Virus record (IMG/VR): IMGVR_UViG_3300048998_000119
Coordinates: 13,214-77,213 of that record
Origin: a virus
Taxonomy: Duplodnaviria > Heunggongvirae > Uroviricota > Caudoviricetes
DNA: 64,000 nt
Strand: one strand, 5' to 3'
The notes under the pieces are model-generated. The model had not been told where the DNA came from. It was given only the letters and a program-made list of their open reading frames with translations, and did not search any database. How positions within the stretch are numbered: position 1 is the first letter of the stretch; the number at the start of each line of letters is the position of its first letter. The translations under genes and the position numbers were made by a program. This document shows positions 1-64,000 of this stretch, piece by piece.

Positions 1-1046
1 TTCGCGATGGCGAAACGACGACTGTCACCGATGGGCGTGTCGTAGGTCAGCTGCTTCAGTTCTTTCAAACCAATGCTGTTGCCCTTGGCGTTGCTGAACT
101 GATCAATCGTGAGCTTACCCTCGTTGAGTAGCTTCACCTTCTGATAGTCACCCAGGTGCTGTGCCTGAACCTCTTGAGGCTGACGCTTGAGCCAGTCGTT
201 GTAGGTCTCACGCAACGGTGTGGCACCATCATAGTAAGCTTGCTGCTTCTTGGTGAGTGCTTTAATATTCTTACGACGTACCTGCGCGACACCTTCGAGT
301 TCAGCCATCTGTTGCCAAGACTTAAACACAGGTACAGTTGTGCTTCGGCAACGATAGTGAGCGGGCGGGAGCATGTCTCGTTGGTTCACACCGTAGATAT
401 GACCGTCGCGTGAAGCACAGGTCTGCGTCGTGCGTGAATCCAGAATGGCGATATACTGCCAACCCGTCAACGACTTCTCGTTTGCGGTGTAGACGGCATT
501 ATCTGCCTGGGCCACAACAGAAGTGATGGACGTGATGGTCAGCGCCTCAGACTGACTGCGACTCAACTTGTGAATGTTGCCTCTGCGGACCATCACAGCG
601 ATTTCCTCAGCTGTCTTCTTGTCCGCAATGCCTTTACGAATTACCTGCTCAAGACGAATACGCTCAGCCTTTGAGATACGACCCCAAGCTTGCGAGAGAG
701 TGTCGTTGTCGACGAGCTTCGTCTTCAGTAGAAAGTTTTCCGGGACAGAGGTGGTCTGCGTGCGCCAAAGCTTACCGATGGCGGCGTCCATGGTCTGCAC
801 CTGAAAACTAATCTGATCCGCCATCAGTGACAGCAGAGAGTTTTTACTTTCATTGAGGGCCTTGTCATAAGCCCTCTTATATTCTGCGTTGATTGAGCTA
901 CCGTCGCGGATTGCCTTGTCCAGGTTCGCGGCGTGTTCATCCAGTATTTCGCCGAGCTTGCCGTTGATTCTGCGCTCATGAAGACGCAACATCGCGGAAC
1001 GATGAACGGCGGCGTCGTAGCTCTTTGTGGCTGCATTATCGGGCAT
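1..1046 (-). CDS. head morphogenesis protein, Mu F / SPP1 gp7 family (C-terminus beyond window start)
   Basis: Not in ORF track because it runs off the window. Own translation from ATG at ~1046 (AAGGA RBS 8 nt upstream) gives MPDNAATKSYDAAV...WQYIAILDSRTTQTCASRDGHIYGV..., matching the conserved D-x-R-T-x-x-C-x-x-DG core of Mu-F/gp7 head morphogenesis proteins. Confidence 0.65.
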   Translation of the reverse strand, partial: MPDNAATKSYDAAVHRSAMLRLHERRINGKLGEILDEHAANLDKAIRDGSSINAEYKRAYDKALNESKNSLLSLMADQISFQVQTMDAAIGKLWRTQTTSVPENFLLKTKLVDNDTLSQAWGRISKAERIRLEQVIRKGIADKKTAEEIAVMVRRGNIHKLSRSQSEALTITSITSVVAQADNAVYTANEKSLTGWQYIAILDSRTTQTCASRDGHIYGVNQRDMLPPAHYRCRSTTVPVFKSWQQMAELEGVAQVRRKNIKALTKKQQAYYDGATPLRETYNDWLKRQPQEVQAQHLGDYQKVKLLNEGKLTIDQFSNAKGNSIGLKELKQLTYDTPIGDSRRFAIA

Positions 1047-1188
1047 AAGATTTCCTTATTTGTTCAGCTTATCCTTATTCACGTCGGGATCGGCTGCTTG
1101 AGCGGCCAATTCTTCCTCTTGGTAAATGGGATCCATAAATTTGTTCATAGCAAAAATAAGGGAGAGCCGCTAAGCCCTCCCTCACTCC

Positions 1189-1593
1189 TCACTTGATCTT
1201 GTCGTATGCGCCGTGGAGCAGCGCATAGTCGGCCTGAACCGAATGACCGGTCGTAGCGACCTCGGCGTCCTTGGCCTTGGTGTAGGCCAGCTTACCCTTC
1301 GCACTCAGCGTGGCGAAGCGATTCTCGACAGTATTCGTCATTAGTTTAACTCCTGTATTTACTTTATAACCATGCTCGGTCAATACCGCGCCGGTCATTT
1401 TCACAAAACGTCCTAAGACAGTGGTGTCGAAGTAAACATCTGTGTTCGGGTGCAGAGAACGAAACTCGGCGAACATTCCCGCCAGCATATAAGGCTTCAC
1501 CAGATAGAGGAAGTCTATATACAGTCTTGGTTCATACACCCAAGTCATAAGTCCGACTAGCTCACCGTCCAACTCTCTGCGTATTCTATTCAT
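1189..1593 (-). CDS. hypothetical protein (134 aa)
   Basis: ORF track; co-oriented, 4-nt overlap with upstream GH5 gene. Confidence 0.45.
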   Translation of the reverse strand: MNRIRRELDGELVGLMTWVYEPRLYIDFLYLVKPYMLAGMFAEFRSLHPNTDVYFDTTVLGRFVKMTGAVLTEHGYKVNTGVKLMTNTVENRFATLSAKGKLAYTKAKDAEVATTGHSVQADYALLHGAYDKIK

Positions 1594-2825
1594 CGCCCCG
1601 AGATAATCTCCAGGTACTCACTGTGCGGCACTTGTGCCCGAGTGCCCTTCTTGGGTTCGATTTTATAGACATAGTTCTCGGGCCATTCACGTCCACCGCC
1701 CCACCAAGTAATTCCGAGCCAATCATCGGGATGACCTTTGATTTCAGCGACTGCTTGATTGAGATCATCGCGGCAAACAGGATTGATGCCACCGGCGTTG
1801 CCGCCTGCACCCTCGCCCATGTAGGCTTTATAGCCCAGTAGAGCAGCGTCGGCGCGAAGGCTGTCGTACCAGAAGCCGGTTTTGGTTACACACTCCCAGT
1901 GCGTACCCGTACCGCCGTCATCCCAGTACATATGACCTTCCATAAGGAGATTGGTGTCACCCAAACCGCCCACACGCTTGATTGCACAGACGGCGCTTTC
2001 ACACGCCTTGGTGTCTGCCTCATGCTTGTTGAAGCGATAAATAGCGCTGGAACCGGGCCATTCTACGGCGATCGTGTTGTTGAAGCCAGCCGCACGGAGT
2101 CCCGCGATGATGGCCTTGGTGTCTGTCGCCCACTGCATCCAGTCATTCGTCACGACGGTGTCGTTGAAGTCCCTCGGCTCATTCATCAGATCGATGATGA
2201 CTCTGGGATTTGACTTGTAGGGAGCAGCCTTCTTAATCCAGTAGGGGATTTGCTCGTCGGGCGTATGCCAAGTGAAGTGATGGCGATCCATCACCACGGT
2301 CGCACCCTTGGCCAGCAAGGAGTCTATAGAGAAATAGAGCTTACTGGTCGGAGTGACGTCCTTGAACGCCACACGGAACAACTGGAAGTTCTGCGCCGGA
2401 GCGGTATACCAGTCGATGTCGTCTTGATTTGGACAGAGAGCGCCATCGTTCGACGCGTAACAACCTGCGAGGTTGACACCGAAAGGATTGAGCGTGGGGG
2501 CGGCGACTGCACCGTCTAGCACCTGATACTTGAACGCGTCGGCCTTGTAACCAACGGTAGGTACAGGAGCTACGGCCTTGAGCTTGGTTGCTCCACCGCT
2601 CAAAGAGAAGCGCGCACTGTTCATGCGGTTGACCCAGCCATCCTTCAGACGCTGAGTGAGTACGCCGTTCGCGTCGACCTTCTCCACAAGAGGTTTACTC
2701 GTGTAGATGATGTCGCCCTGATGGACTTGTATCACACCGCCCGATAGCGGAATGGGGATTGTGTCTGCGTACGCAACTGTACTGGACAGAAGCATAAACA
2801 GCATCAGAAAGTATTTGATCATCAT
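1590..2825 (-). CDS. secreted glycoside hydrolase family 5-like enzyme (putative polysaccharide depolymerase)
   Basis: N-terminal signal peptide MMIKYFLMLFMLLSSTVAYA; GH5 acid/base motif IIDLMNEPR and nucleophile motif YMGEGAGG; GHMYWDD. Confidence 0.7.
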   Translation of the reverse strand: MMIKYFLMLFMLLSSTVAYADTIPIPLSGGVIQVHQGDIIYTSKPLVEKVDANGVLTQRLKDGWVNRMNSARFSLSGGATKLKAVAPVPTVGYKADAFKYQVLDGAVAAPTLNPFGVNLAGCYASNDGALCPNQDDIDWYTAPAQNFQLFRVAFKDVTPTSKLYFSIDSLLAKGATVVMDRHHFTWHTPDEQIPYWIKKAAPYKSNPRVIIDLMNEPRDFNDTVVTNDWMQWATDTKAIIAGLRAAGFNNTIAVEWPGSSAIYRFNKHEADTKACESAVCAIKRVGGLGDTNLLMEGHMYWDDGGTGTHWECVTKTGFWYDSLRADAALLGYKAYMGEGAGGNAGGINPVCRDDLNQAVAEIKGHPDDWLGITWWGGGREWPENYVYKIEPKKGTRAQVPHSEYLEIISGR

Positions 2826-5422
2826 GAGACCTTTATGAGACGGCCCGAACCGTATTCCGGCTTGACCGTACGACTTGCGCTTTCAGGCTTCACAATACGT
2901 CCGGATGGCGTAATCGTGGGTTTGTACAGAATGTAGTAGCCCGTGACCACATCATCGGCTTCTCGAATTACTTGAGGTGCTCCGACCAGCGCACCGCCGC
3001 CCGAAACAACTTCCGACAGCAAGTCGGCGTCTACACCGATACGCACTTTGGCGTCAGACACGTAGACATCATCCTCCAGGGATATAATTGAATCTACCTT
3101 GTCATACGCGACGACGCTTGCCGTGACCGTATCGTTCTCCAAGGTGAAAGCGCAGTAAGCCATAATGGGATAAGTCACGTCTCCCGACGCGATGTCGTCT
3201 TCCAGTTGCATCAGCCCGTTGGCGTATACAAGCTCGGTGCTGACACTGGACAGAATGTCGTTGTCTTCGATGATGGAAGCCTGGGTTAATACAACAACCT
3301 TGGCTGAGCCAACGAACCCGTCCGCTTCCTCGCAGATGTCTGCATTGAAGGTGAAACGAGAAGGCAGCGCACCGATGAGCGTATCATCTGCCTCAGCTAT
3401 AAGCCCGGTGGCCTGCACCTTGGCGATGAGGCTACCAGTTAGAGTGTCGTCGGAAACCAGCATTGTGCCGCTGGCCGTTACTCTCGCGAGCGTCAAACCT
3501 AGAGCGACGTCGTCTGCTTCCACCAGAGAAGCGTTGGCTTGCACCTTGACGCCCGTGGAGGAAACAATCGTGTCGTCGCCCAACGCGATCGAGCTGCTTA
3601 TCTGTAGACGTACAGAACCCGAACCTGAAGCGGTGTCGTTGGCTTCTGTGAACGAGCTATTGGCGGTCGCCGCAGCGGAAGCGGAAGCCGCAACCATAGG
3701 ACGGACTGTCTTATATGGATGATCCGTTGGTAGTAAAGCCTGCAAACCTGTGGCCCAGGCATACCAACCGCTCAACATAATACGTAAGTCGTCTGTCAGC
3801 GCACCTGCAACAATAACCAACTGTTGAAGCGGTCCGTTCAGACCCGTGGTGTCGGTCGCGCTGTAACCACCAACAGTGACAAGCTGAGTATCCACAGGAT
3901 ATGGCACAAGTCTGCTGAGTGTACCACTGCTACCGTTAATGTTGAGATACTGACCCGCAGAATCCCAACTGGCGATCGCCAACACGTCCTTACTGTTCCA
4001 GGATACAGCGCTAACGGTATTAGAACCAGACTTATTACTGATGTATGCGTTGCCGTTATTGGCAATGCCGATGGCACGTACGTTGGTGGTACCCTGGTTG
4101 AAGAGGGAACGATAACCAGTAGTCGTGAATTCACCACCCGCCAAAATAACAACAGGTTGAGCGCCTGAGGGCATCGTCGTGGCTTGCGCAGTCATCTGCG
4201 TATTGCTGTTGAACATAATAGCCGGATAGCCATTACGCCCGGTGGCATTGTATGATGGACCCCTACCAGCGGTCGCGGGCGTAAGATTGAAGCCACCTAC
4301 GCCCTTATTGTTCCACTGCAAGAGCTTAGCGCCGTCTGTGTCGAAGACCATTGTGGCGGTATCTGCACTATCAAACCAGCCAATAAGCGCACTGCCCAAC
4401 TGCGTGGGCGTCCAAGGGACCAACAACTGAGCGGAACCTTGCACAATGTCGCTGTCTTCCAGCATAGAGCCAATTGACTTGACACGTACACTGGCGTCAC
4501 CCGAACCCACATCGCCGCCTGAACCGGGAGCGTTAAGCATAGCACCGATAAGCACCTTACCCACAGAGACGAGTGTGTCGTCCTCCGTGAGCAGGTTGGC
4601 GTCTGCTTTGACGAGCTCCTGAGAGCTACTAACGAGAATGTCGTCCGCTTCAGCGATAGAGGCATCAGCCTTAATCAGAAGCGAACTGGCACCCACAGCG
4701 ACATCGTCGTCGGTCGTGATTGTGGCGTCCGCTTTGATCACAACAGCACTGTCCGCAGACAGAACATCGTTCTCCGTCAACAAGCTGGCGTCGGCCTTCA
4801 CAGGCACAACAGCATCAGACAACAGAAGATCGTTATCTTCAAAGCCACCGCCGTCGAACTTGGGAGGATCGGGCAGAGTATACTCAGCCACAATCAAGCC
4901 ATTGCCGCCCACCGAAGAGGCCTTGTTCGCGCCGAACCCGAAGGCTGAACGCTGTAAGGTTTCTCCGGTCGAAGAAGTCCAAGACGTAGGCAAGGCAGGA
5001 ACAGCTGCACCCGAATAACTACCTGTCGTACCACTGCCTGCGGCCGAACCGTTCGTGGTGGTACCCTTGGCGCTGTTGTAGACGTTGTAGTCCACAGTAC
5101 GAGGATAGATACTAGAGTTACTGGCCGCAGCACCCGGCGTTGTGCCGGAAGCGTTGTAACCGTAACCCGCCATCACAGTGCGATCGTAATGTGGGGAGTT
5201 TACACTGGTTGTGGCTGTACCGCCTACCGCGTCCACGGTGATGACGAGCACTTCACCGGGAGTGACCGCCATAGTGCTGACGATGATTACACCGCCAGAA
5301 CCACCCGCACCCGTTGAAGACTTACCGCCTGCACCGATGGCGGTGAACTTGATGGACGTGCAACCTGCCGGTACTGTATAGGTAGTCGTACCGGCTTTAA
5401 GAAATTCGACTACCTGAGACAT
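2822..5422 (-). CDS. tail-fibre-like protein: Gly-rich N-terminal domain, ConA/lectin-like central domain, two blocks of ~14-aa repeats
   Basis: 866 aa; repeats KADASLLTENDVLS / KADATITTDDDVAV / KADASIAEADDILV etc; low complexity G/S/T-rich N-terminus. Confidence 0.6.
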   Translation of the reverse strand: MSQVVEFLKAGTTTYTVPAGCTSIKFTAIGAGGKSSTGAGGSGGVIIVSTMAVTPGEVLVITVDAVGGTATTSVNSPHYDRTVMAGYGYNASGTTPGAAASNSSIYPRTVDYNVYNSAKGTTTNGSAAGSGTTGSYSGAAVPALPTSWTSSTGETLQRSAFGFGANKASSVGGNGLIVAEYTLPDPPKFDGGGFEDNDLLLSDAVVPVKADASLLTENDVLSADSAVVIKADATITTDDDVAVGASSLLIKADASIAEADDILVSSSQELVKADANLLTEDDTLVSVGKVLIGAMLNAPGSGGDVGSGDASVRVKSIGSMLEDSDIVQGSAQLLVPWTPTQLGSALIGWFDSADTATMVFDTDGAKLLQWNNKGVGGFNLTPATAGRGPSYNATGRNGYPAIMFNSNTQMTAQATTMPSGAQPVVILAGGEFTTTGYRSLFNQGTTNVRAIGIANNGNAYISNKSGSNTVSAVSWNSKDVLAIASWDSAGQYLNINGSSGTLSRLVPYPVDTQLVTVGGYSATDTTGLNGPLQQLVIVAGALTDDLRIMLSGWYAWATGLQALLPTDHPYKTVRPMVAASASAAATANSSFTEANDTASGSGSVRLQISSSIALGDDTIVSSTGVKVQANASLVEADDVALGLTLARVTASGTMLVSDDTLTGSLIAKVQATGLIAEADDTLIGALPSRFTFNADICEEADGFVGSAKVVVLTQASIIEDNDILSSVSTELVYANGLMQLEDDIASGDVTYPIMAYCAFTLENDTVTASVVAYDKVDSIISLEDDVYVSDAKVRIGVDADLLSEVVSGGGALVGAPQVIREADDVVTGYYILYKPTITPSGRIVKPESASRTVKPEYGSGRLIKVS
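2932..3640 (-). repeat. tandem in-frame repeats (block 2) inside fibre gene
   Basis: C-terminal third of protein: ANASLVEADDVAL, ATGLIAEADDTLI, TQASIIEDNDILS, DSIISLEDDVYVS... Confidence 0.55.
4546..4840 (-). repeat. tandem in-frame DNA/peptide repeats (block 1) inside fibre gene
   Basis: recurring gcgtc(c/g)gc(c/t)tt...gtcgtc units encoding (K)ADAxhxxxDDxL. Confidence 0.6.
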
Positions 5423-5424
5423 GA

Positions 5425-5832
5425 TTAAGCGTTACCGGCCGTAATGGTGAAGCTGTTGACGATGATGTCCTGGTTGACCTGAACATTGGTGTTGTCCACC
5501 GTGATGTCGCCACCCTGACCGGTCATGGACACGGTGCCCTGAAGATGGCAGGTCGTGCCGTCAGAAGCATAGATGCGGAAGTGCGCGATCACACCTGCGG
5601 CATCAGCCTGAGTGTCTTCCCACGTACCGAGCTTAGCCTTACTGCCGCCAGCCGCTGCCGCCATCCAGTCAGAAGGAAGAGCGAGCGTGGCCACAACCGT
5701 GCCGGTGTCTGCAGCCGCACAGGAAGCCGGAGCCGCGCCTGTACGAAACTTGAGGATCGGAGAAAGACCGATGGCCGCCTCGATGGCGTCCAAGCGGGCG
5801 TTGCGCACCACGACGGACTGCTGAATCGACAT
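5425..5832 (-). CDS. hypothetical virion-associated protein (135 aa)
   Basis: ORF track; tightly packed upstream of fibre gene. Confidence 0.45.
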   Translation of the reverse strand: MSIQQSVVVRNARLDAIEAAIGLSPILKFRTGAAPASCAAADTGTVVATLALPSDWMAAAAGGSKAKLGTWEDTQADAAGVIAHFRIYASDGTTCHLQGTVSMTGQGGDITVDNTNVQVNQDIIVNSFTITAGNA

Positions 5833-5835
5833 ATG

Positions 5836-6027
5836 TTAGTTCCTTTGGTATCTTGCGTTACGTGCGCCTGGCACATACGGACTCGCCGTATTCTCCAGAA
5901 GGGTCCAAGTGTAGCCTTCCAGTTCGATATCTTTGTTGAATAGTGTTCTCGGACCGAACCACGAGATAAGCAGCAGGTCTTCTTTGATGAGGGCTTGGCA
6001 ATCGACGCCATCTTTGGTGATAATCAT
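5836..6027 (-). CDS. hypothetical protein (63 aa)
   Basis: ORF track, 4-nt overlaps with neighbours. Confidence 0.3.
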   Translation of the reverse strand: MIITKDGVDCQALIKEDLLLISWFGPRTLFNKDIELEGYTWTLLENTASPYVPGARNARYQRN

Positions 6028-6377
6028 CGTTGCACAACCCTCACGGCGAACGTACGCTGACGAGTACGCGAAGGTACGGCATCAGACAGAACTGTGAGTT
6101 CCAACGGTAGGGTGACACCGCCCACAAACAGAGGATTGCTCTTGTAAGTGGGGTCGATGCTGAACCACAACTGCAGTATGTTACTCTTCAGGACAGGCGC
6201 TCTCACGCCGTTGCCCAGCACCAGACCGAGCAACAACGCATCGGGCAAGACCACAACAGAGTAGTCAGCCACGTTGTCGCCTGTATCCAGCATAGCAGAT
6301 AAATCGATCTTGTAATCAACTACGTCCGAAGGATCCATGGTGTCCGTCCAAACGTAGGTTGTGGATGGAAATGCCAT
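6024..6377 (-). CDS. hypothetical protein (117 aa)
   Basis: ORF track; start overlaps stop of 502-aa gene. Confidence 0.4.
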   Translation of the reverse strand: MAFPSTTYVWTDTMDPSDVVDYKIDLSAMLDTGDNVADYSVVVLPDALLLGLVLGNGVRAPVLKSNILQLWFSIDPTYKSNPLFVGGVTLPLELTVLSDAVPSRTRQRTFAVRVVQR

Positions 6378-7885
6378 TAGCTTTTCAGAACCTTCTTTAC
6401 AGGAGCTTGAGGTTGAGCGCCCGAGAGTTGAGTGTTGACGGCCGAAGCGATCTTATCCGTGTAGGACTTGAATGAGTCTTCGTCCTTGACAATCTCCTTC
6501 TGGCCCTCTTCGTCGTCGTAGTCGTCTTCCAACACGTCGTTGGCCTTGAGCAGCTGCACCCAAACAGTACGAGGAATGTGACCATTCTCATACCATTCTG
6601 TGGCGAGCCGCAGCCAACCTTCACCGACGATCGTCTGAGCAAAGTCGTCTTGCAACTTAAACTTAATCTGATCTGCGGTGTACTCAGTATTGTAGCGCCA
6701 GTTCAGCATAGTCGCGATGACCTGTGACATGATGACGCTGATGCGAGTATTCAGAGTACCCAGGCGAGCCGTCTGAGAAGCATTACGCAACTGTAGGGCG
6801 ACACCACTTTGAGCGGTTTCGGGGGACAGCATACGGACACCGAGCTGGGCCAACTCCTGAATACCCGAGGCGATTGAACGATCGTAGTCCACCAGTGCCT
6901 CGGTGGGCGGCTTGAGAACATCAAGCTTGGAATCCTTGTCGGGTAGGTGTAACCATGAACCCAAACCTGCGGAAACAATCTTATTGAAAGCTTCAGGATC
7001 TTGCACACCGGAGACGTAAGGCGTGTACGTGCCTGCGCCCAACAGCAAGTGATTGCGACGAGTGACCTTGTTGTACAGGGCTATCTCTTTGTTCACAATC
7101 GTGGTGAGGAAAGGATCGACGGGATCCAACTCGCCGTTGTTCGGCCAAGCAGGAATGAAATCCATAAGCTCACCCTGATACATGGGAGGCTTATCTGGTT
7201 GCGGTTGCTCGATCCAGTCTTCCTGCTTCACGTTGCCATTCTCGTCGTAGGTCTGTCTGAAGGTGCGTACACGGTATGCGTCGTTGAACAGCTCATGAAC
7301 GCGAATGACCGGCACATAGACAGGGTGGAATTCACTCTGACCGGGGATAGACTCATACACACAGACAATTACTCGCGTAAGCTCTGTGGCGTCGTACTCC
7401 CAGTTGATGATTGACTCAGCGGGATAGAGCGTGGCGAAGGGAACACCAGAGTCGGTGTCCATGTCAACAAAGGTCCAGCCCCGCGAGGAGACTACTTCTT
7501 CGGAGACAGAAGACAACATGTAGCTGGCGATCGGAACACCGTCCCGACCGAACTCGTTGACTATCCATTCACGTGCACCAGCCGGTACGTCGTCGGGCAG
7601 AACAATCTCTGGTTCTTTACGCAATAGTGCACCCGACAGTAGATGAGAAAACTCGGCGGAAATACCGGGCAACTCTGCCTCAGAACGCAGAAAGTCATAT
7701 TGATCCTGCTGCATGGAAGGCGAGAAAGGAATGAGGAAGTTGTCTGGATGATGCACTAGGGCGTCATGGTCCTTGACCTCTTCCTCACTACCGCACACCG
7801 CCCGGCATTTCTTCCAAAGCTTAGCTTTAGCGAGGTAAGCGTCGCATGGTGTCGCGACTGTCTTAGTGGTGGCGGCGATACCCAT
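6377..7885 (-). CDS. putative portal protein (502 aa, acidic C-terminal tail)
   Basis: size, position downstream of terminase, acidic C-terminus DDYDDEEGQKEIVKDED; no diagnostic motif recognised. Confidence 0.45.
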   Translation of the reverse strand: MGIAATTKTVATPCDAYLAKAKLWKKCRAVCGSEEEVKDHDALVHHPDNFLIPFSPSMQQDQYDFLRSEAELPGISAEFSHLLSGALLRKEPEIVLPDDVPAGAREWIVNEFGRDGVPIASYMLSSVSEEVVSSRGWTFVDMDTDSGVPFATLYPAESIINWEYDATELTRVIVCVYESIPGQSEFHPVYVPVIRVHELFNDAYRVRTFRQTYDENGNVKQEDWIEQPQPDKPPMYQGELMDFIPAWPNNGELDPVDPFLTTIVNKEIALYNKVTRRNHLLLGAGTYTPYVSGVQDPEAFNKIVSAGLGSWLHLPDKDSKLDVLKPPTEALVDYDRSIASGIQELAQLGVRMLSPETAQSGVALQLRNASQTARLGTLNTRISVIMSQVIATMLNWRYNTEYTADQIKFKLQDDFAQTIVGEGWLRLATEWYENGHIPRTVWVQLLKANDVLEDDYDDEEGQKEIVKDEDSFKSYTDKIASAVNTQLSGAQPQAPVKKVLKS

Positions 7886-7888
7886 AAC

Positions 7889-8407
7889 TTAGATGTCTTT
7901 GGTCAGTTCCGAAGCCGGACCGGTGTAGGTGCGACCCGTGACCACGTTGACGGCTTCAATGTTGCCGTCGTTGTCGAGCATCTTCACGCGGTAGTTTGCC
8001 GGTACAGAGTTCTGGACCTTGTCATTCGACTTGTCGCGGCTCTGCGACTTGAGATTTTCGGCGCGTGCCTTGGCGGTTGCCATGAGCTCGTCCGTGGCCG
8101 GAGCACTAACCAGACCAAGAGCGTGCTGCATGGTCTTCTGATGATCGAGGCGCTCAAGCTCAAGCGTCTCAAGATGACGATCCTGCTTGTACGTACCCGC
8201 GACCACTTCGGTACGGATCTGATCGTGAGTCTCGGACACAAGAGCGGAAGGATCCTTGACGGTCACACCGGTCTTCTGCATAACGATTTCGGCGTTGTTG
8301 TCCGAGTTACGCTGAGACAGCTCTGCGATGGCCGCGCCGGTCTTCTCGTCCAGAGTATTCTCTTCGAGCTTCGGGCCTTCGACCTTGGGGGATTTGGCAG
8401 TTACCAT
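7889..8407 (-). CDS. hypothetical protein (172 aa)
   Basis: ORF track. Confidence 0.45.
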   Translation of the reverse strand: MVTAKSPKVEGPKLEENTLDEKTGAAIAELSQRNSDNNAEIVMQKTGVTVKDPSALVSETHDQIRTEVVAGTYKQDRHLETLELERLDHQKTMQHALGLVSAPATDELMATAKARAENLKSQSRDKSNDKVQNSVPANYRVKMLDNDGNIEAVNVVTGRTYTGPASELTKDI

Positions 8408-8409
8408 AG

Positions 8410-8871
8410 TTATTCTTCTTTCTGAAATTTAGACAAGCTCTCGCCGGTCATTATCGAACGTTCAAGAACTTCACGCGACTCCTGAAGAGCGCGCATTTCG
8501 CGAACCTTAATCGCTGCGGCCTGAGCCTTGGCGGGGTCTTGCTCAATCAGCACCAACAACATCGTCAAACACTGATCGAGATTGTTCATGCGATGACGCA
8601 TAATGCGGATTTCGGCTTCGTGCAACATCTTTTCTTTTTCGAGCCTAGACTCGTATTCCTTACGCTGTGACTCGAGCAGTTCTTCAACCTTAGTCACACG
8701 ACCCATGAGGTCATCGACGAGTTTGTCTTGCGCGCTGCCTTGTAGTTCTTTCATCTTGGGTCGTTGTTTAATCCAGGCCACGAGTGCACCGCCGACCAGA
8801 AGGTTCAGCAAGCCCACCATGCCTGTAGTCCAAGACCACCCAGTTACGGACACAACATCATGGGGCTGCAT
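8410..8871 (-). CDS. membrane-anchored coiled-coil protein (153 aa)
   Basis: TM segment MVGLLNLLVGGALVAWI then heptad-rich region. Confidence 0.45.
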   Translation of the reverse strand: MQPHDVVSVTGWSWTTGMVGLLNLLVGGALVAWIKQRPKMKELQGSAQDKLVDDLMGRVTKVEELLESQRKEYESRLEKEKMLHEAEIRIMRHRMNNLDQCLTMLLVLIEQDPAKAQAAAIKVREMRALQESREVLERSIMTGESLSKFQKEE

Positions 8872-9088
8872 CGGACTCTAGTCTCTGATAATAAATTGAG
8901 AAGCCAGTGAGCAGCAACGCCAAGACCACAGGATAAAGACCTGGACTCGGTGTCGAGAGTCGATTGAGCGATCCGAGGAAACAGAGCGCCCAGAAGGGAT
9001 CGGAGTACCGTCCTTTGTAGAACATCAAACGCCACAAGGGCATAATGAATGTCAGCAACGGTAGAATCCAGAAGTAGGAGAGTAACAT
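8858..9088 (-). CDS. small membrane protein (76 aa)
   Basis: three hydrophobic stretches; follows terminase stop. Confidence 0.35.
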   Translation of the reverse strand: MLLSYFWILPLLTFIMPLWRLMFYKGRYSDPFWALCFLGSLNRLSTPSPGLYPVVLALLLTGFSIYYQRLESDAAP

Positions 9089-10425
9089 TAAAAGGTGGAT
9101 CCTTTCGCCGAGCCGACCACAGAAGATCGAACAGGGAAGAGATAGTCGGTGGCGTACCTAACACCATCGGAGAAGTGTTCCGCGTTCTCAGTCTTATCGA
9201 TGAGCGCGAGATCGCTGTTTCCTTCAACCCACTTTGTTCGTTCCACGGACTTAATCGTGTCCGGGCAACCGATTGGATCGAAGAACATGTTGGTCTTGCC
9301 GTTGGCGTTCTTGAGCATACTGTTGACGGCGTTCGTCGAATCCACAATGGGAACCTGCGAGCGAGCCATGACGGTGATGCCTGCTTGTCGCAACAGAGAG
9401 AAATCGGTTTGACCCACCACGGCTGAACTCTTACGAGCGTTGCCTGACGGATCGGGATAGGCGATGATGCGGCGAATGTCGTTCTTAAACTTGGCGTTGA
9501 TGTAAGCGGCCAGCTCAGGTGTGTCCGGCGAGCCTTGCTTTTCGGCGAAGAATTGCATTTGCCCGCCTCGGACCACAAAGAAAGAAGTCGCCATACGCAT
9601 GACGTTGAAGTCGATGGCGCAATGGATTGTTTCTTCGGGTTCGGGCGGGATGATGTTTTGCACGTGGATTTGGCGATCGAACATATAGAACAGTGACGCG
9701 CCTGATTCCTTAAACAGCGCCAAGTACTCACTCGCAAAACGAATGGGATCCATTTTCTGTTTGGCCTTCTCCACTTCACGTGGATCCAGCAGAGGCGAGG
9801 CGGTGTAGTCGTGTATGTACGTCATCCACTCGTTGTCGATTTCGCGGTAGTTGCTGACTTCCTCCAGAAAGTTAAATCCTTTGGGTGTTCCAGCAAATAG
9901 TGCTCTTCCCGCTGAACGCGCACCGTACAAGTCGGCGTGCATCCAGGACCAGCGAGAAGTAATCGTAGGGTAAATCACGTTCTCCCAGTTCTCTTTCAAG
10001 TTCCTCATGGAAGACGGCTCGTCGATGACGACAAGATAGTACCCTTTACCGCGCATACGCTCGACGGCTTCATAGGATAACAGATGAAGCTCAACGTTGT
10101 TTGGGAAATAGTAACGACCCAGTGATTCCTTTTCGGATTCAACAAAGTCGCTTATGCCGAACTGATTCGACAGCAGTGGTTGATAGATGTCTCGGACCTG
10201 ATCAAAGGTCGGCGCGACGATGGCGACGTTCTTGTTCGGAACAGACGCGTCCAGCTCCATAAGCTCAAAGACAGCAGTCATAGCCACCGTGGCCGCTTCG
10301 TGACTCTTGCCCCAACCGCGACTGCAGACGGCGACCGCGAAACGGCATTTCAGATCAATGAATAGATCTCTGTAGATCTCACTCTGTGTCGGATGCAGGC
10401 TTATCTGCGGCATCTTTGTTCCCAC
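9088..10425 (-). CDS. terL: terminase large subunit
   Basis: Walker A CSRGWGKSH, Walker B YYLVVIDEP, C-terminal nuclease region AYPDPSGNARKS. Confidence 0.85.
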   Translation of the reverse strand: MGTKMPQISLHPTQSEIYRDLFIDLKCRFAVAVCSRGWGKSHEAATVAMTAVFELMELDASVPNKNVAIVAPTFDQVRDIYQPLLSNQFGISDFVESEKESLGRYYFPNNVELHLLSYEAVERMRGKGYYLVVIDEPSSMRNLKENWENVIYPTITSRWSWMHADLYGARSAGRALFAGTPKGFNFLEEVSNYREIDNEWMTYIHDYTASPLLDPREVEKAKQKMDPIRFASEYLALFKESGASLFYMFDRQIHVQNIIPPEPEETIHCAIDFNVMRMATSFFVVRGGQMQFFAEKQGSPDTPELAAYINAKFKNDIRRIIAYPDPSGNARKSSAVVGQTDFSLLRQAGITVMARSQVPIVDSTNAVNSMLKNANGKTNMFFDPIGCPDTIKSVERTKWVEGNSDLALIDKTENAEHFSDGVRYATDYLFPVRSSVVGSAKGSTF

Positions 10426-10759
10426 CCAGAGTAAATGTGCCGCCTTGATCAGACAGTGAAATGTGCAACACGGGAACGGGCTTGTCTTCGACAGCTTCCT
10501 TGATAGGCGCGTAGCCGTACTTCAGAAGTTTCTCGGCGAGATTGGCCGCTTTCTCGATCAGATCCATGTGGAAATCAACCAGATAGGCTTTGTGGGAGCC
10601 ATCCTTGTTCAGACGATGATAAGTTCCTTCGGAAATCTGTTCTTGTGTCTCTATTTCTTTCAGAAGGCGAGCGTAGTTCTCAGCCATCTTTTGTATTGGA
10701 TCGAATCCCAGGGAAGACAGCCGGTGAGCCGAGTTCCCAAGGCCACGTTTTGCCGACAT
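10379..10759 (-). CDS. putative terminase small subunit (126 aa)
   Basis: position immediately upstream and overlapping terL; no motif support. Confidence 0.35.
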   Translation of the reverse strand: MSAKRGLGNSAHRLSSLGFDPIQKMAENYARLLKEIETQEQISEGTYHRLNKDGSHKAYLVDFHMDLIEKAANLAEKLLKYGYAPIKEAVEDKPVPVLHISLSDQGGTFTLGGNKDAADKPASDTE

Positions 10760-10780
10760 GTAAATTCCTTGAGCTTCTTG

Positions 10781-11143
10781 TTAGCCAGTGTTTTCCAACA
10801 CGGCTGCGAGATAGGCTTGACGAGCAGAATCTGAATCGTCAAAGTACCCCAAATGTTTCTGGCCTCCCAAAACCCGCAGGCGAGCCTGAAATTTTCGACG
10901 AGTACTATCCCAGTGATAACCTTTTTCTTGAGGTTTGTCTATAAGAAGGAGATTGTCGAGAGACAGATTATCATTATTCTGATCAACACAGACGACTGTT
11001 TTCCCCTTAGGGAGCGGGCCATGATGCAGCATCCACGCAATCACTCGCGGGAAGTATCTTGTGGTTTTGTACCGATAGCGAAGCGAGGGGTTCAGACGGA
11101 GCTGGTCCTGATACAGATGACGACCTATATGCTCAAACATCAA
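10781..11143 (-). CDS. HNH homing endonuclease with AP2 DNA-binding domain
   Basis: VVCVDQNNDNLSLDNLLLI (HNH_3-like) followed by YHWDSTRRKFQARLRVLGGQKHLGYFDDSDSARQAY (AP2). Confidence 0.65.
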   Translation of the reverse strand: MMFEHIGRHLYQDQLRLNPSLRYRYKTTRYFPRVIAWMLHHGPLPKGKTVVCVDQNNDNLSLDNLLLIDKPQEKGYHWDSTRRKFQARLRVLGGQKHLGYFDDSDSARQAYLAAVLENTG

Positions 11144-11159
11144 GTTTATCTCGCTTATC

Positions 11160-11290
11160 TTAAGACTAACCTAAAGGTTAAGTCAATTGAAAACCTTTAG
11201 GTTTAGTTCTTTTAGAAGAATTACTAAGAAGATCTTTCTCTAAAGGATCAACCTCAGGTTCAACCTTAAGGTTAAGAAAGCTCTCAGGGA
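11160..11290. repeat. cluster of 12-bp palindromes AACCT(T/A)(A/T)AGGTT in intergenic region upstream of HNH gene
   Basis: aacctaaaggtt (~11169), aacctttaggtt (~11195), aacctcaggtt half-site, aaccttaaggtt perfect palindrome (~11262). Confidence 0.6.
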
Positions 11291-11337
11291 GGGCTCTTAG
11301 GGCTAATTCAACGGGGTCTGGTAAGGGCGAACGATCG

Positions 11338-11400
11338 AAAAAAAAAAAAATTGGTGTAAAGATCCCCTCCCCACACCCAGCCCCGAAGGACCAAGCGTGA
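11338..11400 (-). terminator. putative terminator: GC hairpin CCCCTCC...GGAGGGG followed, after a 13-nt spacer, by T13
   Basis: read on minus strand downstream of lipoprotein gene stop at 11414; spacer longer than canonical. Confidence 0.4.
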
Positions 11401-11413
11401 GGAGGGGAGAAGG

Positions 11414-11611
11414 TTAGTTATTGTAGACGCATCGCCATTCGTTACTGTTCTGAATAGTTATCGCGCCTTCCAGGCCGTTCTCATCCGTCACAATCCAGGC
11501 ATAGCCTCGATTCAATGCGGGGAGTGTGCGCCCAGAGTCGACCTGTGTGCACTTACCACTGTTGTCGTGACAACCGGTGAGCAACAACAGTAAAAACAGT
11601 AGCTGTTTCAT
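11414..11611 (-). CDS. small lipoprotein (65 aa)
   Basis: signal peptide + lipobox LLLTGC. Confidence 0.45.
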   Translation of the reverse strand: MKQLLFLLLLLTGCHDNSGKCTQVDSGRTLPALNRGYAWIVTDENGLEGAITIQNSNEWRCVYNN

Positions 11612-11931
11612 GTGAACACCGCCTCACCATCTTGTGGAACACGTTCGTAGGTCTTCTCAAAGATGTCTGGCTTGCAGGGATAGAGTTCGCCGTTGATCCC
11701 TCGAATGATCCAGTCACCGGTCGAGACCTTCATGTCTCCCTCCAGTGTCTTGATGAACTGTTCGTCGCCACGCTCGAACAGAACACCCGAGACTGCAGCC
11801 TCAATCAGCCACGCAGGGATCGTTCCGGTCAAATCACTCTTCAGTATAGAGTTCTGAACCGCCTCGATCACCACAGGCTTTTTCTTATAAGCAAACGGAC
11901 TGGTGTGGAGGCTTACCATGAGTAGATCCAC
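11608..11931 (-). CDS. hypothetical protein (107 aa)
   Basis: ORF track. Confidence 0.45.
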   Translation of the reverse strand: MDLLMVSLHTSPFAYKKKPVVIEAVQNSILKSDLTGTIPAWLIEAAVSGVLFERGDEQFIKTLEGDMKVSTGDWIIRGINGELYPCKPDIFEKTYERVPQDGEAVFT

Positions 11932-12191
11932 GCGGCCGCGATGGTGAGCAAACTGACGAACACGCCTACCAGGTTGGCACCCGGTTCTGGCTTCTCATCC
12001 TTCTTTCGAAGCGAGGTCGCGGGAAGCAAGACAAAGCCGATCGTGATGTTGATCATCATGGCGAGAGCGATGGCGATGTCCCAGTGGAACACGTGCAACG
12101 CCGTATACTGGATGGCGTAACTGCGCAACCAGAAGGCGAAGAGGGCGAACACGAATACGCCCAGGATTTTCAGTGCGGTGTCAGATTTCAT
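11913..12191 (-). CDS. membrane protein (~92 aa; start trimmed to ATG at 12191 with GGAG RBS)
   Basis: three TM helices; the track ORF extends upstream to 12314 but would overlap the next gene by 130 nt. Confidence 0.45.
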   Translation of the reverse strand: MKSDTALKILGVFVFALFAFWLRSYAIQYTALHVFHWDIAIALAMMINITIGFVLLPATSLRKKDEKPEPGANLVGVFVSLLTIAAAWIYSW

Positions 12192-12486
12192 CGTTTTTCT
12201 CCAATTTATCTGCGATTTCGTTGAAGGTGAGTCCTGCTGTGTCATTCCAATGAATACACAGTCTACGCGTCTCGCTCTCCAGAAAATCTGGATACTGCAC
12301 ACACTTGGGATCAATTAGGGCACCCAACACACCGAGACAACAGAAAGAAATACATTTCTCGGCTGGAAAGCAAGCGCCCGACAGCTCAGGATCCGACACA
12401 AGCACCGCCAGCATACCCTCGCTCTGCTTGTACTCGCCCGAACGCAGGGCCGCGATCCAACGCTTCTTGAGTTCAGCTTCCATCAC
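12181..12486 (-). CDS. ALRSGEYKQ/CCLGVL family small protein, paralog A
   Basis: motifs WIAALRSGEYKQ, FCCLGVLGALIDP, FNEIADKLE. Confidence 0.55.
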   Translation of the reverse strand: MMEAELKKRWIAALRSGEYKQSEGMLAVLVSDPELSGACFPAEKCISFCCLGVLGALIDPKCVQYPDFLESETRRLCIHWNDTAGLTFNEIADKLEKNDEI

Positions 12487-12815
12487 AAGTTCTTCTCCAC
12501 ATAGTCGGCGATTTCGTCGAAAGACATTCTCTTAGCGTCGTTCATCGTCATGAACGCGTGTCCACCAAGTTCGGTCATGTCCGGATACTGTACGCGTTCG
12601 GGATTGATCAGCGCACCCAACACGCCTAAACAGCAGAACCCCACGCCCTCACACGCGGGTGCGTTGATGATCTCATCACCTTCTTTATCGACGATAAGCA
12701 TTTCTCTGGCTTGCTTATACTTGCCGGATCGCAGAGCGTCAATCCACTGCTTTTTGAGTTCCGGTGTCACTTGTACTTCTCCATCAGACTGAGGATTGAT
12801 TTGATGTCTTGCCAC
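12483..12815 (-). CDS. ALRSGEYKQ/CCLGVL family small protein, paralog B
   Basis: WIDALRSGKYKQ, FCCLGVLGALINP, FDEIADYVE; tandem with paralog A. Confidence 0.55.
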   Translation of the reverse strand: MARHQINPQSDGEVQVTPELKKQWIDALRSGKYKQAREMLIVDKEGDEIINAPACEGVGFCCLGVLGALINPERVQYPDMTELGGHAFMTMNDAKRMSFDEIADYVEKNL

Positions 12816-13111
12816 CGCGAGTCCAGCTTGATCTGTTCCAGAAGAAACTTAACGTCGTTCTCCTCCGGCGGACCGTACTTGCGCAGCCGCGCCTCCACGA
12901 AGAGTTTGGCGTCTTCCTTCGACATGAACTGACCGAGTGTGATGGTGGTGTTCTTGCTCAGTTGGCAGTTGGCCTTCAATCCGGGACCGGTGACATAAAT
13001 AGGTTTACCACGCGCCTGCGTGATTGAGTAGTCCTCTTTCTCACTGTTGATCTCAAAGCCCGGCCCCTCGTCGGTGAGGTCGCGCCAACCATTTGCCTCG
13101 TAGATGATCAC
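12767..13111 (-). CDS. hypothetical protein (114 aa)
   Basis: ORF track. Confidence 0.4.
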   Translation of the reverse strand: MIIYEANGWRDLTDEGPGFEINSEKEDYSITQARGKPIYVTGPGLKANCQLSKNTTITLGQFMSKEDAKLFVEARLRKYGPPEENDVKFLLEQIKLDSRWQDIKSILSLMEKYK

Positions 13112-13503
13112 GGACGACGCAGCTCGTCGAGGCGCTTCAGAAGCTCTTCCTCGGACGCGTTCTCCAGCGCCGTGTCGCGCTTCTTCTCCAGAATGTCGTG
13201 GATCTTGTCCGCCTCCTCACGACGCTTGGCTTCATTGCGGGCGTCCGCGTCTTCCTTCTGACGAACAGAGATCACGTACTTCACCACCTCCAACTGCTGA
13301 TCGAGCAAATTCCGCGCGCCGGTGTTGACGTCACGGTTCAGAAGCGAAGCCCCGACCAGCTTGTCGCGTGAAGCGATGATGCGCTGGCCAATGTTGTCGA
13401 GTGTGGCGAGCTTCAAGTCCCACAGCTGTTCGGTGGTGATGTTGGCGTTAGTGTCCGACGAGTAGCGGAACTTGTTGCGGAGTGCGTTTTCGAAGATGCT
13501 CAT
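13108..13503 (-). CDS. coiled-coil protein (131 aa)
   Basis: ORF track; charged heptad-rich. Confidence 0.45.
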   Translation of the reverse strand: MSIFENALRNKFRYSSDTNANITTEQLWDLKLATLDNIGQRIIASRDKLVGASLLNRDVNTGARNLLDQQLEVVKYVISVRQKEDADARNEAKRREEADKIHDILEKKRDTALENASEEELLKRLDELRRP

Positions 13504-13706
13504 GATTGGTTCTCTTTCAGATAGTTGATGATTGTAATAAGACTTGCTATACGAGGTAGATAAGCTGCGTCTTGTTGTGATAACTGTGCAATTAAATACT
13601 GTTCCACAGAGTACTCATACGACTTTATAAGAAAGTTTCTCTGTTTATCGGTCACAGCAATCGACTCACCACTAGGATGATAAAGCCGAACACAAGAATC
13701 AAACAA
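13500..13706 (-). CDS. hypothetical protein (68 aa)
   Basis: ORF track. Confidence 0.35.
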   Translation of the reverse strand: MFDSCVRLYHPSGESIAVTDKQRNFLIKSYEYSVEQYLIAQLSQQDAAYLPRIASLITIINYLKENQS

Positions 13707-13752
13707 CCCATCGGCGGTGGAATGGGTGGTTCGTCGTTCAGATAGAAATCCA

Positions 13753-13986
13753 TCAGTATTCCTTTTGTGGGTACTTGCTGCGTTTCTGTAGATCGAGTTC
13801 CAGACTATTCAAGTCACTGAGCTTGGAGACGTACTTGCTTTGATTGACGGCGTAAATACCATGCGTCCTATTGAGCTTCTCCAGCCACGCAAGATTGAAA
13901 GCACGTTCTTCTTTCTTATACTGCTCGTATTCTTTCTTTGTGGGAAAGTGTAAAGCGAGTCCGTCGCTTCCGTGCACACTATGCAT
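13753..13986 (-). CDS. hypothetical protein (77 aa)
   Basis: ORF track. Confidence 0.35.
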   Translation of the reverse strand: MHSVHGSDGLALHFPTKKEYEQYKKEERAFNLAWLEKLNRTHGIYAVNQSKYVSKLSDLNSLELDLQKRSKYPQKEY

Positions 13987-14203
13987 GTGAACGACTCACG
14001 ATGATGAGCAACAGAATGATGATTATCACGGCGAAACAACCCATTTTAAATACCCTTCGAGCGTTTAGACTGCTGCAATGCATCTGAATGCTTCACAATA
14101 TCGAGGTGCATAAGCTTTCGTATATGGTCAACTATTTTGTCTTGCCCCTTAATCTTGGCGTCCATCATTGTTTCAAGTCTATCCAACTCCCGCAACGTGA
14201 GCA

Positions 14204-16156
14204 TCAGAACTGAATCACATAAGGACGACCGTCGACCTTGACCTTCACCTGCTCAGGCTTGGTGCTGGAGAAGCCCACACCCGACAGCTGTTCTTTCTGA
14301 TGCGGAGCACGCGACCGTGAGCCGAGAACCTCAAACACCTTGCGATGCTCGTTGAGTTCGGCCTTCAGGTACTCATTGTGAATACCCCGAACAGACTCAG
14401 GATTCTCCATTTCCTTCACAAAGAAGAAGACGTGGAGATTGCCCGTGCCTTCACCCCAGTAGTTCGGGCTGAGTGTGATCGCGTCGAGCTCCCGGTATTG
14501 GCCCAACTGGACGCCCCACTTGTCGACCTTGCGTCCACCCACCTGGACCGAGTTGTCGCCCGCTCCGTATTGGACGATCTGTCCGTTTGTAACTCGGAAG
14601 CTGGCGGTCGCGACCACCTCGTTGTGGCGCACCTCACGCGGGCAGTTGAACTTCAGCAGCGTGTCACCACACTCGACTTCAACCTCGAAGCCCACGTCTT
14701 TAACTTCACGGTGTGTGAAGTTGTGAACGCCCACACGATACTCACCGTCCAGCAACTTGCTGAAGTAGACGTTCTCCACGGCGTCTCGACGATCGCCGCT
14801 GACGTTCATGTCCACGTCGAGCTGACCGTATGAACCGATCGGCTTCTTCGCGGCGAAGTGGATCTTGATACCCTTGCTGTCCCAGACATGAAGATCAAGA
14901 TCGTCTGTGTTGAACCAGCTCAGACTGATGCGAAGCGGAGCGTCCACCTTGCCGCCCGCCTGCTTGACACGTTCTTTCACGCTGTCCGTGACGTCGCCGT
15001 CGTAGGACCAGGAGAAAGGATTGTCCCACTTGAAGATAGACGAGCCGGTGGTGAGCGTCATGAAGTTGCCCGGATGCTCGATCAGCAACTCCACCTTCTT
15101 CGCGCCAGGAAGAATGGTCTTCAGGAAGCTGTCGGCGTCGATCGTCTCACCGTCCTTCGAAGGCTTCTTCTTGTTGAACGCCACGCCCGCCATGAGCAAC
15201 TCCAGCGGGGAGTTGATGCGATCGTTGTTGGCGACGAACAACAGATGCTCCATTGGAATGTCGTCAATTGTGGCCATGCGACGCGTGACGTCCATACCCA
15301 TTTCCTCGATCTTGGCGAGCGCCGCGTCGATCTGCTTCTGCGACACCAACGACTTGGGCTTCTTGTAGTTGTTTGGATCCAACATACGACCGAACGCCTC
15401 AGCCGCCTCGTCTGGGTCACGCTTCATGGACTTGTTGTTCGGATCGTTCCATTCAGCTAATTCAATCAAGAACGTGCCGATGCTGACATTGCGTAGACCC
15501 GCCACACGTGTCTTCAAGTGCTTCCACACGAACGTGTCGGATCCATCATACTGACGCGCCAGATCCAAGAAGCCGGACACCTGAGCACGGAACTCGGCGC
15601 CGCGATACAGACGGTTCTCGTCGATCATTTCCAGTGCCTGTTGTAAGACAGCCGGAGTGAACTGGTCCAGACCGCGCTTGAACACACCGAACAGATTGTT
15701 CAGGTCGCCGCGTTCCTTCGATGGCTGAGACACCCTGTGCTTGACGACACGACCGAAGAAGTGATCGTACTTGATCGTGGGATCCTCCTTGTCGCGATTG
15801 GGGCCGGAACCGTAGCTCGCCTGATCGGTACGATACACGCCGGTGATTGGAGCCTGGCGCACTAGATCGCGAAGAGCGGTCGCCACGATGTTGTACGGCA
15901 TAGGCAAGTTCACGTCGTCCCACACGGTGTCGCCGTCGATTGTGCGCAGACGCCCGATATTGCGGATGAAGTTCTTGCAGCAGTTGCAGTTGTGCCAGGT
16001 GTTGACACGGTGGATCGGATCGGTGCCGATCGGGAAGGCGCTGAGATACTTATCCCAGATGTCGTCCACGTCAACCGTGTAGAGTTCCTGTGAGGACATC
16101 GCGTCCCACTTTGAGGCGACGCTCTTCGAGAAAGTTTGAAATGCTGTCATGGTCAC
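14204..16156 (-). CDS. large hypothetical protein (650 aa) with N-terminal Cys cluster HNCNCC
   Basis: long uninterrupted ORF; no recognisable family. Confidence 0.55.
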   Translation of the reverse strand: MTMTAFQTFSKSVASKWDAMSSQELYTVDVDDIWDKYLSAFPIGTDPIHRVNTWHNCNCCKNFIRNIGRLRTIDGDTVWDDVNLPMPYNIVATALRDLVRQAPITGVYRTDQASYGSGPNRDKEDPTIKYDHFFGRVVKHRVSQPSKERGDLNNLFGVFKRGLDQFTPAVLQQALEMIDENRLYRGAEFRAQVSGFLDLARQYDGSDTFVWKHLKTRVAGLRNVSIGTFLIELAEWNDPNNKSMKRDPDEAAEAFGRMLDPNNYKKPKSLVSQKQIDAALAKIEEMGMDVTRRMATIDDIPMEHLLFVANNDRINSPLELLMAGVAFNKKKPSKDGETIDADSFLKTILPGAKKVELLIEHPGNFMTLTTGSSIFKWDNPFSWSYDGDVTDSVKERVKQAGGKVDAPLRISLSWFNTDDLDLHVWDSKGIKIHFAAKKPIGSYGQLDVDMNVSGDRRDAVENVYFSKLLDGEYRVGVHNFTHREVKDVGFEVEVECGDTLLKFNCPREVRHNEVVATASFRVTNGQIVQYGAGDNSVQVGGRKVDKWGVQLGQYRELDAITLSPNYWGEGTGNLHVFFFVKEMENPESVRGIHNEYLKAELNEHRKVFEVLGSRSRAPHQKEQLSGVGFSSTKPEQVKVKVDGRPYVIQF

Positions 16157-16294
16157 TGTCCTTGTATGAATTGACGAAGTGTTGCATTCACTCTGGTTTG
16201 CCAGCCGGGACCGGTGTTGCGCAGAGCGGCGAGCAAATCGGCGTCCAGTCGCAAGCTCACGGCGACTTTCGGGTTGTCCAGCTTGGGTCTACCT

Positions 16295-16501
16295 CTACCA
16301 GTCACGCAGTCGCTCTTTCTCTGCTTGAGAAACGATGCTGTAGTTCTCGAAACCTTCTCCTCCGTGGACTAAATCGTTCAGACGTTCCAGTTCGTTTTCG
16401 AGTTCCGTTGTGTCGCTGAGCGCCTTGGCTTGCAGACGAAGCTCACCCAGCTTCAGCAAGGCCTCTTCATGGGTGAGATGCTTTGTGGATTTGACGCCCA
16501 T
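16295..16501 (-). CDS. hypothetical protein (68 aa)
   Basis: ORF track. Confidence 0.35.
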   Translation of the reverse strand: MGVKSTKHLTHEEALLKLGELRLQAKALSDTTELENELERLNDLVHGGEGFENYSIVSQAEKERLRDW

Positions 16502-16665
16502 TACAGAACAGTCCAGATGACGGTGAGAAGTATACCGACAGCCGAGATAACACCTAAGCCACCCGCGATGACGGGAAGTACGTTGCTGTCGTCACCGCCC
16601 TCGGTCACCAAGCCCAGCAACATCGACAGAATGAATACTGTCATGAGAATTTTGATGAGAAGCAT
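16501..16665 (-). CDS. small two-TM membrane peptide (54 aa)
   Basis: own translation MLLIKILMTVFILSMLLGLVTEGGDDSNVLPVIAGGLGVISAVGILLTVIWTVL; GGAG RBS; below track cutoff. Confidence 0.3.
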   Translation of the reverse strand: MLLIKILMTVFILSMLLGLVTEGGDDSNVLPVIAGGLGVISAVGILLTVIWTVL

Positions 16666-16671
16666 ATAAAC

Positions 16672-16716
16672 TCCATTTTTAACCCTCCCACAGCCGGAGC
16701 TATGAGAGGGTGTTGA
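16672..16716 (-). promoter_or_regulatory. stem-loop + A-run + RBS module, copy C
   Basis: minus: CCCTCTCA...TGGGAGGG TTAAAAATGGAGTTTAT ATG. Confidence 0.4.
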
Positions 16717-16889
16717 GATTACTTCTTAGGAACGTCGAGCGCCGGAGCGTTCTGCTTGGTCACGACTTCCTCATCCGTTTCCAGCTTGTTGTCGGTCTGG
16801 TACATTTCCTTGACCATCTTCTTCTCGGCGTCGGTGGCGTCCGGGAACTGCTTTTCCCAGCTTGCGTAGAGCGACTTGTCGTATGCCAT

Positions 16890-17153
16890 TCAATGTTCCT
16901 TTGTAAATGCAACAAGAGAAACCAGATCGATCCCAGAATCTTTGCGGGCAACTTCTTTGCCGTCCACAACCTTGGTCAACGTCGGGTACTTTCTGATCAC
17001 CTTGTTTTGATGCCTGATGGGGCATTCTTCCAGCCAGTCATAAATAATTTCTCTGCCCGGAAGTAGAGTTTCTCGGAAGCAATCGATCGTCTCGACCAGC
17101 TCCTCGCTTTTCATCGACCAATGAGCTACGTAGACAATGTAGATTGTGCCCAT
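16890..17153 (-). CDS. hypothetical protein (87 aa)
   Basis: ORF track. Confidence 0.35.
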   Translation of the reverse strand: MGTIYIVYVAHWSMKSEELVETIDCFRETLLPGREIIYDWLEECPIRHQNKVIRKYPTLTKVVDGKEVARKDSGIDLVSLVAFTKEH

Positions 17154-17566
17154 TCTAATCTTTCCTCATGCGTCAATCGATATAACATGAGTAGTGTGTC
17201 TCCATGACAACGTTTCGGAGCACATAGACACAGCATGTTTTTACCGTCGAATTCTCGAAAATCTTGGTCTGCCACGTCTAGGTTAAGTAAACGGGTTGCG
17301 ATGTGCATAGCGTACTCGTCGCATACCTGATCACGCATCTTATCGTTCTTGATTGGTCTGTGGAGGGCCCATTTGGTGGGACGACCAATCCATTGAGACA
17401 GTCTGATCGCCGTGCGACTGCTGAAATGCTTGTTGATCACTTTGGTGTTGGTGGAAGTTTGATTCTTGGTTTCCCTCCGCATTCTCCCACCGCCGCCGAT
17501 CACTTCAACCAGTCTGACCATCGATGATCTTCGCCGTGTCCACATCCATGGTGAAGAAGCTGACAC
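17126..17566 (-). CDS. DUF4326-like protein (start uncertain)
   Basis: C-terminal motif NMLCLCAPKRCHGDTLL resembles the DUF4326 CxC(A)P..CHGD signature. Confidence 0.45.
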   Translation of the reverse strand: MSASSPWMWTRRRSSMVRLVEVIGGGGRMRRETKNQTSTNTKVINKHFSSRTAIRLSQWIGRPTKWALHRPIKNDKMRDQVCDEYAMHIATRLLNLDVADQDFREFDGKNMLCLCAPKRCHGDTLLMLYRLTHEERLEWAQSTLST

Positions 17567-18355
17567 CGCCTTCCGAGATAAAGCTCTTGGACTTGGCGTC
17601 CTCCGGCATCACCTCATCTGTCTTACGTGGACGCCAGAGCCAGTTGTCCTCGTCCAGGGACCAGCCGGGCGGAAGCTCCTGACCCAGCCATTCTAATTTA
17701 GCCATGTGTGCTCTCCAACATTTCACCCAAGTCACGATACACAGTCATGAGGTATTCCATAAGCTGTTCACGTGTCTTGAGCTCTGCTTCACCGTTCTCG
17801 ATCACGCTATAAGTGTTGAGGCTGACTTGAATGACTTCGAATATCATTCAGCTACCGTGATCACGATGTTTACTTTCTTGGCGTCGAAAATTTCGAGACG
17901 TTTGATGTCGCCTCGATAAGACAACAGCCACTCATCCAACTTAGTCTTGTCGGATAGTCGATAGACATCTTTGCCATTGCTTCCCGCTTGTTCGCTGGAA
18001 GATAGCGCCAATACAATGAACATCAGTCAGGCTTAACCGGCTTGCGATAAGCTTCCCTCAACGCCACCTGCTTGTTCTTCTGCTGAAAGCGTTCGTATCC
18101 GATCACGTTGGTAGAAGCCTGGATCGCAGCTTCGCGATCCTCCAACGGCAGTTCCCTCATCGCTTTCGCCGTCGAGAATTTGTCCATAATGCACCTCAAT
18201 TTTGATGTCAAGTTTCTCGGCCTGATACACTTCTGCCTGCTTGCGTTCGTCGCCGCTGAGCCGCAGTATATGCGCGGTGAGAAGATCTTTGGTTTTGAAC
18301 TCGTACTTGACTTTGCCTTTACCGTTTATATGTGGAAGTAAACAAATATACATAA

Positions 18356-18682
18356 TTACAGCACCTCTGTGAGAATACGCCAGCCAGTCATTTTCAGACC
18401 TTCGAAAGTGACCTCGATCGGTTTACCCTTCAACCCACTGAGGTCATCAGTCTTGGCGTCATGAAGAAGGTTACGCAAGAAATCAAAAAGATCTGCTTTT
18501 TGTTGATTCCAGGCCTCCAATGAGTATTCCGCGGTCTCTCTTCGATTAGCCCATGGTCCTTTAAAATCATGTATGCTTCCATCGGGAGTCCACATGTAAA
18601 TAGTAATGCCGAACTGCGCATCTTGGTAGCCACCATAGCCAAAGCCTACTTCGGTGATCTTACCTAATGACTTTACTGTCAT
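18356..18682 (-). CDS. hypothetical protein (108 aa)
   Basis: ORF track. Confidence 0.4.
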   Translation of the reverse strand: MTVKSLGKITEVGFGYGGYQDAQFGITIYMWTPDGSIHDFKGPWANRRETAEYSLEAWNQQKADLFDFLRNLLHDAKTDDLSGLKGKPIEVTFEGLKMTGWRILTEVL

Positions 18683-19113
18683 GAGAACACCTCTTTAAGA
18701 AGCGCGCCGATGTTGTCGTGGATGTAAATCCAGAAGATAACTCCCGCGATCTCGTGAGGTATGCCCCACTCACCCAAGTTTTCCGCGTCGAGTCGTTCTT
18801 CGACGAGCTTGTCCATCTTCTTGTCGAGCAGGACCGCCTGCGTGTGGGTCAGCTGCGGAAAAAGCTCCCGCATGCGTGTGACACGTTTCTCGATTCCCGC
18901 GACGTCCGGATCAATACTTGGCATCGCGAATCCTCCGAGCAATCTCTCTGAACGACTCACGGTCATCGTTGCGGCTGGCGAGGTAATCAGCTTCTTCTTG
19001 ACTAATCTTGAAAAAGTCACGCACGGCTTGAGGCGGCATCGCGTAATTGTGTTTGTTATACATATAACGTCGTTCTTGATCGGCGTGCCAACCTTCAGGT
19101 TGGAAAAGGTCAC
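18679..19113 (-). CDS. hypothetical protein (144 aa; possibly MazG-like helical fold)
   Basis: ORF track; weak EIAGVIFWIYIHDNIG similarity only. Confidence 0.3.
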   Translation of the reverse strand: MTFSNLKVGTPIKNDVICITNTITRCRLKPCVTFSRLVKKKLITSPAATMTVSRSERLLGGFAMPSIDPDVAGIEKRVTRMRELFPQLTHTQAVLLDKKMDKLVEERLDAENLGEWGIPHEIAGVIFWIYIHDNIGALLKEVFS

Positions 19114-19237
19114 AAGCCACCCCCAGGCAACAGAAGCCCTCTTCTGTCCTCAGCGAGCCTTGTGCCTGCTTGTACTCACCTGACTCAAGGGCGCTCGCCC
19201 ACGCCTCTCTCCTCTCGGAGAAGCTTCCATTCAGCAT
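18911..19237 (-). CDS. ALRSGEYKQ/CCLGV family small protein, paralog C (start trimmed)
   Basis: WASALESGEYKQ, FCCLGVACDL, FREIARRIR. Confidence 0.45.
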   Translation of the reverse strand: MLNGSFSERREAWASALESGEYKQAQGSLRTEEGFCCLGVACDLFQPEGWHADQERRYMYNKHNYAMPPQAVRDFFKISQEEADYLASRNDDRESFREIARRIRDAKY

Positions 19238-19685
19238 AGACGTTGATAAATTCTTTTCTACGACTTTGGGCGTAGCGGACGGTCGCGCCGGTGCCGCTGT
19301 GAGAGTAGCCATTAAAGTTGACCAGAAGCTTTTGAGAGTCATCGACTATAGCCTTATTTCTGAGGAGTGTAAGTTTGTCGTCGTACTTCTCGCCAAACAC
19401 ACGTTCGACTTCGGCGTGGTCGCGCAGAGACGCCCAACGGAACCTGCTCTGCTTCGGCCAAGCATTTGCCTGATCCTCGTAGGGAATGTAGCAACCATAA
19501 GGTATACCCAACTCCCAGCAAGCTGTGGCGCACGCCTGATCCCAGCCCAACGCCATTCCTTGAATAACCGCCTTGGGTGTAATTTCTTTCAGATGAATCT
19601 TAGCCACCTCCACCAGAAGCTGGAAGGCCTCTTCCGAGTAACCTCCCAGATCCGGTGGACGATGACCGCTTACGCCCAGAATCAT
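19185..19685 (-). CDS. YpsA-like SLOG domain protein (DUF1273-like)
   Basis: N-terminus MILGVSGHRPPDLGGY...QGMALGWDQACATACWELGIPYGCYIPYE resembles YpsA/DUF1273. Confidence 0.5.
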   Translation of the reverse strand: MILGVSGHRPPDLGGYSEEAFQLLVEVAKIHLKEITPKAVIQGMALGWDQACATACWELGIPYGCYIPYEDQANAWPKQSRFRWASLRDHAEVERVFGEKYDDKLTLLRNKAIVDDSQKLLVNFNGYSHSGTGATVRYAQSRRKEFINVYAEWKLLREERGVGERP

Positions 19686-20077
19686 ACCGGAAAAGGATTC
19701 TTATCTGGATAGACAACACCGTTTACGCCAGTATGCCAGAAGAGCGCTTCGCAGTAAGCCTCTCTCGCCATAACCAGTGTCCAGCAGCCTCCCGGCGAAA
19801 CGTCCACAATCTTGTGCATCGCGCGGGCGTCACGATAAAGCGACTCACCTTCACGATTGATCTGCACATCTTCAATATACAAACCGGATCGATCTGAACG
19901 CGCCCATCGCTCTTCGACGTACCAGCCTTTCAGAATATGACTGTGGAAGTCCCACGGATGACTATGCGGGTCGGAGTGGTCACGATCCTTCAGATGATGT
20001 ATAACCGGAGAGAAGGGCCAAGGTCCCTCCCCCAAGTGATACTTCGTGAAGTGTGGACCCATTTCTTCAACACGCAT
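19682..20077 (-). CDS. His-rich hypothetical protein (131 aa)
   Basis: HSDPHSHPWDFHSHIL cluster suggests metal binding. Confidence 0.4.
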   Translation of the reverse strand: MRVEEMGPHFTKYHLGEGPWPFSPVIHHLKDRDHSDPHSHPWDFHSHILKGWYVEERWARSDRSGLYIEDVQINREGESLYRDARAMHKIVDVSPGGCWTLVMAREAYCEALFWHTGVNGVVYPDKNPFPV

Positions 20078-20553
20078 CAGCCGAAAGTCTTCTGCATGAC
20101 GACCTGGACCTTGTTGTCCGTGCTGTCGAGCCGAACCTGATACACGTCGCGATCGAGTGCGTTGATCACCGCCAGCGCGTTCTCGATGTCGGCGACCGAG
20201 GGATCCACCTGAACGAGATTCTCGACGCGTGCGTTCTTGTACTTGCGCGGCGGCTTCTTTTCGGTCAGCGGACGTTCCAAATCGATGATGAACACGTTGT
20301 CTGAAGTCTCAGTGGCCTCATACTCTGTCTTTCCCCATTGTTCACCGGAAAGCGTCGACGCGATCAGTGCCTGACAAGGCAGATCCGCATTGCTGTGCTC
20401 GCCGGTGCCCAGCGTCACTGCGCCTCCTCGACGAACGTAAACGGTGCGGTTATGAACATTAACGTCGAAATGAGTACCATACTTTTCGCGGAATGCCTTG
20501 CTCGTGTAGAGAAGCAGACCGCTGGTGGTGTTGCTGATTGCGAACTTGGTCAT
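20077..20553 (-). CDS. hypothetical protein (~158 aa, start at MTKFAIS)
   Basis: AAGGAAA RBS; 1-nt spacer from upstream stop. Confidence 0.4.
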   Translation of the reverse strand: MTKFAISNTTSGLLLYTSKAFREKYGTHFDVNVHNRTVYVRRGGAVTLGTGEHSNADLPCQALIASTLSGEQWGKTEYEATETSDNVFIIDLERPLTEKKPPRKYKNARVENLVQVDPSVADIENALAVINALDRDVYQVRLDSTDNKVQVVMQKTFG

Positions 20554-20554
20554 G

Positions 20555-21334
20555 TCATTTCCTTTTGATTTTGAGCGTTGCGATCGAAGATATTTTTGGA
20601 CTGTCTCCTGAAGCTGTGGAGACAGGCATTGTTGGGGCGGTTGGAGATTTAAGCTGCGGACTCTTTCTGATTTGAAGCGGCTTATCTTCGCTCCCCGACG
20701 TCTCTTTGGGCTTCCCAATGATCAATCCTTTCGTGGAAAGTTTCTTTGGTGGTTCATAAGGAGTCCAGTTAGGCTTACGTCCGGGTTCAGTGTAAGTAGC
20801 TCCCGGAAGTTTTTCTGCAGCATAGTAACGTCGATAGCCGACGACGGCGTCTTCTGTGGACGGTCCGACATAGTAGGCATCTCTGTTTGGCCCATAGGCT
20901 TGCGCCGGAGCGGTCCAGTTGCGCCACGCGAACAACTCAAGCCAAGGCTTCATTTGAGCCACGGCTCGTCGTCCGTTTCTGAACTTCAAAACATCCTTGT
21001 TTCTGTGTCTGAAGTCGTATTGCCGAATGATTTCCTCCAGATGGAGAACAAGCCATTCGACGTTACCCAAGCCTTCGGTCAACCAGATACCGCAGGGGTG
21101 CTTCGGATTCTGGACACCAACCCAAGGATCGGGAGCGTGCAGCGCGTCGTCTTCCGGATCAAGTTGATTCAACTCAAAGCCACTGACGAGTTCCTCACTC
21201 GACAACGGGCCGTGATACTGCATCGCCCAACCGGACAACAACTGCGTGGATTCATTTATCTGTGAACGACAGTGGACGTCGTGCAGCCATTTCGCCGCCT
21301 GAACGGGATCCCTGTCCAGGAAGAAAATGTTCAC
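20555..21334 (-). CDS. hypothetical protein (259 aa), basic Pro-rich C-terminus
   Basis: ORF track. Confidence 0.45.
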   Translation of the reverse strand: MNIFFLDRDPVQAAKWLHDVHCRSQINESTQLLSGWAMQYHGPLSSEELVSGFELNQLDPEDDALHAPDPWVGVQNPKHPCGIWLTEGLGNVEWLVLHLEEIIRQYDFRHRNKDVLKFRNGRRAVAQMKPWLELFAWRNWTAPAQAYGPNRDAYYVGPSTEDAVVGYRRYYAAEKLPGATYTEPGRKPNWTPYEPPKKLSTKGLIIGKPKETSGSEDKPLQIRKSPQLKSPTAPTMPVSTASGDSPKISSIATLKIKRK

Positions 21335-21716
21335 GCGTTGAGTTGCTCCACGATGATGTTGAACGCGCCCTTCACAATGGCATAATCAGTGCTGGCGTAT
21401 CCGATGGAAGTGTTGTCGCTGTTATCTGGATCCGGACTGAGCCACTCGATGCTGTCGATATTGATAGCTAGGGGTTGCAAGGTTTTTGCGTCGATGTACA
21501 TACGAAACTTAGGCATGGTTGAAGTGTCCCATCACAATTATGAGATTGACGACGAAGAGAACGGCGGCGACAATGAACCACGGCGTGTCTTCCTCACGAT
21601 AGAAGACGAAGAGGCAAACAGCGGTCATCAGCAACGCGATGTAATTCAGAATGATCATGTCAACTCCAAAATTATTGCCCCCAGACATCCGTTAGGACAT
21701 CCAGGGGCAGTTCGAC

Positions 21717-22340
21717 TTACTTCTTCTTCGGGGTCGCGACCTTCACGGGTGCGGCTTCCTCGACTTCAGGTTCGGCCTCAGTGGTCTGAGCGGCAGCCTT
21801 GGCGGCAGCCTTCTCAGCCTGATAGCGCGCGAGACCTTCCTTGGCCTTCGGGTTCAGAGCGCGCTTGACGCGACCTGCCTCGTAAGCTTCCAGAATCGCG
21901 GTCTTGTTCTCGATCACGAAGTCGGCGACGTCCGCGTTGCCGTCTGCGAGCGTGGTGAGCTCGGTCTTGACGACAGCCGTCTTCTCGTCGGCGTCCATAC
22001 GCGTGACCTTCGGCCAGCGGAAGGTATCCAGGATCGCGGCGGCGTTGTCGGCCACGAACTTGAACTTCGGCTCGTTGGCGTCAGAGATAGCCTTGAGCGC
22101 CTTTTCGAGCTGGTTCTTCTCGCTCTTGCTCACACGCTTGATCGTACCTGCCTCGAAAGCATCCTCGATCTGCGTGCGGTTGTCGATGAGCCACGTCACC
22201 AGTTCCGCGTTGTCGTCGATGAGACCATTCAGCGCCTCGGTGATAACCGGACGACGCATGTGGTCCATAGCCTCAGCCTTCGAGTCGAAGGTCTGGCCAT
22301 CGGGAGTGCGGTATACTTGGTTCAGTTCCATGTCAGCCAT
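21717..22340 (-). CDS. hypothetical protein with internal duplication, Ala/Lys-rich tail
   Basis: two copies of LIDNRTQIEDAFEAGTIKR / VIENKTAILEAYEAGRVKR. Confidence 0.45.
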   Translation of the reverse strand: MADMELNQVYRTPDGQTFDSKAEAMDHMRRPVITEALNGLIDDNAELVTWLIDNRTQIEDAFEAGTIKRVSKSEKNQLEKALKAISDANEPKFKFVADNAAAILDTFRWPKVTRMDADEKTAVVKTELTTLADGNADVADFVIENKTAILEAYEAGRVKRALNPKAKEGLARYQAEKAAAKAAAQTTEAEPEVEEAAPVKVATPKKK

Positions 22341-22355
22341 GTGATTTCTCTCTTG

Positions 22356-22388
22356 ATAAAAAGCTCGTCTCCACCCGGAGACGGCGTG
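22356..22388 (-). terminator. putative rho-independent terminator (CGTCTCC-gggt-GGAGACG + TTTTTAT on minus strand)
   Basis: read on minus strand directly upstream of gene 21717..22340. Confidence 0.45.
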
Positions 22389-22559
22389 ATTGGGTCGTTG
22401 GAAATAAGGGTTAATAAAACGGGGTCCGGTCTGAGTGCTCGCGTCGTGGTCGCCGTTACAAAGTTCCCGTTTGGGCCAACGCGAGTGCGTCGGGCGGGGC
22501 GGCGGAGGACGCGAGTGACCGGGGTCCGGGCGGCACACCGGACAGCATAATCATATCAG

Positions 22560-22823
22560 TTACTTCCGATCATGTTGCGGACGAGGACGTGACTTTTCGA
22601 TCACCTTGATCACGTCGTCGACCACGTGATTGTCCTTGGGCCATACACCCGACCAGACCTTGAACGCCTTGGTCCGATCGCCGTTTTCGTAGTTCAGATG
22701 ACCCTTGTCGTAGACGGCCACACGATTTTCTTTGATGACGAAGCAGCGAGTGGCTCCCAGATCCTGCGTGAGAAACTTGACGGGGCCGTTGTAACGATCG
22801 CTGAAACCGATGTACTTGTTCAC
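22560..22823 (-). CDS. hypothetical protein (87 aa)
   Basis: ORF track. Confidence 0.4.
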   Translation of the reverse strand: MNKYIGFSDRYNGPVKFLTQDLGATRCFVIKENRVAVYDKGHLNYENGDRTKAFKVWSGVWPKDNHVVDDVIKVIEKSRPRPQHDRK

Positions 22824-23008
22824 TTTACTTCACCTTCAATGAGATCGAGTTCACTGGTCTTCTTTTCGTAGTAGTGGCCCTCCCGAGTGAACTTCTCGAG
22901 TTTGCCCTTTTCGTTCTTGGCCGTCAGAGGAAATTTGCCGTGTAAGTTATGAAGCACGATCGTGAACAGCTTGCCTTTGCCGTTCTTGTAAGACTTGTTG
23001 GGAAGAAA
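22820..23008 (-). CDS. hypothetical basic protein (~62 aa, start at MFLPN)
   Basis: ORF track, trimmed. Confidence 0.3.
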   Translation of the reverse strand, partial: FLPNKSYKNGKGKLFTIVLHNLHGKFPLTAKNEKGKLEKFTREGHYYEKKTSELDLIEGEVK

Positions 23009-23171
23009 CATAACTAACCTCAGAGGTCGAGTACACCCTGCGCCCATCGCGGTGTAATTTGTTTGTCGATAATCTTGTCGTAGTATTCTTGCATCTTCTC
23101 CGGATCAATGTGTTCCACATCGAACTGATCTCTGTATGCACGTCGCAGAGCTGAACGTTGTTGGTCTCGCG

Positions 23172-23468
23172 TCACAGCTTCTCGTCGATCCAATCAGCGA
23201 TTTCGGCGAAAGTTTTACCTTGAGCGTCATTCATATTGACGCAGGTGTTGACGGCCGAACCTTCTAATTCAGCCGGACCGTAAACATCAGTGTGAACATA
23301 CGTGCCGCTTCTGTCGGTGAACACACTTGGTTCCACAATTTCGGCCAAAACACCGAGACAGCAATGACTGACCGGAGAGTCGGTGATGTTTCGCAGCATG
23401 AACTTCGTTTGTGTGTACTCACCTGAACGGAGTGCGGCCGTCCACTTTTCTTTGATTTCTTTGTTCAT
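23172..23468 (-). CDS. ALRSGEYTQ/CCLGVL family small protein, paralog D
   Basis: WTAALRSGEYTQ, HCCLGVLAEIVEP, FAEIADWIDE. Confidence 0.5.
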   Translation of the reverse strand: MNKEIKEKWTAALRSGEYTQTKFMLRNITDSPVSHCCLGVLAEIVEPSVFTDRSGTYVHTDVYGPAELEGSAVNTCVNMNDAQGKTFAEIADWIDEKL

Positions 23469-23471
23469 TTC

Positions 23472-24443
23472 TTATTCCTCGAAGATGGTGTCGATGAGGA
23501 CGGCGAGATAGGTGCTGTCGATGCGCTGATTGGCGTCTCGATTCTGCAGAGCAGTGATGAGCTGATGCATGTACGCCACATCGACGCCCATTAGCTGTTC
23601 CTTCAACTGCACCGGATCCTCGAAATTGATGTCGCTGACTTGCCGCATCATCTTGAGAACCTGACCGGCGCTGATCCGCCAACCACGTTTGATGAACTTG
23701 CGCATGCGTAGAACAGAAGCCAGAGGATACAGACTACCGCTGTACACTAGTGTCTTGGACAGCAAACACTCCATCATTTCCGGAGTGATGATGACCTTGT
23801 CCGACGCATAGTCGTAGACGCCGGTGCAGTGCAGATAGTCGTAGTTCTTGTGGATCTGATCTGCTTCACCGTAGAACCGAATAATGATCTGCGTGCGATC
23901 CGTCAGCGTGATGGCGTTGTCCGTCATGAACACTGGCTTGTACTTGTGAGTCGGCGTCTTAACTTCATCCACCAAATCGATGATCTGATCCATGTCGTCC
24001 GACGAGGCCGAGAGTGAAGACACGAAGTCTTCCGTGGCTTGATCCGGTTGGGCCTCGAAGTACTTATACGCTTCCTGATCCACACCGGCCGTGCCCGCCG
24101 ACTTCATATAAATCAGCACACGATCTTCACTCTCGCCCGCCAGATTCAAGCGAGATTCAACTTTGACGGCGGGTTTGTACTCCACGGTGTCGGTGCCCGT
24201 CTTGGCCTGATTGAACTTCTGAACGTAGTACTCAGCCACCCGCTTAGTCATTTCGAGCGACTTGAAGTAGACGTCGTAGTCGTTGACCTTCTCGCCGAGC
24301 ATCATACTGCACACAGCGCCTCCCGTCACGAGCACCTCGTCCTTGATGTCGTGAGCCAGCGTGGGATCGTCGATAGACGCGATGAACTTGTTGAGCTTGT
24401 CGCGAATGAGCTTGCGAATAGTCCTGCGATGAAAACCTGACAT
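23472..24443 (-). CDS. tRNA nucleotidyltransferase / poly(A) polymerase family (PolyA_pol head domain) protein
   Basis: LVTGGAVCSMMLGEKVNDYDVYF matches the hhGGAVRDxLLGxxxxDhD head; FMTDNAITL resembles the RDFTINA motif. Confidence 0.6.
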   Translation of the reverse strand: MSGFHRRTIRKLIRDKLNKFIASIDDPTLAHDIKDEVLVTGGAVCSMMLGEKVNDYDVYFKSLEMTKRVAEYYVQKFNQAKTGTDTVEYKPAVKVESRLNLAGESEDRVLIYMKSAGTAGVDQEAYKYFEAQPDQATEDFVSSLSASSDDMDQIIDLVDEVKTPTHKYKPVFMTDNAITLTDRTQIIIRFYGEADQIHKNYDYLHCTGVYDYASDKVIITPEMMECLLSKTLVYSGSLYPLASVLRMRKFIKRGWRISAGQVLKMMRQVSDINFEDPVQLKEQLMGVDVAYMHQLITALQNRDANQRIDSTYLAVLIDTIFEE

Positions 24444-24457
24444 TTAGTTATCCTAAC

Positions 24458-25018
24458 TTAGTTGTTGACGATGCGGAATTCATCAGCGTAAACGGCAAAA
24501 CCGCGAGTGGCGAAAGATGACTGAAGCGACTCCAGCAGCTTGGCCTGCTTCGCCTCGGTCAACTCAGGATCGAGCGCGAGCGCGTTGATTTTCTGAATGC
24601 GCTCCTCGACCTGCGCGGCTTCCCTCTTGAGTCGTTCGGCGTGCTCCTCGTTGTTCTTGAGCAGCTTGGCGAGATTTAGCAGCACCGAGTTGTGCTCCAC
24701 AACCGTGGCTTCGTTCTGGATACCGCTGAGGGTCATTTTCTGAGTCGTCATTTTAAAGCTCCAATTGAGTTCGCGAATGAAATTCATCGCTTCGTTGTAA
24801 TCACTATCTGAGAAAGGCACTGTGCCCATCCAGTATAACTCTGCTTTGAAGAGTCCTTTTGTGGCGTTGACGTAGACTTCACCATCTTTCCAAACGCCGT
24901 CCCAATGACCGTTGATCACCCAGAAATTGATGCCGCCGTCCGGGTTCATTCCCTTGTTGCGGCACCAAAGGCTCAGCCGACCATCTTGGCCGAGCGCGAA
25001 CTGGTCAGGTAGGTACAT
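24458..25018 (-). CDS. hypothetical protein (186 aa), coiled-coil C-terminus
   Basis: ORF track; overlaps rSAM gene stop. Confidence 0.45.
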   Translation of the reverse strand: MYLPDQFALGQDGRLSLWCRNKGMNPDGGINFWVINGHWDGVWKDGEVYVNATKGLFKAELYWMGTVPFSDSDYNEAMNFIRELNWSFKMTTQKMTLSGIQNEATVVEHNSVLLNLAKLLKNNEEHAERLKREAAQVEERIQKINALALDPELTEAKQAKLLESLQSSFATRGFAVYADEFRIVNN

Positions 25019-25997
25019 GCACCTGTTCCAGACCGTGGCCTACACTGGGTTTCGCCTTGTCCGGGTTCTCCTTCATCCAGTCTTGAACGAACCACAGCTG
25101 GCCACATCCGCCCCCGATTGTATCCTGACCGGCCGGATCGAAGACACGCGTGTCGTATCCACGTTCGGCGAGTTTGTTGGCGAAATCGGTGGCCAGATCA
25201 CGCTGATGTTGATTACGGGCGGGCAGACCGTCGTTACGCTCACAGATCACAGAAATGGTGGCGTTAAAGGTGAAGTGATCATACAGATCAACAATCCGAT
25301 CTGCGTCTTCATCCGAGCTATTGCCGTCGTGGGCACAGTAGTTGAAGAACGGCTTGCGTCCGTCGCCGAGATTGTCCTTCCAGTCTTCGCCCTTCAGCGA
25401 CATTTCTTCCAGCGTCCATTTGGCCTTGAAGGGAACGAGCTTATCTCGCGCCTCATCGGTGCTCTCATGGACGGAGAACTGAAGGCCGATCGCGGGAATG
25501 TCACGACTGACCTGGATGAGCTCTTCCCACTGACCGTCGCTGATGCGTGGACCGCTGGTGCTGATGAGCAGACGTGCGTGTGGATACAGACGATAAAGCG
25601 CACGCATCGCAGGAATGAGCGCTTTCAGATTGAGAAGCGGCTCGCCCATGCTCATGAACATGATCTGCAATTTCTGCATTTGCTTTGCTCGACGCACGGC
25701 GGCAAAACCCAAAGAAGCTTCATCATTGGGAGTATCCGCCTCGCAAGAGGCAAGGATTGAATGACGAACCTGATCAACGATCTCTTCAGCCGTCAGGTTA
25801 CGAACGAAGTAGTCGCCCGCTCCGCAGAACCTGCAGCCGACCGGACACCCGCTCTGCGTCGAGCAGCAAATGACCGTTCGTTCTTCGTACGTCGGATACT
25901 TGTAGAGCACCGATTCGACCACCGCGTCCTTCTTGGTGAAGACGAACTTGGCGACGTTCTCGGCTGCGTCGTCGACGCGCTTGATGTTATCCCACAT
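25005..25997 (-). CDS. radical SAM enzyme of the RlmN/Cfr methyltransferase family, lacking the N-terminal accessory domain
   Basis: CCSTQSGCPVGCRFCGAG (resolving Cys + Cx3Cx2C), MSMGEPLLN, LISTSGP, C-terminal GGGCGQLW matching the RlmN mCys355 region. Confidence 0.65.
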   Translation of the reverse strand: MWDNIKRVDDAAENVAKFVFTKKDAVVESVLYKYPTYEERTVICCSTQSGCPVGCRFCGAGDYFVRNLTAEEIVDQVRHSILASCEADTPNDEASLGFAAVRRAKQMQKLQIMFMSMGEPLLNLKALIPAMRALYRLYPHARLLISTSGPRISDGQWEELIQVSRDIPAIGLQFSVHESTDEARDKLVPFKAKWTLEEMSLKGEDWKDNLGDGRKPFFNYCAHDGNSSDEDADRIVDLYDHFTFNATISVICERNDGLPARNQHQRDLATDFANKLAERGYDTRVFDPAGQDTIGGGCGQLWFVQDWMKENPDKAKPSVGHGLEQVHVPT

Positions 25998-26394
25998 TGG
26001 AATATCCTTTTTTAGTCATTGCGGTTTCGACACGCTCAGACCAGTCTTTGATCTTCAACAGCATCTTGGGATTGTCTCTGCAATAGAACATCAAATTCAT
26101 GACGCCTTTCCAGAGCAGATCTGTGGACGGAACAGAGCGTTCGAGTAACCAGTCACGCCACGCCTCACACTTCTTGTGCACAACGATGGCGAGTGGCTCA
26201 GTCCGCACTTGCGCGCGAGACCGTGCCCTTACACTCGCTCGGTAACCTTCGTCATTGGCATATCTGACACGTTGACGCTTACTGTCGCACTCCTTACAGT
26301 ATGAGCCTACATCCATTACGTTAGTTCGGCTCTTGTAGAATTTATCCAGCGGTAAGTTATGGCCGCAATCGATACACCGTTTTGTTTGCGGCAT
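25987..26394 (-). CDS. zinc-ribbon protein (135 aa)
   Basis: CIDCGHN...CKECDS, KKCEAW. Confidence 0.4.
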   Translation of the reverse strand: MPQTKRCIDCGHNLPLDKFYKSRTNVMDVGSYCKECDSKRQRVRYANDEGYRASVRARSRAQVRTEPLAIVVHKKCEAWRDWLLERSVPSTDLLWKGVMNLMFYCRDNPKMLLKIKDWSERVETAMTKKGYSNVG

Positions 26395-26395
26395 A

Positions 26396-26602
26396 CTACT
26401 TGCTAAACTCTTCTAATGCGTGAGTTATGGCTGAAAAGCCAAACACACAAATCATTACAAGAGAGACACCTAGCACGTCGGGCGTCAACCCTTTATTGCA
26501 CGCAGAGAGTGGTTCACCCGCCATCTGAAACATGACGAGGGTGCAGGCGACGGCCATAACTAGACATGCCCACAGTGAAATAAAGCGCATGAGAGGAATC
26601 AT
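26396..26602 (-). CDS. small membrane protein (68 aa)
   Basis: two TM helices. Confidence 0.4.
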   Translation of the reverse strand: MIPLMRFISLWACLVMAVACTLVMFQMAGEPLSACNKGLTPDVLGVSLVMICVFGFSAITHALEEFSK

Positions 26603-26681
26603 AAAATTTCCTTATTGCCCGCTGCGGGTTTTGGACACAACCTTTTTACGCTGAATCTGTATCTTCAGCGGAGTGCGCTTC

Positions 26682-27581
26682 TTAAAGGTCGATTTTGTCT
26701 CGCCAACCGATGGCTCGGGCGTGACGTGGATCATCCTTGACACCGTGCGCGAAGATACGGAACTTAAGAAGCTTGCCTTTGTAGAAATCCCGTGCATTCC
26801 AAATCTCCTTCAATTCGTCGTGGGTGAATTTACCCGGCGCGACGTTGATGATCTTTCCGTTCCAAAGAACCTTGAACTTACCCAGCATGCCCACGCCGAC
26901 TTTGTTGTCTTTGTGGGAGGATCGCTTGGCGTAACCGCGTTCGTCGGTTGTCTTCTCATTGTTATTCTGCATACGCTCGACGAAGTCAACCACTTCACCT
27001 TCGGCGTCCAGAAAACGCTTCAGCTTGTAGATGATACCTTCGTTGATTGTGGCGCGGCCCTCTTTGTAACGGCCCCACGGCGTACGCAGCATCACACCTT
27101 CGTAACCCAGATCAAGCTTCTCCTGCTCAAACTTTAGCACCTCTTCGATATTCTCGAGAGGTGTTTGTTCAACCAGTTTATACATGTCTGGATCAAGGCC
27201 GTTATGCAGCTTCGCCAGAGCGTCCAGCCGCTTCTCGTAGAACTCTTCGCGGAGCTCCGGCAGAGGATAGTCGAACAGATTGAAGGTGATGCTGCCTGGT
27301 TTATCCGCCGACATAACATGAGAGTTGGTGCGATTGTAGACGTTAAAGTCCGTCACACAACCTTCTATGAATTCACCGTCTAGCCACGGCTCGTGGTTGA
27401 ATTCTTCCTGAACCTGTTCGGAGGGAAGCTCTTTCCACGTACGAGACATGACACGATTGTCTGGACCGATTACACCGCGAATGCCATCGAGTTTGGGTGA
27501 GCCAAGCAAAGGAAACTGTAGCTTCTCCCAGTATTTGGGATAACCTGTGGGTACTTCGCTCGGCGCTAGAAGGACTCTCAT
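26682..27581 (-). CDS. ATP-dependent DNA ligase (minimal, Chlorella-virus/T7-like size)
   Basis: motif I SPKLDGIRG, motif IV EGVMLR, motif V LKR...; 299 aa. Confidence 0.75.
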   Translation of the reverse strand: MRVLLAPSEVPTGYPKYWEKLQFPLLGSPKLDGIRGVIGPDNRVMSRTWKELPSEQVQEEFNHEPWLDGEFIEGCVTDFNVYNRTNSHVMSADKPGSITFNLFDYPLPELREEFYEKRLDALAKLHNGLDPDMYKLVEQTPLENIEEVLKFEQEKLDLGYEGVMLRTPWGRYKEGRATINEGIIYKLKRFLDAEGEVVDFVERMQNNNEKTTDERGYAKRSSHKDNKVGVGMLGKFKVLWNGKIINVAPGKFTHDELKEIWNARDFYKGKLLKFRIFAHGVKDDPRHARAIGWRDKIDL

Positions 27582-27925
27582 CCCTGCACAACGTCCCCGT
27601 CGACGAGACTCAGACGTTCGTCGCCCATCAGCGAACGAAACTCAGCCATGTAGGTCTGGTCTGAAGCGCCTGAACCCATGAAATGGAACAGAATTCGTTC
27701 GTCGGCGATTGGCTCATCCAGCATGGCCGTTTCGCTGACACCCATGAACACAGGCAACAGCATACGCCGGAAGCGTTCGATCACCTGCAGTGCATCCTGA
27801 GCGGTGGGCGAGCCGGACATGGCGCGGAGCTTCTCGGTGAGTTCCTGCATGTTGATGTTCTTGCCGCGAAGCTCAACCAGACAAGCTTCGTCGGCGTAAA
27901 GCTTGCCGTTCTTTTCATAGGTCAT
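27578..27925 (-). CDS. hypothetical protein (115 aa)
   Basis: ORF track. Confidence 0.4.
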   Translation of the reverse strand: MTYEKNGKLYADEACLVELRGKNINMQELTEKLRAMSGSPTAQDALQVIERFRRMLLPVFMGVSETAMLDEPIADERILFHFMGSGASDQTYMAEFRSLMGDERLSLVDGDVVQG

Positions 27926-28080
27926 TCTTGTAATCCTCAGTGAGAAAGTAAAGGTATTCGGCGTAAGTTATCTGCAATAGACCACGACGTGTGGGACGAA
28001 AGAAATAGCCGCCTGCTCGGACGACTCCGCGTTTTCGGCAGATGGTGGAGTATTGACGCAACCGTCGTTCTTCTTCACGT

Positions 28081-28533
28081 TTAGCCATTGAGTACTTCGT
28101 CGATGAGATCGGCCTCCTCCGCATTGGCCACAGCCTTTCGATTACCTTCCACTGTGTGCTTGAGTCGATGCAGAGCGGCGTAGTCCTGGAAAATACGCTT
28201 GTGCTGACGCAGCAAGTTCTCCATCTGCTCGGCTCGACGAATATAAGCGAAGGCGCGTTGATACCAGTTGTTGCGGAACGGATTAGTTTGGTTACCGCTT
28301 TCGGCTTTCTTGCCAAAGTGTGTCAGCATGTCTTTGTGCGACAGTGGCCGCTCTTCTTGTGGAGCTTCGGCGCGCAGCTGGTCTTGATGATAAGGGATCT
28401 GTTCATCCTTCTTCGCACCGAGATAGCTGTAGTAGCCTCGACGTGCGTCGTCGTCGTGCCAGTGAGCGGGAACGCTCTTGCCGTTGTAGGCGTGATTCCA
28501 GCCGCGCATGTAGTTAAACTTGCTCACAATCAA
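28081..28533 (-). CDS. hypothetical protein (150 aa; start codon uncertain)
   Basis: preferred over overlapping frame 27915..28316 on composition. Confidence 0.35.
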   Translation of the reverse strand: MIVSKFNYMRGWNHAYNGKSVPAHWHDDDARRGYYSYLGAKKDEQIPYHQDQLRAEAPQEERPLSHKDMLTHFGKKAESGNQTNPFRNNWYQRAFAYIRRAEQMENLLRQHKRIFQDYAALHRLKHTVEGNRKAVANAEEADLIDEVLNG

Positions 28534-28825
28534 AGTCCTTTCATTTTTGCTTCACGAAGAATGTGTTCCAATGCGACCAACGGTATGGAAATGTGGTTAC
28601 CGTTGTTCTGCGTAAACTCAATCACTTGATCTCCGAAAGAATACTGATCTGGATCAATATCTCCGGTGAATTGCGTGTTGTGTAATTTGAGTTTTACGTG
28701 GGTGATCATTCACCAGAAGCTTCATCGTAGTCCACTGCCTTGCCCATCCAATACTGATATGAGTCATACATGCTCACAGCGTAGAAAATGAGACCGAGTC
28801 TAAAACAAAGCCATGATTTGAATTT

Positions 28826-28872
28826 ATTCACGGTGATCTCCAATTTTTGAGGAGGCTCATCGGCCTCCTCAG
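28826..28872 (-). promoter_or_regulatory. stem-loop + A-run + RBS module, copy A
   Basis: minus: GAGGAGGCC-gatga-GCCTCCTC AAAAATTGGAGATCACC GTG. Confidence 0.4.
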
Positions 28873-28873
28873 A

Positions 28874-29065
28874 TTATCCTTGTAGTTCAAGTGGACCCAC
28901 GTATTCGTTCCACTCGGTGCTGGTCAGTTCCAGAAAGTAATTTGGATCTTTGTATTCCTCGTTGACCAACACTGTACGCGACATCACAATCGCGATTTTG
29001 GGTATCATCGTCAAATTCTCTCCGCCGATGAAATGCATCATCCTGACAGGATAATAAGACAACAT
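28874..29065 (-). CDS. hypothetical protein (~63 aa) overlapping RNR 3' end
   Basis: ATG with GGAG RBS inside the last 40 nt of the RNR gene. Confidence 0.3.
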   Translation of the reverse strand: MLSYYPVRMMHFIGGENLTMIPKIAIVMSRTVLVNEEYKDPNYFLELTSTEWNEYVGPLELQG

Positions 29066-29102
29066 ATCTCCTCGTTTTGAGAAAACTTCTTTCAGCGGCA
29101 GA

Positions 29103-31007
29103 TCACTTGATGGGGCATGCTCCACTTGCACATTCATCGTCCCCTTCGAACTCCGCCTCTGAGACGGAGGTGATAAGCCGAGTTTCTGCCACAAGTTCGT
29201 CATACTGTTCTTTCGTGATTTCCTCCAACGGTGCTTGCTTGAAGCCGTGATCGGAATGCAGCAGGAAGGAGAGTGACTTATGGCTGTGCCGGTAATACTT
29301 CTCCAAGTACTCACGGATCGCCGGAAGCTCTTCCTTCTTGTAGTAAATGGTGCATGAGACAGAATTGTCCGACCACTCAGTCTGAAGACGCTTGATCCAG
29401 TTCAACTGATCAAAGGCCGTGACGTCTGCGGCCACGGTGGTGCCTTCAGGATAAGCGAACGGGAAGGTCACGACCACAGTGTTGTAGTCGTCTGAGCCGT
29501 CGAAGTTCTGCTGATACTCGACCGGATAGCCAGCCTCACGACAGATCGCCACGAGGCGATGATCTGCGGCGATGCGAATGCGACGATACATATGACGAGC
29601 ATATGCGGGATGGACACCCGGAGTCACACCCGGCAGAAGAGACAACGTGCCGCTCGGCTTGACCGTGGTGAGCTTGATCGAGATTGGAACGCCCTTGCGC
29701 TTACTATACGTCGCGTCGTACTCACGCAGGAACAGATAGCCGTCGTTCATCCAGGACAGCTGCTCTTCGCTGCTCTGGAGAATACCCGTCAGACCAATGC
29801 CCATACGCATGTTGCGGTGGACGATTGCTTCGGTGCCGGGCTGATGGCTCTTCATCATCAACGAGTGCTTGTTGATGCGGTAACTCAGTTGCAGAATATC
29901 GAGGAACTCTTCCTCCGATGTAACATTCGGAAGGAATACCTCACTCAGACAGCAGGTTTCGAAATTCGCAAGCGACTGTTCTGCGCAAGGATTGTACCCC
30001 TCGACGTCCGGGTCTGGGTAATCAAAGTCACCCAGGCGACCGATCTGACGAGATAGACTGAGATTAATGAGTCCGTAAGGCTCGCCTTTGCCTTCGTAAC
30101 CGTCCCAGAAGTAGGGATGCAGATCGGCAATGTCGTCGCACGCGACCGAGTTGTTCGACATAGCGCGCCACTTTGGAATATTGCCCATATCCCAACGCTT
30201 CGCAAGCAGGTACTCAACGTCATCTGGATCTCCAATGGCCAACTGAGCCGACCGGCGTACGTTACCGGCCACAATGATGAAGCCGATGATGTTCATAATG
30301 TCAAGGGCGTCGATCGGACGGATCTTACGACCCGCACGCTTCATCAGAATCTCGCTGATCTGCTGAATGCCCCAACACAGTTCTTCCGGCCCGCTGGCCA
30401 CACCGCCGAAGCCGTTGATCGGCTTACCCTTGCCGCGAATTACCTGCGTGCTGTAAGTGAAACTCCCCTTGGACGATTGGTCTGAGAGGAACGCCGACTT
30501 GAGGGTTTTTCCGAGAAGCTTGACCCAACCCTCACGGCTATCCGGCACAATGAAGTCTGCGCCACCTTCGTCAGTACGAACAGGAGCTTTGAACCACGGC
30601 CGGACTTCGGGTAGTTTGTCCACATGTTTCTTCTGAATGTTATACCCAACACCACTGCCGAGAGCCAGCATATCCATGCACCAGCAAAAAGGAGTGATGG
30701 GATGGTCCACCACGGTGAATGCACAGTTCTGGAGTGAAGCCAGTCCCAGACGATCCACAGTGCCAGTGCCGAGTTGCCAAAGAAATCGGCCAGCAACAGA
30801 CATTTTGAGATCGAGCATGTAACCTCGGGCGCGGTCTTCTTCATCCTTGGTGAACCCCACATGTAGTTGTTCGTCCGCCGCCTTGAGTACGCGGTCGATC
30901 GTGTCGGGAAATTCTTCCTGACGACCGTTGTCCATCTTACGCGAATAGGTACGCTTGTACGTAAGATAGCCTACGCTAGACCACGGCGTTTGTCCATTAT
31001 TCATCAA
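29103..31007 (-). CDS. nrdJ: ribonucleotide reductase, class II (adenosylcobalamin-dependent, monomeric-type)
   Basis: active-site GYNPCAEQS, C-terminal redox pair ECASGAC, 634 aa. Confidence 0.7.
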   Translation of the reverse strand: MMNNGQTPWSSVGYLTYKRTYSRKMDNGRQEEFPDTIDRVLKAADEQLHVGFTKDEEDRARGYMLDLKMSVAGRFLWQLGTGTVDRLGLASLQNCAFTVVDHPITPFCWCMDMLALGSGVGYNIQKKHVDKLPEVRPWFKAPVRTDEGGADFIVPDSREGWVKLLGKTLKSAFLSDQSSKGSFTYSTQVIRGKGKPINGFGGVASGPEELCWGIQQISEILMKRAGRKIRPIDALDIMNIIGFIIVAGNVRRSAQLAIGDPDDVEYLLAKRWDMGNIPKWRAMSNNSVACDDIADLHPYFWDGYEGKGEPYGLINLSLSRQIGRLGDFDYPDPDVEGYNPCAEQSLANFETCCLSEVFLPNVTSEEEFLDILQLSYRINKHSLMMKSHQPGTEAIVHRNMRMGIGLTGILQSSEEQLSWMNDGYLFLREYDATYSKRKGVPISIKLTTVKPSGTLSLLPGVTPGVHPAYARHMYRRIRIAADHRLVAICREAGYPVEYQQNFDGSDDYNTVVVTFPFAYPEGTTVAADVTAFDQLNWIKRLQTEWSDNSVSCTIYYKKEELPAIREYLEKYYRHSHKSLSFLLHSDHGFKQAPLEEITKEQYDELVAETRLITSVSEAEFEGDDECASGACPIK

Positions 31008-32746
31008 TCGAACTTTCCCTTGGAGACACGCGTCTCCTCAACTTCTTCCATCTTTTCTGCCTCGAACTCTTCTTCGTCGTCCGAATAGATAGTCTCGTCG
31101 TAATTGAGACGACCTGTTTCGAACACATACGAGGCACCGGCGACTGGACCGGTTAGGCCGGTGTAGCGGCACTTGAGTACTTCCATTTCGATCTTGTTGC
31201 GGACGTTGTCTTTCTTTGCTCGCATATTACGAGCGAACGCCACAATGTCCATCGAGATCTGCTTGATCGAGCCGGAACCCTTGATGTCATCCATAGACGG
31301 CAACTTGCCTTCTTCGAATGCCTGGGAGCCGGACGAAACCTTACGCAGATGTGACACAACACCGATCCACACTTCATACCGCTTGACCAATGTCAGAAGC
31401 GCATTCATAAACTTGTCGATGGCTTCATTGCCGTCTGAGCCTTCAAAACCCTCGGAGGCGGCGATGGTGATGTGATCCAGATAGATGTGCTTGCAGCCCT
31501 TGAGACACAACCACTCCATCTTTTCAATCAGACCTGTGTCACTGACTGAACCTTGGTGATCCAACACAATGAACTGATCTGAACCGAACACCGCGTCGAA
31601 GCCCGGACGCATTTCCTCCAGCGTCATCGGCTCGTCTTGCGCGGCGGGATTCTTGTTCAACGCCATACCGGAGAACTTGCGGGCGGATTCACCCGGACCT
31701 TCCTCCAGCGCAATCCAGCCAATCTTCTGACTCGGATCTGGATTGCCGTCCTCGTCTACCAGATGATGCTCTTTGGTGAACAAGGCATCTTCACGCAGGA
31801 TGGTGCTCTTGCCCGACCCAGTGCCGGAAATGAACAGCGTGATGTCGCCGTACCGCTTACCCTTGGTCTTCTTATTGACGCCCGCGAGGCAGTCGGGGAA
31901 CAGCAGAGATTTGACCTTGCTGTCAGCTTCCATCTTTTCCCAGAGCTCGTCTCTGGACAGAAAGCCGCCCGGCGTATACGACTGAGCATCGAACATGGCG
32001 TTTATGAGCGCCGGTCCACCACTCTCCCGCAGGACGTCGTTGGCGTCCTTCTGAGGCAACTTGGTTATTTTGACTTTGTCGATGCCGACGATCTTGATCG
32101 CCTTCTCCAGGGCTGCTCTGCCGCTGGCGTCTTCATCGAAAGCCAGAACCACTTCATCGTACTGTCGTACTAACTCACGTCGTTCGAGCAAGAGTTTGAG
32201 ATTGGTGTCTGACCCAGCGGACATCACGGGATAGATCTTACCGTACTTGTCCATCATCGCTTCGGCGAACGCCATTGCGTCTTCTTCGCCTGTGGTCAGA
32301 ATAAGTCTCCGGTTACCACCTACGAAAGGAAGTCCTTCTCCGAACAGACCTTCAAGCTTACCCAGTCTGTACCAGCCGTCTTTGGGATAACGGCGAGCGT
32401 TGTATCCACCTGGATACGGATAGAACCTAGTATCCACCTTGCCGTTGCTGTTGAAGCTATTCTTCACCTTGAAGAACTCGTAGACCGCTGTGCTGATTTG
32501 CCTATCGCGGTCGCCCTTTGCAAGCTTCAACCCACTCACTTCTTCCATCGTCAACTGACGACTTGTACTCTTCAACAACGGAGATTTCTTCTCGGACGGG
32601 GGCCTCTCGATGTCGACCACGTCGCCCTCTTTTAACTGCTTCGCCGAGAATGACTTCTCACAGACGTAGCATTTTGCTCCACCATCCTCATAAATTTGCA
32701 TGCCATCGGATGATGGGCAGTATACACACGGTTGGTTATGCTTTAC
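31004..32746 (-). CDS. DNA primase/helicase (T7 gp4-like)
   Basis: Zn finger CVYC...CYVC, TOPRIM VVLAFDEDASGRAA, Walker A GTGSGKST; start trimmed to TTG after GGAG, overlapping GIY-YIG stop. Confidence 0.8.
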   Translation of the reverse strand, partial: VKHNQPCVYCPSSDGMQIYEDGGAKCYVCEKSFSAKQLKEGDVVDIERPPSEKKSPLLKSTSRQLTMEEVSGLKLAKGDRDRQISTAVYEFFKVKNSFNSNGKVDTRFYPYPGGYNARRYPKDGWYRLGKLEGLFGEGLPFVGGNRRLILTTGEEDAMAFAEAMMDKYGKIYPVMSAGSDTNLKLLLERRELVRQYDEVVLAFDEDASGRAALEKAIKIVGIDKVKITKLPQKDANDVLRESGGPALINAMFDAQSYTPGGFLSRDELWEKMEADSKVKSLLFPDCLAGVNKKTKGKRYGDITLFISGTGSGKSTILREDALFTKEHHLVDEDGNPDPSQKIGWIALEEGPGESARKFSGMALNKNPAAQDEPMTLEEMRPGFDAVFGSDQFIVLDHQGSVSDTGLIEKMEWLCLKGCKHIYLDHITIAASEGFEGSDGNEAIDKFMNALLTLVKRYEVWIGVVSHLRKVSSGSQAFEEGKLPSMDDIKGSGSIKQISMDIVAFARNMRAKKDNVRNKIEMEVLKCRYTGLTGPVAGASYVFETGRLNYDETIYSDDEEEFEAEKMEEVEETRVSKGKFD

Positions 32747-32750
32747 TATC

Positions 32751-33227
32751 TTACCCAACGTCACTCCAATCACTGACCGCAGCCAGACGCTGTTTATGCC
32801 TGAAGGTGACGTTCTCACGAACGGTCCATCCCACCTTCTCAATCCGAGTATTATACCAATTAGGTGTGGTGGGCGCTTCCACCATACACAGAGACCATGT
32901 TTCGGCGAAGGACAGACCAGATTTGGTCGAGTACTCTTCGATGCAGTAGAATTCAAACTCGTCTATGGGCCGTTGCGCAAACAACTGAGACATGGTCGTG
33001 GATGAAGACTTATACTTTCGCCAAGCGGTTTCTTCGCCGCCTTTGGTTACTCCGAGGACTCTGTATTGCTTCTTGCCGATGTAGCCGCGCTTGAGGACCA
33101 AGTCACGAATTGCATAGACGAAGCCAACCTTGCCGTCCATTCCCATTTTCTCCGGGAACACCCAGTGTCCGTTTGGATTGGACGCTTTGATGGACGGCGC
33201 TTTTGGTATATTACCCAAACTCACCAT
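32751..33227 (-). CDS. GIY-YIG homing endonuclease
   Basis: KVGFVYAIRDLVLKRGYIGKK. Confidence 0.65.
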   Translation of the reverse strand: MVSLGNIPKAPSIKASNPNGHWVFPEKMGMDGKVGFVYAIRDLVLKRGYIGKKQYRVLGVTKGGEETAWRKYKSSSTTMSQLFAQRPIDEFEFYCIEEYSTKSGLSFAETWSLCMVEAPTTPNWYNTRIEKVGWTVRENVTFRHKQRLAAVSDWSDVG

Positions 33228-34114
33228 TATAAAATTTCCTTAACCACATTCCAGTTGTCTGGTGTGAAACGATCCCCTGGATGGGTCAGTAGATGAATCA
33301 ATTGTCCGTTCATAAGCAAGTTATTATACCAGTCACCGTCGTACGCTTTGATGTAGCTGTCGACGACAACTGTCTGCATTTCATCGAGCGTCGTGCAATC
33401 CTTCAACAGCTTGGTGGCTGTCTTCTCACCGATCCCGATTACACCGGGAATGTTGTCGGTCGGATCGCCTTTGATAAGTTGCTCATGGTAATGACGACGG
33501 GCTTCAAGTTCATCGACCGTAATGATCTTTTCGTTGCCTTTGTGCATACGATAGTGCTGCCCAGGTATGCAGAGTAGATCTTTGTCGACTGAGCAAATGA
33601 TGTAGTCCTGCCCAATCTTTCGAGCCTCCCCGGCCCAAATACAGAGCAGATCGTCAGCTTCCATTCCGTCAGCATTGATTGCATAGCCCTCCGCGACAGC
33701 CAATCGGCGAAGGACGGGAACTGTGGTGTTCTTGAAGGCATTGTTACGGTGCCTGTGCTGTTTATATTCTGGGTATACATCATCGCGGAAGTTTTTTCCT
33801 CCGCCCATAGCGATGAGCTTGTCGTCGCAATAGACTTTCTCGTGGATTGAATCCAGCAAATAACGTAGATTACTCCACGCCGTTTCCAGATAAGCTTGTT
33901 CTTCTTCAGGAGTGTACTCTTGTGGTCGACGTTTACCGTCTTCGCCTAGCAGCACCACCTGCGTCGTTTCATCGTCATAGACCCTACGCGGAGGACAAGA
34001 ATGATAACAGATGACGTCGCCATCTATCAGAGCAATCTTGCCCTGCACGTTCGGGATGAAGCTCAATGAGGGTTCTTCCTCCTTTTTCTTGAGCTTCAAC
34101 TGGCCGATCCCCAT
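33227..34114 (-). CDS. 5'-3' exonuclease / flap endonuclease
   Basis: H3TH motif GDPTDNIPGVIGIGEKTATKLL; acidic clusters DGMEADD, SVDKD. Confidence 0.75.
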   Translation of the reverse strand: MGIGQLKLKKKEEEPSLSFIPNVQGKIALIDGDVICYHSCPPRRVYDDETTQVVLLGEDGKRRPQEYTPEEEQAYLETAWSNLRYLLDSIHEKVYCDDKLIAMGGGKNFRDDVYPEYKQHRHRNNAFKNTTVPVLRRLAVAEGYAINADGMEADDLLCIWAGEARKIGQDYIICSVDKDLLCIPGQHYRMHKGNEKIITVDELEARRHYHEQLIKGDPTDNIPGVIGIGEKTATKLLKDCTTLDEMQTVVVDSYIKAYDGDWYNNLLMNGQLIHLLTHPGDRFTPDNWNVVKEIL

Positions 34115-34292
34115 CAGTTGATCAGCAAAATTCCGTCATCTTCGTTCTCGACTTGAGTCCCGATGACAGCCATCATAAGCTTGTCGATGAGACGCAGCTT
34201 CTGTTCGTCTTTGACTTTGTGCGAGAGCGTCTTGACGAAATCGACGAGCTCGGACTTTTCTTCTTTCGTGTCGAAGTAGACATGCTGAATCA
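34113..34292 (-). CDS. hypothetical protein (59 aa)
   Basis: own translation MIQHVYFDTKEEKSELVDFVKTLSHKVKDEQKLRL...; AGGA RBS. Confidence 0.3.
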
Positions 34293-34467
34293 TTTATTAA
34301 TCCTGATTTCGTAATTAACCAGCGCCGCCAAACAGAGTACAGCACAGATAATGAATAAGGCTGCTGCAATATCTGGTGTCATTTGCCATTCTCCACCCAG
34401 ATGGTGAAGCAGTAGCAGATAGTCGCTGCAACAATTATCGCCAGCAGAACAATTGTCTTGTTGTCCA

Positions 34468-36495
34468 TCAGTGAATTTCCCTCCAGTTCTTTCCGGTCTT
34501 GCCGCTGCCGTCCATGAAGTCGATTCCGAAAATCTTCGGACCTTCCTGGAAAGCCTTGACGCCCAACTCAGCCGCTCTGGCCGCGTGCTCATCCGGCACG
34601 GAGCAGTCGCCTTCGTCGTGCATAAAGATATGTGGCTTGAACGGAATACCTTCTTCGCGCATCCAGCGCATCCACAGCATAATAGCCGCAGAGCAAGTGG
34701 CCTTTTCAAACGCTTGCAGTAGATACACAAGTAGCTTGTGCGTCGAATCAACATACACAGGTACTCCACCGATTCCGGTGATGTAGCCACCCTTCTTGAT
34801 CGAACCGCTAAATCCAATCTTCTTGGTCTCTGCGAACTCACGATTGAGCGCCTTCTCCAGCTTGACTAGATTAGGAACTTTCTTCGTGAAACCCTTCTTA
34901 AGTTGACCGCCGAGCGTGGCGTCCGGTGAACCAAAGCAGTAGAGCCAGACTTTAGCGCCACCTGCTCCGAACAAGAACGCGTAATACACACGTTTAGATC
35001 GAGCACGTCTTTGCTTCCACATAACTTTTTCAGCCGCTTTGCGACCAGACGTGTAGTACTGCTCATAACTAATCCCCTTTCTGTCGAGGAATCGTTTGAG
35101 CGCACCTTTGGCTTTGGTGCTCTTGGCGAGGAACGCACCCCAGTCCACACCCATTTCTTTGAGCACTGCGTCCAGCGCCTTAGCGTTGTACATGTGGATG
35201 TCGCCCTTGGTGATGACGTCGATGTACTCAGCACTCTTCAGATAGAAGGCAAGTCCTCGTCCTTGGTTGCCCGCAGAGTCGCAACCCACCAGCGTCCATC
35301 CAGGCTCTGAAATGAAAAGGGATCGCATTTCTGGTCCCCATTTTGATTCCATTGCGGGGACGTTAACGATAATGCTGTGGCGCGCACGTAGACTCGGGGT
35401 GCCGATAGTGACGCAGTCACCGTGGAGTCGTCCTTCGGCGTCTGTGTTTTCAATCCACCCTTTGAGGATGGATAGTCGTGAAGATGCAACAGAGAACTCA
35501 CGATAGAGCTTACCGTCGCCGCCAAGAAACTCCAGACTCTCTTCGGTAATCTTAGGGCTTGTTTGGACCTTACGTTTTGTGGCTTCGTCGAATTTGCTGT
35601 TGTACTCAAGAGGTATCCATCCGTTTCTGAACAGAAATGTCTTCACATCATCTGTCGAACCAAGCTCAAGCGGCACCACCTTCATACGGCAGTACTCGCC
35701 GACGACCATGACTTCCTCGCCCGGATAACCGGACCAGGGATCCACATCGAAATAGGTGGCGATGTGTGAGTGATACGCACCTTCTTTGGTCCACCTAGTG
35801 GATTTGACTTCGACCTCTTTGCCCTGAGTGTTGGGCACCTTGTCGAGCGCCACCGTCTTCATTCCCAACTTGGGTTCCAACAGTGCTCTGTTCTTCTCGA
35901 CAAGTTCTTCTAGTTCAATCGCCAGCTTCGAACCGGTTTCGACGTCGAAGGGCCAACCTCCCATGTGAGCCATACCGACCCATTCGGACGCGGCGTGTTC
36001 GCACAGAAGATAATCAGCCAACTGAGGGGCTCGCTTGGACTTCGACTTGTACTCATCCAAGAGCATCTTGTACATGACGATGTTACCTTTGACGTCGCTC
36101 AAACAACGTGTCCTCATTTCTTGTGAGAACTGGCTCCAATCGTTATGCTCTTGCTTGTCGTAACCTGTGTGCTTGCCCCATTCGTCTTGGCTGTGTTTGA
36201 AATTGCCGAATCTGTTATAGTCCAACGCGCGAGACATAATGAGAGTATCTTGGAGTAACGCCTCTTCGGGAGGCACCCAGCCAGTCAACTTCTTGAATAA
36301 GGGCAGATCGTGTTCGATTATGTTCTGCCCGATGATGTGGGTGGCGGTTTCCAAACGTTCCTGCCACCCAAGATCACCTTCAAGATATTCCCATACCTCG
36401 CCCGTCTCGACATCTTCAATCACGACGATCCAGAGCCGAGTTGCCTCAAGCGCCAGACCGTCTGATTCAGAGTCGAATACGAGTTTTACAGCCAT
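34468..36495 (-). CDS. DNA polymerase, family A (T7 gp5-like) with 3'-5' exonuclease domain
   Basis: exo I FDSESDGL, motif B RRARSKRVYYAFLFGAG, motif C HDEGD. Confidence 0.8.
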   Translation of the reverse strand: MAVKLVFDSESDGLALEATRLWIVVIEDVETGEVWEYLEGDLGWQERLETATHIIGQNIIEHDLPLFKKLTGWVPPEEALLQDTLIMSRALDYNRFGNFKHSQDEWGKHTGYDKQEHNDWSQFSQEMRTRCLSDVKGNIVMYKMLLDEYKSKSKRAPQLADYLLCEHAASEWVGMAHMGGWPFDVETGSKLAIELEELVEKNRALLEPKLGMKTVALDKVPNTQGKEVEVKSTRWTKEGAYHSHIATYFDVDPWSGYPGEEVMVVGEYCRMKVVPLELGSTDDVKTFLFRNGWIPLEYNSKFDEATKRKVQTSPKITEESLEFLGGDGKLYREFSVASSRLSILKGWIENTDAEGRLHGDCVTIGTPSLRARHSIIVNVPAMESKWGPEMRSLFISEPGWTLVGCDSAGNQGRGLAFYLKSAEYIDVITKGDIHMYNAKALDAVLKEMGVDWGAFLAKSTKAKGALKRFLDRKGISYEQYYTSGRKAAEKVMWKQRRARSKRVYYAFLFGAGGAKVWLYCFGSPDATLGGQLKKGFTKKVPNLVKLEKALNREFAETKKIGFSGSIKKGGYITGIGGVPVYVDSTHKLLVYLLQAFEKATCSAAIMLWMRWMREEGIPFKPHIFMHDEGDCSVPDEHAARAAELGVKAFQEGPKIFGIDFMDGSGKTGKNWREIH

Positions 36496-36716
36496 CAGCC
36501 GCCGCAGGTTTCTTTGTAATCATCCTTGTCCCAACGAATAACATCGGGATCGGTGACGTCACCTTCGGTCGGCATAGAGTCTAGCTTATCAAACTCGACC
36601 AGCTGTCGCTCGTTCAAGCACTCACGCAACGGAAGATTTCCATACGCGGTGCCTGTGAAGATGTCGTACAGCATGCGCTTTGGAGTGAGCTCATCCTCGC
36701 GAACGTAATCAGCCAC
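36495..36716 (-). CDS. hypothetical acidic protein (73 aa)
   Basis: ORF track. Confidence 0.35.
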   Translation of the reverse strand: MADYVREDELTPKRMLYDIFTGTAYGNLPLRECLNERQLVEFDKLDSMPTEGDVTDPDVIRWDKDDYKETCGG

Positions 36717-37239
36717 TCTTCTTCTCCGACAGAATTCGTTCGATGTCGACCACGCGAATTGGCTGGTAGCCGTTCAGCATGACTGCGGTCGCGAACTTGT
36801 AATACCAGAGAGCTTTCTGCATTTCCTGCGTCTCGTCGTCCTTCGCACCCATACGCGAAAGATACTTGTCGCCGCACATATCTCGCACGGCGTGCACGAA
36901 TGCCTGCATGTTGTTGCGCCAGAAAGGTTTATATTGCAGATGCTCCAACCACTGAATTGTGTCGGTGATTTCGCCGTTCGAATTCTTGATCTCGTACAAC
37001 GACTTGTAGTGGCTGGGATTGATCGCGTTTTTCTTTTCTTCGGTCACGGTAGGGTACACGCCTCCTGTACGATAAAGTTGCCATTCAGCACCTGTATTGA
37101 AAATGGCAATAATCTCATCCTTGTTGTCCACCATCACTACTCTAAATGATGCAACTCTGTCGAAATCAGAAGCAAAGATATTTGACGGTGGGAGTGAACC
37201 GATGAAGGTTTCATTCTCATACATTTTAAAAGCGGTCAT
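36709..37239 (-). CDS. hypothetical protein (176 aa), possibly DUF3310-like
   Basis: INPSHYK motif reminiscent of DUF3310. Confidence 0.35.
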   Translation of the reverse strand: MTAFKMYENETFIGSLPPSNIFASDFDRVASFRVVMVDNKDEIIAIFNTGAEWQLYRTGGVYPTVTEEKKNAINPSHYKSLYEIKNSNGEITDTIQWLEHLQYKPFWRNNMQAFVHAVRDMCGDKYLSRMGAKDDETQEMQKALWYYKFATAVMLNGYQPIRVVDIERILSEKKSG

Positions 37240-37289
37240 AGTCTAATTCCAAATTATTGGAGGGTCGCCGAAGCAACCCTCCTTTCCCG

Positions 37290-37862
37290 TCAGTCAAACT
37301 TGTCTTTCTTCACGGCGATCTTCGGCTTCGCAACCGGCACCTCGTCGTCAGCGTCGTCGGTGGATGTCTGGACTTCCGTCTCATCGTCTTCGTCGACGAC
37401 TTCCATTTCTGTTTCCTCGAAGTCATCGTCATGCGGCTTCGGAGTGTACTTGACGAGCCTCGTCAGCTTAATGCCCTGCAGGACATTCGCCACGCCCTTG
37501 CCGCCGACTTCCTTCGTGTACTCGTACTGATACACACGAACGTCGCCGATGGACTTGTTGCCCACGATCGCCGGATCGCAGTCTTCCAGGTTGCCCTTCT
37601 TCACTTCCACAGGATCCGACTCTTCGCCGCTCTTCTTGTAGATGCGCTTCTTGAGCGTGGTCTTCCAGTATGGCTTCTCGCCATCTTCCTCTGGGACGAC
37701 CGCCTTCATCGTCAGACCCTGAGCTTCCCATTCCTTCCGCTGAGCCGAGGAGTAGGTGCGGATCTGCACTTCCCAAGTTGGGTTTTCACGGTTGAACTTC
37801 TTGTTGGGACGGTTGGGGACACAACGAACAAACCAAAGTTCTGCGTTCTTGATCAAAGCCAT
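37290..37862 (-). CDS. putative ssDNA-binding protein (acidic C-terminal region)
   Basis: position in replication block; HDDDFEETEMEVVDEDDETEVQTSTDDADDE. Confidence 0.4.
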   Translation of the reverse strand: MALIKNAELWFVRCVPNRPNKKFNRENPTWEVQIRTYSSAQRKEWEAQGLTMKAVVPEEDGEKPYWKTTLKKRIYKKSGEESDPVEVKKGNLEDCDPAIVGNKSIGDVRVYQYEYTKEVGGKGVANVLQGIKLTRLVKYTPKPHDDDFEETEMEVVDEDDETEVQTSTDDADDEVPVAKPKIAVKKDKFD

Positions 37863-37941
37863 GTTATTCTCACTTGAAACCACATACAGACTTCTGTACG
37901 CGTAGACGGGATAATTAAACGGGTTCCCGTAACCCAAAGCA

Positions 37942-38295
37942 TCAGTTAGTTTCGTGGCTTACCCGAATGATTTCTCGCACGATGACGCACGAGTCGACAA
38001 TCCATTTCGGAATAAAGTAGCAAGGACCACCGGCGTCATTTGTCGCGATAAAGAAGACGGCGTGGTCACCGTGCATTTCTGCCGCGTCCAATGGAGCCAC
38101 AGTGTCGGCGGCTGTACCACCCGACTCGTAATCCACAGTGATCTCCGTCAAATCTGTGACCTGCTCTACCAAGTACACGTCGCCACCCAACAGTGCGTCG
38201 AAGGCTCCGTGTTCTCCGTTCAGAACAAAATCGAGGTGATTCCGAACGTCCTTGGGCATTGCCTCATAGTCGTTGGTCGTTTTGAAAGTCTTCAT
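37942..38295 (-). CDS. hypothetical protein (117 aa)
   Basis: ORF track. Confidence 0.4.
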   Translation of the reverse strand: MKTFKTTNDYEAMPKDVRNHLDFVLNGEHGAFDALLGGDVYLVEQVTDLTEITVDYESGGTAADTVAPLDAAEMHGDHAVFFIATNDAGGPCYFIPKWIVDSCVIVREIIRVSHETN

Positions 38296-38304
38296 TTCAT
38301 TCTC

Positions 38305-40596
38305 CTAGACAAAGCAATATTCTGAATCCAGAACAGCCCTGATGTCCAACGTGCCGTAAACTATTTCCGACGCGTCACCCTGGATGTCCTTCATCAGATT
38401 TTGAAGTGGATCCGTCTGATACAGTTCCACAAACGTTTCTCGCACAATCCTGAACAAGTCAGGCATGTCGGCCAACAGACAACCGAAACTGTCGTGAATG
38501 GTCGTGACTGCAAACGGAGCCTTGTCCACAGTCATCGCGAGGTGAGCGGCGTCCAGAGAGTGAATACAGTTTGGACTTGCACCCGAAGCCTGCTTACCCT
38601 TTGAATGCTCAGTGTCTTCGATGAACGAAATGTTCAGCTGCAGCGTATTCTGATAGTAGCCGCTGAGCTTTCTCTCACCCAACGGAGGACCGTACTGGAT
38701 CCACCGCTTTTTGACTTTACCTTGGGTGTAGTGCTGGACGACCGGGAAGTTTGTTACGGGAACAGTCCAGCTCAAGAACCGCCCCTCCTCCTCAGCCTTA
38801 CGTCCGGCTTTCTCGAAGATCGACAGTAGCTGCATAGGCTTGGTGAGTGACAACTGAGCTGCCTCAAAGATGAGACGACCCATGTACGCACCCCACTTAT
38901 GTTCCATATACAGCAATAGTTCGATGCCGTGCTTCTTGGCGTCGTCTATCACCTGCTGTCCGAGTCCGTACGCGGTGCCGCCATACGGCAGTGTCATCAC
39001 ACCACGTTTCATCACCTTACGCCTGTCCTTGGCGCTGGTGAGTCTAGACCAGAAGACAGTAGAGGCGTCGTTGTTCAACTCCACATTGTCTTCTTTATAC
39101 GCTTTGATCTGTTCAACCAATTCCGCCCTACGGTCGCTGCTTGGTTCAGCCGCCGTGATTTGTTTCTTCAGTTCAATCAGATTGTCGATGAAGCGATTAA
39201 TCTCGTTCAGTCGCTCCTTGCTGAAGTCCGTCAGTCGGTCGACGATGATTCCCCAGACATAATCCGCCACAAAGCGATAGAGATCGCCCGGAAGCTCAAG
39301 CGGAACCAGATTCACGTGTGGCGCCGTGGTCTCGTCTCTGACCAACGCAGTCAGATGCTGTGAACCATTGTTAGAGCCGTCGATGAAACATTCCAGCGAA
39401 GATTCATAATCCGTTGGATCGCCGTGCTCAAGCGCTTTCCTCAACTCCAAACAAGCCGCCAAGAACTGCCACGGCTTATCTGCGTCCATCCACCCTTGAT
39501 TTACTTTAGGGGATTCGGCGTAAGATAAAATGATTTCAATGTTGTCTCGTGTCCAGGCTTCTCTGGCGTCGAGCGGGATTTTATCTGTCTTAAGACCATC
39601 GTCTCTGCCGGAGTTTCCGGCCCACGTAGAAGCGATGCTAATAAGTAGCCATCGGAATCCGGCCTCTCCGATAGACTTTGAATCGCTCCGGAGTAGGAGT
39701 CCGCGAGCGACGTCAGTGCCTTGTTCATGGAGATACGCTGTTGTGGGGTATTTGCGACCTCTAAAGTCATAATAATATAGATGATAAAACTCCTTGTCCA
39801 AGAAGCGTTTCGCCATACCGCTGATGGCTCGGGCTTCACGAAGTTTTGTTTGACGAGCCTGGGGGTTGCGTTGTTCCCAGATGTCGCTGAAGGCGTTTGT
39901 CTTGTTTCTCAACGCCCACAGCTGAAGTTCGTAAACCTCTTTGTTCACACGCCAACCGACTCGCTGCGCTTTGTTGATGCAGTTAAACAGAATCGGATGG
40001 GTGTCGGGCTGAACTGCGGCGAAGACTTCCTTGTTGCCGGTCTTGATCATGTAGTTGCCGGTCTCGTGCCTGGAGGCGATCCAAGGCGCGTACGCTGTTT
40101 CAGAAGGAAGCTTTTCTATGCGTTCATTAGGGATACTTTCCCAGAGAGCGATGATGCCCTCTTCGTTGTTGATCTGAATCATATATGCGTTGTGGTTCTT
40201 GTTACCTTGACCCAGCAACACCGTTAACAACTGCAGTTGTTCAAAGCTGAAGACGAAGAACGCGCCCACCTTAGCCGCCAAGGAAGAGTCGCGTTTGATC
40301 TTGTTTTTGTTCAGAATGTTGTGACCGATGGCGGCGATCACTTCTGTTAGATACACAGTCTTGTTCACACCCTTCTTCATACGGGTGTACAAGTACAAAG
40401 TAGTTATGGCTGCGTCGATACAACCCTCCAGGTCCACATCGCGCAGGAATATAAGAGGACTCTGCGGTGCGATCTCTCGCATAATGCGGTCATAGAGAAG
40501 TTGTTTCAGTTCTGATCTCATCCAAATAATATCCATGACAGAAGATCTAGACCGAAGTATAAGACTAGGAGTACGGCGACGACATACGAAGTGCAA
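38305..40596 (-). CDS. single-subunit DNA-dependent RNA polymerase (T7-like)
   Basis: motif A FIDGSNNGSQHLTAL, motif B RRKVMKRGVMTLPYGGTAYGLGQQV, motif C IHDSFGC; true start may be ATG at ~40536. Confidence 0.8.
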   Translation of the reverse strand: MHFVCRRRTPSLILRSRSSVMDIIWMRSELKQLLYDRIMREIAPQSPLIFLRDVDLEGCIDAAITTLYLYTRMKKGVNKTVYLTEVIAAIGHNILNKNKIKRDSSLAAKVGAFFVFSFEQLQLLTVLLGQGNKNHNAYMIQINNEEGIIALWESIPNERIEKLPSETAYAPWIASRHETGNYMIKTGNKEVFAAVQPDTHPILFNCINKAQRVGWRVNKEVYELQLWALRNKTNAFSDIWEQRNPQARQTKLREARAISGMAKRFLDKEFYHLYYYDFRGRKYPTTAYLHEQGTDVARGLLLRSDSKSIGEAGFRWLLISIASTWAGNSGRDDGLKTDKIPLDAREAWTRDNIEIILSYAESPKVNQGWMDADKPWQFLAACLELRKALEHGDPTDYESSLECFIDGSNNGSQHLTALVRDETTAPHVNLVPLELPGDLYRFVADYVWGIIVDRLTDFSKERLNEINRFIDNLIELKKQITAAEPSSDRRAELVEQIKAYKEDNVELNNDASTVFWSRLTSAKDRRKVMKRGVMTLPYGGTAYGLGQQVIDDAKKHGIELLLYMEHKWGAYMGRLIFEAAQLSLTKPMQLLSIFEKAGRKAEEEGRFLSWTVPVTNFPVVQHYTQGKVKKRWIQYGPPLGERKLSGYYQNTLQLNISFIEDTEHSKGKQASGASPNCIHSLDAAHLAMTVDKAPFAVTTIHDSFGCLLADMPDLFRIVRETFVELYQTDPLQNLMKDIQGDASEIVYGTLDIRAVLDSEYCFV

Positions 40597-40652
40597 ACAC
40601 TTAGAAGGTAGAACCAGAAATACACTAGGTATGCCAATCGTGCGCCCATAAC

Positions 40653-40949
40653 TTATCCTATCTTATTGAGCTCACTCCAGAGCTTTTCCAATTTTGCCTG
40701 ATTCAGATCCCTCTGATCGGGCGACACTCCGGCGATGTTCTCGTCCAGAATGTCATTCACTTCTTTTTGTTTTCTGCTGATTACTTGCTGATCTTTTTTC
40801 GCGGTCCTGACCTGGGCGAGTCCGTCGGCGATGTCCAAGAAGTCTTTAAAGGGGAGCATACCTCGTAACAGAGCACTTATAAAACCGGTCAAGGAATTCT
40901 TGCGCTGCTTTTTCCGGGGACCAGAGGGCGAAGGGAATGTCGATGTCAT
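40653..40949 (-). CDS. hypothetical protein (98 aa)
   Basis: ORF track. Confidence 0.35.
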   Translation of the reverse strand: MTSTFPSPSGPRKKQRKNSLTGFISALLRGMLPFKDFLDIADGLAQVRTAKKDQQVISRKQKEVNDILDENIAGVSPDQRDLNQAKLEKLWSELNKIG

Positions 40950-41379
40950 AGACTCTCTCGATGTCGGGGTAAAGGAACGTCTCCTCCTGATGGAACAGAA
41001 GGTTGTCGACCAGCTTAAACGTCATTTCGTCCGGTTCTTCGAACGCGAAACGATACTCCATATCTCGCATGATACGATGCTCAGTTGCCTTAAAGGAATC
41101 AGCGTCCCTTTTAAGAGGCGTGATGAGATCACCCATAACAAACTCAGGAGCATCGTGCAGGAGAGCACCTTTACGATTACGAGGATACAAGTCATGAGCA
41201 TGACAGCAGTGCTCCGCCACAGAGTAATGATGGACGACGTGGTCGCCGAAACGACACTTCTTGCCGAGCATTTCCGCGACGAATTCAATGTCGTAGATCG
41301 CAGTTTCAGGCTTTGCGAAGTCGAAGATGTGATTGTTCATCATTCGTAGACCGTTGCTGAACTTGACGCTTTCTTGCAC
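40846..41379 (-). CDS. HD-domain phosphohydrolase (YfbR-like 5'-deoxynucleotidase)
   Basis: YSVAEHCCHAHDL ... ALLHDAPEFVMGDLITP; GTG start after GGAGG. Confidence 0.65.
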   Translation of the reverse strand: MQESVKFSNGLRMMNNHIFDFAKPETAIYDIEFVAEMLGKKCRFGDHVVHHYSVAEHCCHAHDLYPRNRKGALLHDAPEFVMGDLITPLKRDADSFKATEHRIMRDMEYRFAFEEPDEMTFKLVDNLLFHQEETFLYPDIERVYDIDIPFALWSPEKAAQEFLDRFYKCSVTRYAPL

Positions 41380-41391
41380 GTGGACCTCCGG

Positions 41392-41470
41392 AAAAAAAAA
41401 AAAAAATAGTGAGTTATGGTTCAGAAGAAGGACACCCCAGAGAAACGCCCGAAGGCGTCTCCCTGAGGTG
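41392..41470 (-). promoter_or_regulatory. 14-bp hairpin (with G-U pairs) followed 30 nt later by T16 immediately upstream of the HD-gene RBS
   Basis: minus strand: CTCAGGGAGACGCC-ttcg-GGCGTTTCTCTGGG ... T16 CCGGAGGTCCACGTG. Confidence 0.35.
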
Positions 41471-41482
41471 AACCCTAATCCA

Positions 41483-41728
41483 TTACTGGATAGGGGTGAG
41501 CGTACCGTTTGCTTCTTCGCGATACGAAACGCCGTCGACGACCTTGACGTTGTCCTTGGCCTTCGCCGTCATCGACATGATGTCGTTGCGCTCGCTTTCG
41601 GACATGTTGCAGGTCTTCTGATTGTTGTCGAGGTCGAAGGAGCAGGAGGTCGTCTCCGAGCGCGGCAGACCGTGGCAGGCCGAAACCGAGAGAGCGACAA
41701 AGGCGATGGCGATGAGCTTGGTCTTCAT
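41483..41728 (-). CDS. small lipoprotein (~81 aa)
   Basis: MKTKLIAIAFVALSVSAC lipobox. Confidence 0.4.
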   Translation of the reverse strand: MKTKLIAIAFVALSVSACHGLPRSETTSCSFDLDNNQKTCNMSESERNDIMSMTAKAKDNVKVVDGVSYREEANGTLTPIQ

Positions 41729-41741
41729 GGGATGTCTTCCT

Positions 41742-42065
41742 TTAAGAGATAGAGGCTGCGATGATACGCTCTTCGTCGTGGAACGCAACCAAATCCACGA
41801 TGGCCGAGTTGATCGCCTTCATCTGAAGATCCAGATGAGGAAAGAGACGATCAAGGTCGGTGAGTGCCACTTCGAGTTCTCGGCGTTCGCCGGACCACGA
41901 CTCTATTTCGGTGAGCCGAGCCTTGACGGCGTCGGCGAGCGCCTTGGTCATGTCCATCTGACGCGCCATAGTGCGGAGATAGCCGATGAGGTGATTGAAC
42001 ACATCGGCCTTGTTGAAGAACTTGTCGGCTCTGGACAGTTCTTTGAGGATCTGTTCGCGGTCCAT
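41742..42065 (-). CDS. hypothetical protein (107 aa)
   Basis: ORF track. Confidence 0.4.
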   Translation of the reverse strand: MDREQILKELSRADKFFNKADVFNHLIGYLRTMARQMDMTKALADAVKARLTEIESWSGERRELEVALTDLDRLFPHLDLQMKAINSAIVDLVAFHDEERIIAASIS

Positions 42066-42243
42066 TAGAACTTAGCTCCACGAGCCATAGCCTGACGGCG
42101 AGCCTCGCCCTTCTTGGCCGACTTTTCTTTGCTGACGACGCCCGGATACTTGGGAGCCGCGTTCGCGCCGTAGATGTTGGCCAGGCCCTTGAAGCCCAGC
42201 TTGTACTGACGACGACGACGTGCTGCGGTGCGTGCTACCGACA
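42064..42243 (-). CDS. small basic protein (59 aa)
   Basis: own translation MSVARTAARRRRQYKLGFKGLANIYGANAAPKYPGVVSKEKSAKKGEARRQAMARGAKF; GGAGAAGAGAAA RBS. Confidence 0.35.
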
Positions 42244-42396
42244 TTTTCTCTTCTCCGATATGTCACTAACGTGTGAACTTATTTGGTTGCTGCGTTGAAG
42301 TCTTCGACGGCCTTCTTGGCCTTCTGAAGTGCGGTGTCGACGTCGTGGGTCTGGTGATAGACCTGTGCGAAGACGCGATTGTAGATCTGTGCAAGA

Positions 42397-42582
42397 TCAG
42401 CCACGCTTGAGATACTCCTGGCGCGACAGCTTGAGCCGCCATCCGTTCTGGAAGACGACGGACTTGTGCGGACGCAACCAGTAATCGATGCTGCCGAAGA
42501 CGACGTGTTCTTCAAACAGACAGATGCACACGGCGGTGCACAGAAGCAAGATGCCACTGACGAGAAGTATTCCCACAGTCAT
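42397..42582 (-). CDS. small membrane protein (61 aa)
   Basis: TM helix GILLVSGILLLCTAVCICLF; AAGGAG RBS; preceded by conserved 32-nt element. Confidence 0.4.
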   Translation of the reverse strand: MTVGILLVSGILLLCTAVCICLFEEHVVFGSIDYWLRPHKSVVFQNGWRLKLSRQEYLKRG

Positions 42583-42600
42583 TTCTCCTTTTGAGGTTCT

Positions 42601-42632
42601 CTCATATAAGATACCTCTTTTTCCGCGTTTTC
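42601..42632 (-). promoter_or_regulatory. conserved 32-nt element copy 1 (minus-strand sense GAAAACGCGGAAAAAGAGGTATCTTATATGAG)
   Basis: near-identical copies at 44270-44300 and 50721-50752. Confidence 0.6.
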
Positions 42633-42859
42633 TTTCGGTGGTTTCGGCGCATACCGCTTACGCCACCGATAGGACGACTGCTGAGAATTATTGGACAAAG
42701 CTGCTGGTGGGCTTGCGACCCAGCAACGTGTCGGCCTCGTTCTGCACCTTGACGGTGTTGTAGAGTTTACCGGCAGCGTTGGCGTGTGCATCCAACATCT
42801 TCACGTCGATTTTACCCAAGTCAAGATCCTGCATACGCTCCGCCAAGAACGCGGCGACA

Positions 42860-43474
42860 TCATCGAGCTTTTTCATTATATAGTTTCCTTCTAACCGCTA
42901 GTAATTGACGTTTTAATTCTATGAATGCAGTAGGCACGTCCTTTTTACTGTTTAAATTTAGATCGGTACAAATCCTACGTTCAACATAGGTATCGGCAAG
43001 AAATAGACGTTCTAAAGAGGAACGATATTCTGTACGGGCAGCGGTGTCCCTCCCTCTCTCGTTACGTCTCGCACAACCACGTCGAGCACGTCGTAATCTG
43101 ACAATGTCAGCCGTGTACCGTCCGTAGCAGCTAATACACAAAGTTGTGTAGTTATATCGTGGTACTGTTGCCCACGTGCAATGACAGTGATCGCAACGAG
43201 GTCTAGGCGGAGTTTCATGGACGGGTGGTTTATAGTCTACACGCTTGGCTCGACATTTACGCACCACTTCTTTTCTCACTTCGGGTCCGCAATCTCGACA
43301 ATAAAATACATGCGAAGGCCCTTCAGCAATTGATATATTGCAACGCTTGCATTTACGAGCTAATCGTCTCTTTTCACTCCTCTCATTTTGAAAACATGTT
43401 CTACAACGACTTGTGCAAGTCTTATAGAACATGGTGACATCTTCTGTGCGACAGAAGACACAGCTGTACTTCAC
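42860..43474 (-). CDS. Cys-rich multi-zinc-ribbon protein (204 aa)
   Basis: >20 Cys in CxxC pairs. Confidence 0.45.
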   Translation of the reverse strand: MKYSCVFCRTEDVTMFYKTCTSRCRTCFQNERSEKRRLARKCKRCNISIAEGPSHVFYCRDCGPEVRKEVVRKCRAKRVDYKPPVHETPPRPRCDHCHCTWATVPRYNYTTLCISCYGRYTADIVRLRRARRGCARRNERGRDTAARTEYRSSLERLFLADTYVERRICTDLNLNSKKDVPTAFIELKRQLLAVRRKLYNEKAR

Positions 43475-44256
43475 TTAATATTGACGAGCGACCCGCCGGT
43501 GCCCTGGACGAACGTGCAGTTCTTGTTTCCGCAGACGGATTTCAGCGTGTCCAACGTGCGAAGCTGAACGAACTGATCTGCATTCAGACCCAGACCATTC
43601 TGGTAGGCTCGATCCGCTTCGGCGCGCTTGGCTTCTGCGTTTTTGCGCTGCTCTTCAGCCAACACAGTCTTCTGCATCGTCAGCACACGCTGTTCCTGAG
43701 AAGCCGTGGCGATGCGCTGATCCTTCACAGAATCAGGCGGATTTGCCCGACCAATAGTGAACCGAACGAGTCGCACAGGGAACTTGTTCCGGGCGAAGTA
43801 CTGTTCCAGCCGTTCCGAAACTTCGGCATCGATCGAGGCTGCGGCGGTAGTGCTGATGGCCGTCTCGTTCAGACCATGCTTCTTGACGGCGTCGCGGATG
43901 TACGACAGCAGTTCGGTGCTGATGTTGTTGTCGTACCAGTTCGAGCCATAACGCTTGACGAGCGCGACCGAGTCGGTGACCTGCGTGACGACAGAAGCGT
44001 CGAAGTCCAGAGGTACACCGTCGCTGGTCATCAGATCGTTTAGCTCAAGCTTGTGCTGCTCCGGCTGCATGTTGACGGTGATCGCACTAGTCGACCAAGC
44101 GACTAGTTCGGTGCCCTTGACGGGAGTGTCGAACACACCGCCCGAGCCGAAGAACCAGGGCTTTGCGTTGAGAACTTTTTCCTCGTTGGGCTCAGTACTC
44201 ACGTAGGAGCAAGCCGAAGTGGCGAACAGAAGCGAGAGAAGAAACATATTTTTCAT
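43471..44256 (-). CDS. SPFH (band-7/HflKC-like) lipoprotein
   Basis: lipobox LLFATSAC; RLVRFTIGRANPPDSV and Ala/Glu/Gln-rich AEEQRKNAEAKRAEADRA tail typical of SPFH C-termini. Confidence 0.5.
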   Translation of the reverse strand: MKNMFLLSLLFATSACSYVSTEPNEEKVLNAKPWFFGSGGVFDTPVKGTELVAWSTSAITVNMQPEQHKLELNDLMTSDGVPLDFDASVVTQVTDSVALVKRYGSNWYDNNISTELLSYIRDAVKKHGLNETAISTTAAASIDAEVSERLEQYFARNKFPVRLVRFTIGRANPPDSVKDQRIATASQEQRVLTMQKTVLAEEQRKNAEAKRAEADRAYQNGLGLNADQFVQLRTLDTLKSVCGNKNCTFVQGTGGSLVNIK

Positions 44257-44269
44257 GATGGAGTCCTTT

Positions 44270-44300
44270 CCATATAAGATACCATTATTTCCGCGTTATC
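44270..44300 (-). promoter_or_regulatory. conserved 32-nt element copy 2
   Basis: GATAACGCGGAAATAATGGTATCTTATATGGAAAG immediately 5' of the SPFH gene. Confidence 0.6.
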
Positions 44301-44604
44301 AATGATCGTAATAACCACGAGCACGTCGTCGGGCAGCTTCCAGAATTCGCTCGGCGCCCGCTTCACCCATAGCCGCATACTCATAGAGTGTCGGTTGAAT
44401 GCCGTTACTGTGAGCAGACAGCTGACTCACCGTGCCGCTGGGCTTGATGGTCTTGACGCGACCTTTGTTACAGATGGTTTGAAAGACTTTCTTCCAACCC
44501 ATTCCGTAACTGAGGCCGAACGCCATATTCTTGGCCACCTTGTCGCCACCGAAGAGGACCAAGGTGAGCGCGGCCAATTTCCAGAAGAAATTCTTCATGC
44601 TCAT
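44299..44604 (-). CDS. hypothetical membrane-associated protein (101 aa)
   Basis: ORF track. Confidence 0.35.
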   Translation of the reverse strand: MSMKNFFWKLAALTLVLFGGDKVAKNMAFGLSYGMGWKKVFQTICNKGRVKTIKPSGTVSQLSAHSNGIQPTLYEYAAMGEAGAERILEAARRRARGYYDH

Positions 44605-44927
44605 ATGTCCTCGACGATTGCGTCGCCCACAGACGCCACGCTGGTCAATTCGAATATACCGATGCGAGGTCTCGACGAACTGACCATCTTTGCAGCCGCG
44701 ACTTGCGCGGACATCTTGTTGGGATACAGAGTTGATGACAGATAGGGAAAGGTGTGCAGCGGGTGATTATCTTTGGTGACACCCAGAATGATGAAGCTCA
44801 TAGTACCTCCGATGAAATCATGACATAGTTTGGACCGGCGTCCTTGAAGGCGGTTTCGGTGAGCACCGCAATGTTGTCACCTTTCAAGGTCACCGTCATT
44901 TTGCCGGGCTTGTTGACCCGAACAAAC

Positions 44928-45371
44928 TTAAATCTTATTCGCACGACGCATCCGTGCCACGCCTCCCAACGCCAGGAAGCCGACGGTCATTGCGCCCCAG
45001 GTGGCCGTCTCCGGGACCGGGGTGATGAGACCCTGCCCGCCGCCGCCGTGCCCAACTCCGCCTCCACCTGGGAAGCCACCGCCTGAGCCTGCACCTCCGC
45101 CGCCCACAAAACCGCCGCCACCGGAGCCGAAACCACCGTAGGAGAACTCGCCGCCAACGCTATCGGGCAGCGGGCAAAGAGCCAGATTACTCTCGATCTT
45201 GATGTCGCGAACTGGAGGCTCGTCGAAGACTTCCTTATGAGCCGTTTGGTTGATGTGGTGTTTGACCACAGCGATGCCGTGATTTATTTTGGCGTGATAG
45301 TGGTGAGTCGCGATTGGAGCCACCACAACGCAAGATAGTAGAACACCTTTGCTGAGCAAGTATTTAAGCAT
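44928..45371 (-). CDS. secreted Gly-rich protein with PEP-CTERM-like C-terminal sorting signal
   Basis: signal peptide; GGFGSGGGGFVGGGGAGSGGGFPGGGGVGHGGGG; C-terminus PVPETATWGAMTVGFLALGGVARMRRANKI. Confidence 0.45.
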   Translation of the reverse strand: MLKYLLSKGVLLSCVVVAPIATHHYHAKINHGIAVVKHHINQTAHKEVFDEPPVRDIKIESNLALCPLPDSVGGEFSYGGFGSGGGGFVGGGGAGSGGGFPGGGGVGHGGGGQGLITPVPETATWGAMTVGFLALGGVARMRRANKI

Positions 45372-45373
45372 GT

Positions 45374-45661
45374 CTAATCCTCTGAAAAGAGTTCCTGCAG
45401 GGTCCGTTCTGGATCCCAGCCAACTTTACGCTTTACTTCTTTCCCGTTGTGCATCAGCACAAGAGTGGGTACACCTCGCACGTCAAAGCGATGTGCCATC
45501 AGTGGTTGCTCGTCGACGTCTGACACCAACAACTCGATGTCATTTCGCTTACGAGCTTCCTCCAACGCGGGTTTCGCGGGCAACGCCCAAGACGCCCAGA
45601 ACAGCAACAACTTGTCGCCGGTGTCCAGGAGATCTTCGTTTGCTTGAGTGAGTTCGATCAT
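45374..45661 (-). CDS. thioredoxin-fold protein lacking the CxxC active site
   Basis: FWASWALPAKP aligns to Trx FWAEWCGPCK; RGVPTLVLMHNGKEVKRKVG aligns to Trx [20 protein letters not shown]. Confidence 0.55.
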   Translation of the reverse strand: MIELTQANEDLLDTGDKLLLFWASWALPAKPALEEARKRNDIELLVSDVDEQPLMAHRFDVRGVPTLVLMHNGKEVKRKVGWDPERTLQELFSED

Positions 45662-46152
45662 CGTTTCACCTTCAGACCAGCGGCGCTGAGTTTGGGCTTG
45701 GGAGCCTCCACAGGCTTTGCCTCTTCAACACTGACGGTCTCGATCAGGTTCTTCTGACCATTCATCTGCTTGGAGGCACCGGAGAGAGCGTCCTGCAGCT
45801 CGACCGCAGTCCAGACTCCTTGGTACTCACCATCCGACACAGTGACTTTGAAGCTGCCGTCCGGACATTCTGAGTCGGGAGCGACAACCTCAATCACCAG
45901 AGCACGTTCTTGACGCAGCAGACGAAGAGAGTCGCCGAGCGCGTTGATCTTGTCGCGATCGCTGAGATCTTCATTCGCCTCAAACTCGGCGTCGATCTTA
46001 ACCTGCAGCAACCACCACTTAGTTCCGCGATAAAGTTCTCTGGCTTCCTCCAGAAGTTCTTTCGCTCGGCTTTTTGTTTTGTGACCGGTGAAGGTTCCGG
46101 CCCTGACGATCGCCCAACCCGCGCCGTCTTTGGGTTTAAGAAACGGGGTCAT
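45658..46152 (-). CDS. hypothetical protein (164 aa)
   Basis: ORF track. Confidence 0.45.
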   Translation of the reverse strand: MTPFLKPKDGAGWAIVRAGTFTGHKTKSRAKELLEEARELYRGTKWWLLQVKIDAEFEANEDLSDRDKINALGDSLRLLRQERALVIEVVAPDSECPDGSFKVTVSDGEYQGVWTAVELQDALSGASKQMNGQKNLIETVSVEEAKPVEAPKPKLSAAGLKVKR

Positions 46153-46517
46153 CGACGATTGGCGCTGGACACAACCAGCTTCCCATCGTGTTTCGTCCGA
46201 ATCTTTTCCATAATGTCCGGCTGCTCGATGCGGCGCAGTTCCCGTTCGAACAACTGTTCGGGCGAGGCGCCTGTGACAGCGAAGTAAGCCGCCAGAGTGG
46301 TCAGCACACCACCGATCTCTTGACTGGTGACGCCGGGAGGTTTGGCGTAGACCTGCTCGATAAGCGCGAGCGCCTGTTCTTTTGTGACGCCTTCAACTTG
46401 ACCGAGTTCGATGCTTTCTTCCAAGAAGCGTAGCACACGCTCCTCGACGTCCATACAACGATTGCCGAAGCAATTGCGAATCCACTTGATTAAGCGGAGA
46501 GGTTGAAAATCAAGCAA
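46149..46517 (-). CDS. MazG-like nucleotide pyrophosphohydrolase
   Basis: RFLEESIELGQ ... EIGGVLTTLAAYFAVTG. Confidence 0.45.
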   Translation of the reverse strand: MLDFQPLRLIKWIRNCFGNRCMDVEERVLRFLEESIELGQVEGVTKEQALALIEQVYAKPPGVTSQEIGGVLTTLAAYFAVTGASPEQLFERELRRIEQPDIMEKIRTKHDGKLVVSSANRR

Positions 46518-46728
46518 GACGATACACTCCCACCCAAGCCACCACTGCGTAATACAGTAGTGTAGACCAAGCGATGAGCACCGCGCCGTTCCAGAGAAGT
46601 AATCCGAAGACTATCCCCAACAACGTGGTGCAAACTTCCGAAATTGCAACTGTCCCCGCCGCCATAATGATTGCGCCGAAGAGCAACCCGGCGAACGACA
46701 GTACAGTCAATAGAATTGCGATGAACAT
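46510..46728 (-). CDS. small polytopic membrane protein (~73 aa, trimmed)
   Basis: MFIAILLTVLSFAGLLFGAIIMAAG... Confidence 0.35.
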   Translation of the reverse strand: MFIAILLTVLSFAGLLFGAIIMAAGTVAISEVCTTLLGIVFGLLLWNGAVLIAWSTLLYYAVVAWVGVYRLA

Positions 46729-46729
46729 T

Positions 46730-46999
46730 TTATTTACTCTTTTCCGCAAGGAGTCTGTCCGTGTAGCCGTGGTTGTAGGCGTGACAGATGCTGATGACGA
46801 CGAAGGCGAGCTCACGGTCTGGGACTTGGTGAGACACAAAGTAGGCAAGTGTGTACTTGCTTTGGTAGTCCCGTGTGTACGGGATGCATACCTTCTCCAC
46901 CGCTTGTTGTTCGAGTTCCAGGGTGCGGACTTCGACGTGACCATTGGATTCTTTCGGCAGGAGGATTGAAGATGCGGCGAACAGCAGAATACCGATCAT
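46730..46999 (-). CDS. small secreted protein (89 aa)
   Basis: N-terminal signal-like MIGILLFAASSILL. Confidence 0.35.
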   Translation of the reverse strand: MIGILLFAASSILLPKESNGHVEVRTLELEQQAVEKVCIPYTRDYQSKYTLAYFVSHQVPDRELAFVVISICHAYNHGYTDRLLAEKSK

Positions 47000-47168
47000 T
47001 CGGTGTCTTCCTTTATGCAGTGAGAAATCATCATGTTCTCGTTTCGAGCGTGGAGCTCGATGAACGAACGGCGGGCGACTTCACAGATCTTGCGACTCGA
47101 GAAGTCTTGGATCTGCTGGCTGCAGACGTTGGGTTGCATGCAGATCATGACGAGAAATCCAAACATGG

Positions 47169-47552
47169 CTAATCCTTTTTAAAATGTTTCTGAATACGGT
47201 CGCAGAGTTCAAGTGTCATTCTGTCGTCCTGAGTCGTCACAATCTCGGGTCGACTTTTCTTCAGCTGACGGCTGAGCCATTTATCTTCGGCGATTGATGT
47301 CTCTAATGTTCGATACTGATCAAGATAAACTGAACTCACTTTGCTGTCGCGAGTCAGTTGTATTCTGACGCCGGAGTCATGCAAGAGCCACGAATCTGTT
47401 CGTTGCCAGCCGGGACTGAAAAGAAGCTTGCCGATAAGTTCAACACTCTGACGACGGCGCTGTAAGTAGCCCCCATTTATCAAGAAAGGAGAGCCAAAAC
47501 AGATGGTGAGGCCGGTGGCTACTACCACCAGGAAGAATATAAAGTCAAACAT
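47169..47552 (-). CDS. membrane protein (127 aa)
   Basis: N-terminal TM helix. Confidence 0.4.
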   Translation of the reverse strand: MFDFIFFLVVVATGLTICFGSPFLINGGYLQRRRQSVELIGKLLFSPGWQRTDSWLLHDSGVRIQLTRDSKVSSVYLDQYRTLETSIAEDKWLSRQLKKSRPEIVTTQDDRMTLELCDRIQKHFKKD

Positions 47553-47937
47553 CGGTCATCTTACTCCGCAAGAGTTTTGCGGCGTCGCCCGCCTTGTCGG
47601 GACGCACAATCAAGTGCTTGACGCGACGATATAGCCACTTCTTGTCGCCTTTGGTTAGCTCGATTGCGTAGCCGGGTATATCTACGCCTCTGATCTTTTC
47701 GTAGTCGTAGTCGAGAGCAATCTCGACACCGGTTGCGGTATGCTTCAAGTAGCGGCCTTCCATAAACCAACCATTTATAGCCGCAATCTCACCGATAACC
47801 GCTAACGCGGGATCCTTGCGTTCACCGTAGGAAGCGAAGGGTCGCACGCCGTCGACCATCCACGACAGCAAGACGACCATGAGCACCGCTCCACCGATAC
47901 CGAGTGCGGAAGCGAGAAGAAATTGAATTACAATCAT
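47545..47937 (-). CDS. membrane protein (130 aa)
   Basis: N-terminal TM helix. Confidence 0.4.
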   Translation of the reverse strand: MIVIQFLLASALGIGGAVLMVVLLSWMVDGVRPFASYGERKDPALAVIGEIAAINGWFMEGRYLKHTATGVEIALDYDYEKIRGVDIPGYAIELTKGDKKWLYRRVKHLIVRPDKAGDAAKLLRSKMTDV

Positions 47938-48164
47938 TACAGTACCTCACAAGTTTCGTTGAAGAGCGCTTCGGCGAGATCCAGCTTAGTGCCATGCTTG
48001 ATGAGGTGATCCTCCAGTATAAGCTTTATGTCCAGAATCTGTCGGATGTCTCGGTTTGCTCTGAAAGTGACTTTCTCTCGGTTGAGCCAAACGAAGAAGA
48101 CCAGCGGATGATCGGTGGTGTGAATGCCCGCGAACAACCACTCTTGAATGATACGTTCCGTCAT
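47937..48164 (-). CDS. hypothetical protein (75 aa)
   Basis: ORF track. Confidence 0.35.
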   Translation of the reverse strand: MTERIIQEWLFAGIHTTDHPLVFFVWLNREKVTFRANRDIRQILDIKLILEDHLIKHGTKLDLAEALFNETCEVL

Positions 48165-48742
48165 ATGTTCAACTCCTTGAGCTGCAGGAGACGCTTTACG
48201 ATTTGATCTTCCGTGAAACGATCGTACAGACCGTCCAGAGAAGGAGTCTCACGTCCGTCGCCCGGTTGAAAGGCGCGGGTGCTCGCCCAGGTCGGCAGCT
48301 TGTCGGCGAATTGCGTCAACAGAAGAACGGTGTCCGTGTCGACGACGATGCTGTGGATCTCCGAGGCGTGCTGATGGTACGACTCACCTTCCTTGTGCAG
48401 CATGCTGGACTCGATCGACAGCAGTGTTTCGCGCTTCCAGACGAAACCGGAGCCGCCGTTGAGCGGTGTCTCGTAGTCGAATTCTTGGAAACGCGTGTGG
48501 CGAGGATCACCCCAGCCACTTTTGTATTTGTTGTTGCGAACTTCTCCGGCCAATACCGTGGTGGAAAAATCATAACGATGATCGTGCGGCACGACGATTT
48601 CGGCGTCGGTCTTCAAGTTGTCGAAGAAGTAAGCTTTGATCGTCAGCGTATCCGAACGATGCAGACAGATGTAGTCGAGTCCTTTCGAGTGGAAGTTGCG
48701 GAAGCTGTTGGCGGCGATGGTTTCGACGTCGTCGTATCTCAT
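48161..48742 (-). CDS. putative cupin-fold / 2OG-Fe(II)-oxygenase-like protein
   Basis: VPHDHRYDF (HxD) and HQHASEIHSIV. Confidence 0.35.
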   Translation of the reverse strand: MRYDDVETIAANSFRNFHSKGLDYICLHRSDTLTIKAYFFDNLKTDAEIVVPHDHRYDFSTTVLAGEVRNNKYKSGWGDPRHTRFQEFDYETPLNGGSGFVWKRETLLSIESSMLHKEGESYHQHASEIHSIVVDTDTVLLLTQFADKLPTWASTRAFQPGDGRETPSLDGLYDRFTEDQIVKRLLQLKELNI

Positions 48743-49227
48743 TTGGCGTATCCTTTATAGTGATTGAGAAAGTTTCCGTGAAAACAATTTTCGCTGAACC
48801 CTGACGGAACGCCGTGGTCGAGAAAAAAGTAAATACGTTCGGCCGCACCCTTGGCGGTGTTGTCGAAATGGGACCACATACCGCCGAACATCCACGCGAA
48901 CTCAGATGAAATCGCATCGCTGCCTTCGGAAAAGACTGGACAGAAGTTACGTTCGCAGTAAGCACTCCAGTCTATAGTGCTGCCGGGAAAATCACTGTCG
49001 ACCGCCAGAAAACCAGCGCTGGGACCGTGACCAACTGCGCAGGCGACGGCACCACAGTTGTGCACACCACCGTTCTCGCGAGCGTATTTATTTCTGATCT
49101 CAAACTCTCGTCCCCAGAGACCATCCTCGACCACGCTGAAGTAAGAACTCATATTGAAGCTGTCGTAGTTCTCGGGAAGCTCAAAGAGATAGTCGGCGAG
49201 CGTCTTGAGGTTGCCGCGATTAACCAT
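48739..49227 (-). CDS. tandem paralog 1 of unrecognised family (CGAVACAVGHGPSAGF motif)
   Basis: start trimmed to MVNRGNLKTLADYL; shares three blocks with paralogs 2 and 3. Confidence 0.6.
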   Translation of the reverse strand: MVNRGNLKTLADYLFELPENYDSFNMSSYFSVVEDGLWGREFEIRNKYARENGGVHNCGAVACAVGHGPSAGFLAVDSDFPGSTIDWSAYCERNFCPVFSEGSDAISSEFAWMFGGMWSHFDNTAKGAAERIYFFLDHGVPSGFSENCFHGNFLNHYKGYAK

Positions 49228-49675
49228 TGTAGATCTCCACGAATGCACGATAGGAATAACCCTTGAAGACTTCCGGCACACCGTGCTCGAGATAGTAGTT
49301 GATGCGCTTGGCGGCACCATGAGGTGTGTTGTCGCAGAAAGACCAGAATGAACTGAACATCCACTCGAACTCGCGCGTGTTGTTGCCATCTTCGTCGCGC
49401 ACATCGCAGAAGAGACGATGAGTGTACACATCCCAGTGGACTTCCACGTCGTTGAGTTCATGTTCCTGAAACAAAAAACCCGCCGAAGGACCATGACCCA
49501 CAGCACAGGCCGCAGTTCCACAACGCGAGACTCCACCGTTGTTCAGTGCGTAGTCTCGTTCGTCGGCGGGAGTGTGGGCGTAGAAGAAACCCGCCATGTC
49601 GAATTCGGCGTAGTCTTCCGGCAGCGTGAGCAGGTAGTCGGCGAGCTTCTTGAGGTTGTCGCGGCGGTTCATGCG
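49220..49675 (-). CDS. tandem paralog 2 of unrecognised family
   Basis: start trimmed to MNRRDNLKKLADYL; CGTAACAVGHGPSAGF; HGAAKRINYYLEHGVP. Confidence 0.6.
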   Translation of the reverse strand, partial: RMNRRDNLKKLADYLLTLPEDYAEFDMAGFFYAHTPADERDYALNNGGVSRCGTAACAVGHGPSAGFLFQEHELNDVEVHWDVYTHRLFCDVRDEDGNNTREFEWMFSSFWSFCDNTPHGAAKRINYYLEHGVPEVFKGYSYRAFVEIYNG

Positions 49676-50151
49676 ATGTACTCCTGATAGATGGGGACAT
49701 AATAACGAAAGCTTTTGCAAACGTCGAAACTCTCCGGCACGCCATTTCTCAGATAGTAGTAGATGCGTGCGGCGGCTCCGTGAGGTGTGTTGTCGTAAGG
49801 CGCCCACCTACCGCCAAACATCCAGCTGAAAGCATTGGCAGCTTCTGGGCTGAAGCGACGACCGACGATGAAGTTGGCGTAGGTATATTCCGGCCACATC
49901 ACTCCACCGCCTTCTGAAATGAACTCTTCGGTAAAGAGAATACCGGCGGTAGGTCCGTGACCAACCGCGCAAGCCACGGCTCCGCACGCGCCCACACCGC
50001 CGTTGTGTAGAGCATACTCACGTTCCACTGAGGTGTGAACACCCTCCATGAAAGATATCATGTTGAAATGTTCGTAGTCCAGCGGAAGCGCCGACAGATA
50101 ATCGGCGAGCTTCTTGAGATTTTCACGCTTGTCCATCTTGGAGCCTTTCAT
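49669..50151 (-). CDS. tandem paralog 3 of unrecognised family
   Basis: MDKRENLKKLADYL; CGAVACAVGHGPTAGI; HGAAARIYYYLRNGVP. Confidence 0.6.
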   Translation of the reverse strand: MKGSKMDKRENLKKLADYLSALPLDYEHFNMISFMEGVHTSVEREYALHNGGVGACGAVACAVGHGPTAGILFTEEFISEGGGVMWPEYTYANFIVGRRFSPEAANAFSWMFGGRWAPYDNTPHGAAARIYYYLRNGVPESFDVCKSFRYYVPIYQEYIA

Positions 50152-50395
50152 AGTTGTCGTAGATGTACTCAGCCATTTGCATGAGATTCAGCGCGGACTG
50201 CTTGGTGAGGAAGCGAATGAAACAAAACGGTTCGGCGTTAATCTCGATTGTGTCGGCGTTCTCTTCCGTGATCGGTTCGTCGCCTTTGACGGCGTGGAAT
50301 GTGATGCAGGGAAACTTATCTTCATCCCAGTTGGGCACCATAGCGAAACGACCGGTGCCGATTTCTATTCCAGGAATAACCATCTGAATTTCCAA
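50123..50395 (-). CDS. hypothetical protein (90 aa)
   Basis: ORF track; preceded by stem-loop element. Confidence 0.4.
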   Translation of the reverse strand: MEIQMVIPGIEIGTGRFAMVPNWDEDKFPCITFHAVKGDEPITEENADTIEINAEPFCFIRFLTKQSALNLMQMAEYIYDNYERLQDGQA

Positions 50396-50428
50396 TTTTT
50401 AGGAGGAAGCTTTTTACGGCTTCCTCCA
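50388..50428 (-). promoter_or_regulatory. stem-loop + A-run + RBS module, copy B
   Basis: minus: GGAGGAAGC-cgtaaaaa-GCTTCCTCC TAAAAATTGGAAATTCAG ATG. Confidence 0.4.
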
Positions 50429-50587
50429 GGATTAATTAGGCGTACGCGAGGACAAGCAACCGAAGCTGATGTTCGGTGTAGTCCAGGATGCGACGATGAA
50501 AGTTTTCGGCGGCGGCGCGATAACCACGACGCTGCATTCCATCGACGATCTGCTGATAAGCTTGTTCGAGTTCCATACCAAATCCTT

Positions 50588-50695
50588 TTATCCAGAGCAT
50601 CGGCGATTGGCCTTTTCGCAGGCGTGGAAAAACAGAATGACCACCGGAGTGGCCACAGCAGAAAGCATACCGTAGTAGCCGATCACGGTGAACAT
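50588..50695 (-). CDS. small hydrophobic peptide (35-45 aa)
   Basis: own translation MFTVIGYYGMLSAVATPVVILFFHACEKANRRCSG; in frame with the ATG of conserved element 3. Confidence 0.3.
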   Translation of the reverse strand: MFTVIGYYGMLSAVATPVVILFFHACEKANRRCSG

Positions 50696-50720
50696 TATAT
50701 TTCTCCTGAGAGATGATCCT

Positions 50721-50752
50721 CTCATATAAGATACCTTATTTTCCGCGTTTTC
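50721..50752 (-). promoter_or_regulatory. conserved 32-nt element copy 3
   Basis: GAAAACGCGGAAAATAAGGTATCTTATATGAGAG; first intergenic region after the lysis cassette. Confidence 0.6.
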
Positions 50753-50863
50753 TTTTGACGAAAATTTGCAACTTAGGGTTGACGATCAGACGACGTGTGG
50801 CGCGTCTCAGCAAGTGAGAAGACAGTTCATCCGCTTCCAGATGGAGTGCGTCCTCAAGCCGGG

Positions 50864-51172
50864 TCACTTCATCGCGTCCGCGTCTCGTTGCTCACAGCGA
50901 GTTATGATGTCTATGACGTCCGTGGTTCGACCGTTTGACTGGTCAACCTTGTTCGCCTCCGACACACCAAAGTTCACCCAGTTCTTGAGTGAGTCCAGCG
51001 GGTCGGTGACGTCGACGGGAGGCGGTGTGTGGGCCACACCTTTGTGCCAACTGTCAGGGATTAGTTTTGAGCACGCACTCGGGTGACCCACTATAACCGG
51101 CGAGTGCGCACAGCCCGCTGCGGCCAGCAGTGTTGACGCCGTGAGCGTCCTTAGCAGATTGAACTTGAACAC
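50864..51172 (-). CDS. o-spanin (Rz1-like outer-membrane lipoprotein)
   Basis: lipobox LLAAAGC, Pro-rich TPPPVDV, starts inside the Rz gene in another frame. Confidence 0.5.
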   Translation of the reverse strand: MFKFNLLRTLTASTLLAAAGCAHSPVIVGHPSACSKLIPDSWHKGVAHTPPPVDVTDPLDSLKNWVNFGVSEANKVDQSNGRTTDVIDIITRCEQRDADAMK

Positions 51173-51380
51173 GGGTGGTCTCCACTACTCGATCGCCTTC
51201 AGCGTCGGTTGAAATTCTATTCTGAGTCGTCTCGACGGCGTCTTCGCCGGACAGTATAGCGCCCGTGGCGATGTTGCCGTCCAGATGAGCTTGATCGCTC
51301 TTTGAGCCGCCGCATGTCGCCATCAGAAATATAGCGATGACGGCTATGACCACCATGGCGATTGTGATGTATTTACTCAA
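51054..51380 (-). CDS. i-spanin (Rz-like)
   Basis: N-terminal TM IAMVVIAVIAIFLMA, periplasmic remainder; directly downstream of endolysin. Confidence 0.5.
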   Translation of the reverse strand: MSKYITIAMVVIAVIAIFLMATCGGSKSDQAHLDGNIATGAILSGEDAVETTQNRISTDAEGDRVVETTRVQVQSAKDAHGVNTAGRSGLCALAGYSGSPECVLKTNP

Positions 51381-52069
51381 CGAATTACCTCCAAAGCTTT
51401 CTTGCGCTTGGCTTCTACTTCGGCCAGACCGATGAGGCCACCGTTGATCGAGCGTCGAGCGCCCTTGAGATCAGCCATATCCACATAGTCGAACGTGTGC
51501 TTGCGCAACATGAAGTCACAGGCGGCAACCAGCGACTTGGCCGGATCCGCGACATCGTCTGGATCGAAACCCAGATTCAGTTTGAGAACGAGATACTCAG
51601 CTGCTCCGGTGTGTTGGAGCATTCCTCGACCACGGTTTTCCCAGCCGTGGCCCTGATTTCCCATGCGATTTCCGTATACAAGATTTGCGAGGGCAACATC
51701 CTCCCTATCTGGATCAGTCGGATCCCAAGAATAGGGTGCCGCAGAAGCCAGAGTAGGGAATCTAGTTGGCCAAATTTGTGTGAGACGTTTTGCACTGTAG
51801 TGGAGGTTCTCTTCAAAGCGAGTCCAACCGCCGGACTCATTACTCGTTTCACCGAGGAATTCCGCCAACCGCATAGGGGTGTCGACCTTATACTTGGGGA
51901 ACGAGATTACAGCCTGCGCGCCGATTGCTCGGAGTATCGCGTCGGGTTGACGTCCGGCGACGTAACCGAACAGCATGGCGTAAGTTATCTTACCGGCCAC
52001 ACCGTCGATTGCACCGCAGGGGAATTTTGCGTCAGTCAGATTTTGTTGGGTTTTCGTCCAATTTATCAT
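51377..52069 (-). CDS. endolysin, glycoside hydrolase family 19-like
   Basis: LAEFLGETSNESGG (GH19 catalytic Glu region) and NLVYGNRMGNQGHGWENRGRGMLQHTG. Confidence 0.7.
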   Translation of the reverse strand: MINWTKTQQNLTDAKFPCGAIDGVAGKITYAMLFGYVAGRQPDAILRAIGAQAVISFPKYKVDTPMRLAEFLGETSNESGGWTRFEENLHYSAKRLTQIWPTRFPTLASAAPYSWDPTDPDREDVALANLVYGNRMGNQGHGWENRGRGMLQHTGAAEYLVLKLNLGFDPDDVADPAKSLVAACDFMLRKHTFDYVDMADLKGARRSINGGLIGLAEVEAKRKKALEVIR

Positions 52070-52370
52070 TTTCGGCCTTTGCTTCTCCGGTGACCGGTGG
52101 AACCTTTTCGGCGGTGGCTTTAGCTGCAGCCGCGAGGTCTCGATCAGCCTGATTGGTCTTAAACAATGCCTGAGCCGCCATACCCATAATAGTCATGAGA
52201 CCAGTGACCGTAGAATCAACAATTCTGATCTTTGATTGAGTGACCAGATCATTGAGATTACCGTCGGGGAAGTAACGAACGAGAAGCATGAGTAGGAGGA
52301 TGGAAAGGAGGAGGGTCATAAACGCTATGAACCCTTCATGCTCTTTCCAGGAACTAGAGGGTATTTTCAT
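52032..52370 (-). CDS. putative holin (112 aa)
   Basis: two hydrophobic helices, charged C-terminus, overlaps endolysin start. Confidence 0.45.
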   Translation of the reverse strand: MKIPSSSWKEHEGFIAFMTLLLSILLLMLLVRYFPDGNLNDLVTQSKIRIVDSTVTGLMTIMGMAAQALFKTNQADRDLAAAAKATAEKVPPVTGEAKAENDKLDENPTKSD

Positions 52371-52432
52371 AAGGATAACTCACTATGATGATTACTCCAA
52401 GGAAGGAATCTAAGGGAGCGCCCATCGTTAAT

Positions 52433-52891
52433 TCAACGGGATGGATGATGCCGAGTCGGCCAAACCAAACGACCCGAAGCGACAGGCGTCCAGCCATCTT
52501 TTTCAAGCACTCGCTGGAACACACTCTGGTTATGAAGCGTACTGCTCGTCACCGCGATGTGGAAACCCTTCTTCTCAACCCACTCTCTGAAGTCTCTGTG
52601 GAAGTCACGTAACTCGTGAACAGCCTTGACGCCAGTAATGTTTGAGTGATAATAGATTTGACTGACCGCTCGAATCGGTGAGTGATGATTGCCGTGGCCT
52701 TCTATAGCCATCATCCAACCATGCTCACCGATCTTGAAGTACCGTCTATCCGCGATTGCTTGATTCAGGAAAGCTCTAAAATGAACTCGATCGTGTGGAA
52801 AGAATTCATCGTTGTAGCGTGCGTAGAGATCTTCGGACAGATCACAAATCCATCCGAAGTCTGATCTCTTAGCTTGTCTGTAAGTACCCAT
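52433..52891 (-). CDS. hypothetical protein (152 aa)
   Basis: ORF track. Confidence 0.4.
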   Translation of the reverse strand: MGTYRQAKRSDFGWICDLSEDLYARYNDEFFPHDRVHFRAFLNQAIADRRYFKIGEHGWMMAIEGHGNHHSPIRAVSQIYYHSNITGVKAVHELRDFHRDFREWVEKKGFHIAVTSSTLHNQSVFQRVLEKDGWTPVASGRLVWPTRHHPSR

Positions 52892-55508
52892 CTTGTGTCT
52901 GCGCCAAATAGGGTGCCAGCATCTTCATAGAGGGGCTGTCCACCGGAGCCGAATAGTTGTTGTTGTCTGGATCCAGATGATAGATGTAGCTGAGCGGGAA
53001 GCCCGAACCCCATGTCGTCCAACCAAACAACACATCTTTATGGTCAAGCATATACTGATACATACTTGCCATGATAGGTCCACAGATGGTCTGAGCGGGA
53101 TCGCCTCCCGCCGTCTCACCGATGAAACCTCGTTTGTTGTGGGCGGTCAACCAATCCACGAACTGGCTGATTCTGCCGGAGCCTGTTCCGGACACACAGA
53201 AAGCTGAAGTACCGGAACCGTCGCTGTCGTTATAGCTGTGGCAGTGGTAAACTTCATTGTTGGCCGGATCATAGCTGGTGATGTTGGCGTCGCCGTTGCC
53301 GTTCTTGATGAACGAACCCGCCGAAGCGTACTCAGACATTTCACGATGGATTAGACCGGTGAAGTTAGTCTGAGCGCGAATGGCGTTCATCACTGCTTGA
53401 TTTATGTCTCGGGCCCAACCGGCGCCCAAGGAGTTGTTCACATCCTTCGGCTCGTTCATGAGATCAAAGTGAACACGAGGGTTGCCTTGAAACACCAGCG
53501 CGAGTTTCACCCAGACATCGATTAGATGCATGGTATTCAGTTCCGCGCCGTTGTAACGAACAGTGACGCCTCGACCATAATACTTATTGTCTGTTGAGTT
53601 GAAATACGGCTCGATGTTGTACTCCATGAAGTTATGCATATCCAGCAGAATATATCCGCCGAGGACGTTAGTCCAATAATTGATAACTTCAATGATTCGC
53701 CGCATATCCTGGTCATTGCTACCGGTGAACGGTACGTCGGGTCCGTAATAGAGTGGTCCCATAAGAACAGGTTGAATACGTTCCCAACGAATTGGAAGAC
53801 GTGCATAGCGTACGCCCTTGGACCAGTAGTAGTCCATTCGCTCATGCTGATAGCCCACACCGTTTTCCGGCTTGGACGGGTAGTAATAACGACCGCCGTT
53901 GTACGCGTACTTCTTGCCTGTGGTTGGATCGAAGATTGCGCCGAACTCACCGCCTGAGATATTCAAACCGTAAAGATTCTTGGGACAAGGTGGTTTAATC
54001 AAACCCGACAAGTAGACACAACTGTCCGGTATCACAAGTGGATCGAGATCCGGATCCGTGAGCCGCATAGTGTGCTTGCCCGTACCCGCGTGAGGAACCG
54101 TAAAGGTCACAGCACCCTGTGCCAAGGCTGTGTTCGTCGTCGTCAGCCTCGTGCCGTTTAAGGACATAAAGCCGCTCGCCGCCAAAGCTGCCTGCAGCGC
54201 CGAGTCGAACCCTGGGGGTGAGTTGACCGACGCCAGCGTCACGCTGCTGGGATTGTCGTTGGCCGGACCTTGTAAGGTGTAGGTGATGGTCGTACCGTCC
54301 GAGGTGGCCCGCAGTTCCCAGAACCGAGGAGGAAGATCGGCGAAGATACGCGTCTGCGAACCTCCGTTCATGGCGACCGGCGTGTATTGCCTCCACCAGT
54401 TGTTACGATAGGTCGTGCCGTCTGAGGGTGGCGGATTGGCGGAAGACTTCGTGACTAGATCATAGATAAACTTTTGTCCCGTCGGAACATAGATTACCCA
54501 GTCACCTTTCTTGTAGATGGTGGTGTTGTTCCAGTTGCCCTGATACGACACTGTGGCATCTTCAAAGCCGACAGCCACATCGCCCTCGATTGAAACGTTG
54601 GTAATACAATCCCACTGCATCGGGAGAGGTTCCGCCACACCGTCTTGTTTGACGGTCAACAGTATGCTCATTGGTTTGGTGGGATCGTAGCCCTTGCCCC
54701 ACGTCACATAACCACCGTTGAACCACTGTCCGGCCGTCGCTTCAGTCCATTGTGGAATTTCCACAGTGCAACCGGCCTCAAGTGCGGCTTTACGCAACTG
54801 TGTTCGGAAGTCCGGATCCAACTGCTTCTGACCGACGTTCGCTTCGTAGATTTTACAGCGATGTCCCTCAATCAGATTTGTCGTGTAGTAAGTAACTCTG
54901 AAGGAATCTCCTTCCTTCAGCTGCGCCGACACCGCTCCGTGATCCACACTCTCACAGTAGATATTCATGGCGGGAACGCCGGTGGGTCTCCGCGATGTGT
55001 CACGTACGTAAATGTAGCTACCAGAACCTGGAGCGATGTCGCCGTTGCCATAACCCTTCAGCAAGATCTGAAGATCACGTCCCACAGTTTTATCCGGAAA
55101 AGTGGTGTTCTGATCGTCCGAACGGTTACGTCTCACCGTGTTGGTGAACGTCATCACGTCGAAGCCTTTATAACTCGGCGTCGTCCTGATGGCGAACGAC
55201 ATAGTGCCGGACACAGCTGGCGTAGTGGTGCTGGACAGACGCTGGCTTGTACAACCGTGCTTGGCACACTCCGCCGCCACAATACCGTCCCAGTCTTGAA
55301 CGTAGGCGCCGTTGCCGCCGATATTGCCGGGTCCAGTAAACCAGACCACAATCATTTCATCGCCGTTGCCGGATGGATTGAAACAAGCCAACGTCCAAGT
55401 AATGTCGTCTCCTTCGCTTATATAACGTTCATTCAAATGGAGTTTCTGCCACGCAGGTTTAAGTGCGTAAAACGGAAACTCCATCGACGTATTAAACGGA
55501 GTAATCAT
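52869..55508 (-). CDS. tail fibre/spike with C-terminal GH5-like glycosidase domain
   Basis: 879 aa; C-terminal HFDLMNEPKD and GFIGETAGG paralleling the GH5 motifs of the 1590..2825 gene. Confidence 0.65.
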   Translation of the reverse strand: MITPFNTSMEFPFYALKPAWQKLHLNERYISEGDDITWTLACFNPSGNGDEMIVVWFTGPGNIGGNGAYVQDWDGIVAAECAKHGCTSQRLSSTTTPAVSGTMSFAIRTTPSYKGFDVMTFTNTVRRNRSDDQNTTFPDKTVGRDLQILLKGYGNGDIAPGSGSYIYVRDTSRRPTGVPAMNIYCESVDHGAVSAQLKEGDSFRVTYYTTNLIEGHRCKIYEANVGQKQLDPDFRTQLRKAALEAGCTVEIPQWTEATAGQWFNGGYVTWGKGYDPTKPMSILLTVKQDGVAEPLPMQWDCITNVSIEGDVAVGFEDATVSYQGNWNNTTIYKKGDWVIYVPTGQKFIYDLVTKSSANPPPSDGTTYRNNWWRQYTPVAMNGGSQTRIFADLPPRFWELRATSDGTTITYTLQGPANDNPSSVTLASVNSPPGFDSALQAALAASGFMSLNGTRLTTTNTALAQGAVTFTVPHAGTGKHTMRLTDPDLDPLVIPDSCVYLSGLIKPPCPKNLYGLNISGGEFGAIFDPTTGKKYAYNGGRYYYPSKPENGVGYQHERMDYYWSKGVRYARLPIRWERIQPVLMGPLYYGPDVPFTGSNDQDMRRIIEVINYWTNVLGGYILLDMHNFMEYNIEPYFNSTDNKYYGRGVTVRYNGAELNTMHLIDVWVKLALVFQGNPRVHFDLMNEPKDVNNSLGAGWARDINQAVMNAIRAQTNFTGLIHREMSEYASAGSFIKNGNGDANITSYDPANNEVYHCHSYNDSDGSGTSAFCVSGTGSGRISQFVDWLTAHNKRGFIGETAGGDPAQTICGPIMASMYQYMLDHKDVLFGWTTWGSGFPLSYIYHLDPDNNNYSAPVDSPSMKMLAPYLAQTQDGYLQTS

Positions 55509-56062
55509 GAGACTACTAGGTCACCCACAAAGACATAGGCCGCAACACCGTTGCTGAACTTCTCGACACAGATAGCTGTGCTGCAAGACCACTGAGCACG
55601 GTGAACAGCCGCACCTTGACTGTTGCGGAAGGTCGCCGTCAGATTATTCACACCAGAATTGGTGGAACCCCAAGGGAACTTGCCGGTGCCGCGTTGGATA
55701 ATACCCACTTGTGAACCAACTTCGGCGGTCCAAGGCAAAAGGACGGTGACGTTGATGTTGGCGGCTGGACCGATGAGGTACAGAATTTTCTGATTGTGTT
55801 GAGCGAAGTCTACGGTGTAGGTGTTGCCCGAAGCCAGATTGACCTGGATGATCTGTTGCTTCTGGGCGTCGTACATAGTGCGAGCCGGGCAAGCTACCTG
55901 CCGATCGGCGTTGAGACCAATCGGAAGTGGATACTTACCGTCGCCCGCTACACCGCCGTTGTAGGTGCCCGCAGACCAATCGGCATACTTCTGAGTTGTG
56001 GCCGTCAAGAAATCCAGAGTCTTCTGGAGCTGTGCGTTGACGTCTTCAATGGTGAGACTCAT
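55505..56062 (-). CDS. tail-associated protein (185 aa)
   Basis: position between J-like protein and fibre. Confidence 0.4.
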   Translation of the reverse strand: MSLTIEDVNAQLQKTLDFLTATTQKYADWSAGTYNGGVAGDGKYPLPIGLNADRQVACPARTMYDAQKQQIIQVNLASGNTYTVDFAQHNQKILYLIGPAANINVTVLLPWTAEVGSQVGIIQRGTGKFPWGSTNSGVNNLTATFRNSQGAAVHRAQWSCSTAICVEKFSNGVAAYVFVGDLVVS

Positions 56063-56218
56063 TTGGCCACCAACTTTCCTTTGATCACTTTATGTGTGGC
56101 GTCGTAGTCCGGACGGAAGTCGTCTACCACCAGATAAGGCGTCTTCATCAACTCGGCGACGATCAACGTCATCTGGGCGGACGAAGTGATATTTCCTTCT
56201 TCATCATAAAATACGAGA

Positions 56219-59200
56219 TTAACCATAATAGGCTACTCCAAATAGTGTACGCGAAGCAATACCCACACCGCTGTTCCCCATTACGTCGAGGGTGACAGTG
56301 TAAGTGCCCGCAGCATTCATGTATAGTGGTGCGCTGAGTGCAATACTGTCGGAGGTCTTCTGACCACCTGTGGCGAACACGGCGACGCCGTTGATCGTGA
56401 GTCGAGCATTCCAACTCATATCACCACTTGGAAAGGCCAACTTGGCGCTGGCTTGAGCGAAGATGGTGCCCGGACCGTCCAGCACAACGATGACCGTCAT
56501 CTGCGTGGTCCAGGTTGAACTGAACTGCATGGTGTTGGTCGCACTCTGAATAGACGGAATGGAGACTGTGCCGCCTGTACCCACTTTAATTTTACCCACC
56601 ACGACTTCGTTCATATAAACGACGCCCTGTGAGATCTGGAAAGGTGTGATAGGCGAGCCACCGTTTGGATCGATCACCCGAAACGTATTGGCGGCGATGA
56701 TGTATTCGCTATAACCACCGGTTGAGGTGTTGAACGTACCCGTGATGTGACCTTGATCGTTCAATGTATTCAAAGAACGAAGAGTCGCACTTCCGTCTGG
56801 GGCGTAGACGATGTCATTGATCTGGTCGATCTGATAAGTCGCTTTGTCTGTATCCGAACGAAGTGTCTTGATCGAGCTGACCAGCGGTACACCGTTCTCT
56901 ACGTAAGCTGTATCGGCGGACAGATAGAAGGCTTTACCCGTACCGCCTGGACCGACACCCGAAGCACCCAACAGCGCAAGATCCTGAGCGTAACTCACGT
57001 TGCCGTCTGAGAACTGCGTCTGCAAGTGATCGATGACCGTGGCGATTGGCGTGCCGTTGATGTACTTGATGTCGTTGATGATCTTCTCGTTGTCGGCGTT
57101 CTTGATGATGGACAGCGCGAGATTGAACCCGTTTTGTGTCATCTGAGTCATCGCCGCTTGAGCTTCCAGATCACCCACCATCGTCCCGGCCGGAGCACCG
57201 CGTGTCGCGCCCGGTTCAGCTTGAACCTTGGAGAACAGTGTGATGCTGACCAAGTCACTGATGGTTGGATCGTTCGCTTCGCTGACAGACAACTGATAGA
57301 CACGTGTCTCTTCATCGAACGGAGTAACCACGATGCTCTGCTGATTGCTGTCGAAGGTGTTTGCGCCGGAGACCATATGCCAGTGATAGACAGGATTGAC
57401 ATAAGCATAAGCCAAAGCCTGCAGATCAATCTCGGTGGGAGTGTAGACTGCGTCGCCCGGACGATGAATGAACGTCAGTGCGTTCGAAACAATCGTCACA
57501 TGTCGTGTCCAGTTATGATTCAGGAACACCGCGTTGTAAGGATCGGTCAAAGTCATCTGAGACAACTTGCCGCCCGAACTAACGGCTCGCACACCGAAGA
57601 AAGCCGAAGCCGCATTGATGGCAGGAAGGTCATAGAAAGGCAGAGGAGAACGACCGATTTCCGAGTAGACCGGATTGCCGTTACTGTCCGTCGCGTCCAC
57701 GCCGGGTCGGTACACGTAGTACACATAACCGGCGAGCTCCGCGAGGTAGACAGGCGTCGTCACCAACTGACCCGAACTGTTCGTCCTGTCGCCGACCGGA
57801 GGCAGATAGTTCAACGCATACGGTTGAGGAATAAACGACGAGTACAGATTGGGCGCCGACGAATAAACGTCATCCTTGTTTGCCCAAGCCAACTGAGACA
57901 CATCGAAACGAGTGGTGTTCAGTGTAACCTTGGTGCCGTCAGAAGAAACCTTGGTCTCGTCCACACGCATGTATAGAGCCACATCGATGCCCAAGAAGAC
58001 ATCGGCGACCGCGAATTGAATGAAGTCACCCGGCTCAGGAAGCTTGTCCTGTACCAGAATTGTGAACTCATACTGTGCGGCAGAACGACTTGTGCGCACC
58101 AACTCTTCGCACTTGGCGAGAGCATGGAAAGGATCGGTGATGCCGTCAGCAAAGACGTCCGTCTCAAGCTTCAGACCGTTGTCTTCCGCTAACATCTGAT
58201 AGTAAACGCCGTTGGTTTCATTGACGTCGATGTAGGCGGAGTAAGCCGTCAGACGAGTATTCCAAAGAATTGTTGACGCCGAGTCAATCTTGGCCGCGAC
58301 ACCCTTGTAGTCGTTGCTGCCGCCTCCGGTGTTAGTGCCGGTGATGACGATCTTATACACGCCCGGATTCAGTGAAATGCTCGCCGTCTTGAGATTCTTC
58401 ACGTCGGACACGCTACCGTTGTAGACTGAAGCGCCGGTGGCGTTGTTGGTGATCGCGATTGCGCAACTGTCGTCGCCAGCATAAGTCAGCGTATAGTTGC
58501 CTGAACTGTTGTTGTCGACATACAGCATATATTGCAGAGAAGTCGAGTTCCCGGTGCCCTTCCAGACATTGTATTGGTTCAACAGTCTGCCGGAAGCTGT
58601 GGTGTCGTCCCATGAACCCACACCCGAAGGATAGGTCTGCGCGCCGATGCCTCGCTTGTACGAGTTGTTGAACTTAGGAGGCCAGCTTACACTGTCTTCT
58701 GTGAAGTTCTCGTGTTCGTTGTGGAAACGAACCGTGCCGAAGTTGAACCTGTCGGAGGCGCTCGGCCATTGAACAGAGAACTCTTCTCCGAAAGCGAAGT
58801 TGTCGTCATTGACCAACATGTCGATTTTGATGTCGGCGTTGGTCAGCGGATACTGAATCGACAACTTGTACTTACCGTTCGACCAGACGAGACGCGTGTC
58901 GCCCATGGTTGCCAAGATCGACTCGATGTTGTCTCGAATCGGTTTGCTGGTGTCCACAAGCATGTTGCACTCATAGAGAGGGATGTCGCGCTTGCTGATC
59001 GTGTTGGTGCCGTCGGTTGGCTGCCAGATCTTACCGCCCACGTTCATATTGGTCTGCACAATGAAAGTGCGGATCGCCTCAGCGTGTTCAAAAGAAGCCA
59101 AATCAATCTCACTGAGATCGTAGCCACCGCCGTCAAGCGGATCCAGCATATAGTCCAGCAAACAGTAAGGACCACCGTTGTTGTAGCGGTAGTTCGTCGG

Positions 59201-60004
59201 ATCTTGCTCGTAAGTCTGAGTGGTTGAAATGACACCGTTCGTCACCCAACGAACCAGACGACCTTCGGCGTAAACCTGAATCGGCGGAATGTTGTTGAAC
59301 TGAGGATTGTCACGATCGATGCGAATAACCGCAGACAGATGCGCCATGCCTGTAAACAAGGCATTAGATCGCTCGGAAAAGTTCGCGGCGATAATTGAGT
59401 CGGCTGTGCCCCCGTTGTTGTGAATGTCCACACGCAGAGCGGCCTTGACGCCGGTGTGCTCCTTGGTCGTGACCGTCTTCTCGATCTTGCCGTAGCTGCC
59501 GAGCGTCGGATCGTCGATGTACCTCGAACCATCCACGACAATGTCGCGCACGCCCGCGATCGGACCCACACAAAGCGCCTGTTGATAGAACAAGAAGTCG
59601 TTGCGACCACCGTCCAGGCTCTGATTTAGATAACCCGCGCCCTGAGCATTGACGGTTGCACTCTTGTCCAAGAAGGTGGCGGTGTCGTCGCCCCACTGCT
59701 TATAGTTGTACGTGTAGCCAGCGACACCTGCGTCGCCGGTCAAATAACTCTTGTCGGAGTTTGGAGCCACATACTTAAAGTTACCAGAGGTCGCCGACCA
59801 AGAGCGAATGCCCCCGACCAGTGCTCGACCGTACAGAATAGGAAGATACGAAGGCTGGCCTTCAGAAACAATCTCGAAACCCTTACGGGCGTCCGCTGCC
59901 GCTTCAGCGGCTCGCTTCATCTTCTTTGCTTGGATAATCTGGAACGCCGTGGTCGCCGCAGTGACAACCAGAGCGATGATGGCTACTACAAGTTCGAAAC
60001 CCAT
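56219..60004 (-). CDS. large tail tip/central fibre protein (host-specificity J-like, 1261 aa)
   Basis: size and position after minor tail proteins downstream of tape measure. Confidence 0.55.
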   Translation of the reverse strand: MGFELVVAIIALVVTAATTAFQIIQAKKMKRAAEAAADARKGFEIVSEGQPSYLPILYGRALVGGIRSWSATSGNFKYVAPNSDKSYLTGDAGVAGYTYNYKQWGDDTATFLDKSATVNAQGAGYLNQSLDGGRNDFLFYQQALCVGPIAGVRDIVVDGSRYIDDPTLGSYGKIEKTVTTKEHTGVKAALRVDIHNNGGTADSIIAANFSERSNALFTGMAHLSAVIRIDRDNPQFNNIPPIQVYAEGRLVRWVTNGVISTTQTYEQDPTNYRYNNGGPYCLLDYMLDPLDGGGYDLSEIDLASFEHAEAIRTFIVQTNMNVGGKIWQPTDGTNTISKRDIPLYECNMLVDTSKPIRDNIESILATMGDTRLVWSNGKYKLSIQYPLTNADIKIDMLVNDDNFAFGEEFSVQWPSASDRFNFGTVRFHNEHENFTEDSVSWPPKFNNSYKRGIGAQTYPSGVGSWDDTTASGRLLNQYNVWKGTGNSTSLQYMLYVDNNSSGNYTLTYAGDDSCAIAITNNATGASVYNGSVSDVKNLKTASISLNPGVYKIVITGTNTGGGSNDYKGVAAKIDSASTILWNTRLTAYSAYIDVNETNGVYYQMLAEDNGLKLETDVFADGITDPFHALAKCEELVRTSRSAAQYEFTILVQDKLPEPGDFIQFAVADVFLGIDVALYMRVDETKVSSDGTKVTLNTTRFDVSQLAWANKDDVYSSAPNLYSSFIPQPYALNYLPPVGDRTNSSGQLVTTPVYLAELAGYVYYVYRPGVDATDSNGNPVYSEIGRSPLPFYDLPAINAASAFFGVRAVSSGGKLSQMTLTDPYNAVFLNHNWTRHVTIVSNALTFIHRPGDAVYTPTEIDLQALAYAYVNPVYHWHMVSGANTFDSNQQSIVVTPFDEETRVYQLSVSEANDPTISDLVSITLFSKVQAEPGATRGAPAGTMVGDLEAQAAMTQMTQNGFNLALSIIKNADNEKIINDIKYINGTPIATVIDHLQTQFSDGNVSYAQDLALLGASGVGPGGTGKAFYLSADTAYVENGVPLVSSIKTLRSDTDKATYQIDQINDIVYAPDGSATLRSLNTLNDQGHITGTFNTSTGGYSEYIIAANTFRVIDPNGGSPITPFQISQGVVYMNEVVVGKIKVGTGGTVSIPSIQSATNTMQFSSTWTTQMTVIVVLDGPGTIFAQASAKLAFPSGDMSWNARLTINGVAVFATGGQKTSDSIALSAPLYMNAAGTYTVTLDVMGNSGVGIASRTLFGVAYYG

Positions 60005-60591
60005 TATGCTCTACCCCATTTTAGGATGAGCGAGCCCGACCCTGTGTAAATTGAATCGAAGCTGGCGTCTTTGGCGTTGCGATGACGCACGTTGTCGCGA
60101 GACAGATAGAAGCCACGACTTTGTTCCAACGACACCATAGGCGAAGCTCCCGAAATGACATACACAGCTTCGCCGACTGCTTCTGTGCTCAACGTACCGG
60201 AACAACCGTCGATGATACCTTGATACAGAATAAACGTATCGGCGAAGGTGGCCTGCACGAGACCGGTGTCTGGATTAACGAACCCGAGATAGACAGTCAT
60301 GTCCATGCCGACCAGCCCGTTTTCGGCTTCCGCCTGCAACCCGAAAGTGTCGTCTTGAACAGTAAGCTTATACTGCTCACGATCGACCGTTGAGCTCTGT
60401 TGCGGTGGATCCGCTGAAATAATAAAATCGTCTGCTTTGTAAGTGACGTTGTCCTGGAAAGTGAAATCAGAATAATGTGTCGTGGAGGCCCGGAAAACAG
60501 TTCCCGAACCATCCACAATCTTCACGAAGAAGAGACATTCTGCTTTATTCGTCTTGATCCACGACGCCACCAAAGGGCTGAAGGTGATCAT
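60004..60591 (-). CDS. minor tail protein (195 aa)
   Basis: position. Confidence 0.45.
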   Translation of the reverse strand: MITFSPLVASWIKTNKAECLFFVKIVDGSGTVFRASTTHYSDFTFQDNVTYKADDFIISADPPQQSSTVDREQYKLTVQDDTFGLQAEAENGLVGMDMTVYLGFVNPDTGLVQATFADTFILYQGIIDGCSGTLSTEAVGEAVYVISGASPMVSLEQSRGFYLSRDNVRHRNAKDASFDSIYTGSGSLILKWGRA

Positions 60592-61184
60592 TATACATTC
60601 TCGATTATTTTCACGACGCCGTTGTCCATCAAGATGGCGTCTTCATAAACCATTCCCTGCACCGTGTCTGTGTCGTACAGACAATCCATGATGACATCAT
60701 CCTGGAAAGTGAAGGTGGTGGCGTTCTGAGGGATACGAAGCTGTGGGTAGATACCCAACGGCCCCGTACCGGTCAGAGTAGTTGTGGTCATGTAGATCTT
60801 CGAGTGATTCGAAAATCTGATGAAGGTGCCCGTGGGGATAATTCCCACGTTATTGGCTACCGTCACCTGTGTGGCTCCAAGCGAGCCTGTGCAAGTCGGA
60901 GTGGAGGTGGACGTCTTCGCTTGCTTCGCGCCCTGATTCTGGGGAACGATGATCTGGAAGACGTCCGTATTTCCTTTCACAATCATGTGCGTCATCACGA
61001 TGTGAGCGCCCGTACGCTTGGGGTCGAAGCGAGCTTCAAGTTCCCAACGCTGCGAAGAGCGCTTCATCACGTTACGCTTCAGAGAAGCAGAGTCGTTGGC
61101 GAACACCGGCTTATTGGTCCGCAGCGTGAGTGGAACCACAAACTCGGCAATCACTACGCCATTGTCCAAAAGACCGTATGCCAT
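60591..61184 (-). CDS. minor tail protein (197 aa)
   Basis: position directly after tape measure. Confidence 0.45.
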   Translation of the reverse strand: MAYGLLDNGVVIAEFVVPLTLRTNKPVFANDSASLKRNVMKRSSQRWELEARFDPKRTGAHIVMTHMIVKGNTDVFQIIVPQNQGAKQAKTSTSTPTCTGSLGATQVTVANNVGIIPTGTFIRFSNHSKIYMTTTTLTGTGPLGIYPQLRIPQNATTFTFQDDVIMDCLYDTDTVQGMVYEDAILMDNGVVKIIENV

Positions 61185-63970
61185 TACCTAATACCTTTTT
61201 CTCGATTATGAGCGTTCACGCCCCGAGTGATCTCTGGGATCATTTCGAAGATAGTGCGCTTAGTCTGGCGGCTGATGTCGCCTGTGATCGGAATGTTGAT
61301 AGTCTGAGACGTCTTGCTGTTGTCGGTGGTGGGCATAGACTTGTCGATTGCTTGAGTGGCCATACCGATGTCGACACCCGCTCCAACCAAGCCACCGTCG
61401 GCGTACTTCGGGACTTGATCGTTGTTGATCGCCGTCAGCAAACCACGATGTTTCCCAACCTGTTTCGCCTTGACGACGAACTCACCGTTGGACAGCATAG
61501 CAGGAATGGAGTCAGACGTACTGGTGCCTGGGCCCTTGACGTGACCGCCGTCTGCGAACAGATTGCCGATCAACATACCCAAAAGACTACCAGCTGTGGC
61601 TGCGGCACCAATCATACCACCGCCTCCACCACCACCTGCAGAGGTCACAGACTTGAGCGAGTCGCCCATAGTCTTACCCATGTCGGGAGCGATTTTCAGC
61701 AGAGGATTGGCGATGTCGCCGCCGATGTCCGGAGCCTTGCTCGTGAGCACAGACGCGATTGCGCCGCCCGGACTGTCCTTCTTCTTGCCGCCGAACAACT
61801 TACCGAGGCCTCCGAAGAGACCACCGCCCGACGCCTTATCGTTGGCCGGAGCGGCCATTGACGTCATCTGAGACAGCATACCGGAGACCGGGATCTTGTC
61901 GGAATTCATGTCGATGGACTTGGGATCCAACAGACCGGCCACATCAGGTGTGTACGTAGATGCAATGTCGCTGACGCTCTTACCCTTGTCGAGCAAGCCG
62001 CCGAGACCGCCGCCCGCTTTAGCCGTGGAACCACCAATCAGATCAAAGATACCACCCATCTTGGAACCCTGGCCGAACAGTTTGTCGGTCAACGAACCGG
62101 TGAAGCCATCGATAATCTTATTGGTGAACGTGGAGGCGATGTCCATGAGATTGAACTTGCCGGTTTTGATGAACTTGCTGATGCCTTCGGAGAAGCTACT
62201 CTTCATTGTGTTGGTGAAGTCTTCGCCCGCCTGCTTGGCCTTATCTTCAGGTTTGTCCAGCAATCGTCCGAGAATCTTGTGATTCGCGTCAATCTTCTGC
62301 TGAGCCGCCTGACGACCTTGTTCATCCAAACCACCGTCAATTTGCTCCTGCAGATTCTTAATGTTCTGCATGATACCAACAATCTGCGCCTGGGCCTTGC
62401 TGGACAGACGATTGAAAGCACTCTTGTCGACCTGATCGCCGGTTTCACTCGCCAAAGCGGTGACCCGTGCATAAACAGAACGATAGATGCTCTGATTTTC
62501 GTTGATGGCACTAGTCAAGTCCGCCGTGGCATTGGTCATGCTAGTGCGGATTTCGCGACTGTTGATCGGATTGTCTTCGAGCTGTTTAGCCCAAGCTTCC
62601 ATCTTGGTCAGATAATCCTGCACCTGCTTAACCGTGTCCGGCGTCAGCATCTGATACTCTTCTTTGGTGATGTTCAGACCCATAGGTTCCAAACTACCAG
62701 CCATAGCGTCGTATGAGTTGCGACCTGCGTTGACCTTACTGGTGATGTCGGGAGTCATGGTCGCAATTTTAGACTGCTGATCGGCGACGAATTCCGCCAC
62801 ACCCGGAGTGTTGGCCGCTACGTCGTTTGCACCCTTCAGCTTACGCTTAATGGGAACAATCGAGTTGAGGATTTCCGCACGCGTTGATGCAGCCATCTTC
62901 AAGTACTCTTTCATCGTCAGACGAAGTTTCGGGAACATTTCATTGATGATGTCGAGTTCATCGCTGAACTTAATGTCGGGATCGGTCTCGGTGGTCGTGG
63001 TCTTCGGACCCTTTGTTTTGTCGTCTGCCTTAGGATTGGCGCCGGACAACGCAGAGGTTTGAGCCACAGCAGAGAAGTTACGCAGGTCCTGCATGTCGGC
63101 GATTTGCTTATCGATATTGGCGATAATACGACCACCGGCCCACTTCATCACGCCGCTGCTGACCTTAGCCGTGTTGGCTGCAGTCTCAGCACGTGTGGCT
63201 TGCAGCTGAGCGATCCTGACGTCGATTGGGTTTACGTCTACGCCCACGCTGATATTGACGGCGTCGGGAGCTTTGTAATCGACCTTGGCCTTAGTCTTAG
63301 CCTTAGATGCCCGAGTGTGCGTCTTCACACCACCCATGTTACGATCGATCTGATGCTGAATGGCCATGCCACCGTCCGCGAAGGCCGGGAGAGGCTGTCC
63401 GCCGTTGATGGCTTCCAGAAGATCTTTGTGGCGTGCGGTCGAAGCCGCGTTCACCACGTACTCACCGTTGGACAACCAAGCAAGAACGTCGTCACTCTTA
63501 CCCGTACCCGGACCGGAGATTGGACCGCCAGTGGCGTGTGATTGGATTATGTCACCATTCTCATCACGCTTTGTTCCAAACATCCAATCGCCGATACGGT
63601 CAGCAACAGAAACAGTCTTCTTAGGAATATTTCCGTTTCGCTGATCTTCAACTTTGATGTTTGGATCGTAGTTGGGAAGCCCCTTCTTGCCCGGCAAAGC
63701 CTTAGGCATCAAACTCTTCAGCAATTGAACATAGGCGTTTTGATGTGCAAGGGCTAGTTTGAAATAAGGTACCTGTGGCAGAGTGACGAAATCACCATGC
63801 ACGTTATCGAGCCAAGAGTATTTGTATTGCTGCATAGAAGCGTATTTAGCTTCTTTAGTGCGCGCATGAAACTCTAGTTCTTTCTCTTGCAAATTTTCAA
63901 AGTCACTAGTGTATAACTTCTTGGCGGCCACCACATCAGGACGTTTATTGATGGCGTCGATGGTGTTCAT
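61184..63970 (-). CDS. tail tape-measure protein
   Basis: 928 aa; repeated TMP signature GGPISGPGTGKSDDVLAWLSNGEYVV / GHVKGPGTSTSDSIPAMLSNGEFVV; Ala/Gln-rich helical middle; Gly-rich stretch. Confidence 0.7.
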   Translation of the reverse strand: MNTIDAINKRPDVVAAKKLYTSDFENLQEKELEFHARTKEAKYASMQQYKYSWLDNVHGDFVTLPQVPYFKLALAHQNAYVQLLKSLMPKALPGKKGLPNYDPNIKVEDQRNGNIPKKTVSVADRIGDWMFGTKRDENGDIIQSHATGGPISGPGTGKSDDVLAWLSNGEYVVNAASTARHKDLLEAINGGQPLPAFADGGMAIQHQIDRNMGGVKTHTRASKAKTKAKVDYKAPDAVNISVGVDVNPIDVRIAQLQATRAETAANTAKVSSGVMKWAGGRIIANIDKQIADMQDLRNFSAVAQTSALSGANPKADDKTKGPKTTTTETDPDIKFSDELDIINEMFPKLRLTMKEYLKMAASTRAEILNSIVPIKRKLKGANDVAANTPGVAEFVADQQSKIATMTPDITSKVNAGRNSYDAMAGSLEPMGLNITKEEYQMLTPDTVKQVQDYLTKMEAWAKQLEDNPINSREIRTSMTNATADLTSAINENQSIYRSVYARVTALASETGDQVDKSAFNRLSSKAQAQIVGIMQNIKNLQEQIDGGLDEQGRQAAQQKIDANHKILGRLLDKPEDKAKQAGEDFTNTMKSSFSEGISKFIKTGKFNLMDIASTFTNKIIDGFTGSLTDKLFGQGSKMGGIFDLIGGSTAKAGGGLGGLLDKGKSVSDIASTYTPDVAGLLDPKSIDMNSDKIPVSGMLSQMTSMAAPANDKASGGGLFGGLGKLFGGKKKDSPGGAIASVLTSKAPDIGGDIANPLLKIAPDMGKTMGDSLKSVTSAGGGGGGGMIGAAATAGSLLGMLIGNLFADGGHVKGPGTSTSDSIPAMLSNGEFVVKAKQVGKHRGLLTAINNDQVPKYADGGLVGAGVDIGMATQAIDKSMPTTDNSKTSQTINIPITGDISRQTKRTIFEMIPEITRGVNAHNREKGIR

Positions 63971-64000
63971 CTGAGCTTGCCAAGCTGGACCTTTGATTGC

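Follow-up and report, generated by a model that had tools for sequence, protein, structure and literature searches.

A phage-encoded glycine-rich protein with a divergent C-terminal tail of the PEPxxWA type

The 64,000-nucleotide stretch of phage DNA analysed here (the window) encodes an orphan protein whose C-terminus, judged by its sequence, has its place, through common descent or a shared constraint, among the PEP-CTERM sorting tails of the PEPxxWA class, of which it is a divergent, sub-threshold example. In the formal sense it is not a member of the family, since the tail stays under every curated cutoff. The reading that we favour, with reservations, is that of an envelope-directed protein, which would be exported, anchored at its C-terminus and processed by a host exosortase onto the cell surface or into the exopolysaccharide, where it would serve surface modification. 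The reading frame had been singled out in the original prediction, and its coordinates and quoted sequence agree exactly with those found here, 147 amino acids on the minus strand. The gene and the parts of its product are as follows.

44928..45371, minus strand: complete ORF, an orphan phage gene of 147 amino acids plus stop (stop codon 44928-44930)
45378..45382, minus strand: Shine-Dalgarno sequence GAGGA, 6 nt 5' of the ATG, within the 3' end of the upstream thioredoxin-like gene
45291..45371, minus strand: residues 1-27, MLKYLLSKGVLLSCVVVAPIATHHYHA, predicted signal peptide or signal anchor (K3 and K8, then hydrophobic at 9-22, from hydropathy)
45147..45290, minus strand: residues 28-75, predicted periplasmic segment, no homologs found
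45027..45146, minus strand: residues 76-115, Gly-rich low-complexity run with irregular GGGG(F/V/A)-like units
45006..45017, minus strand: VPET, residues 119-122, aligned with the VPEP recognition motif, with Thr for Pro at the third motif position
44997..44999, minus strand: W125, the invariant Trp of the PEPxxWA subclass, followed by Gly and not Ala
44955..44996, minus strand: GAMTVGFLALGGVA, residues 126-139, a 14-residue hydrophobic helix in which the family's conserved M, G-F and G are kept
44931..44954, minus strand: RMRRANKI, residues 140-147, basic cluster at the extreme C-terminus, predicted to be cytoplasmic

Taken in order, the tail reads VPET (119-122)-AT-W125-GAMTVGFLALGGVA (126-139)-RMRRANKI (140-147)-stop, and has four basic residues among the last eight of the protein; 15-residue windows over residues 124-141 give a mean Kyte-Doolittle hydropathy of 1.3-1.5. 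The C-terminus had been predicted to have the architecture of a PEP-CTERM domain, and in this respect the prediction was well founded: motif, 14-residue helix and basic cluster follow one another, and the nearest tails are genuine members of the PEPxxWA subclass. The predicted PEP motif as such, on the other hand, is absent; the near-invariant Pro-Glu-Pro tripeptide is represented by P120-E121-T122, PET instead of PEP, and a polar Thr stands within the tail helix. PEP-CTERM/EpsH proteins have been described as possessing a signal peptide, no internal transmembrane segment, homology confined to the tail, a hydrophobic stretch of 14 residues and, near the C-terminus, a basic region ~5 residues long (PMC1569441). 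Measured against that description (TIGR02595/PF07589), our protein has the same three-part C-terminal tail, a signal-like N-terminal segment, no transmembrane segment between the two, no homology beyond the tail and a low-complexity body, whereas it is present in single copy as opposed to several per bacterial genome, and its body is rich in Gly rather than in Ser/Thr/Asn.

Upstream of the tail, hydropathy places a hydrophobic segment at about residues 9-22 and none between there and the tail, and on reading the N-terminal segment, which had been predicted to be a cleavable signal peptide, no canonical AXA cleavage site is evident. The end of this segment and residues 28-75 are His-rich (H23, 24, 26, 31, 38, 39 and 45). 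The region that follows had been predicted to be a 40-residue run of GGGG(F/V/A) repeats; its length and composition stand, with 25 Gly among the 40 residues 76-115, whereas the repeat does not, the run being a compositional bias with no regular period, and at the DNA level Tandem Repeats Finder detects no tandem repeat there. A structure model computed without an alignment (mean pLDDT 39.6) shows helices only at both ends of the protein and is otherwise uninformative. No homologs of the region or of the protein were found by megablast and tblastn against 50,697 phage records, and in a word-indexed search of 5.8 billion proteins the protein matched itself alone. A weak tblastn match in one viral contig (L003, to residues 82-147) was rejected, as it is out of frame inside a 327-amino-acid gene.

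The TIGR02595 (PEP-CTERM) search, which the original prediction had put forward as the first check on its claim, came out negative: the model (cutoff 16 bits) is not reported even at E <= 10, and neither PF07589 nor any other Pfam model matches at E <= 10. All five matches reported in the NCBIfam scan are to PEP-CTERM families, with the C-terminal end of the model aligned to the C-terminus of the protein, and no GlyGly-CTERM, MYXO-CTERM, LPXTG/sortase or other sorting-signal model is reported there at E <= 10. The best of them is NF035944 (PEPxxWA-CTERM), which gives 16.9 bits for the full protein (E = 0.0045) and 20.1 bits for the tail alone (E = 0.00045), both under its cutoff of 35. Shared with this model are the V-P-E start, the Trp four residues after the Glu, the M..GF...G helix, the basic cluster and the position at the protein end; in contrast, our tail has Thr for the second Pro, Gly for Ala after the Trp, a Thr in the helix and an interrupted basic cluster (RMRRANK), and it is phage-encoded, not bacterial.

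The scores of in silico variants show which residues carry these matches. When PE is changed to AA, all PEP-CTERM model matches vanish, and hence the helix and the basic cluster are insufficient to explain the signal. Changing W to A loses the NF035944 match, and changing R/K to S lowers the scores by ~5 bits. Conversely, T122P alone raises TIGR02595 to 18.7 bits, over its cutoff of 16, and NF035944 to 27.9 bits, and T122P together with G126A gives 31.8 bits.

That all curated thresholds are failed is one reason for considering that the C-terminus might be a plain membrane anchor or a decayed signal. The helix and the Arg cluster would then do no more than tether a small bitopic or hairpin protein to the inner membrane, the VPE..W likeness having arisen by chance or being what is left of a captured end of a host gene, which exosortases no longer recognise. 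The lost second Pro of the motif and the polar Thr in the helix fit such an origin. So do the status of the protein as an orphan and the surroundings of the gene, a presumed early block rich in small membrane proteins with simple anchors. We nevertheless consider it rather unlikely that the tail is of this kind, on account of its relationship to natural tails and of the specificity of its signal.

An exhaustive phmmer search with the last 36 amino acids against 1.84 billion representatives gave, at E <= 1e-3, eight non-self matches, of which seven are PEP-CTERM tails and the eighth a low-complexity false positive. With 38-69 bits, six of these exceed the NF035944 cutoff; the remaining one, a 36-amino-acid fragment (P0008), has 29.1 bits with that model and passes TIGR02595 at 23.0. 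The alignment to natural tails is gapless, and every invariant column of the family (P, E, W, G and G) is kept, which speaks against a plain anchor. One neighbour that passes the NF035944 cutoff of 35 with 40.1 bits (P0005) shows 62% identity across 32 residues and contains the identical 9-mer PVPETATWG, Thr included; this stretch lies outside the helix, and its identity is likewise difficult to reconcile with a mere anchor. The Gly that replaces Ala in PETATWG occurs also in genuine members (P0005, P0008 and L006), and PET occurs at the motif in two viral contigs (L006, with 40.5 bits, and L008) as well as in P0004, L094 and L100. More generally, PET, PEA and PEL variants are found among genuine PEP-CTERM tails, with Thr at the second-Pro position being present in 2 of 82 bacterial tails, though the search pattern allowed Thr. 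A PET tail stands beside PEP paralogs in Sphingomonas sp. Leaf339, and in one MAG a distance of 2.5 kb separates a PET gene from a PEP gene. Natural PET tails thus pass the cutoffs and coexist with PEP paralogs, a further point against decay.

Because its members had been pre-selected for similarity to the target, a local tail HMM built from 82 bacterial tails yields an inflated score and was used for specificity only, not for membership; with this proviso, the target scores 47 bits with it and the runner-up among 8,256 six-frame ORFs of this and 70 other phage loci 11 bits. With the same HMM, 2,000 whole-tail, composition-preserving shuffles reach a maximum of 11.8 bits. Shuffling the pre-helix residues only, or the helix only, costs ~27 bits in each case, so that motif order and intra-helix pattern each add ~27 bits over segment-preserving shuffles, again at odds with a plain anchor. 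The codon usage of the ORF, finally, matches that of the phage itself, and the ORF is therefore not a fresh, decaying import. Only one such tail is present among all six-frame ORFs of the 64-kb window, so the pattern of several paralogs per genome is not seen here, the relevant genome for that pattern being the host's.

The original prediction had held that a phage protein entering the exosortase pathway would be new, and this was an overstatement. One narrow peptide pattern, searched in IMG/VR, recovers at least 47 viral contigs with true C-terminal PEPxxWA tails, on proteins of ~200-260 amino acids that have signal peptides and are often encoded as tandem pairs. Several of these loci were verified to lie in phage modules, with phage genes on both flanks and curated cutoffs passed. 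Examples are given here, with coordinates on the respective contig.

L006, 2172-2831 and 3059-3679: two genes, with the major head protein on one side and portal/TerL on the other; VPETATW, 40.5 bits
L016, 5392-6108: flanked by DNA polymerase and by a PurZ-like synthetase plus helicase
L008, 5458-6114: with VPETATW; a phage-family gene and an endolysin lie on either side
L005, 4549-5316 and 5332-6117: close to an endolysin
L039: close to helicase, exonuclease and Sak4-like genes

A PEP-like ORF in another contig (L024) overlaps a better-supported gene on the opposite strand and was not counted. Among deposited phages (50,697 records), no match was obtained to three viral PEP-CTERM proteins or to a consensus tail, the short hydrophobic query being possibly masked. 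In the literature searched as full text we found no description of phage-encoded exosortase substrates; the only mention is in a preprint, where a protein of a Dehalococcoides virus-like element is said to contain a PEP-CTERM domain. Phage-borne PEP-CTERM tails therefore recur in sequence data and yet are essentially undescribed, and the protein of the window is an atypical, weak example of them. Like the IMG/VR proteins, which sit amid phage replication, packaging or lysis genes, it is phage-encoded and has the same tail subclass, with the VPETATW of two of them (L006 and L008). Unlike them, it is short (147 amino acids), Gly-rich and sub-threshold, and it shows no similarity to them outside the tail; they have a canonical signal peptide and a larger body that is not Gly-rich, weakly matching the FxDxF and NF038129 PEP-CTERM protein families, and most of them pass curated cutoffs.

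If the envelope-directed reading is right, the protein would consist of four parts: it would begin with a Sec signal or anchor, continue with a short His-rich segment and then a flexible Gly-rich spacer, and end in a sorting tail of the PEPxxWA type. Sec would export the protein, and the C-terminal helix would then hold it in the inner membrane, with the Arg cluster on the cytoplasmic side and VPE(T) at the periplasmic face. In a host possessing an exosortase, the enzyme would recognise the motif, remove the anchor and pass the protein to the surface or the exopolysaccharide layer. The phage would likely benefit through an altered surface of the infected cell, for instance by receptor masking, superinfection exclusion or matrix remodelling. 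Phages are known to act on the envelope in a comparable manner: T5 Llp and the Cor proteins are phage envelope proteins that use the host Lol/Lgt lipoprotein pathway and alter the surface of the infected cell. In both cases the phage would supply a host-type sorting signal, the difference being that the signal here is of the exosortase type and theirs is that of a lipoprotein.

One may also imagine that the protein acts on the enzyme and not through it. A PET variant that binds the host exosortase and is poorly processed might, early in infection, jam the sorting of host surface or floc PEP-CTERM proteins, as a decoy. The sub-threshold variation falls at the presumed recognition or cleavage motif, the phage is of the lytic type and carries the gene in what is presumed to be its early region, and the protein is small, with no recognisable functional domain, all of which would suit such a role. 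We nonetheless judge the decoy improbable. Ordinary bacterial paralogs with PET tails reach the family cutoff, so the PET variant is not necessarily resistant to cleavage, and the other phage-borne PEP-CTERM proteins have the canonical PEP.

More improbable still, in our estimation, is a different envelope-sorting route, in which the protein would be a lipoprotein (through Cys14 of LLSC) or a substrate of the GlyGly-CTERM/rhombosortase system. What suggests it is the L-L-S-C at residues 11-14 and the poly-Gly stretch upstream of a C-terminal helix and Arg cluster. A lipobox of the PROSITE PS51257 type requires a Cys within positions 15-35 and, ahead of it, an h-region free of charges, and LLSC fails this rule on both counts, its Cys coming before position 15 and K8 falling too close, within the six residues required to be uncharged. 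As for the second route, LPXTG/sortase and GlyGly-CTERM/rhombosortase signals follow the same grammar of motif, helix and basic cluster at the C-terminus (PMC1569441). Their motifs differ from the one found here, and only PEP-CTERM models, none of theirs, match at E <= 10; moreover, in GlyGly-CTERM signals Gly-Gly abuts the helix, whereas the Gly run of our protein stops 12 residues before it.

The exported, exosortase-processed protein that we favour presupposes a real gene, and the ORF is one. Its annotated frame has the highest codon score among the six frames, separately in the N-terminal, Gly-rich and tail sub-regions, with a log-likelihood of 0.257 per codon, the median of the other genes being 0.225; its Gly codon choice (GGC/GGT) follows the preference of the phage; and it was called independently in the JGI and the Logan gene calls. 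Its ATG lies 2 nt past the stop of the upstream thioredoxin-like gene, and the Shine-Dalgarno sequence falls inside that gene, which suggests translational coupling. That it might instead be a chance ORF in GC-rich Gly/Pro-mirror sequence, given the lack of homologs in searches, the low-complexity core and a mirror Pro-rich ORF on the opposite strand, is hardly credible in view of the coding scores in all three sub-regions, the strong Shine-Dalgarno sequence at optimal spacing with its tight coupling to the upstream gene, the co-directional neighbours, the phage-typical Gly codons and the significant similarity of the tail to a real protein family.

The gene belongs to a block of small genes that separates the tail genes from the RNA polymerase gene, which lies ~4.3 kb farther downstream, and all genes around it are co-directional with it. 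By analogy with T7-like phages, this block is probably an early region, and the protein would accordingly be made early. The neighbours include the thioredoxin-fold protein, which has lost both active-site cysteines, a Band_7/SPFH protein bearing a lipobox (a lipoprotein), a protein with three transmembrane segments and several small proteins with N-terminal anchors; relatives of a neighbouring 164-amino-acid protein are absent from IMG/VR. A scan for promoters and terminators gave nothing above the count expected from shuffled sequence. Three contigs (L002-L004) had been considered as syntenic relatives in which the same slot holds a different lipoprotein, but only the Band_7 gene is common to them, and the synteny argument was dropped.

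That the protein is phage-encoded, as had been assumed, is borne out by genes for a portal, large terminase, ribonucleotide reductase, primase/helicase, T7-like DNA polymerase and single-subunit RNA polymerase. The core phage genes of the window are all on the minus strand, and the phage is of the lytic type. It is distantly related to the Ruegeria siphoviruses DSS3_VP1/PM1 (Naomviridae), with 40% identity in the portal, 51% in TerL, 33% in the DNA polymerase, 32% in the RNA polymerase and 28% in a J-like tail protein. Closer relatives were found via the RNA polymerase (L133-L148), which is 50-71% identical in them; they share the polymerase and the genes downstream of it. None of them shares anything upstream of the polymerase or has such a tail, and so they provide no conservation test for the ORF, which we take, from these comparisons, to be strain-specific cargo in a hypervariable region.

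The exosortase/PEP-CTERM pathway is widely distributed among environmental Gram-negative bacteria, and its biochemistry is barely characterised; we know of no identified acceptor for the exosortase reaction and of no exactly mapped cleavage site. Small substrates borne by phages could serve as compact natural probes of the pathway. They would show that phages install surface or matrix proteins through it, or interfere with it, and would offer a host-range clue for uncultured phages. It is tempting to extend the argument and to suppose that phages of exosortase-bearing Gram-negatives routinely encode exosortase substrates, the present protein being either sorted to the surface or exopolysaccharide or jamming the enzyme, and in both cases remodelling the cell surface; we put this forward as a speculation that is more doubtful than not. 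Were it true, surface remodelling could block superinfection or loosen the matrix for release, an undescribed viral use of a host sorting pathway. For Zoogloea, PEP-CTERM sorting is needed for floc formation according to Gao et al. (2018), as that work is cited in PMC12642866. The practical value of the protein of the window is limited, as it is a sub-threshold orphan, and the more useful lead is offered by the canonical PEPxxWA-tailed genes within other phage genomes.

The original prediction took the tail to point to an exosortase-positive host. The phage itself encodes no exosortase, as no protein of the window has more than three predicted transmembrane segments, and the window, which is part of a 77-kb metagenome contig of run SRR27584636, contains no tRNAs. 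Similar bacterial tails are overwhelmingly those of Alphaproteobacteria, mainly Sphingomonadales, Phenylobacterium and Bradyrhizobium, with a few from Betaproteobacteria; the genera concerned are Sphingomonas, Sphingobium, Sphingopyxis, Sphingomicrobium, Erythrobacter-type genera, Phenylobacterium and Bradyrhizobium. None of ten polytopic neighbours tested beside bacterial PEPxxWA genes is an exosortase (they are ordinary transporters or unassigned), which is expected because such genes are scattered. The nearest cultured phages infect Ruegeria, also an alphaproteobacterium, with core proteins that are only 32-51% identical. The GC content is contradictory, at 52% in the window, 33-39% in the RNA polymerase relatives and 66% in the contigs that share Band_7, and the value of the closest RNA polymerase relatives does not point to the high-GC Sphingomonadales, to which the majority of similar tails belong. 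An exosortase-positive alphaproteobacterium is a reasonable guess for the host on the strength of these comparisons, and only a guess because the relatives have a GC content of 33-39% against 52% here. The bacteria with PEP-CTERM proteins all have an outer membrane and exopolysaccharide genes (Haft et al. 2006, PMC1569441), and an 879-amino-acid tail-region protein of the phage carries a GH5 glycanase domain, which fits a polysaccharide-coated host.

Tails of the PEPxxWA-CTERM type recur on proteins of ~200-260 aa encoded within verified phage modules of IMG/VR contigs, where tandem pairs of such genes are frequent and several of the products pass the curated NCBIfam cutoffs. With three of the viral proteins and a consensus tail as queries, no counterpart was found in deposited phage genomes (50,697 records). 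The genes are located as follows, together with a neighbour of the one on L016.

L005 4549-6117: PEPxxWA-CTERM-tailed protein genes
L006 2172-3679: PEPxxWA-CTERM-tailed protein genes
L014 4480-6117: PEPxxWA-CTERM-tailed protein genes
L008 5458-6114: PEPxxWA-CTERM-tailed protein gene
L016 5392-6108: PEPxxWA-CTERM-tailed protein gene
L016 7397-8449: 350-aa protein matching the PHROG for 2-aminoadenine (PurZ-type) adenylosuccinate synthetase

The PurZ-type gene has both the PEP-CTERM gene and a gene for a phage DNA polymerase as neighbours, which suggests that the L016 phage has a diaminopurine (Z) genome. Five metagenomic proteins retrieved with the C-terminal tail of our Gly-rich ORF (P0003, P0004, P0006, P0007 and P0009) each contain two or three complete internal PEP-CTERM tails, which probably reflect either fusion of tandem paralogous genes by the gene caller or tail duplication.

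Around the Gly-rich ORF (44928-45371, minus strand), the window encodes the following, including many small membrane-directed proteins in the minus-strand block upstream (46510-52370).

34468-36495: T7-like DNA polymerase
43471-44256, minus: Band_7/SPFH lipoprotein (lipobox LFATSAC)
45374-45661, minus: thioredoxin-fold protein, 95 aa (Pfam Thioredoxin, 41 bits)
46510-46944, minus: 3-TM protein
47169-47552, 47545-47937, 51054-51380 and 52032-52370, all minus: small proteins with an N-terminal hydrophobic anchor
52869-55508, minus: GH5 cellulase-family domain protein, 879 aa (domain at residues 563-834)

The thioredoxin-fold gene lies directly upstream of the Gly-rich ORF, and its product has lost both active-site cysteines because WASWALPAK replaces WCGPC. 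T7 uses host thioredoxin for processivity; by analogy, this redox-dead thioredoxin could be a phage-supplied processivity factor for the T7-like DNA polymerase. The GH5 gene adjoins that of a J-like tail protein (56219-60004), and its product is probably a polysaccharide depolymerase carried on the tail.

The Band_7/SPFH lipoprotein is 78% identical to the product of L002 5962-6744, and the IMG/VR contigs carrying this gene have 66% GC, compared to 52% in the window phage, and are otherwise unrelated to it; the gene looks like a mobile moron swapped among very different phages. The closest relatives by RNA polymerase (L133-L148, 50-71% identity) have 33-39% GC against the 52% of the window, an unusually wide range inside one phage lineage, and share no genes with the window upstream of the RNA polymerase. 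Lastly, the large terminase of the window, a single 445-aa protein, matches two CDSs in Ruegeria phage DSS3_VP1 (L132 4390-6410), both annotated "putative terminase large subunit" and with a small ORF in between; the DSS3_VP1 terminase gene is split or interrupted.

Follow-up and report, generated by a model that had tools for sequence, protein, structure and literature searches.

Thioredoxin genes are common in phages, though their function had never been investigated before, according to a 2026 preprint that framed two candidate roles, i.e., as reductant of the phage's own ribonucleotide reductase (RNR) or as processivity factor of its DNA polymerase (bioRxiv 10.1101/2025.10.05.680603). What, then, does a phage use a thioredoxin for if the protein does not carry a single cysteine? 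This question is raised by a small protein encoded in the DNA analyzed here (64,000 nucleotides of a tailed phage of the Caudoviricetes, hereafter called the window), which also encodes both of the enzymes in question (Table 1). The window is part of a metagenomic contig of ca. 77 kb (Logan SRR27584636).

Table 1. Features of the window discussed in the text.
Feature	Position	Strand	Remarks
Class II (B12-type) ribonucleotide reductase	29103..31007	-	ends ...ECASGACPIK
T7-type family-A DNA polymerase, 675 aa	34468..36495	-	Tyr505 at the position of T7 Tyr526
Thumb insertion of the polymerase (aa ~206-283), ~70 aa	35647..35880	-	at the position of the T7 thioredoxin-binding domain (TBD), colinear
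Strong terminator-like hairpin	41433..41470	-	17-bp stem, 10 GC pairs, T-rich tail
Downstream 147-aa gene	44928..45371	-	hydrophobic ends, Gly-rich middle
Trx-like gene, 95 aa, cysteine-free	45374..45661	-	homology, alignment, orthologues and selection analyzed
Conserved 164-aa gene	45658..46152	-	stop overlaps the Trx-like start; C-terminal tail KPK-x-SAAGL-x-K

The open reading frame comprises 95 codons with an ATG start, has a Shine-Dalgarno-like AAGGTG motif a few bases upstream, and lies in a long co-directional array on the minus strand, where an ATGA combines its start with the stop of the preceding gene. A first-pass annotation of this DNA had aligned the product to thioredoxin along its whole length, while naming a different fold as the finding that would speak against it. 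The homology holds: Pfam PF00085 matches through profile positions 11-100 of 103 with E 1.9e-10 (41.1 bits, gathering score 23.5) and leaves no further Pfam domain besides this single one, a phmmer search of the PDB returned 149 thioredoxin chains (best 2o7k, E 1.8e-12, query residues 2-92 on 7-103), and BLASTP aligned the protein to E. coli TrxA with 35% identity (E 5e-15). These alignments place it in classical thioredoxin.

The active site, which had already been described as lacking its cysteines, indeed reads F21-W-A-S-W25-A26-L27-P28-A29-K30 on F27-W-A-E-W31-C32-G33-P34-C35-K36 of TrxA, i.e., WALPA in place of the thioredoxin WCGPC motif, and there are zero cysteines in the whole protein. 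The position of the buried Asp26, which assists deprotonation of Cys35, is occupied by L20, and the segment from the active site through helix alpha2 and the loop to strand beta3 is 5 residues shorter than in canonical thioredoxins. The elements of the substrate groove are kept, including the equivalents of Trp31 and Pro34, the cis-Pro loop as aligned previously (R62-G-V-P65-T-L on TrxA R73-G-I-P76-T-L), and Gly92 with the following aromatic residue (V80-G81 on TrxA V91-G92; VG81W vs. VG92A). Judged by its sequence, the protein thus has a classical thioredoxin fold that is incapable of thiol-disulfide chemistry, and protein-disulfide reductase activity is predicted to be absent. We place it outside the functional thioredoxin family because it lacks the CxxC motif and Asp26 and scores only 55.3 bits with the NCBIfam thioredoxin equivalog TIGR01068, under the cutoff of 96.8 bits.

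One of the two candidate roles falls with these residues. At its C-terminus, the RNR of the phage retains a cysteine pair (CASGAC) and so still needs a dithiol reductant, which a cysteine-free protein without any CxxC motif cannot be, so that a role as RNR reductant is excluded.

Proteins of the thioredoxin fold that lack CxxC are well known as protein-binding modules, e.g., the b/b' domains of PDI, Dim1/TXNL4A, or the Trx domain of CnoX/YbbN. However, these are divergent members or domains, whereas the window protein is free-standing with 95 aa and scores as PF00085. The CnoX/YbbN label that JGI gives to P0001 ("thioredoxin-like negative regulator of GroEL") is unfit because the 95-aa protein has no C-terminal TPR domain. 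Syn5-type phage thioredoxins share the setting: the gene is small, and the phage that carries it also encodes an RNR and a T7-type polymerase. However, they have kept CXPC and are active as enzymes, with reduction of RNR as their supposed task, while the window family has no CxxC. The CXPC site is reported to be conserved among phage and bacterial thioredoxins, and most phage thioredoxins are without ca. 20 N-terminal residues, in contrast to the window protein that aligns from residue 2 (bioRxiv 10.1101/2025.10.05.680603). Another comparison is offered by engineered TrxA in which both Cys32 and Cys35 are mutated: these proteins are likewise cysteine-free and support T7 polymerase, the redox capacity of thioredoxin being dispensable for polymerase stimulation in the work of Huber et al. 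1986 as it is cited in PMC3997047. The window protein can be regarded as the natural counterpart of these laboratory double mutants, with the difference that they were engineered by point mutation of a host protein, while the loss in the phage family is natural and ancient and goes along with replacement of Asp26 by Leu, replacement of Gly33 by Leu, Pro, or Thr, and the shortened alpha2 region.

This family was assembled in several ways. An exhaustive HMMER search of 1.84 billion representatives with the 95-aa query gave 3003 thioredoxin matches, and among the best 150 of these two small proteins were query-like at the active site, P0006 (WALPS) and P0033 (WAPPS). P0151, L016, and L017 came from profile searches and one metagenome scan; in the latter, an alignment of six members was too divergent, while one of four members recovered L016 and L017. 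Contigs with homologues of the polymerase contributed two divergent syntenic members, L009 at 3263..3568 (WSTAS) and L011/L012 at 2019..2315 (FAPPS). Altogether, the family comprises 8 loci, i.e., the window and 7 on related metagenomic phage contigs (L006, L007=L016, L008, L017, L009, and L011/L012), which are syntenic and all without CxxC; the orthologues read WALPS, WAPPS, WSTAS, or FAPPS at the active site. The Asp26 position is Leu or Phe in every member, and that of Gly33 is Leu, Pro, or Thr. Phe27, Pro64, cis-Pro76, Gly84, and Gly92 (E. coli numbering) are invariant, and the positions of Trp31, Pro34, and the aromatic residue after Gly92 nearly so. No cysteine position is conserved across the family; in L009, a cysteine occupies the equivalent of Ala29, two residues upstream of the active-site Trp.

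All 8 loci have an intact reading frame, and as the members share just 27-44% identity, their cysteines must have been lost long ago. Between L008 and L017, the Trx-like genes differ with dN 0.018 and dS 0.225 (omega 0.08), and between L007 and L008 with pN 0.075 and pS 0.72, the latter being saturated; overall, dN/dS of the family is 0.03-0.08 and points to strong purifying selection. By these measures, the gene is not decaying and instead represents a conserved family under selection that is specific to this phage lineage. Ancient loss of the cysteines together with purifying selection calls for a non-redox function, and we consider it very likely that the 95-aa protein is a thioredoxin fold that only binds and has a real function in this capacity. 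The lineage therefore offers a natural separation of function, in which the redox role is gone, the gene is under selection, and a polymerase with a TBD-like loop as well as an RNR are present. As the redox role has been removed and the gene has been kept nonetheless, two or three recombinant proteins would suffice to test directly which role a phage thioredoxin plays.

The family seems to be confined to these phages. A word-index protein search with the window protein returned the self-match only, and a scan of 185,579 prokaryotic species (one genome each) contained no family member: its 64 loci are at most 45% identical to the query, save two partial matches of ca. 30 residues (53% and 63%), and 21 out of 21 translated loci carry WCGPC, WCMPC, or WCPPC and thus a canonical W-C-x-P-C site. 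Scans of IMG/VR with the polymerase, with the family alignment, and with two divergent members did not return a family member either; two matches from IMG/VR, L004 and L005, were discarded as canonical WCGPC thioredoxins. Among GenBank phages, tblastn found only canonical thioredoxins with at most 40% identity, and these genomes held no relative of the window at nucleotide level. Literature searches turned up no description of a cysteine-free phage thioredoxin, and the cysteine-free classical thioredoxin of this phage lineage has thus apparently not been described before.

If the protein only binds, what does it bind? Thioredoxin has two well-studied uses in phages that are independent of redox chemistry, T7 replication and the assembly of filamentous phages, and it serves as an accessory subunit in both. 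The first-pass annotation had pointed to a T7-type DNA polymerase in the same DNA, proposed that the Trx-like protein may be its dedicated processivity subunit, and suggested to look for a TBD insertion in the thumb of the enzyme. The polymerase is real. Its sequence matches in the PDB are T7 gp5 plus one weak Pol I match (E 1e-4), and hhalign aligns it to T7 gp5 with a probability of 100. Structure prediction from the single sequence gave a pLDDT of 33.6, and we used the AF2 model built from an alignment of 60 sequences (pLDDT 91.9, pTM 0.86), with which the top 27 Foldseek matches are T7 gp5 (best E 2e-33, TM 0.73), followed by Klenow (E 9e-21).

An insertion is present in the thumb as well, so that the proposal survives the check for which the first-pass annotation had named absence of such an insertion as a refutation. 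Both BLASTP and profile alignment place residues ~206-283 on T7 ~257-338, a region that spans the TBD, with few gaps. The segment sits in the thumb before helix H1 and exceeds 50 aa, the minimum set for a TBD; because only ca. 29% of T7-like PolAs have a TBD of this size (PMC10201439), its presence is informative. It is 14% identical to the T7 TBD, with weak shared motifs (K-x-P-K-W/K-T-P-K-V and G-x-Y-C-R-V-E/A-P-Y-T-P-V-E), and is modeled at pLDDT 76-91 with little regular structure beyond short strands and one short helix. E261 falls on T7 E319 and C269 on T7 T327. In T7 gp5, E319 is one of the positions where suppressors of Trx G74D arise, and a Cys introduced at T327 can form a disulfide with Trx Cys32; the two equivalences would put the aligned segment of the window polymerase at the thioredoxin interface.

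A specific mechanism can be proposed on this basis. The 95-aa protein would hold a partner in the canonical substrate groove of thioredoxin with no thiol-disulfide exchange, and its most likely client would be the ca. 70-residue thumb loop of the phage's own T7-type polymerase. By clamping and rigidifying this loop over the primer-template duplex, it may increase processivity as TrxA does for T7 gp5, and a copy carried by the phage would free replication from the abundance, sequence, and redox state of host thioredoxin. Without its cysteines, the protein might be locked in a form that binds like reduced thioredoxin, in analogy to the cysteine-free mutants, and might also avoid the toxicity reported for a redox-active phage thioredoxin: that of cyanophage Syn5 harmed host growth, while a Cys-to-Ser version did not (bioRxiv 10.1101/2025.10.05.680603). 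Compared to the complex that E. coli TrxA forms with T7 gp5 at a Kd of about 5 nM (PDB 1T7P), the pairing would involve a classical thioredoxin fold of 35% identity with its groove residues kept and, as candidate partner, a T7-type polymerase with a colinear thumb insertion. It differs in that the window protein is encoded by the phage and TrxA by the host, that the former has neither cysteines nor Asp26 and is five residues shorter in the alpha2 region, and that the identity of the thumb insertion to the T7 TBD is low (14%), the pairing itself being a candidate one.

Should the polymerase be the partner, a virus can internalize the host processivity factor that T7 borrows and strip it of its chemistry, which would make replication independent of the cell's redox state and of host resistance by loss or change of trxA, and would provide a redox-insensitive clamp for T7-type polymerases. 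A processivity subunit is the best specific hypothesis that we can offer and a plausible one. That the polymerase thumb loop is the partner can be held only tentatively, and it is rather doubtful that the protein is, in a subclade of uncultured phages, the first natural case of a dedicated, redox-dead thioredoxin encoded by a virus to serve as processivity subunit of a T7-type polymerase.

The reason for this caution is that the comparative evidence for the polymerase as partner is mixed. When 120 polymerase homologues (47-72% identical) were aligned with MAFFT, the length of the thumb segment proved nearly fixed, with 79-87 aa in 120 out of 120 sequences and 85 aa in roseophage DSS3_VP1; the segment is conserved about as well as the rest of the enzyme (47-71%). 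The Trx-like gene, by comparison, was seen only where the polymerase is at least 55% identical to that of the window. Searches with the family HMM and with a general thioredoxin HMM recovered no thioredoxin gene from the 10 kb to each side of the polymerase of L013, L014, and L015, whose polymerases are 48-49% identical to the window's, or from 42 kb of DSS3_VP1. Since all homologues have the insertion, including those of relatives without the gene, the search for an insertion does not discriminate between the possibilities. Within the insertion, no residue is fixed differently in the subclade that bears the gene. The segment of the polymerase that does vary is a helical insertion in the fingers (19 aa in most homologues, 60 in the window, and up to 78); a link between this insertion and the Trx-like gene was rejected, with 59 aa in L014 that has no gene and 39 aa in L011 that has one. 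Polymerase-homologue contigs L018-L020 end before the relevant region and stand outside this co-occurrence comparison. L018 (polymerase 68% identical) comes from the same sample as L006, the WALPS-bearing member.

Rates of divergence are a second concern. For the same pairs of genomes, identity is 29-35% for the Trx-like protein and 55-58% for the DNA polymerase, 60-65% for the RNA polymerase, and 76-77% for RNR, and such fast divergence of the Trx-like protein relative to the polymerase is not what an obligate pair would predict. In T7, binding of thioredoxin to the TBD is reported to be tight and highly specific, and a thioredoxin 57% identical to that of the host is poorly recruited (PMC8010470). 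It is possible for a conserved loop to bind Trx-like partners as divergent as these if its contacts are mainly with the conserved groove. Results for Syn5 also count against the polymerase as partner, as AF3 did not place the thioredoxin of this cyanophage on the TBD (bioRxiv 10.1101/2025.10.05.680603). The proposal of a dedicated processivity subunit thus stands in its ingredients, i.e., a thioredoxin fold that is redox-dead in a phage with a T7-type polymerase and an insertion at the TBD position, but not in its distribution, given that the insertion is also present in relatives where the gene was not seen near the polymerase, nor in its genomic location, which is outside the replication module.

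This location may point to a different partner. Along the direction of minus-strand transcription, large structural or tail-type genes, including one for an 879-aa protein with a GH5 domain, are followed by a block of ca. 11 kb of small genes, nearly all without a family match, which holds the Trx-like gene. Next come a gene for an SPFH/Band-7 protein, the terminator-like hairpin, a YfbR-like gene, the genes of a T7-type single-subunit RNA polymerase and of the family-A DNA polymerase, and finally those of a 5'-3' exonuclease, a primase-helicase, and the class II RNR. Judged by the polymerase (32% identity), the closest cultured relatives are the roseophages DSS3_VP1 and DSS3_PM1 (Naomviridae), in which the modules come in the same order. 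The Trx-like gene accordingly lies ca. 9 kb upstream of the DNA polymerase gene, in a block that precedes the RNA polymerase gene and is hypervariable, and the hairpin divides this block from the YfbR-like and RNA polymerase genes.

Directly upstream of the Trx-like gene, every locus with a comparable upstream gene encodes a protein of ca. 153-164 aa that is 25-37% identical across loci and has the conserved KPK-x-SAAGL-x-K tail at its C-terminus. Stop and start of the two genes overlap or abut in the window, L007/L016, L008, L017, L009, and L011. A presence/absence table based on tblastn showed that the relatives have almost nothing else of the block before the RNA polymerase gene in common, and the pairing of the two genes is meaningful because the rest of the block is almost unshared. 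The Trx-like protein may thus be a subunit of an accessory cassette together with the co-translated ~164-aa protein and have a role in early infection or at the envelope that is unrelated to the polymerase. Its thioredoxin fold would hold a peptide of the ~164-aa partner, possibly the C-terminal KPK-x-SAAGL tail, and the cassette would in relatives also take in a small protein with two transmembrane segments and a YegP/DUF1508-like motif, which is unrelated to the window's 147-aa gene product and occupies the slot of its gene.

Besides the constant adjacency, the similar speed at which both genes diverge (28-37% and 29-38% identity), the membrane-type proteins in the neighborhood together with the SPFH/Band-7 protein, which is close by in the window and in L017, and the separation from the RNA polymerase and replication genes by the terminator-like hairpin all favor this explanation. 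However, phage genes are often adjacent and translationally coupled without any physical interaction, and the upstream ORF of L006, a 65-aa C-terminal fragment cut by the contig end, is without the SAAGL motif. The 164-aa protein also has no recognizable family, with nothing credible in Pfam, PHROGs, PADLOC, NCBIfam, or a PDB profile search, and for this reason no mechanism can be derived. We regard such a cassette as possible, though on the whole unlikely. If it is this or yet another partner that the protein binds, phage infection would turn out to employ the classical thioredoxin scaffold in a new way that needs no redox chemistry.

The small genes around the Trx-like gene evolve fast and precede the RNA polymerase gene, a position that is also typical of genes for host takeover. 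The Trx-like protein could, as in the alternative named by the first-pass annotation, be a decoy or competitive inhibitor, i.e., an unreactive look-alike that occupies host TrxR or thioredoxin clients early in infection and diverts or shuts down processes that depend on thioredoxin. The groove residues that thioredoxin uses for TrxR and its clients are retained, quick divergence is expected of a protein that interacts with the host, and L017 also encodes a TrxR homologue (E 4e-38 to TrxRs in the PDB) with a replaced redox CxxC that reads A-C-T-Q. Yet a thioredoxin completely free of cysteines makes a poor trap: non-covalent complexes of thioredoxin with clients or with TrxR are weak, and effective traps keep Cys32. 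Furthermore, blocking the dithiol system of the host would be self-defeating because the phage's own RNR depends on it in working order. We therefore consider a decoy improbable, while a processivity subunit remains our preferred specific reading.

It is hardly credible that an earlier, redox-active phage thioredoxin is here in decay and has no function left, as the loss of catalytic residues and the TIGR01068 score far under its cutoff might suggest, in view of frames that are intact at 8 loci despite divergence to 27-44% identity, an omega of 0.03-0.08, conserved synteny, and invariant fold and groove residues. We likewise give very little credence to residual chemistry via a partner, with the Trx-like protein as a specificity subunit that presents the partner's cysteine or binds a cofactor, because the family has no conserved cysteine, the window protein has none at all, and Asp26 has been lost too. 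Two members could be read in this way, L009 with its cysteine close to the active-site Trp and L017, which couples the Trx-like gene with that of the TrxR-like flavoprotein.

In the thumb insertion of the window's T7-type family-A DNA polymerase (34468..36495 (-), 675 aa), C269 (nt ~35689..35691) aligns with T327 of T7 gp5, a position that is Cys in 78 and Ser in 28 of the 120 homologues aligned. In the T7 system, a disulfide forms between T327C and Cys32 of thioredoxin. If so, relatives that use host thioredoxin could be covalently linked at the C269 position, while the cysteine-free phage-encoded thioredoxin-fold protein (dead Trx) would be incapable of such a link. The polymerase also carries an insertion in the fingers subdomain (aa 441-500) that is 60 aa long, compared to 19 aa in most of the 120 homologues (maximum 78 aa) and 9 aa in T7. 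It is confidently predicted to form a helical bundle (pLDDT 94-97), and its length does not follow the presence of dead Trx among the polymerase homologues.

The related metagenomic contig L017 encodes both dead Trx and a thioredoxin-reductase homologue (E 4e-38 against PDB thioredoxin reductases; 204 bits for TIGR01292, below the cutoff of 343). Its redox-active CxxC is replaced by A-C-T-Q, and its motifs for FAD and NAD(P)H seem to be preserved. A thioredoxin-reductase homologue of this kind is absent from the window. An SPFH/Band-7 protein is common to the window and L017. Elsewhere in the window, an 87-aa ORF looks like a second, minimal thioredoxin-like fold without CxxC, with H-W-S-M-K-S at the active-site position and a cis-Pro-like loop reading R-K-Y-P-T-L. 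It reaches only ~14 bits against the profile of dead Trx orthologues and likewise against the general thioredoxin profile, with no match in Pfam or NCBIfam.

The conserved ~164-aa protein encoded directly upstream of dead Trx keeps a C-terminal tail, KPK-x-SAAGL-x-K, and has no match in the libraries searched (Pfam, PHROGs, PADLOC, NCBIfam, and PDB). Directly after dead Trx, relatives encode a protein with two N-terminal TM helices and a motif resembling YegP/DUF1508 (W-x-F-x-V..D..G....S..Y), a slot that in the window holds an unrelated Gly-rich protein. The 879-aa GH5 protein is probably a tail depolymerase.

Features of the window and of related phage contigs
Feature	Location	Strand	Remarks
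Thioredoxin-reductase homologue	L017 3925..4821	+	PDB TrxRs, TIGR01292
87-aa ORF	window 16890..17153	-	Trx-like, no CxxC
~164-aa protein	window 45658..46152	-	directly upstream of dead Trx
~164-aa protein, relatives	L007 365..859; L008 139..630; L009 2802..3266; L011 1561..2022; L017 588..1079
Two-TM protein	L006 479..796; L007 1142..1429; L017 1366..1707; L009 3561..3890; L011 2299..2661		directly after dead Trx
Gly-rich protein, 147 aa	window 44928..45371		slot after dead Trx
SPFH/Band-7 protein	window 43471..44256	-	E 3e-17
879-aa protein	window 52869..55508	-	C-terminal GH5 cellulase domain, E 4e-29
Terminator-like hairpin, strong	window 41433..41470	-	17-bp stem, 10 GC pairs, T-rich tail
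T7-type RNA polymerase, two pieces	L013 5175..8142; L014 5030..7977; L015 3626..6622
Class II (B12-type) RNR	window 29103..31007	-	after primase-helicase
Class I NrdA/NrdB	L014 15760..18655; L015 15971..18730; L018 10358..13149		after primase-helicase

The hairpin stands between the small-gene block and the YfbR-like and RNA polymerase genes. In L013, L014, and L015, which are more distantly related, an HNH_3 endonuclease ORF divides the T7-type RNA polymerase gene into two parts. The slot following the primase-helicase is occupied by a class II RNR in the window, L009, L011, L013, L019, and L020 and by class I NrdA/NrdB in L014, L015, and L018; the position is constant, and the RNR module in it has been swapped.

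Follow-up and report, generated by a model that had tools for sequence, protein, structure and literature searches.

The closest described counterpart of the protein analysed here is gp095 of Erwinia phage vB_EamP-S6 (Schitoviridae), a GH5 cellulase; according to the work of Knecht et al. 2022, as recounted in PMC9544554, bacterial cellulose is the first receptor of this phage, gp095 degrades carboxymethylcellulose, and S6 infection requires host cellulose. Annotated relatives of gp095 occur in the Pseudomonas phages Skulduggery and POR1, the Klebsiella phage SopranoGao and the Erwinia phage phiEaP8. Classical tailspike depolymerases are trimeric right-handed beta-helices or beta-propellers. 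The P22 tailspike, the K1F endosialidase and the Klebsiella capsule depolymerases resemble the protein described below in its proposed virion-borne binding and cleavage of a surface polysaccharide, and differ from it in fold, since its enzyme is a (beta/alpha)8 barrel of clan GH-A. Phage lambda, with J followed by Stf/Tfa, shares with our locus the succession of tape measure, distal tail protein, J-like tip and accessory adsorption protein, but Stf shows no sequence or predicted-fold similarity, the protein here carrying a TIM-barrel enzyme instead of being a trimeric fibre.

We analysed a window of 64,000 nucleotides (the whole stretch of DNA, taken from the Caudoviricetes record IMGVR_UViG_3300048998_000119 of IMG/VR), which encodes two GH5 proteins, of 879 and 411 aa. 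Coordinates are those of the window, and all features described lie on its minus strand. For both GH5s the best sequence and fold matches were XacCel5A/Xac0030 (4w7u, 5hnn) and Xac0029 (5hos), XacCel5A coming from Xanthomonas citri, together with the Cel5A enzymes of T. aurantiacus (1gzj, 1h1n) and T. reesei (3qr3).

The 879-aa protein and gp095 have a good deal in common: both are large proteins with N-terminal Ig-like beta-sandwiches and a C-terminal GH5 domain bearing both catalytic Glu, both are encoded just upstream of lysis genes, both phages have a second glucanase (the S6 one carries a Calx-beta domain), and the role proposed for both is degradation of a host beta-1,4-glucan receptor. 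They also differ. In sequence they resemble each other only marginally, and only within GH5 (26% over 152 aa, E 1e-4), and the N-terminal domains are unrelated, being ASH/HYDIN Ig-like in S6 and lacking any Pfam match in our protein. The gamma-proteobacterial phage S6 is an N4-like podovirus, whereas our locus has a lambda-like tail module, in phages with Sphingomonas as the probable host, and the second S6 enzyme is a GH48 without signal peptide, as opposed to a predicted Sec-exported GH5. Since full-length homology is absent, the 879-aa protein falls outside the gp095 family, although it would work like gp095. The find is solid but unsurprising, an Erwinia phage being already known to do likewise.

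A GH5 catalytic domain in the 879-aa protein

The gene at 52869..55508, which begins with ATG, had been described in an earlier note as a fibre with a GH5 domain fused to its C-terminus. The presence of the domain was confirmed, as PF00150 (GH5) matched aa 563-834 with E 4.3e-29 and 102 bits; against the curated Pfam cut-off of 23.5, this score excludes chance. The catalytic domain as a whole covers aa 511-875 (52884..53978), as judged from PF00150 and from Foldseek comparison of its model with solved structures, in which XacCel5A was matched with E 3e-22 and TM 0.85. Fungal GH5_5 endoglucanases also superpose on the model (TM about 0.85), and the AlphaFold models of both GH5 proteins show the strand/helix alternation of a (beta/alpha)8 barrel.

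Both catalytic motifs that had been quoted for the 879-aa protein were found, as FDLMNEP (E686) and GFIGETAGG (E798). E686, the predicted general acid/base, lies in the invariant N685-E686-P687 (53448..53456) and aligns with E133 of T. aurantiacus Cel5A, while the equally invariant E798 of GETAGG (53115..53117), the predicted nucleophile, aligns with E240 of that enzyme. The conserved GH5 His-x-Tyr is present as H757-S758-Y759 (53232..53240), Y759 corresponding to Y200 of Cel5A; E133 and Y200 are the positions mutated in PDB 9f0n, 7r28 and 7r2a. Across 13 homologues with 39-44% identity to the 879-aa protein, R570, H625, N685, E686, P687, H757, Y759, G797 and E798 were invariant (13/13). At the level of sequence, these data confirm that the protein ends in a GH5 domain with intact catalytic residues, for which hydrolysis is predicted.

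Some phage receptor-binding proteins employ enzyme folds for binding only, so that the GH5 domain might be a catalytically dead, lectin-like binding module. The retention of the full catalytic set across homologues this divergent argues against such a module, and we give this reading next to no weight.

The 29 best solved matches were Xanthomonas and fungal endo-beta-1,4-glucanases, at an identity of only 25-30%; we take them to be CAZy GH5 subfamily 5. Like these enzymes, the phage domain has the catalytic pair and carries the signature HxYxDSDGSGTSxxCVS...GE(F/T)AGG. It differs from them in this low identity, in an inserted loop at about aa 626-657 and in riding on a 510-aa N-terminal module, whereas the cellular enzymes are free-standing, secreted proteins of about 300-340 aa that act on plant or soluble beta-glucans. 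Substrate specificity cannot be read from the GH5 sequence. Against 50,697 phage records the 879-aa gene gave no megablast match and its protein a single tblastn match, to the GH5 part only; gp095-type phage proteins were not recovered by that tblastn search. A protein identical to the 879-aa one is encoded on a 77-kb contig. Neither GH5 protein of the window was matched in PHROGs, NCBIfam or PADLOC, and promoter and terminator scans near both genes gave counts at chance level.

Tail-module context and the N-terminal module

Starting from the tape measure gene (phrog_25241), the locus runs through the genes for the distal tail protein (phrog_1302), the J-like tip, p185 and the 879-aa protein to the holin-like and endolysin genes. 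The J-like central tail tip protein (1261 aa; 56219..60004) has weak lambda J matches, and its C-terminal third (aa 901-1261; 56219..57304), the only part of the tip common to the fibre-bearing phages, weakly matched the lambda tip attachment protein J (PDB 8jvm, E 7e-4; PF09327, E 3e-3). Next comes p185, a 185-aa protein of unknown function (55505..56062; phrog_34656) that we regard as a candidate adaptor or assembly factor. Its stop codon overlaps the start of the 879-aa gene as ATGA, which implies translational coupling, and it accompanies the 879-aa protein in every related locus. The tip C-terminus, p185 and the 879-aa protein form a three-part block that recurs in six Sphingomonas (pro)phage loci, whereas the remaining tail proteins of the window are unrelated to those of the six by tblastn. 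In all seven loci (the window and the six others) the 879-aa gene is the last of the tail module, preceded by the genes for tape measure, distal tail protein, tip and p185, while the lysis genes that follow it vary.

In our view the 879-aa protein probably serves at the tail tip as a polysaccharide depolymerase, namely a virion-associated endo-beta-1,4-glucanase acting on a host surface glucan. A rival reading is a soluble protein outside the virion, cytoplasmic and freed at lysis, that would loosen the matrix or biofilm or strip receptors from neighbouring cells and debris. It would fit a gene placed directly before the holin-like and endolysin genes at the tail/lysis boundary, the similar order in S6 (GH5, GH48, small proteins, endolysin), the failure of Pfam and PHROGs to detect a known fibre-anchor domain, and the report that lysis-released depolymerase acts on neighbouring cells in Klebsiella biofilms (PMC11373596). 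However, what accompanies the protein from locus to locus is the tip C-terminus and p185, not the variable lysis genes; two of the related loci, L011 and L014, have no recognisable lysis genes after it; its translation is coupled to that of the tail gene upstream; and a free enzyme would not need some 510 aa of conserved non-catalytic domains. We regard a soluble enzyme as unlikely.

The N-terminal module (aa 1-510; 53979..55508) was modelled as four beta-sandwich-type domains, at about aa 19-125, 142-307, 321-375 and 385-500, with pLDDT of about 50-85. Its fold matches in Foldseek were generic Ig/Calx-beta-like ones only, no solved phage protein matched it, and the resemblance of aa 321-375 to CBM5/12 was sub-threshold (E 0.11). 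Outside GH5 the 879-aa protein had no match in Pfam, PHROG or NCBIfam, and so no tail-fibre signature in these databases, and its monomer model contains neither the coiled coil nor the beta-helix typical of trimeric fibres and spikes. The term fibre derives from gene position only, and the model, a string of beta-sandwiches followed by a TIM barrel, is unlike a classical trimeric fibre.

The word fused, which would make GH5 an add-on to a generic fibre, did not hold. The N-terminal family is rare, with 18 clusters among 1.8 billion proteins; GH5 was present in all 16 clusters that could be checked, the other two being fragments too short to tell, and the module was never found without GH5 among those 16. 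A generic adaptor with interchangeable enzymes was ruled out by the same count. The roles of the module are presumed to be virion attachment and glycan binding.

Host and proposed action at the cell surface

All named owners of the related loci are Sphingomonas, and we infer from sequence similarity that this is the host genus. Lysogens are Sphingomonas sp. BAUL-RG-20F-R05-02, IW22 and S. yantingensis DSM 27244. The GC content of the window (52%) is below that of the related fibre-bearing loci (56-65%; most at 60-65%, L014 at 56%), so the host assignment depends only on the similarity of the recognition genes. An exopolysaccharide or capsular receptor, as the earlier note had proposed, is plausible by analogy with phage S6 (PMC9544554). 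A literature search on cellulose production by Sphingomonas returned nothing.

We infer virion incorporation of the 879-aa protein, its substrate and a two-step adsorption, as follows. The N-terminal part would probably anchor the protein to the tail tip via the C-terminal region of the J-like tip, p185 or both, and the chain of beta-sandwiches would probably also grip the glycan. The region aa 511-875 would act as a subfamily-5-like retaining endo-beta-1,4-glucanase, with E686 protonating the leaving group and E798 forming the glycosyl-enzyme intermediate. At a Sphingomonas-type host, the enzyme would bind and cut a beta-1,4-linked, gluco-configured surface polymer, for which bacterial cellulose and EPS, for instance a sphingan (Rha-Glc-GlcA-Glc backbone), are candidates. 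This cleavage would let the virion descend to the outer membrane, where the J-like tip could engage a second receptor.

The idea developed for S6 is that the GH5 cellulase is there because the phage uses a host beta-glucan as receptor, and the mechanism proposed here would extend it to another morphotype, another GH5 lineage and another bacterial class. Little is known about Sphingomonas phages, whose hosts produce the industrial EPS gellan, welan and diutan; both enzymes of the window are candidates for use in cutting or typing the polysaccharides of this genus.

The second GH5 enzyme and its partner gene

The 411-aa GH5 enzyme (1590..2825; Pfam GH5, E 1.1e-21, 78 bits) consists of a predicted signal peptide (aa 1-20), a small beta domain (aa 21-112) and the GH5 barrel (aa 113-411), and its model matched solved GH5 structures in Foldseek with E 3e-16 and TM 0.75. 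E216 (2178..2180; IIDLMNEP) belongs to N215-E216-P217, invariant in 16/16 sequences, and E338 (1812..1814; MGEGAGG) is invariant in the aligned homologues, as are four Cys in this short GH5 family. Under the Sec (SPase I) criteria (positive n-region, h-region of 10-15 aa, AxA motif), the signal peptide (2766..2825) is of the Sec type: the N-terminus, MMIKYFLMLFMLLSSTVAYA with D directly after the cleavage site, has a positive n-region, a hydrophobic h-region and an AxA cleavage motif. The 12-aa Kyte-Doolittle maximum was 2.21, compared with 0.37 for the 879-aa protein. The database gene call starts at the second Met. The signal-peptide layout was kept in 16/16 aligned short-GH5 homologues and visible in five of six further IMG/VR loci. 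The claim of a soluble, Sec-exported second GH5 stands to that extent, but export in a Gram-negative cell leads to the periplasm and not necessarily to the medium. The Sec pathway would thus carry the 411-aa protein into the periplasm of the infected bacterium. It is uncommon for a late phage gene to encode a glycanase exported by this route.

The two GH5s had been called clearly paralogous. They are homologous: BLASTP gave 24% identity over 222 aa (E 9e-13), and hhalign aligned their family profiles with 99.8% probability (E 9e-30), with NEP on NEP, HxY on HxY and GE on GE. The domain alignment that the earlier note had suggested showed the catalytic Glu conserved in both, the opposite of the outcome it had named as refuting. 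That they share the same chemistry is a reasonable claim, given that the closest structures for both are XacCel5A and the fungal GH5_5 endo-beta-1,4-glucanases. What did not stand is the close kinship, as 24% identity indicates deep divergence and the two are not mutual nearest relatives.

A duplication inside the phage lineage, with one GH5 copy fused to the fibre and the other gaining a signal peptide, would account for the homology, the common motifs, the shared closest structures and the occurrence of both GH5 types together in two phages, that of the window and the BAUL-RG-20F prophage. Nevertheless, besides the low identity, the GH5 domain of the 879-aa protein is closer to about 24 GH5 proteins that stand alone (68-310 bits) than to any member of the short family (66 bits or less), each GH5 has its own orthologue in a Sphingomonas prophage (43% identity for the 879-aa protein, 65% for the 411-aa enzyme), each belongs to a different mobile cassette, and in six short-GH5 loci no long fibre lies within 10 kb. 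Duplication is thus most improbable, and the best explanation of the sequence data is that the second GH5 represents a lineage of its own that diverged long ago. As for the IW22 prophage, its second GH5 was ruled out as a member of the short family, as it belongs to a third lineage and has no signal peptide. The small ORFs that follow each GH5 gene (152 and 134 aa) were ruled out as relatives of one another, and neither had a PDB match.

Both GH5s could also be auxiliary metabolic genes (AMGs), cellulases that help the host to use beta-glucans of plants or algae as food, a role that has been proposed for soil prophage CAZymes. Their nearest solved structures are indeed plant-cell-wall endoglucanases, the short enzyme has its predicted signal peptide, and a pipeline whose only filter against structural genes is a Pfam tail-fibre match would label both as AMGs (PMC13507307). 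However, both genes lie within late structural operons, translationally coupled to structural-type neighbours; the 879-aa protein has no export signal, and its gene invariably closes the tail module (7/7 loci); and the short GH5 was on a phage or provirus contig in 11/11 loci, with typical phage genes recognisable nearby in most. We consider an AMG role very unlikely. The case carries a warning for virome studies, since a protein for which Pfam shows only 'Cellulase' will be counted as a carbon-cycling AMG despite an adsorption-type gene context.

Tentatively, and with considerable doubt, we suggest that the short GH5 may form, together with a large glycan-active protein encoded before it, a mobile module of two genes in Sphingomonas phages. 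Periplasmic export would let the enzyme cut nascent host glucan from inside and so destroy the receptor before lysis, freeing progeny and blocking superinfection, while at entry the virion-bound GH5 would act in the same way from outside.

In the window, the gene directly upstream of the 411-aa GH5 (2822..5422) encodes an 866-aa protein with a glycine-rich N-terminal domain; the two genes overlap as ATGA and are translationally coupled, and the 866-aa gene contains no DNA tandem repeats. A single conserved upstream partner was ruled out, since the 866-aa protein has no homologue in any of the other loci and partner domains differ, the upstream partners carrying esterase, GH30, GH43-like, GH5, Calx-beta or LamG domains. 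In 11/11 loci the short GH5 sits behind a variable large glycan-active protein.

Catalytic domain and architecture of the 879-aa protein

The open reading frame at 52869..55508 (-) has an ATG start and a product of 879 aa, whose sole Pfam domain is PF00150 (cellulase, GH5), covering aa 563-834 (E 4.3e-29, 102 bits; curated cut-off 23.5 bits). The earlier note had placed a GH5 domain with two catalytic signatures at the C-terminus, and this was confirmed: FDLMNEP holds N685-E686-P687 (nt 53448..53456, -) and GFIGETAGG holds E798 (nt 53115..53117, -). Across 13 full-length homologues with 39-44% identity, R570, H625, N685, E686, P687, H757, Y759, G797 and E798 are invariant. The nearest solved relatives by sequence and fold are bacterial (XacCel5A/Xac0030 and Xac0029 of Xanthomonas citri) and fungal (the endo-beta-1,4-glucanases from T. 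aurantiacus, P. verruculosum, A. niger and T. reesei), the best reaching E 3e-22 and TM 0.85 (relative to target) in Foldseek; we take all of these enzymes to belong to GH5 subfamily 5 in CAZy. Counted along the HMMER alignment, E686, E798 and Y759 are equivalent to E133, E240 and Y200 of T. aurantiacus Cel5A, with which the domain also has the signature HxYxDSDGSGTSxxCVS in common, and the PDB catalytic-variant entries 9f0n, 7r28 and 7r2a carry changes at the E133 and Y200 positions. The invariant residues and the Cel5A equivalences argue that the domain has the full set of features predicted for a retaining endo-beta-1,4-glucanase, and that it serves as a catalytically dead binding module is barely credible.

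In an AlphaFold model built on a 13-sequence alignment (pLDDT 73, pTM 0.60), the N-terminal part forms four beta-sandwich-type domains (about aa 19-125, 142-307, 321-375 and 385-500), followed by a disordered linker (aa 520-540) and the barrel. Fold matches of aa 1-510 were generic only (Ig-like, Calx-beta or integrin-type), no Pfam, PHROG or NCBIfam model matched this part, and aa 321-375 resembles CBM5/12 at a sub-threshold level (E 0.11). When aa 1-510 were used in an exhaustive phmmer search of 1.84 billion representative proteins, only 18 clusters were found, and PF00150 lies at the C-terminal end in all 16 that were checked, ten via a Pfam scan and six via precomputed Pfam domains; the remaining two are fragments, one of which, at 155 aa, stops short of any C-terminal domain. 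The combination of N-terminal module and GH5 is therefore old and fixed, and the GH5 domain that the earlier note described as fused to a fibre is C-terminal as stated, without being a recent fusion to a generic fibre.

Tail module, shared cassette and host

Almost all genes of the window lie on the minus strand. The tail module runs from the tape measure (61184..63970 -, phrog_25241) through the distal tail protein (60591..61184 -, phrog_1302), a 195-aa protein and a 1261-aa tip (56219..60004 -), whose C-terminal part is weakly like lambda J (PF09327, E 3e-3; PDB 8jvm, E 7e-4), to the 185-aa protein p185 (55505..56062 -), whose stop overlaps the start of the GH5 gene as ATGA. A 152-aa ORF (52433..52891 -), overlapping the 3' end of the GH5 gene by 23 nt, a holin-like protein and the endolysin (phrog_181) follow.

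Relatives of the 879-aa protein belong to Sphingomonas sp. BAUL-RG-20F-R05-02, sp. IW22, sp. CFBP 13714 and sp. LB3N6, to S. yantingensis DSM 27244 (also as an IMG/VR provirus) and to several metagenomic phage contigs. Every locus has the same order, from the tape measure to a large tip (with PF13550 in IW22), a 184-201-aa protein and the GH5 protein, the genes of the last two overlapping by 4 nt. A tblastn comparison of the window with six of these loci found three common parts only: the GH5 protein, or putative fibre (35-47% identity), p185 (26-36%) and the final ~360 aa of the tip (31-37%). No relationship was detectable for the rest of the tip, at its N-terminus and in its middle, or for the 195-aa, 197-aa and lysis proteins. 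Such a pattern is expected for a host-recognition cassette moving as a unit between tail backbones, and it is the strongest available, if indirect, argument for a putative tail-tip role of the GH5 protein. That the gene is instead an auxiliary metabolic one we consider quite unlikely.

The phage has its own RNA polymerase (38305..40596; phrog_414, also an N4-like RNAP match), DNA polymerase (34468..36495), primase-helicase (31004..32956) and ribonucleotide reductase (29103..31007). These replication and transcription genes, the one-strand layout, and the lack of tRNA genes in the window and of an integrase among the scanned subset of ORFs together point to a virulent phage. No close relative was found among GenBank phages, and a Sphingomonas host is suggested solely by resemblances in the recognition cassette and in the short GH5, the second enzyme; GC content is 52.4% in the window and 56-65% in the related prophages and proviruses of Sphingomonas. 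A 650-aa protein at 14204..16156 (-) matches phrog_1735 over its full length (E 4e-179), a widespread phage protein whose role is unassigned.

Comparison with known phage GH5 proteins and proposed role

The use of GH5 by phages on host polysaccharide is already known from Erwinia phage S6, which needs host cellulose for infection and in which gp094, the neighbour of gp095, combines Calx-beta and GH48 (commentary, PMC9544554). Our re-check found Ig-like domains and PF00150 (aa 431-755) in gp095, the same two domains in gp094, and both genes directly upstream of the lysis genes. Among predicted viral structures, large GH5-annotated proteins also occur in Erwinia phages phiEaP8 and pEp_SNUABM_01, Pseudomonas phages Skulduggery and POR1 and Klebsiella phage SopranoGao. 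The similarity of gp095 to the 879-aa protein is marginal and limited to GH5 (26% over 152 aa, E 1e-4), which suggests a protein that is gp095-like in its presumed working and stands outside the gp095 family. The two proteins belong to distinct GH5 lineages, have dissimilar N-terminal modules, and come from phages of different types with hosts of different classes.

Probably the virion bears the 879-aa protein on its tail tip; there it would bind a glucan on the surface of a host of Sphingomonas type and cut beta-1,4 links by double displacement (E686 being the acid/base, E798 the nucleophile), so that the J-like tip would gain access to a second receptor. A soluble enzyme set free at lysis is an unlikely alternative to such tail-tip carriage. 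The substrate may be bacterial cellulose, which S6 uses, or an EPS of the sphingan type; the Rha-Glc-GlcA-Glc backbone of sphingans contains beta-1,4 links and is decorated with acetyl or glyceryl groups (PMC4443731). An acetylated polymer might match the esterases that partner the short GH5 in other phages.

The short GH5 and its possible two-gene module

The short GH5 (1590..2825 -, 411 aa; GH5 match E 1.1e-21) carries IIDLMNEP (E216) and MGEGAGG (E338), and its model (pLDDT 81) has a small beta domain (aa 22-102) before a full barrel. Its N-terminus reads MMIKYFLMLFMLLSSTVAYA followed by D, and a positive residue, 12-16 hydrophobic residues and AxA recur in all 16 aligned homologues, in which the NEP motif, E338 and four Cys are invariant. 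The predicted Sec export, as claimed in the earlier note, has good support from this conserved layout; if the host is Gram-negative, such export delivers the enzyme to the periplasm.

The two enzymes, which have the same nearest solved structures, are 24% identical over 222 residues in a BLASTP-type pairwise comparison (E 9e-13), and the family-profile alignment (99.8% probability, E 9e-30) pairs NEP with NEP, HxY with HxY and GE with GE, so that the catalytic Glu residues on which the earlier note had staked its claim are conserved. Homology thus stands, and the observation was correct and most of its interpretation reasonable, but "clearly paralogous" was an overstatement: when all were compared with all, the best of the short family scored 66 bits against the fibre domain, behind about 24 stand-alone GH5 proteins with 68-310 bits, and the BAUL-RG-20F prophage has a separate orthologue of each enzyme (43% identity for the long, 65% for the short). 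By these comparisons the short GH5 and the fibre domain are not close copies of each other, and the recent duplication that the note implied is very improbable. The long and short families strictly occur together in two phages, that of the window and BAUL-RG-20F, and a second GH5 of any type stands beside the fibre in 3/7 loci. The IW22 prophage has a third GH5 lineage (L013 14698..15936, 412 aa, no signal peptide, NEP and nucleophile Glu kept), preceded by a 615-aa Sde182_NH-like and LamG protein, directly 3' of the long GH5 fibre.

About 50 kb separate the short gene from the long one; it is surrounded by head genes, in the order portal ... 866-aa protein, short GH5, 134-aa protein, MuF-domain protein, scaffold. 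It directly follows a large ORF in 11/11 loci (the window and loci L002, L004, L005, L006/L007 and L016-L021), overlapping it as ATGA in the window. The upstream partner is an 866-aa protein with a glycine-rich domain in the window, Calx-beta with a GDSL esterase in L002 and L018, a SASA acetylesterase in L004, a weak GH43 in L005, GH30 with fn3 in L016, an FAD oxidoreductase in L017 (where two short GH5 copies stand in tandem), another GH5 in L019, Calx-beta in L021, and a protein without a Pfam match in L006/L007 and L020. These partners usually have glycan-active or glycan-binding domains and are mostly mutually unrelated, with Calx-beta-type segments in several and a clear relationship between those of L002 and L018. 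This pairing of a variable glycan-active protein with a secreted GH5 as a putative two-gene module is the most interesting thread, together with the idea that the receptor polymer may come under attack by the phage from within the infected cell.

The 866-aa protein (2822..5422 -) has an N-terminal glycine-rich PF21722 match slightly below the cut-off and, by eye, numerous degenerate ~20-aa peptide repeats (VKADASLLTENDVL-like); its gene has no DNA-level tandem repeat, and it has no homologue in any of the loci compared. Kinship between the small ORFs trailing each GH5 gene, of 152 aa and 134 aa (1189..1593 -), was ruled out; they are mutually unrelated, with no Pfam, PDB or PADLOC match and no homologue in related loci. 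A gene whose 5' end lies at 1..1046 (continuing in L001, 10401..14978), flanked by the short-GH5 cassette on one side and the scaffold and capsid genes on the other, has a 1525-aa product. This product carries a Phage_Mu_F domain and a faint single-subunit RNA polymerase match (PF00940), and is possibly a large protein that is ejected or sits inside the head.
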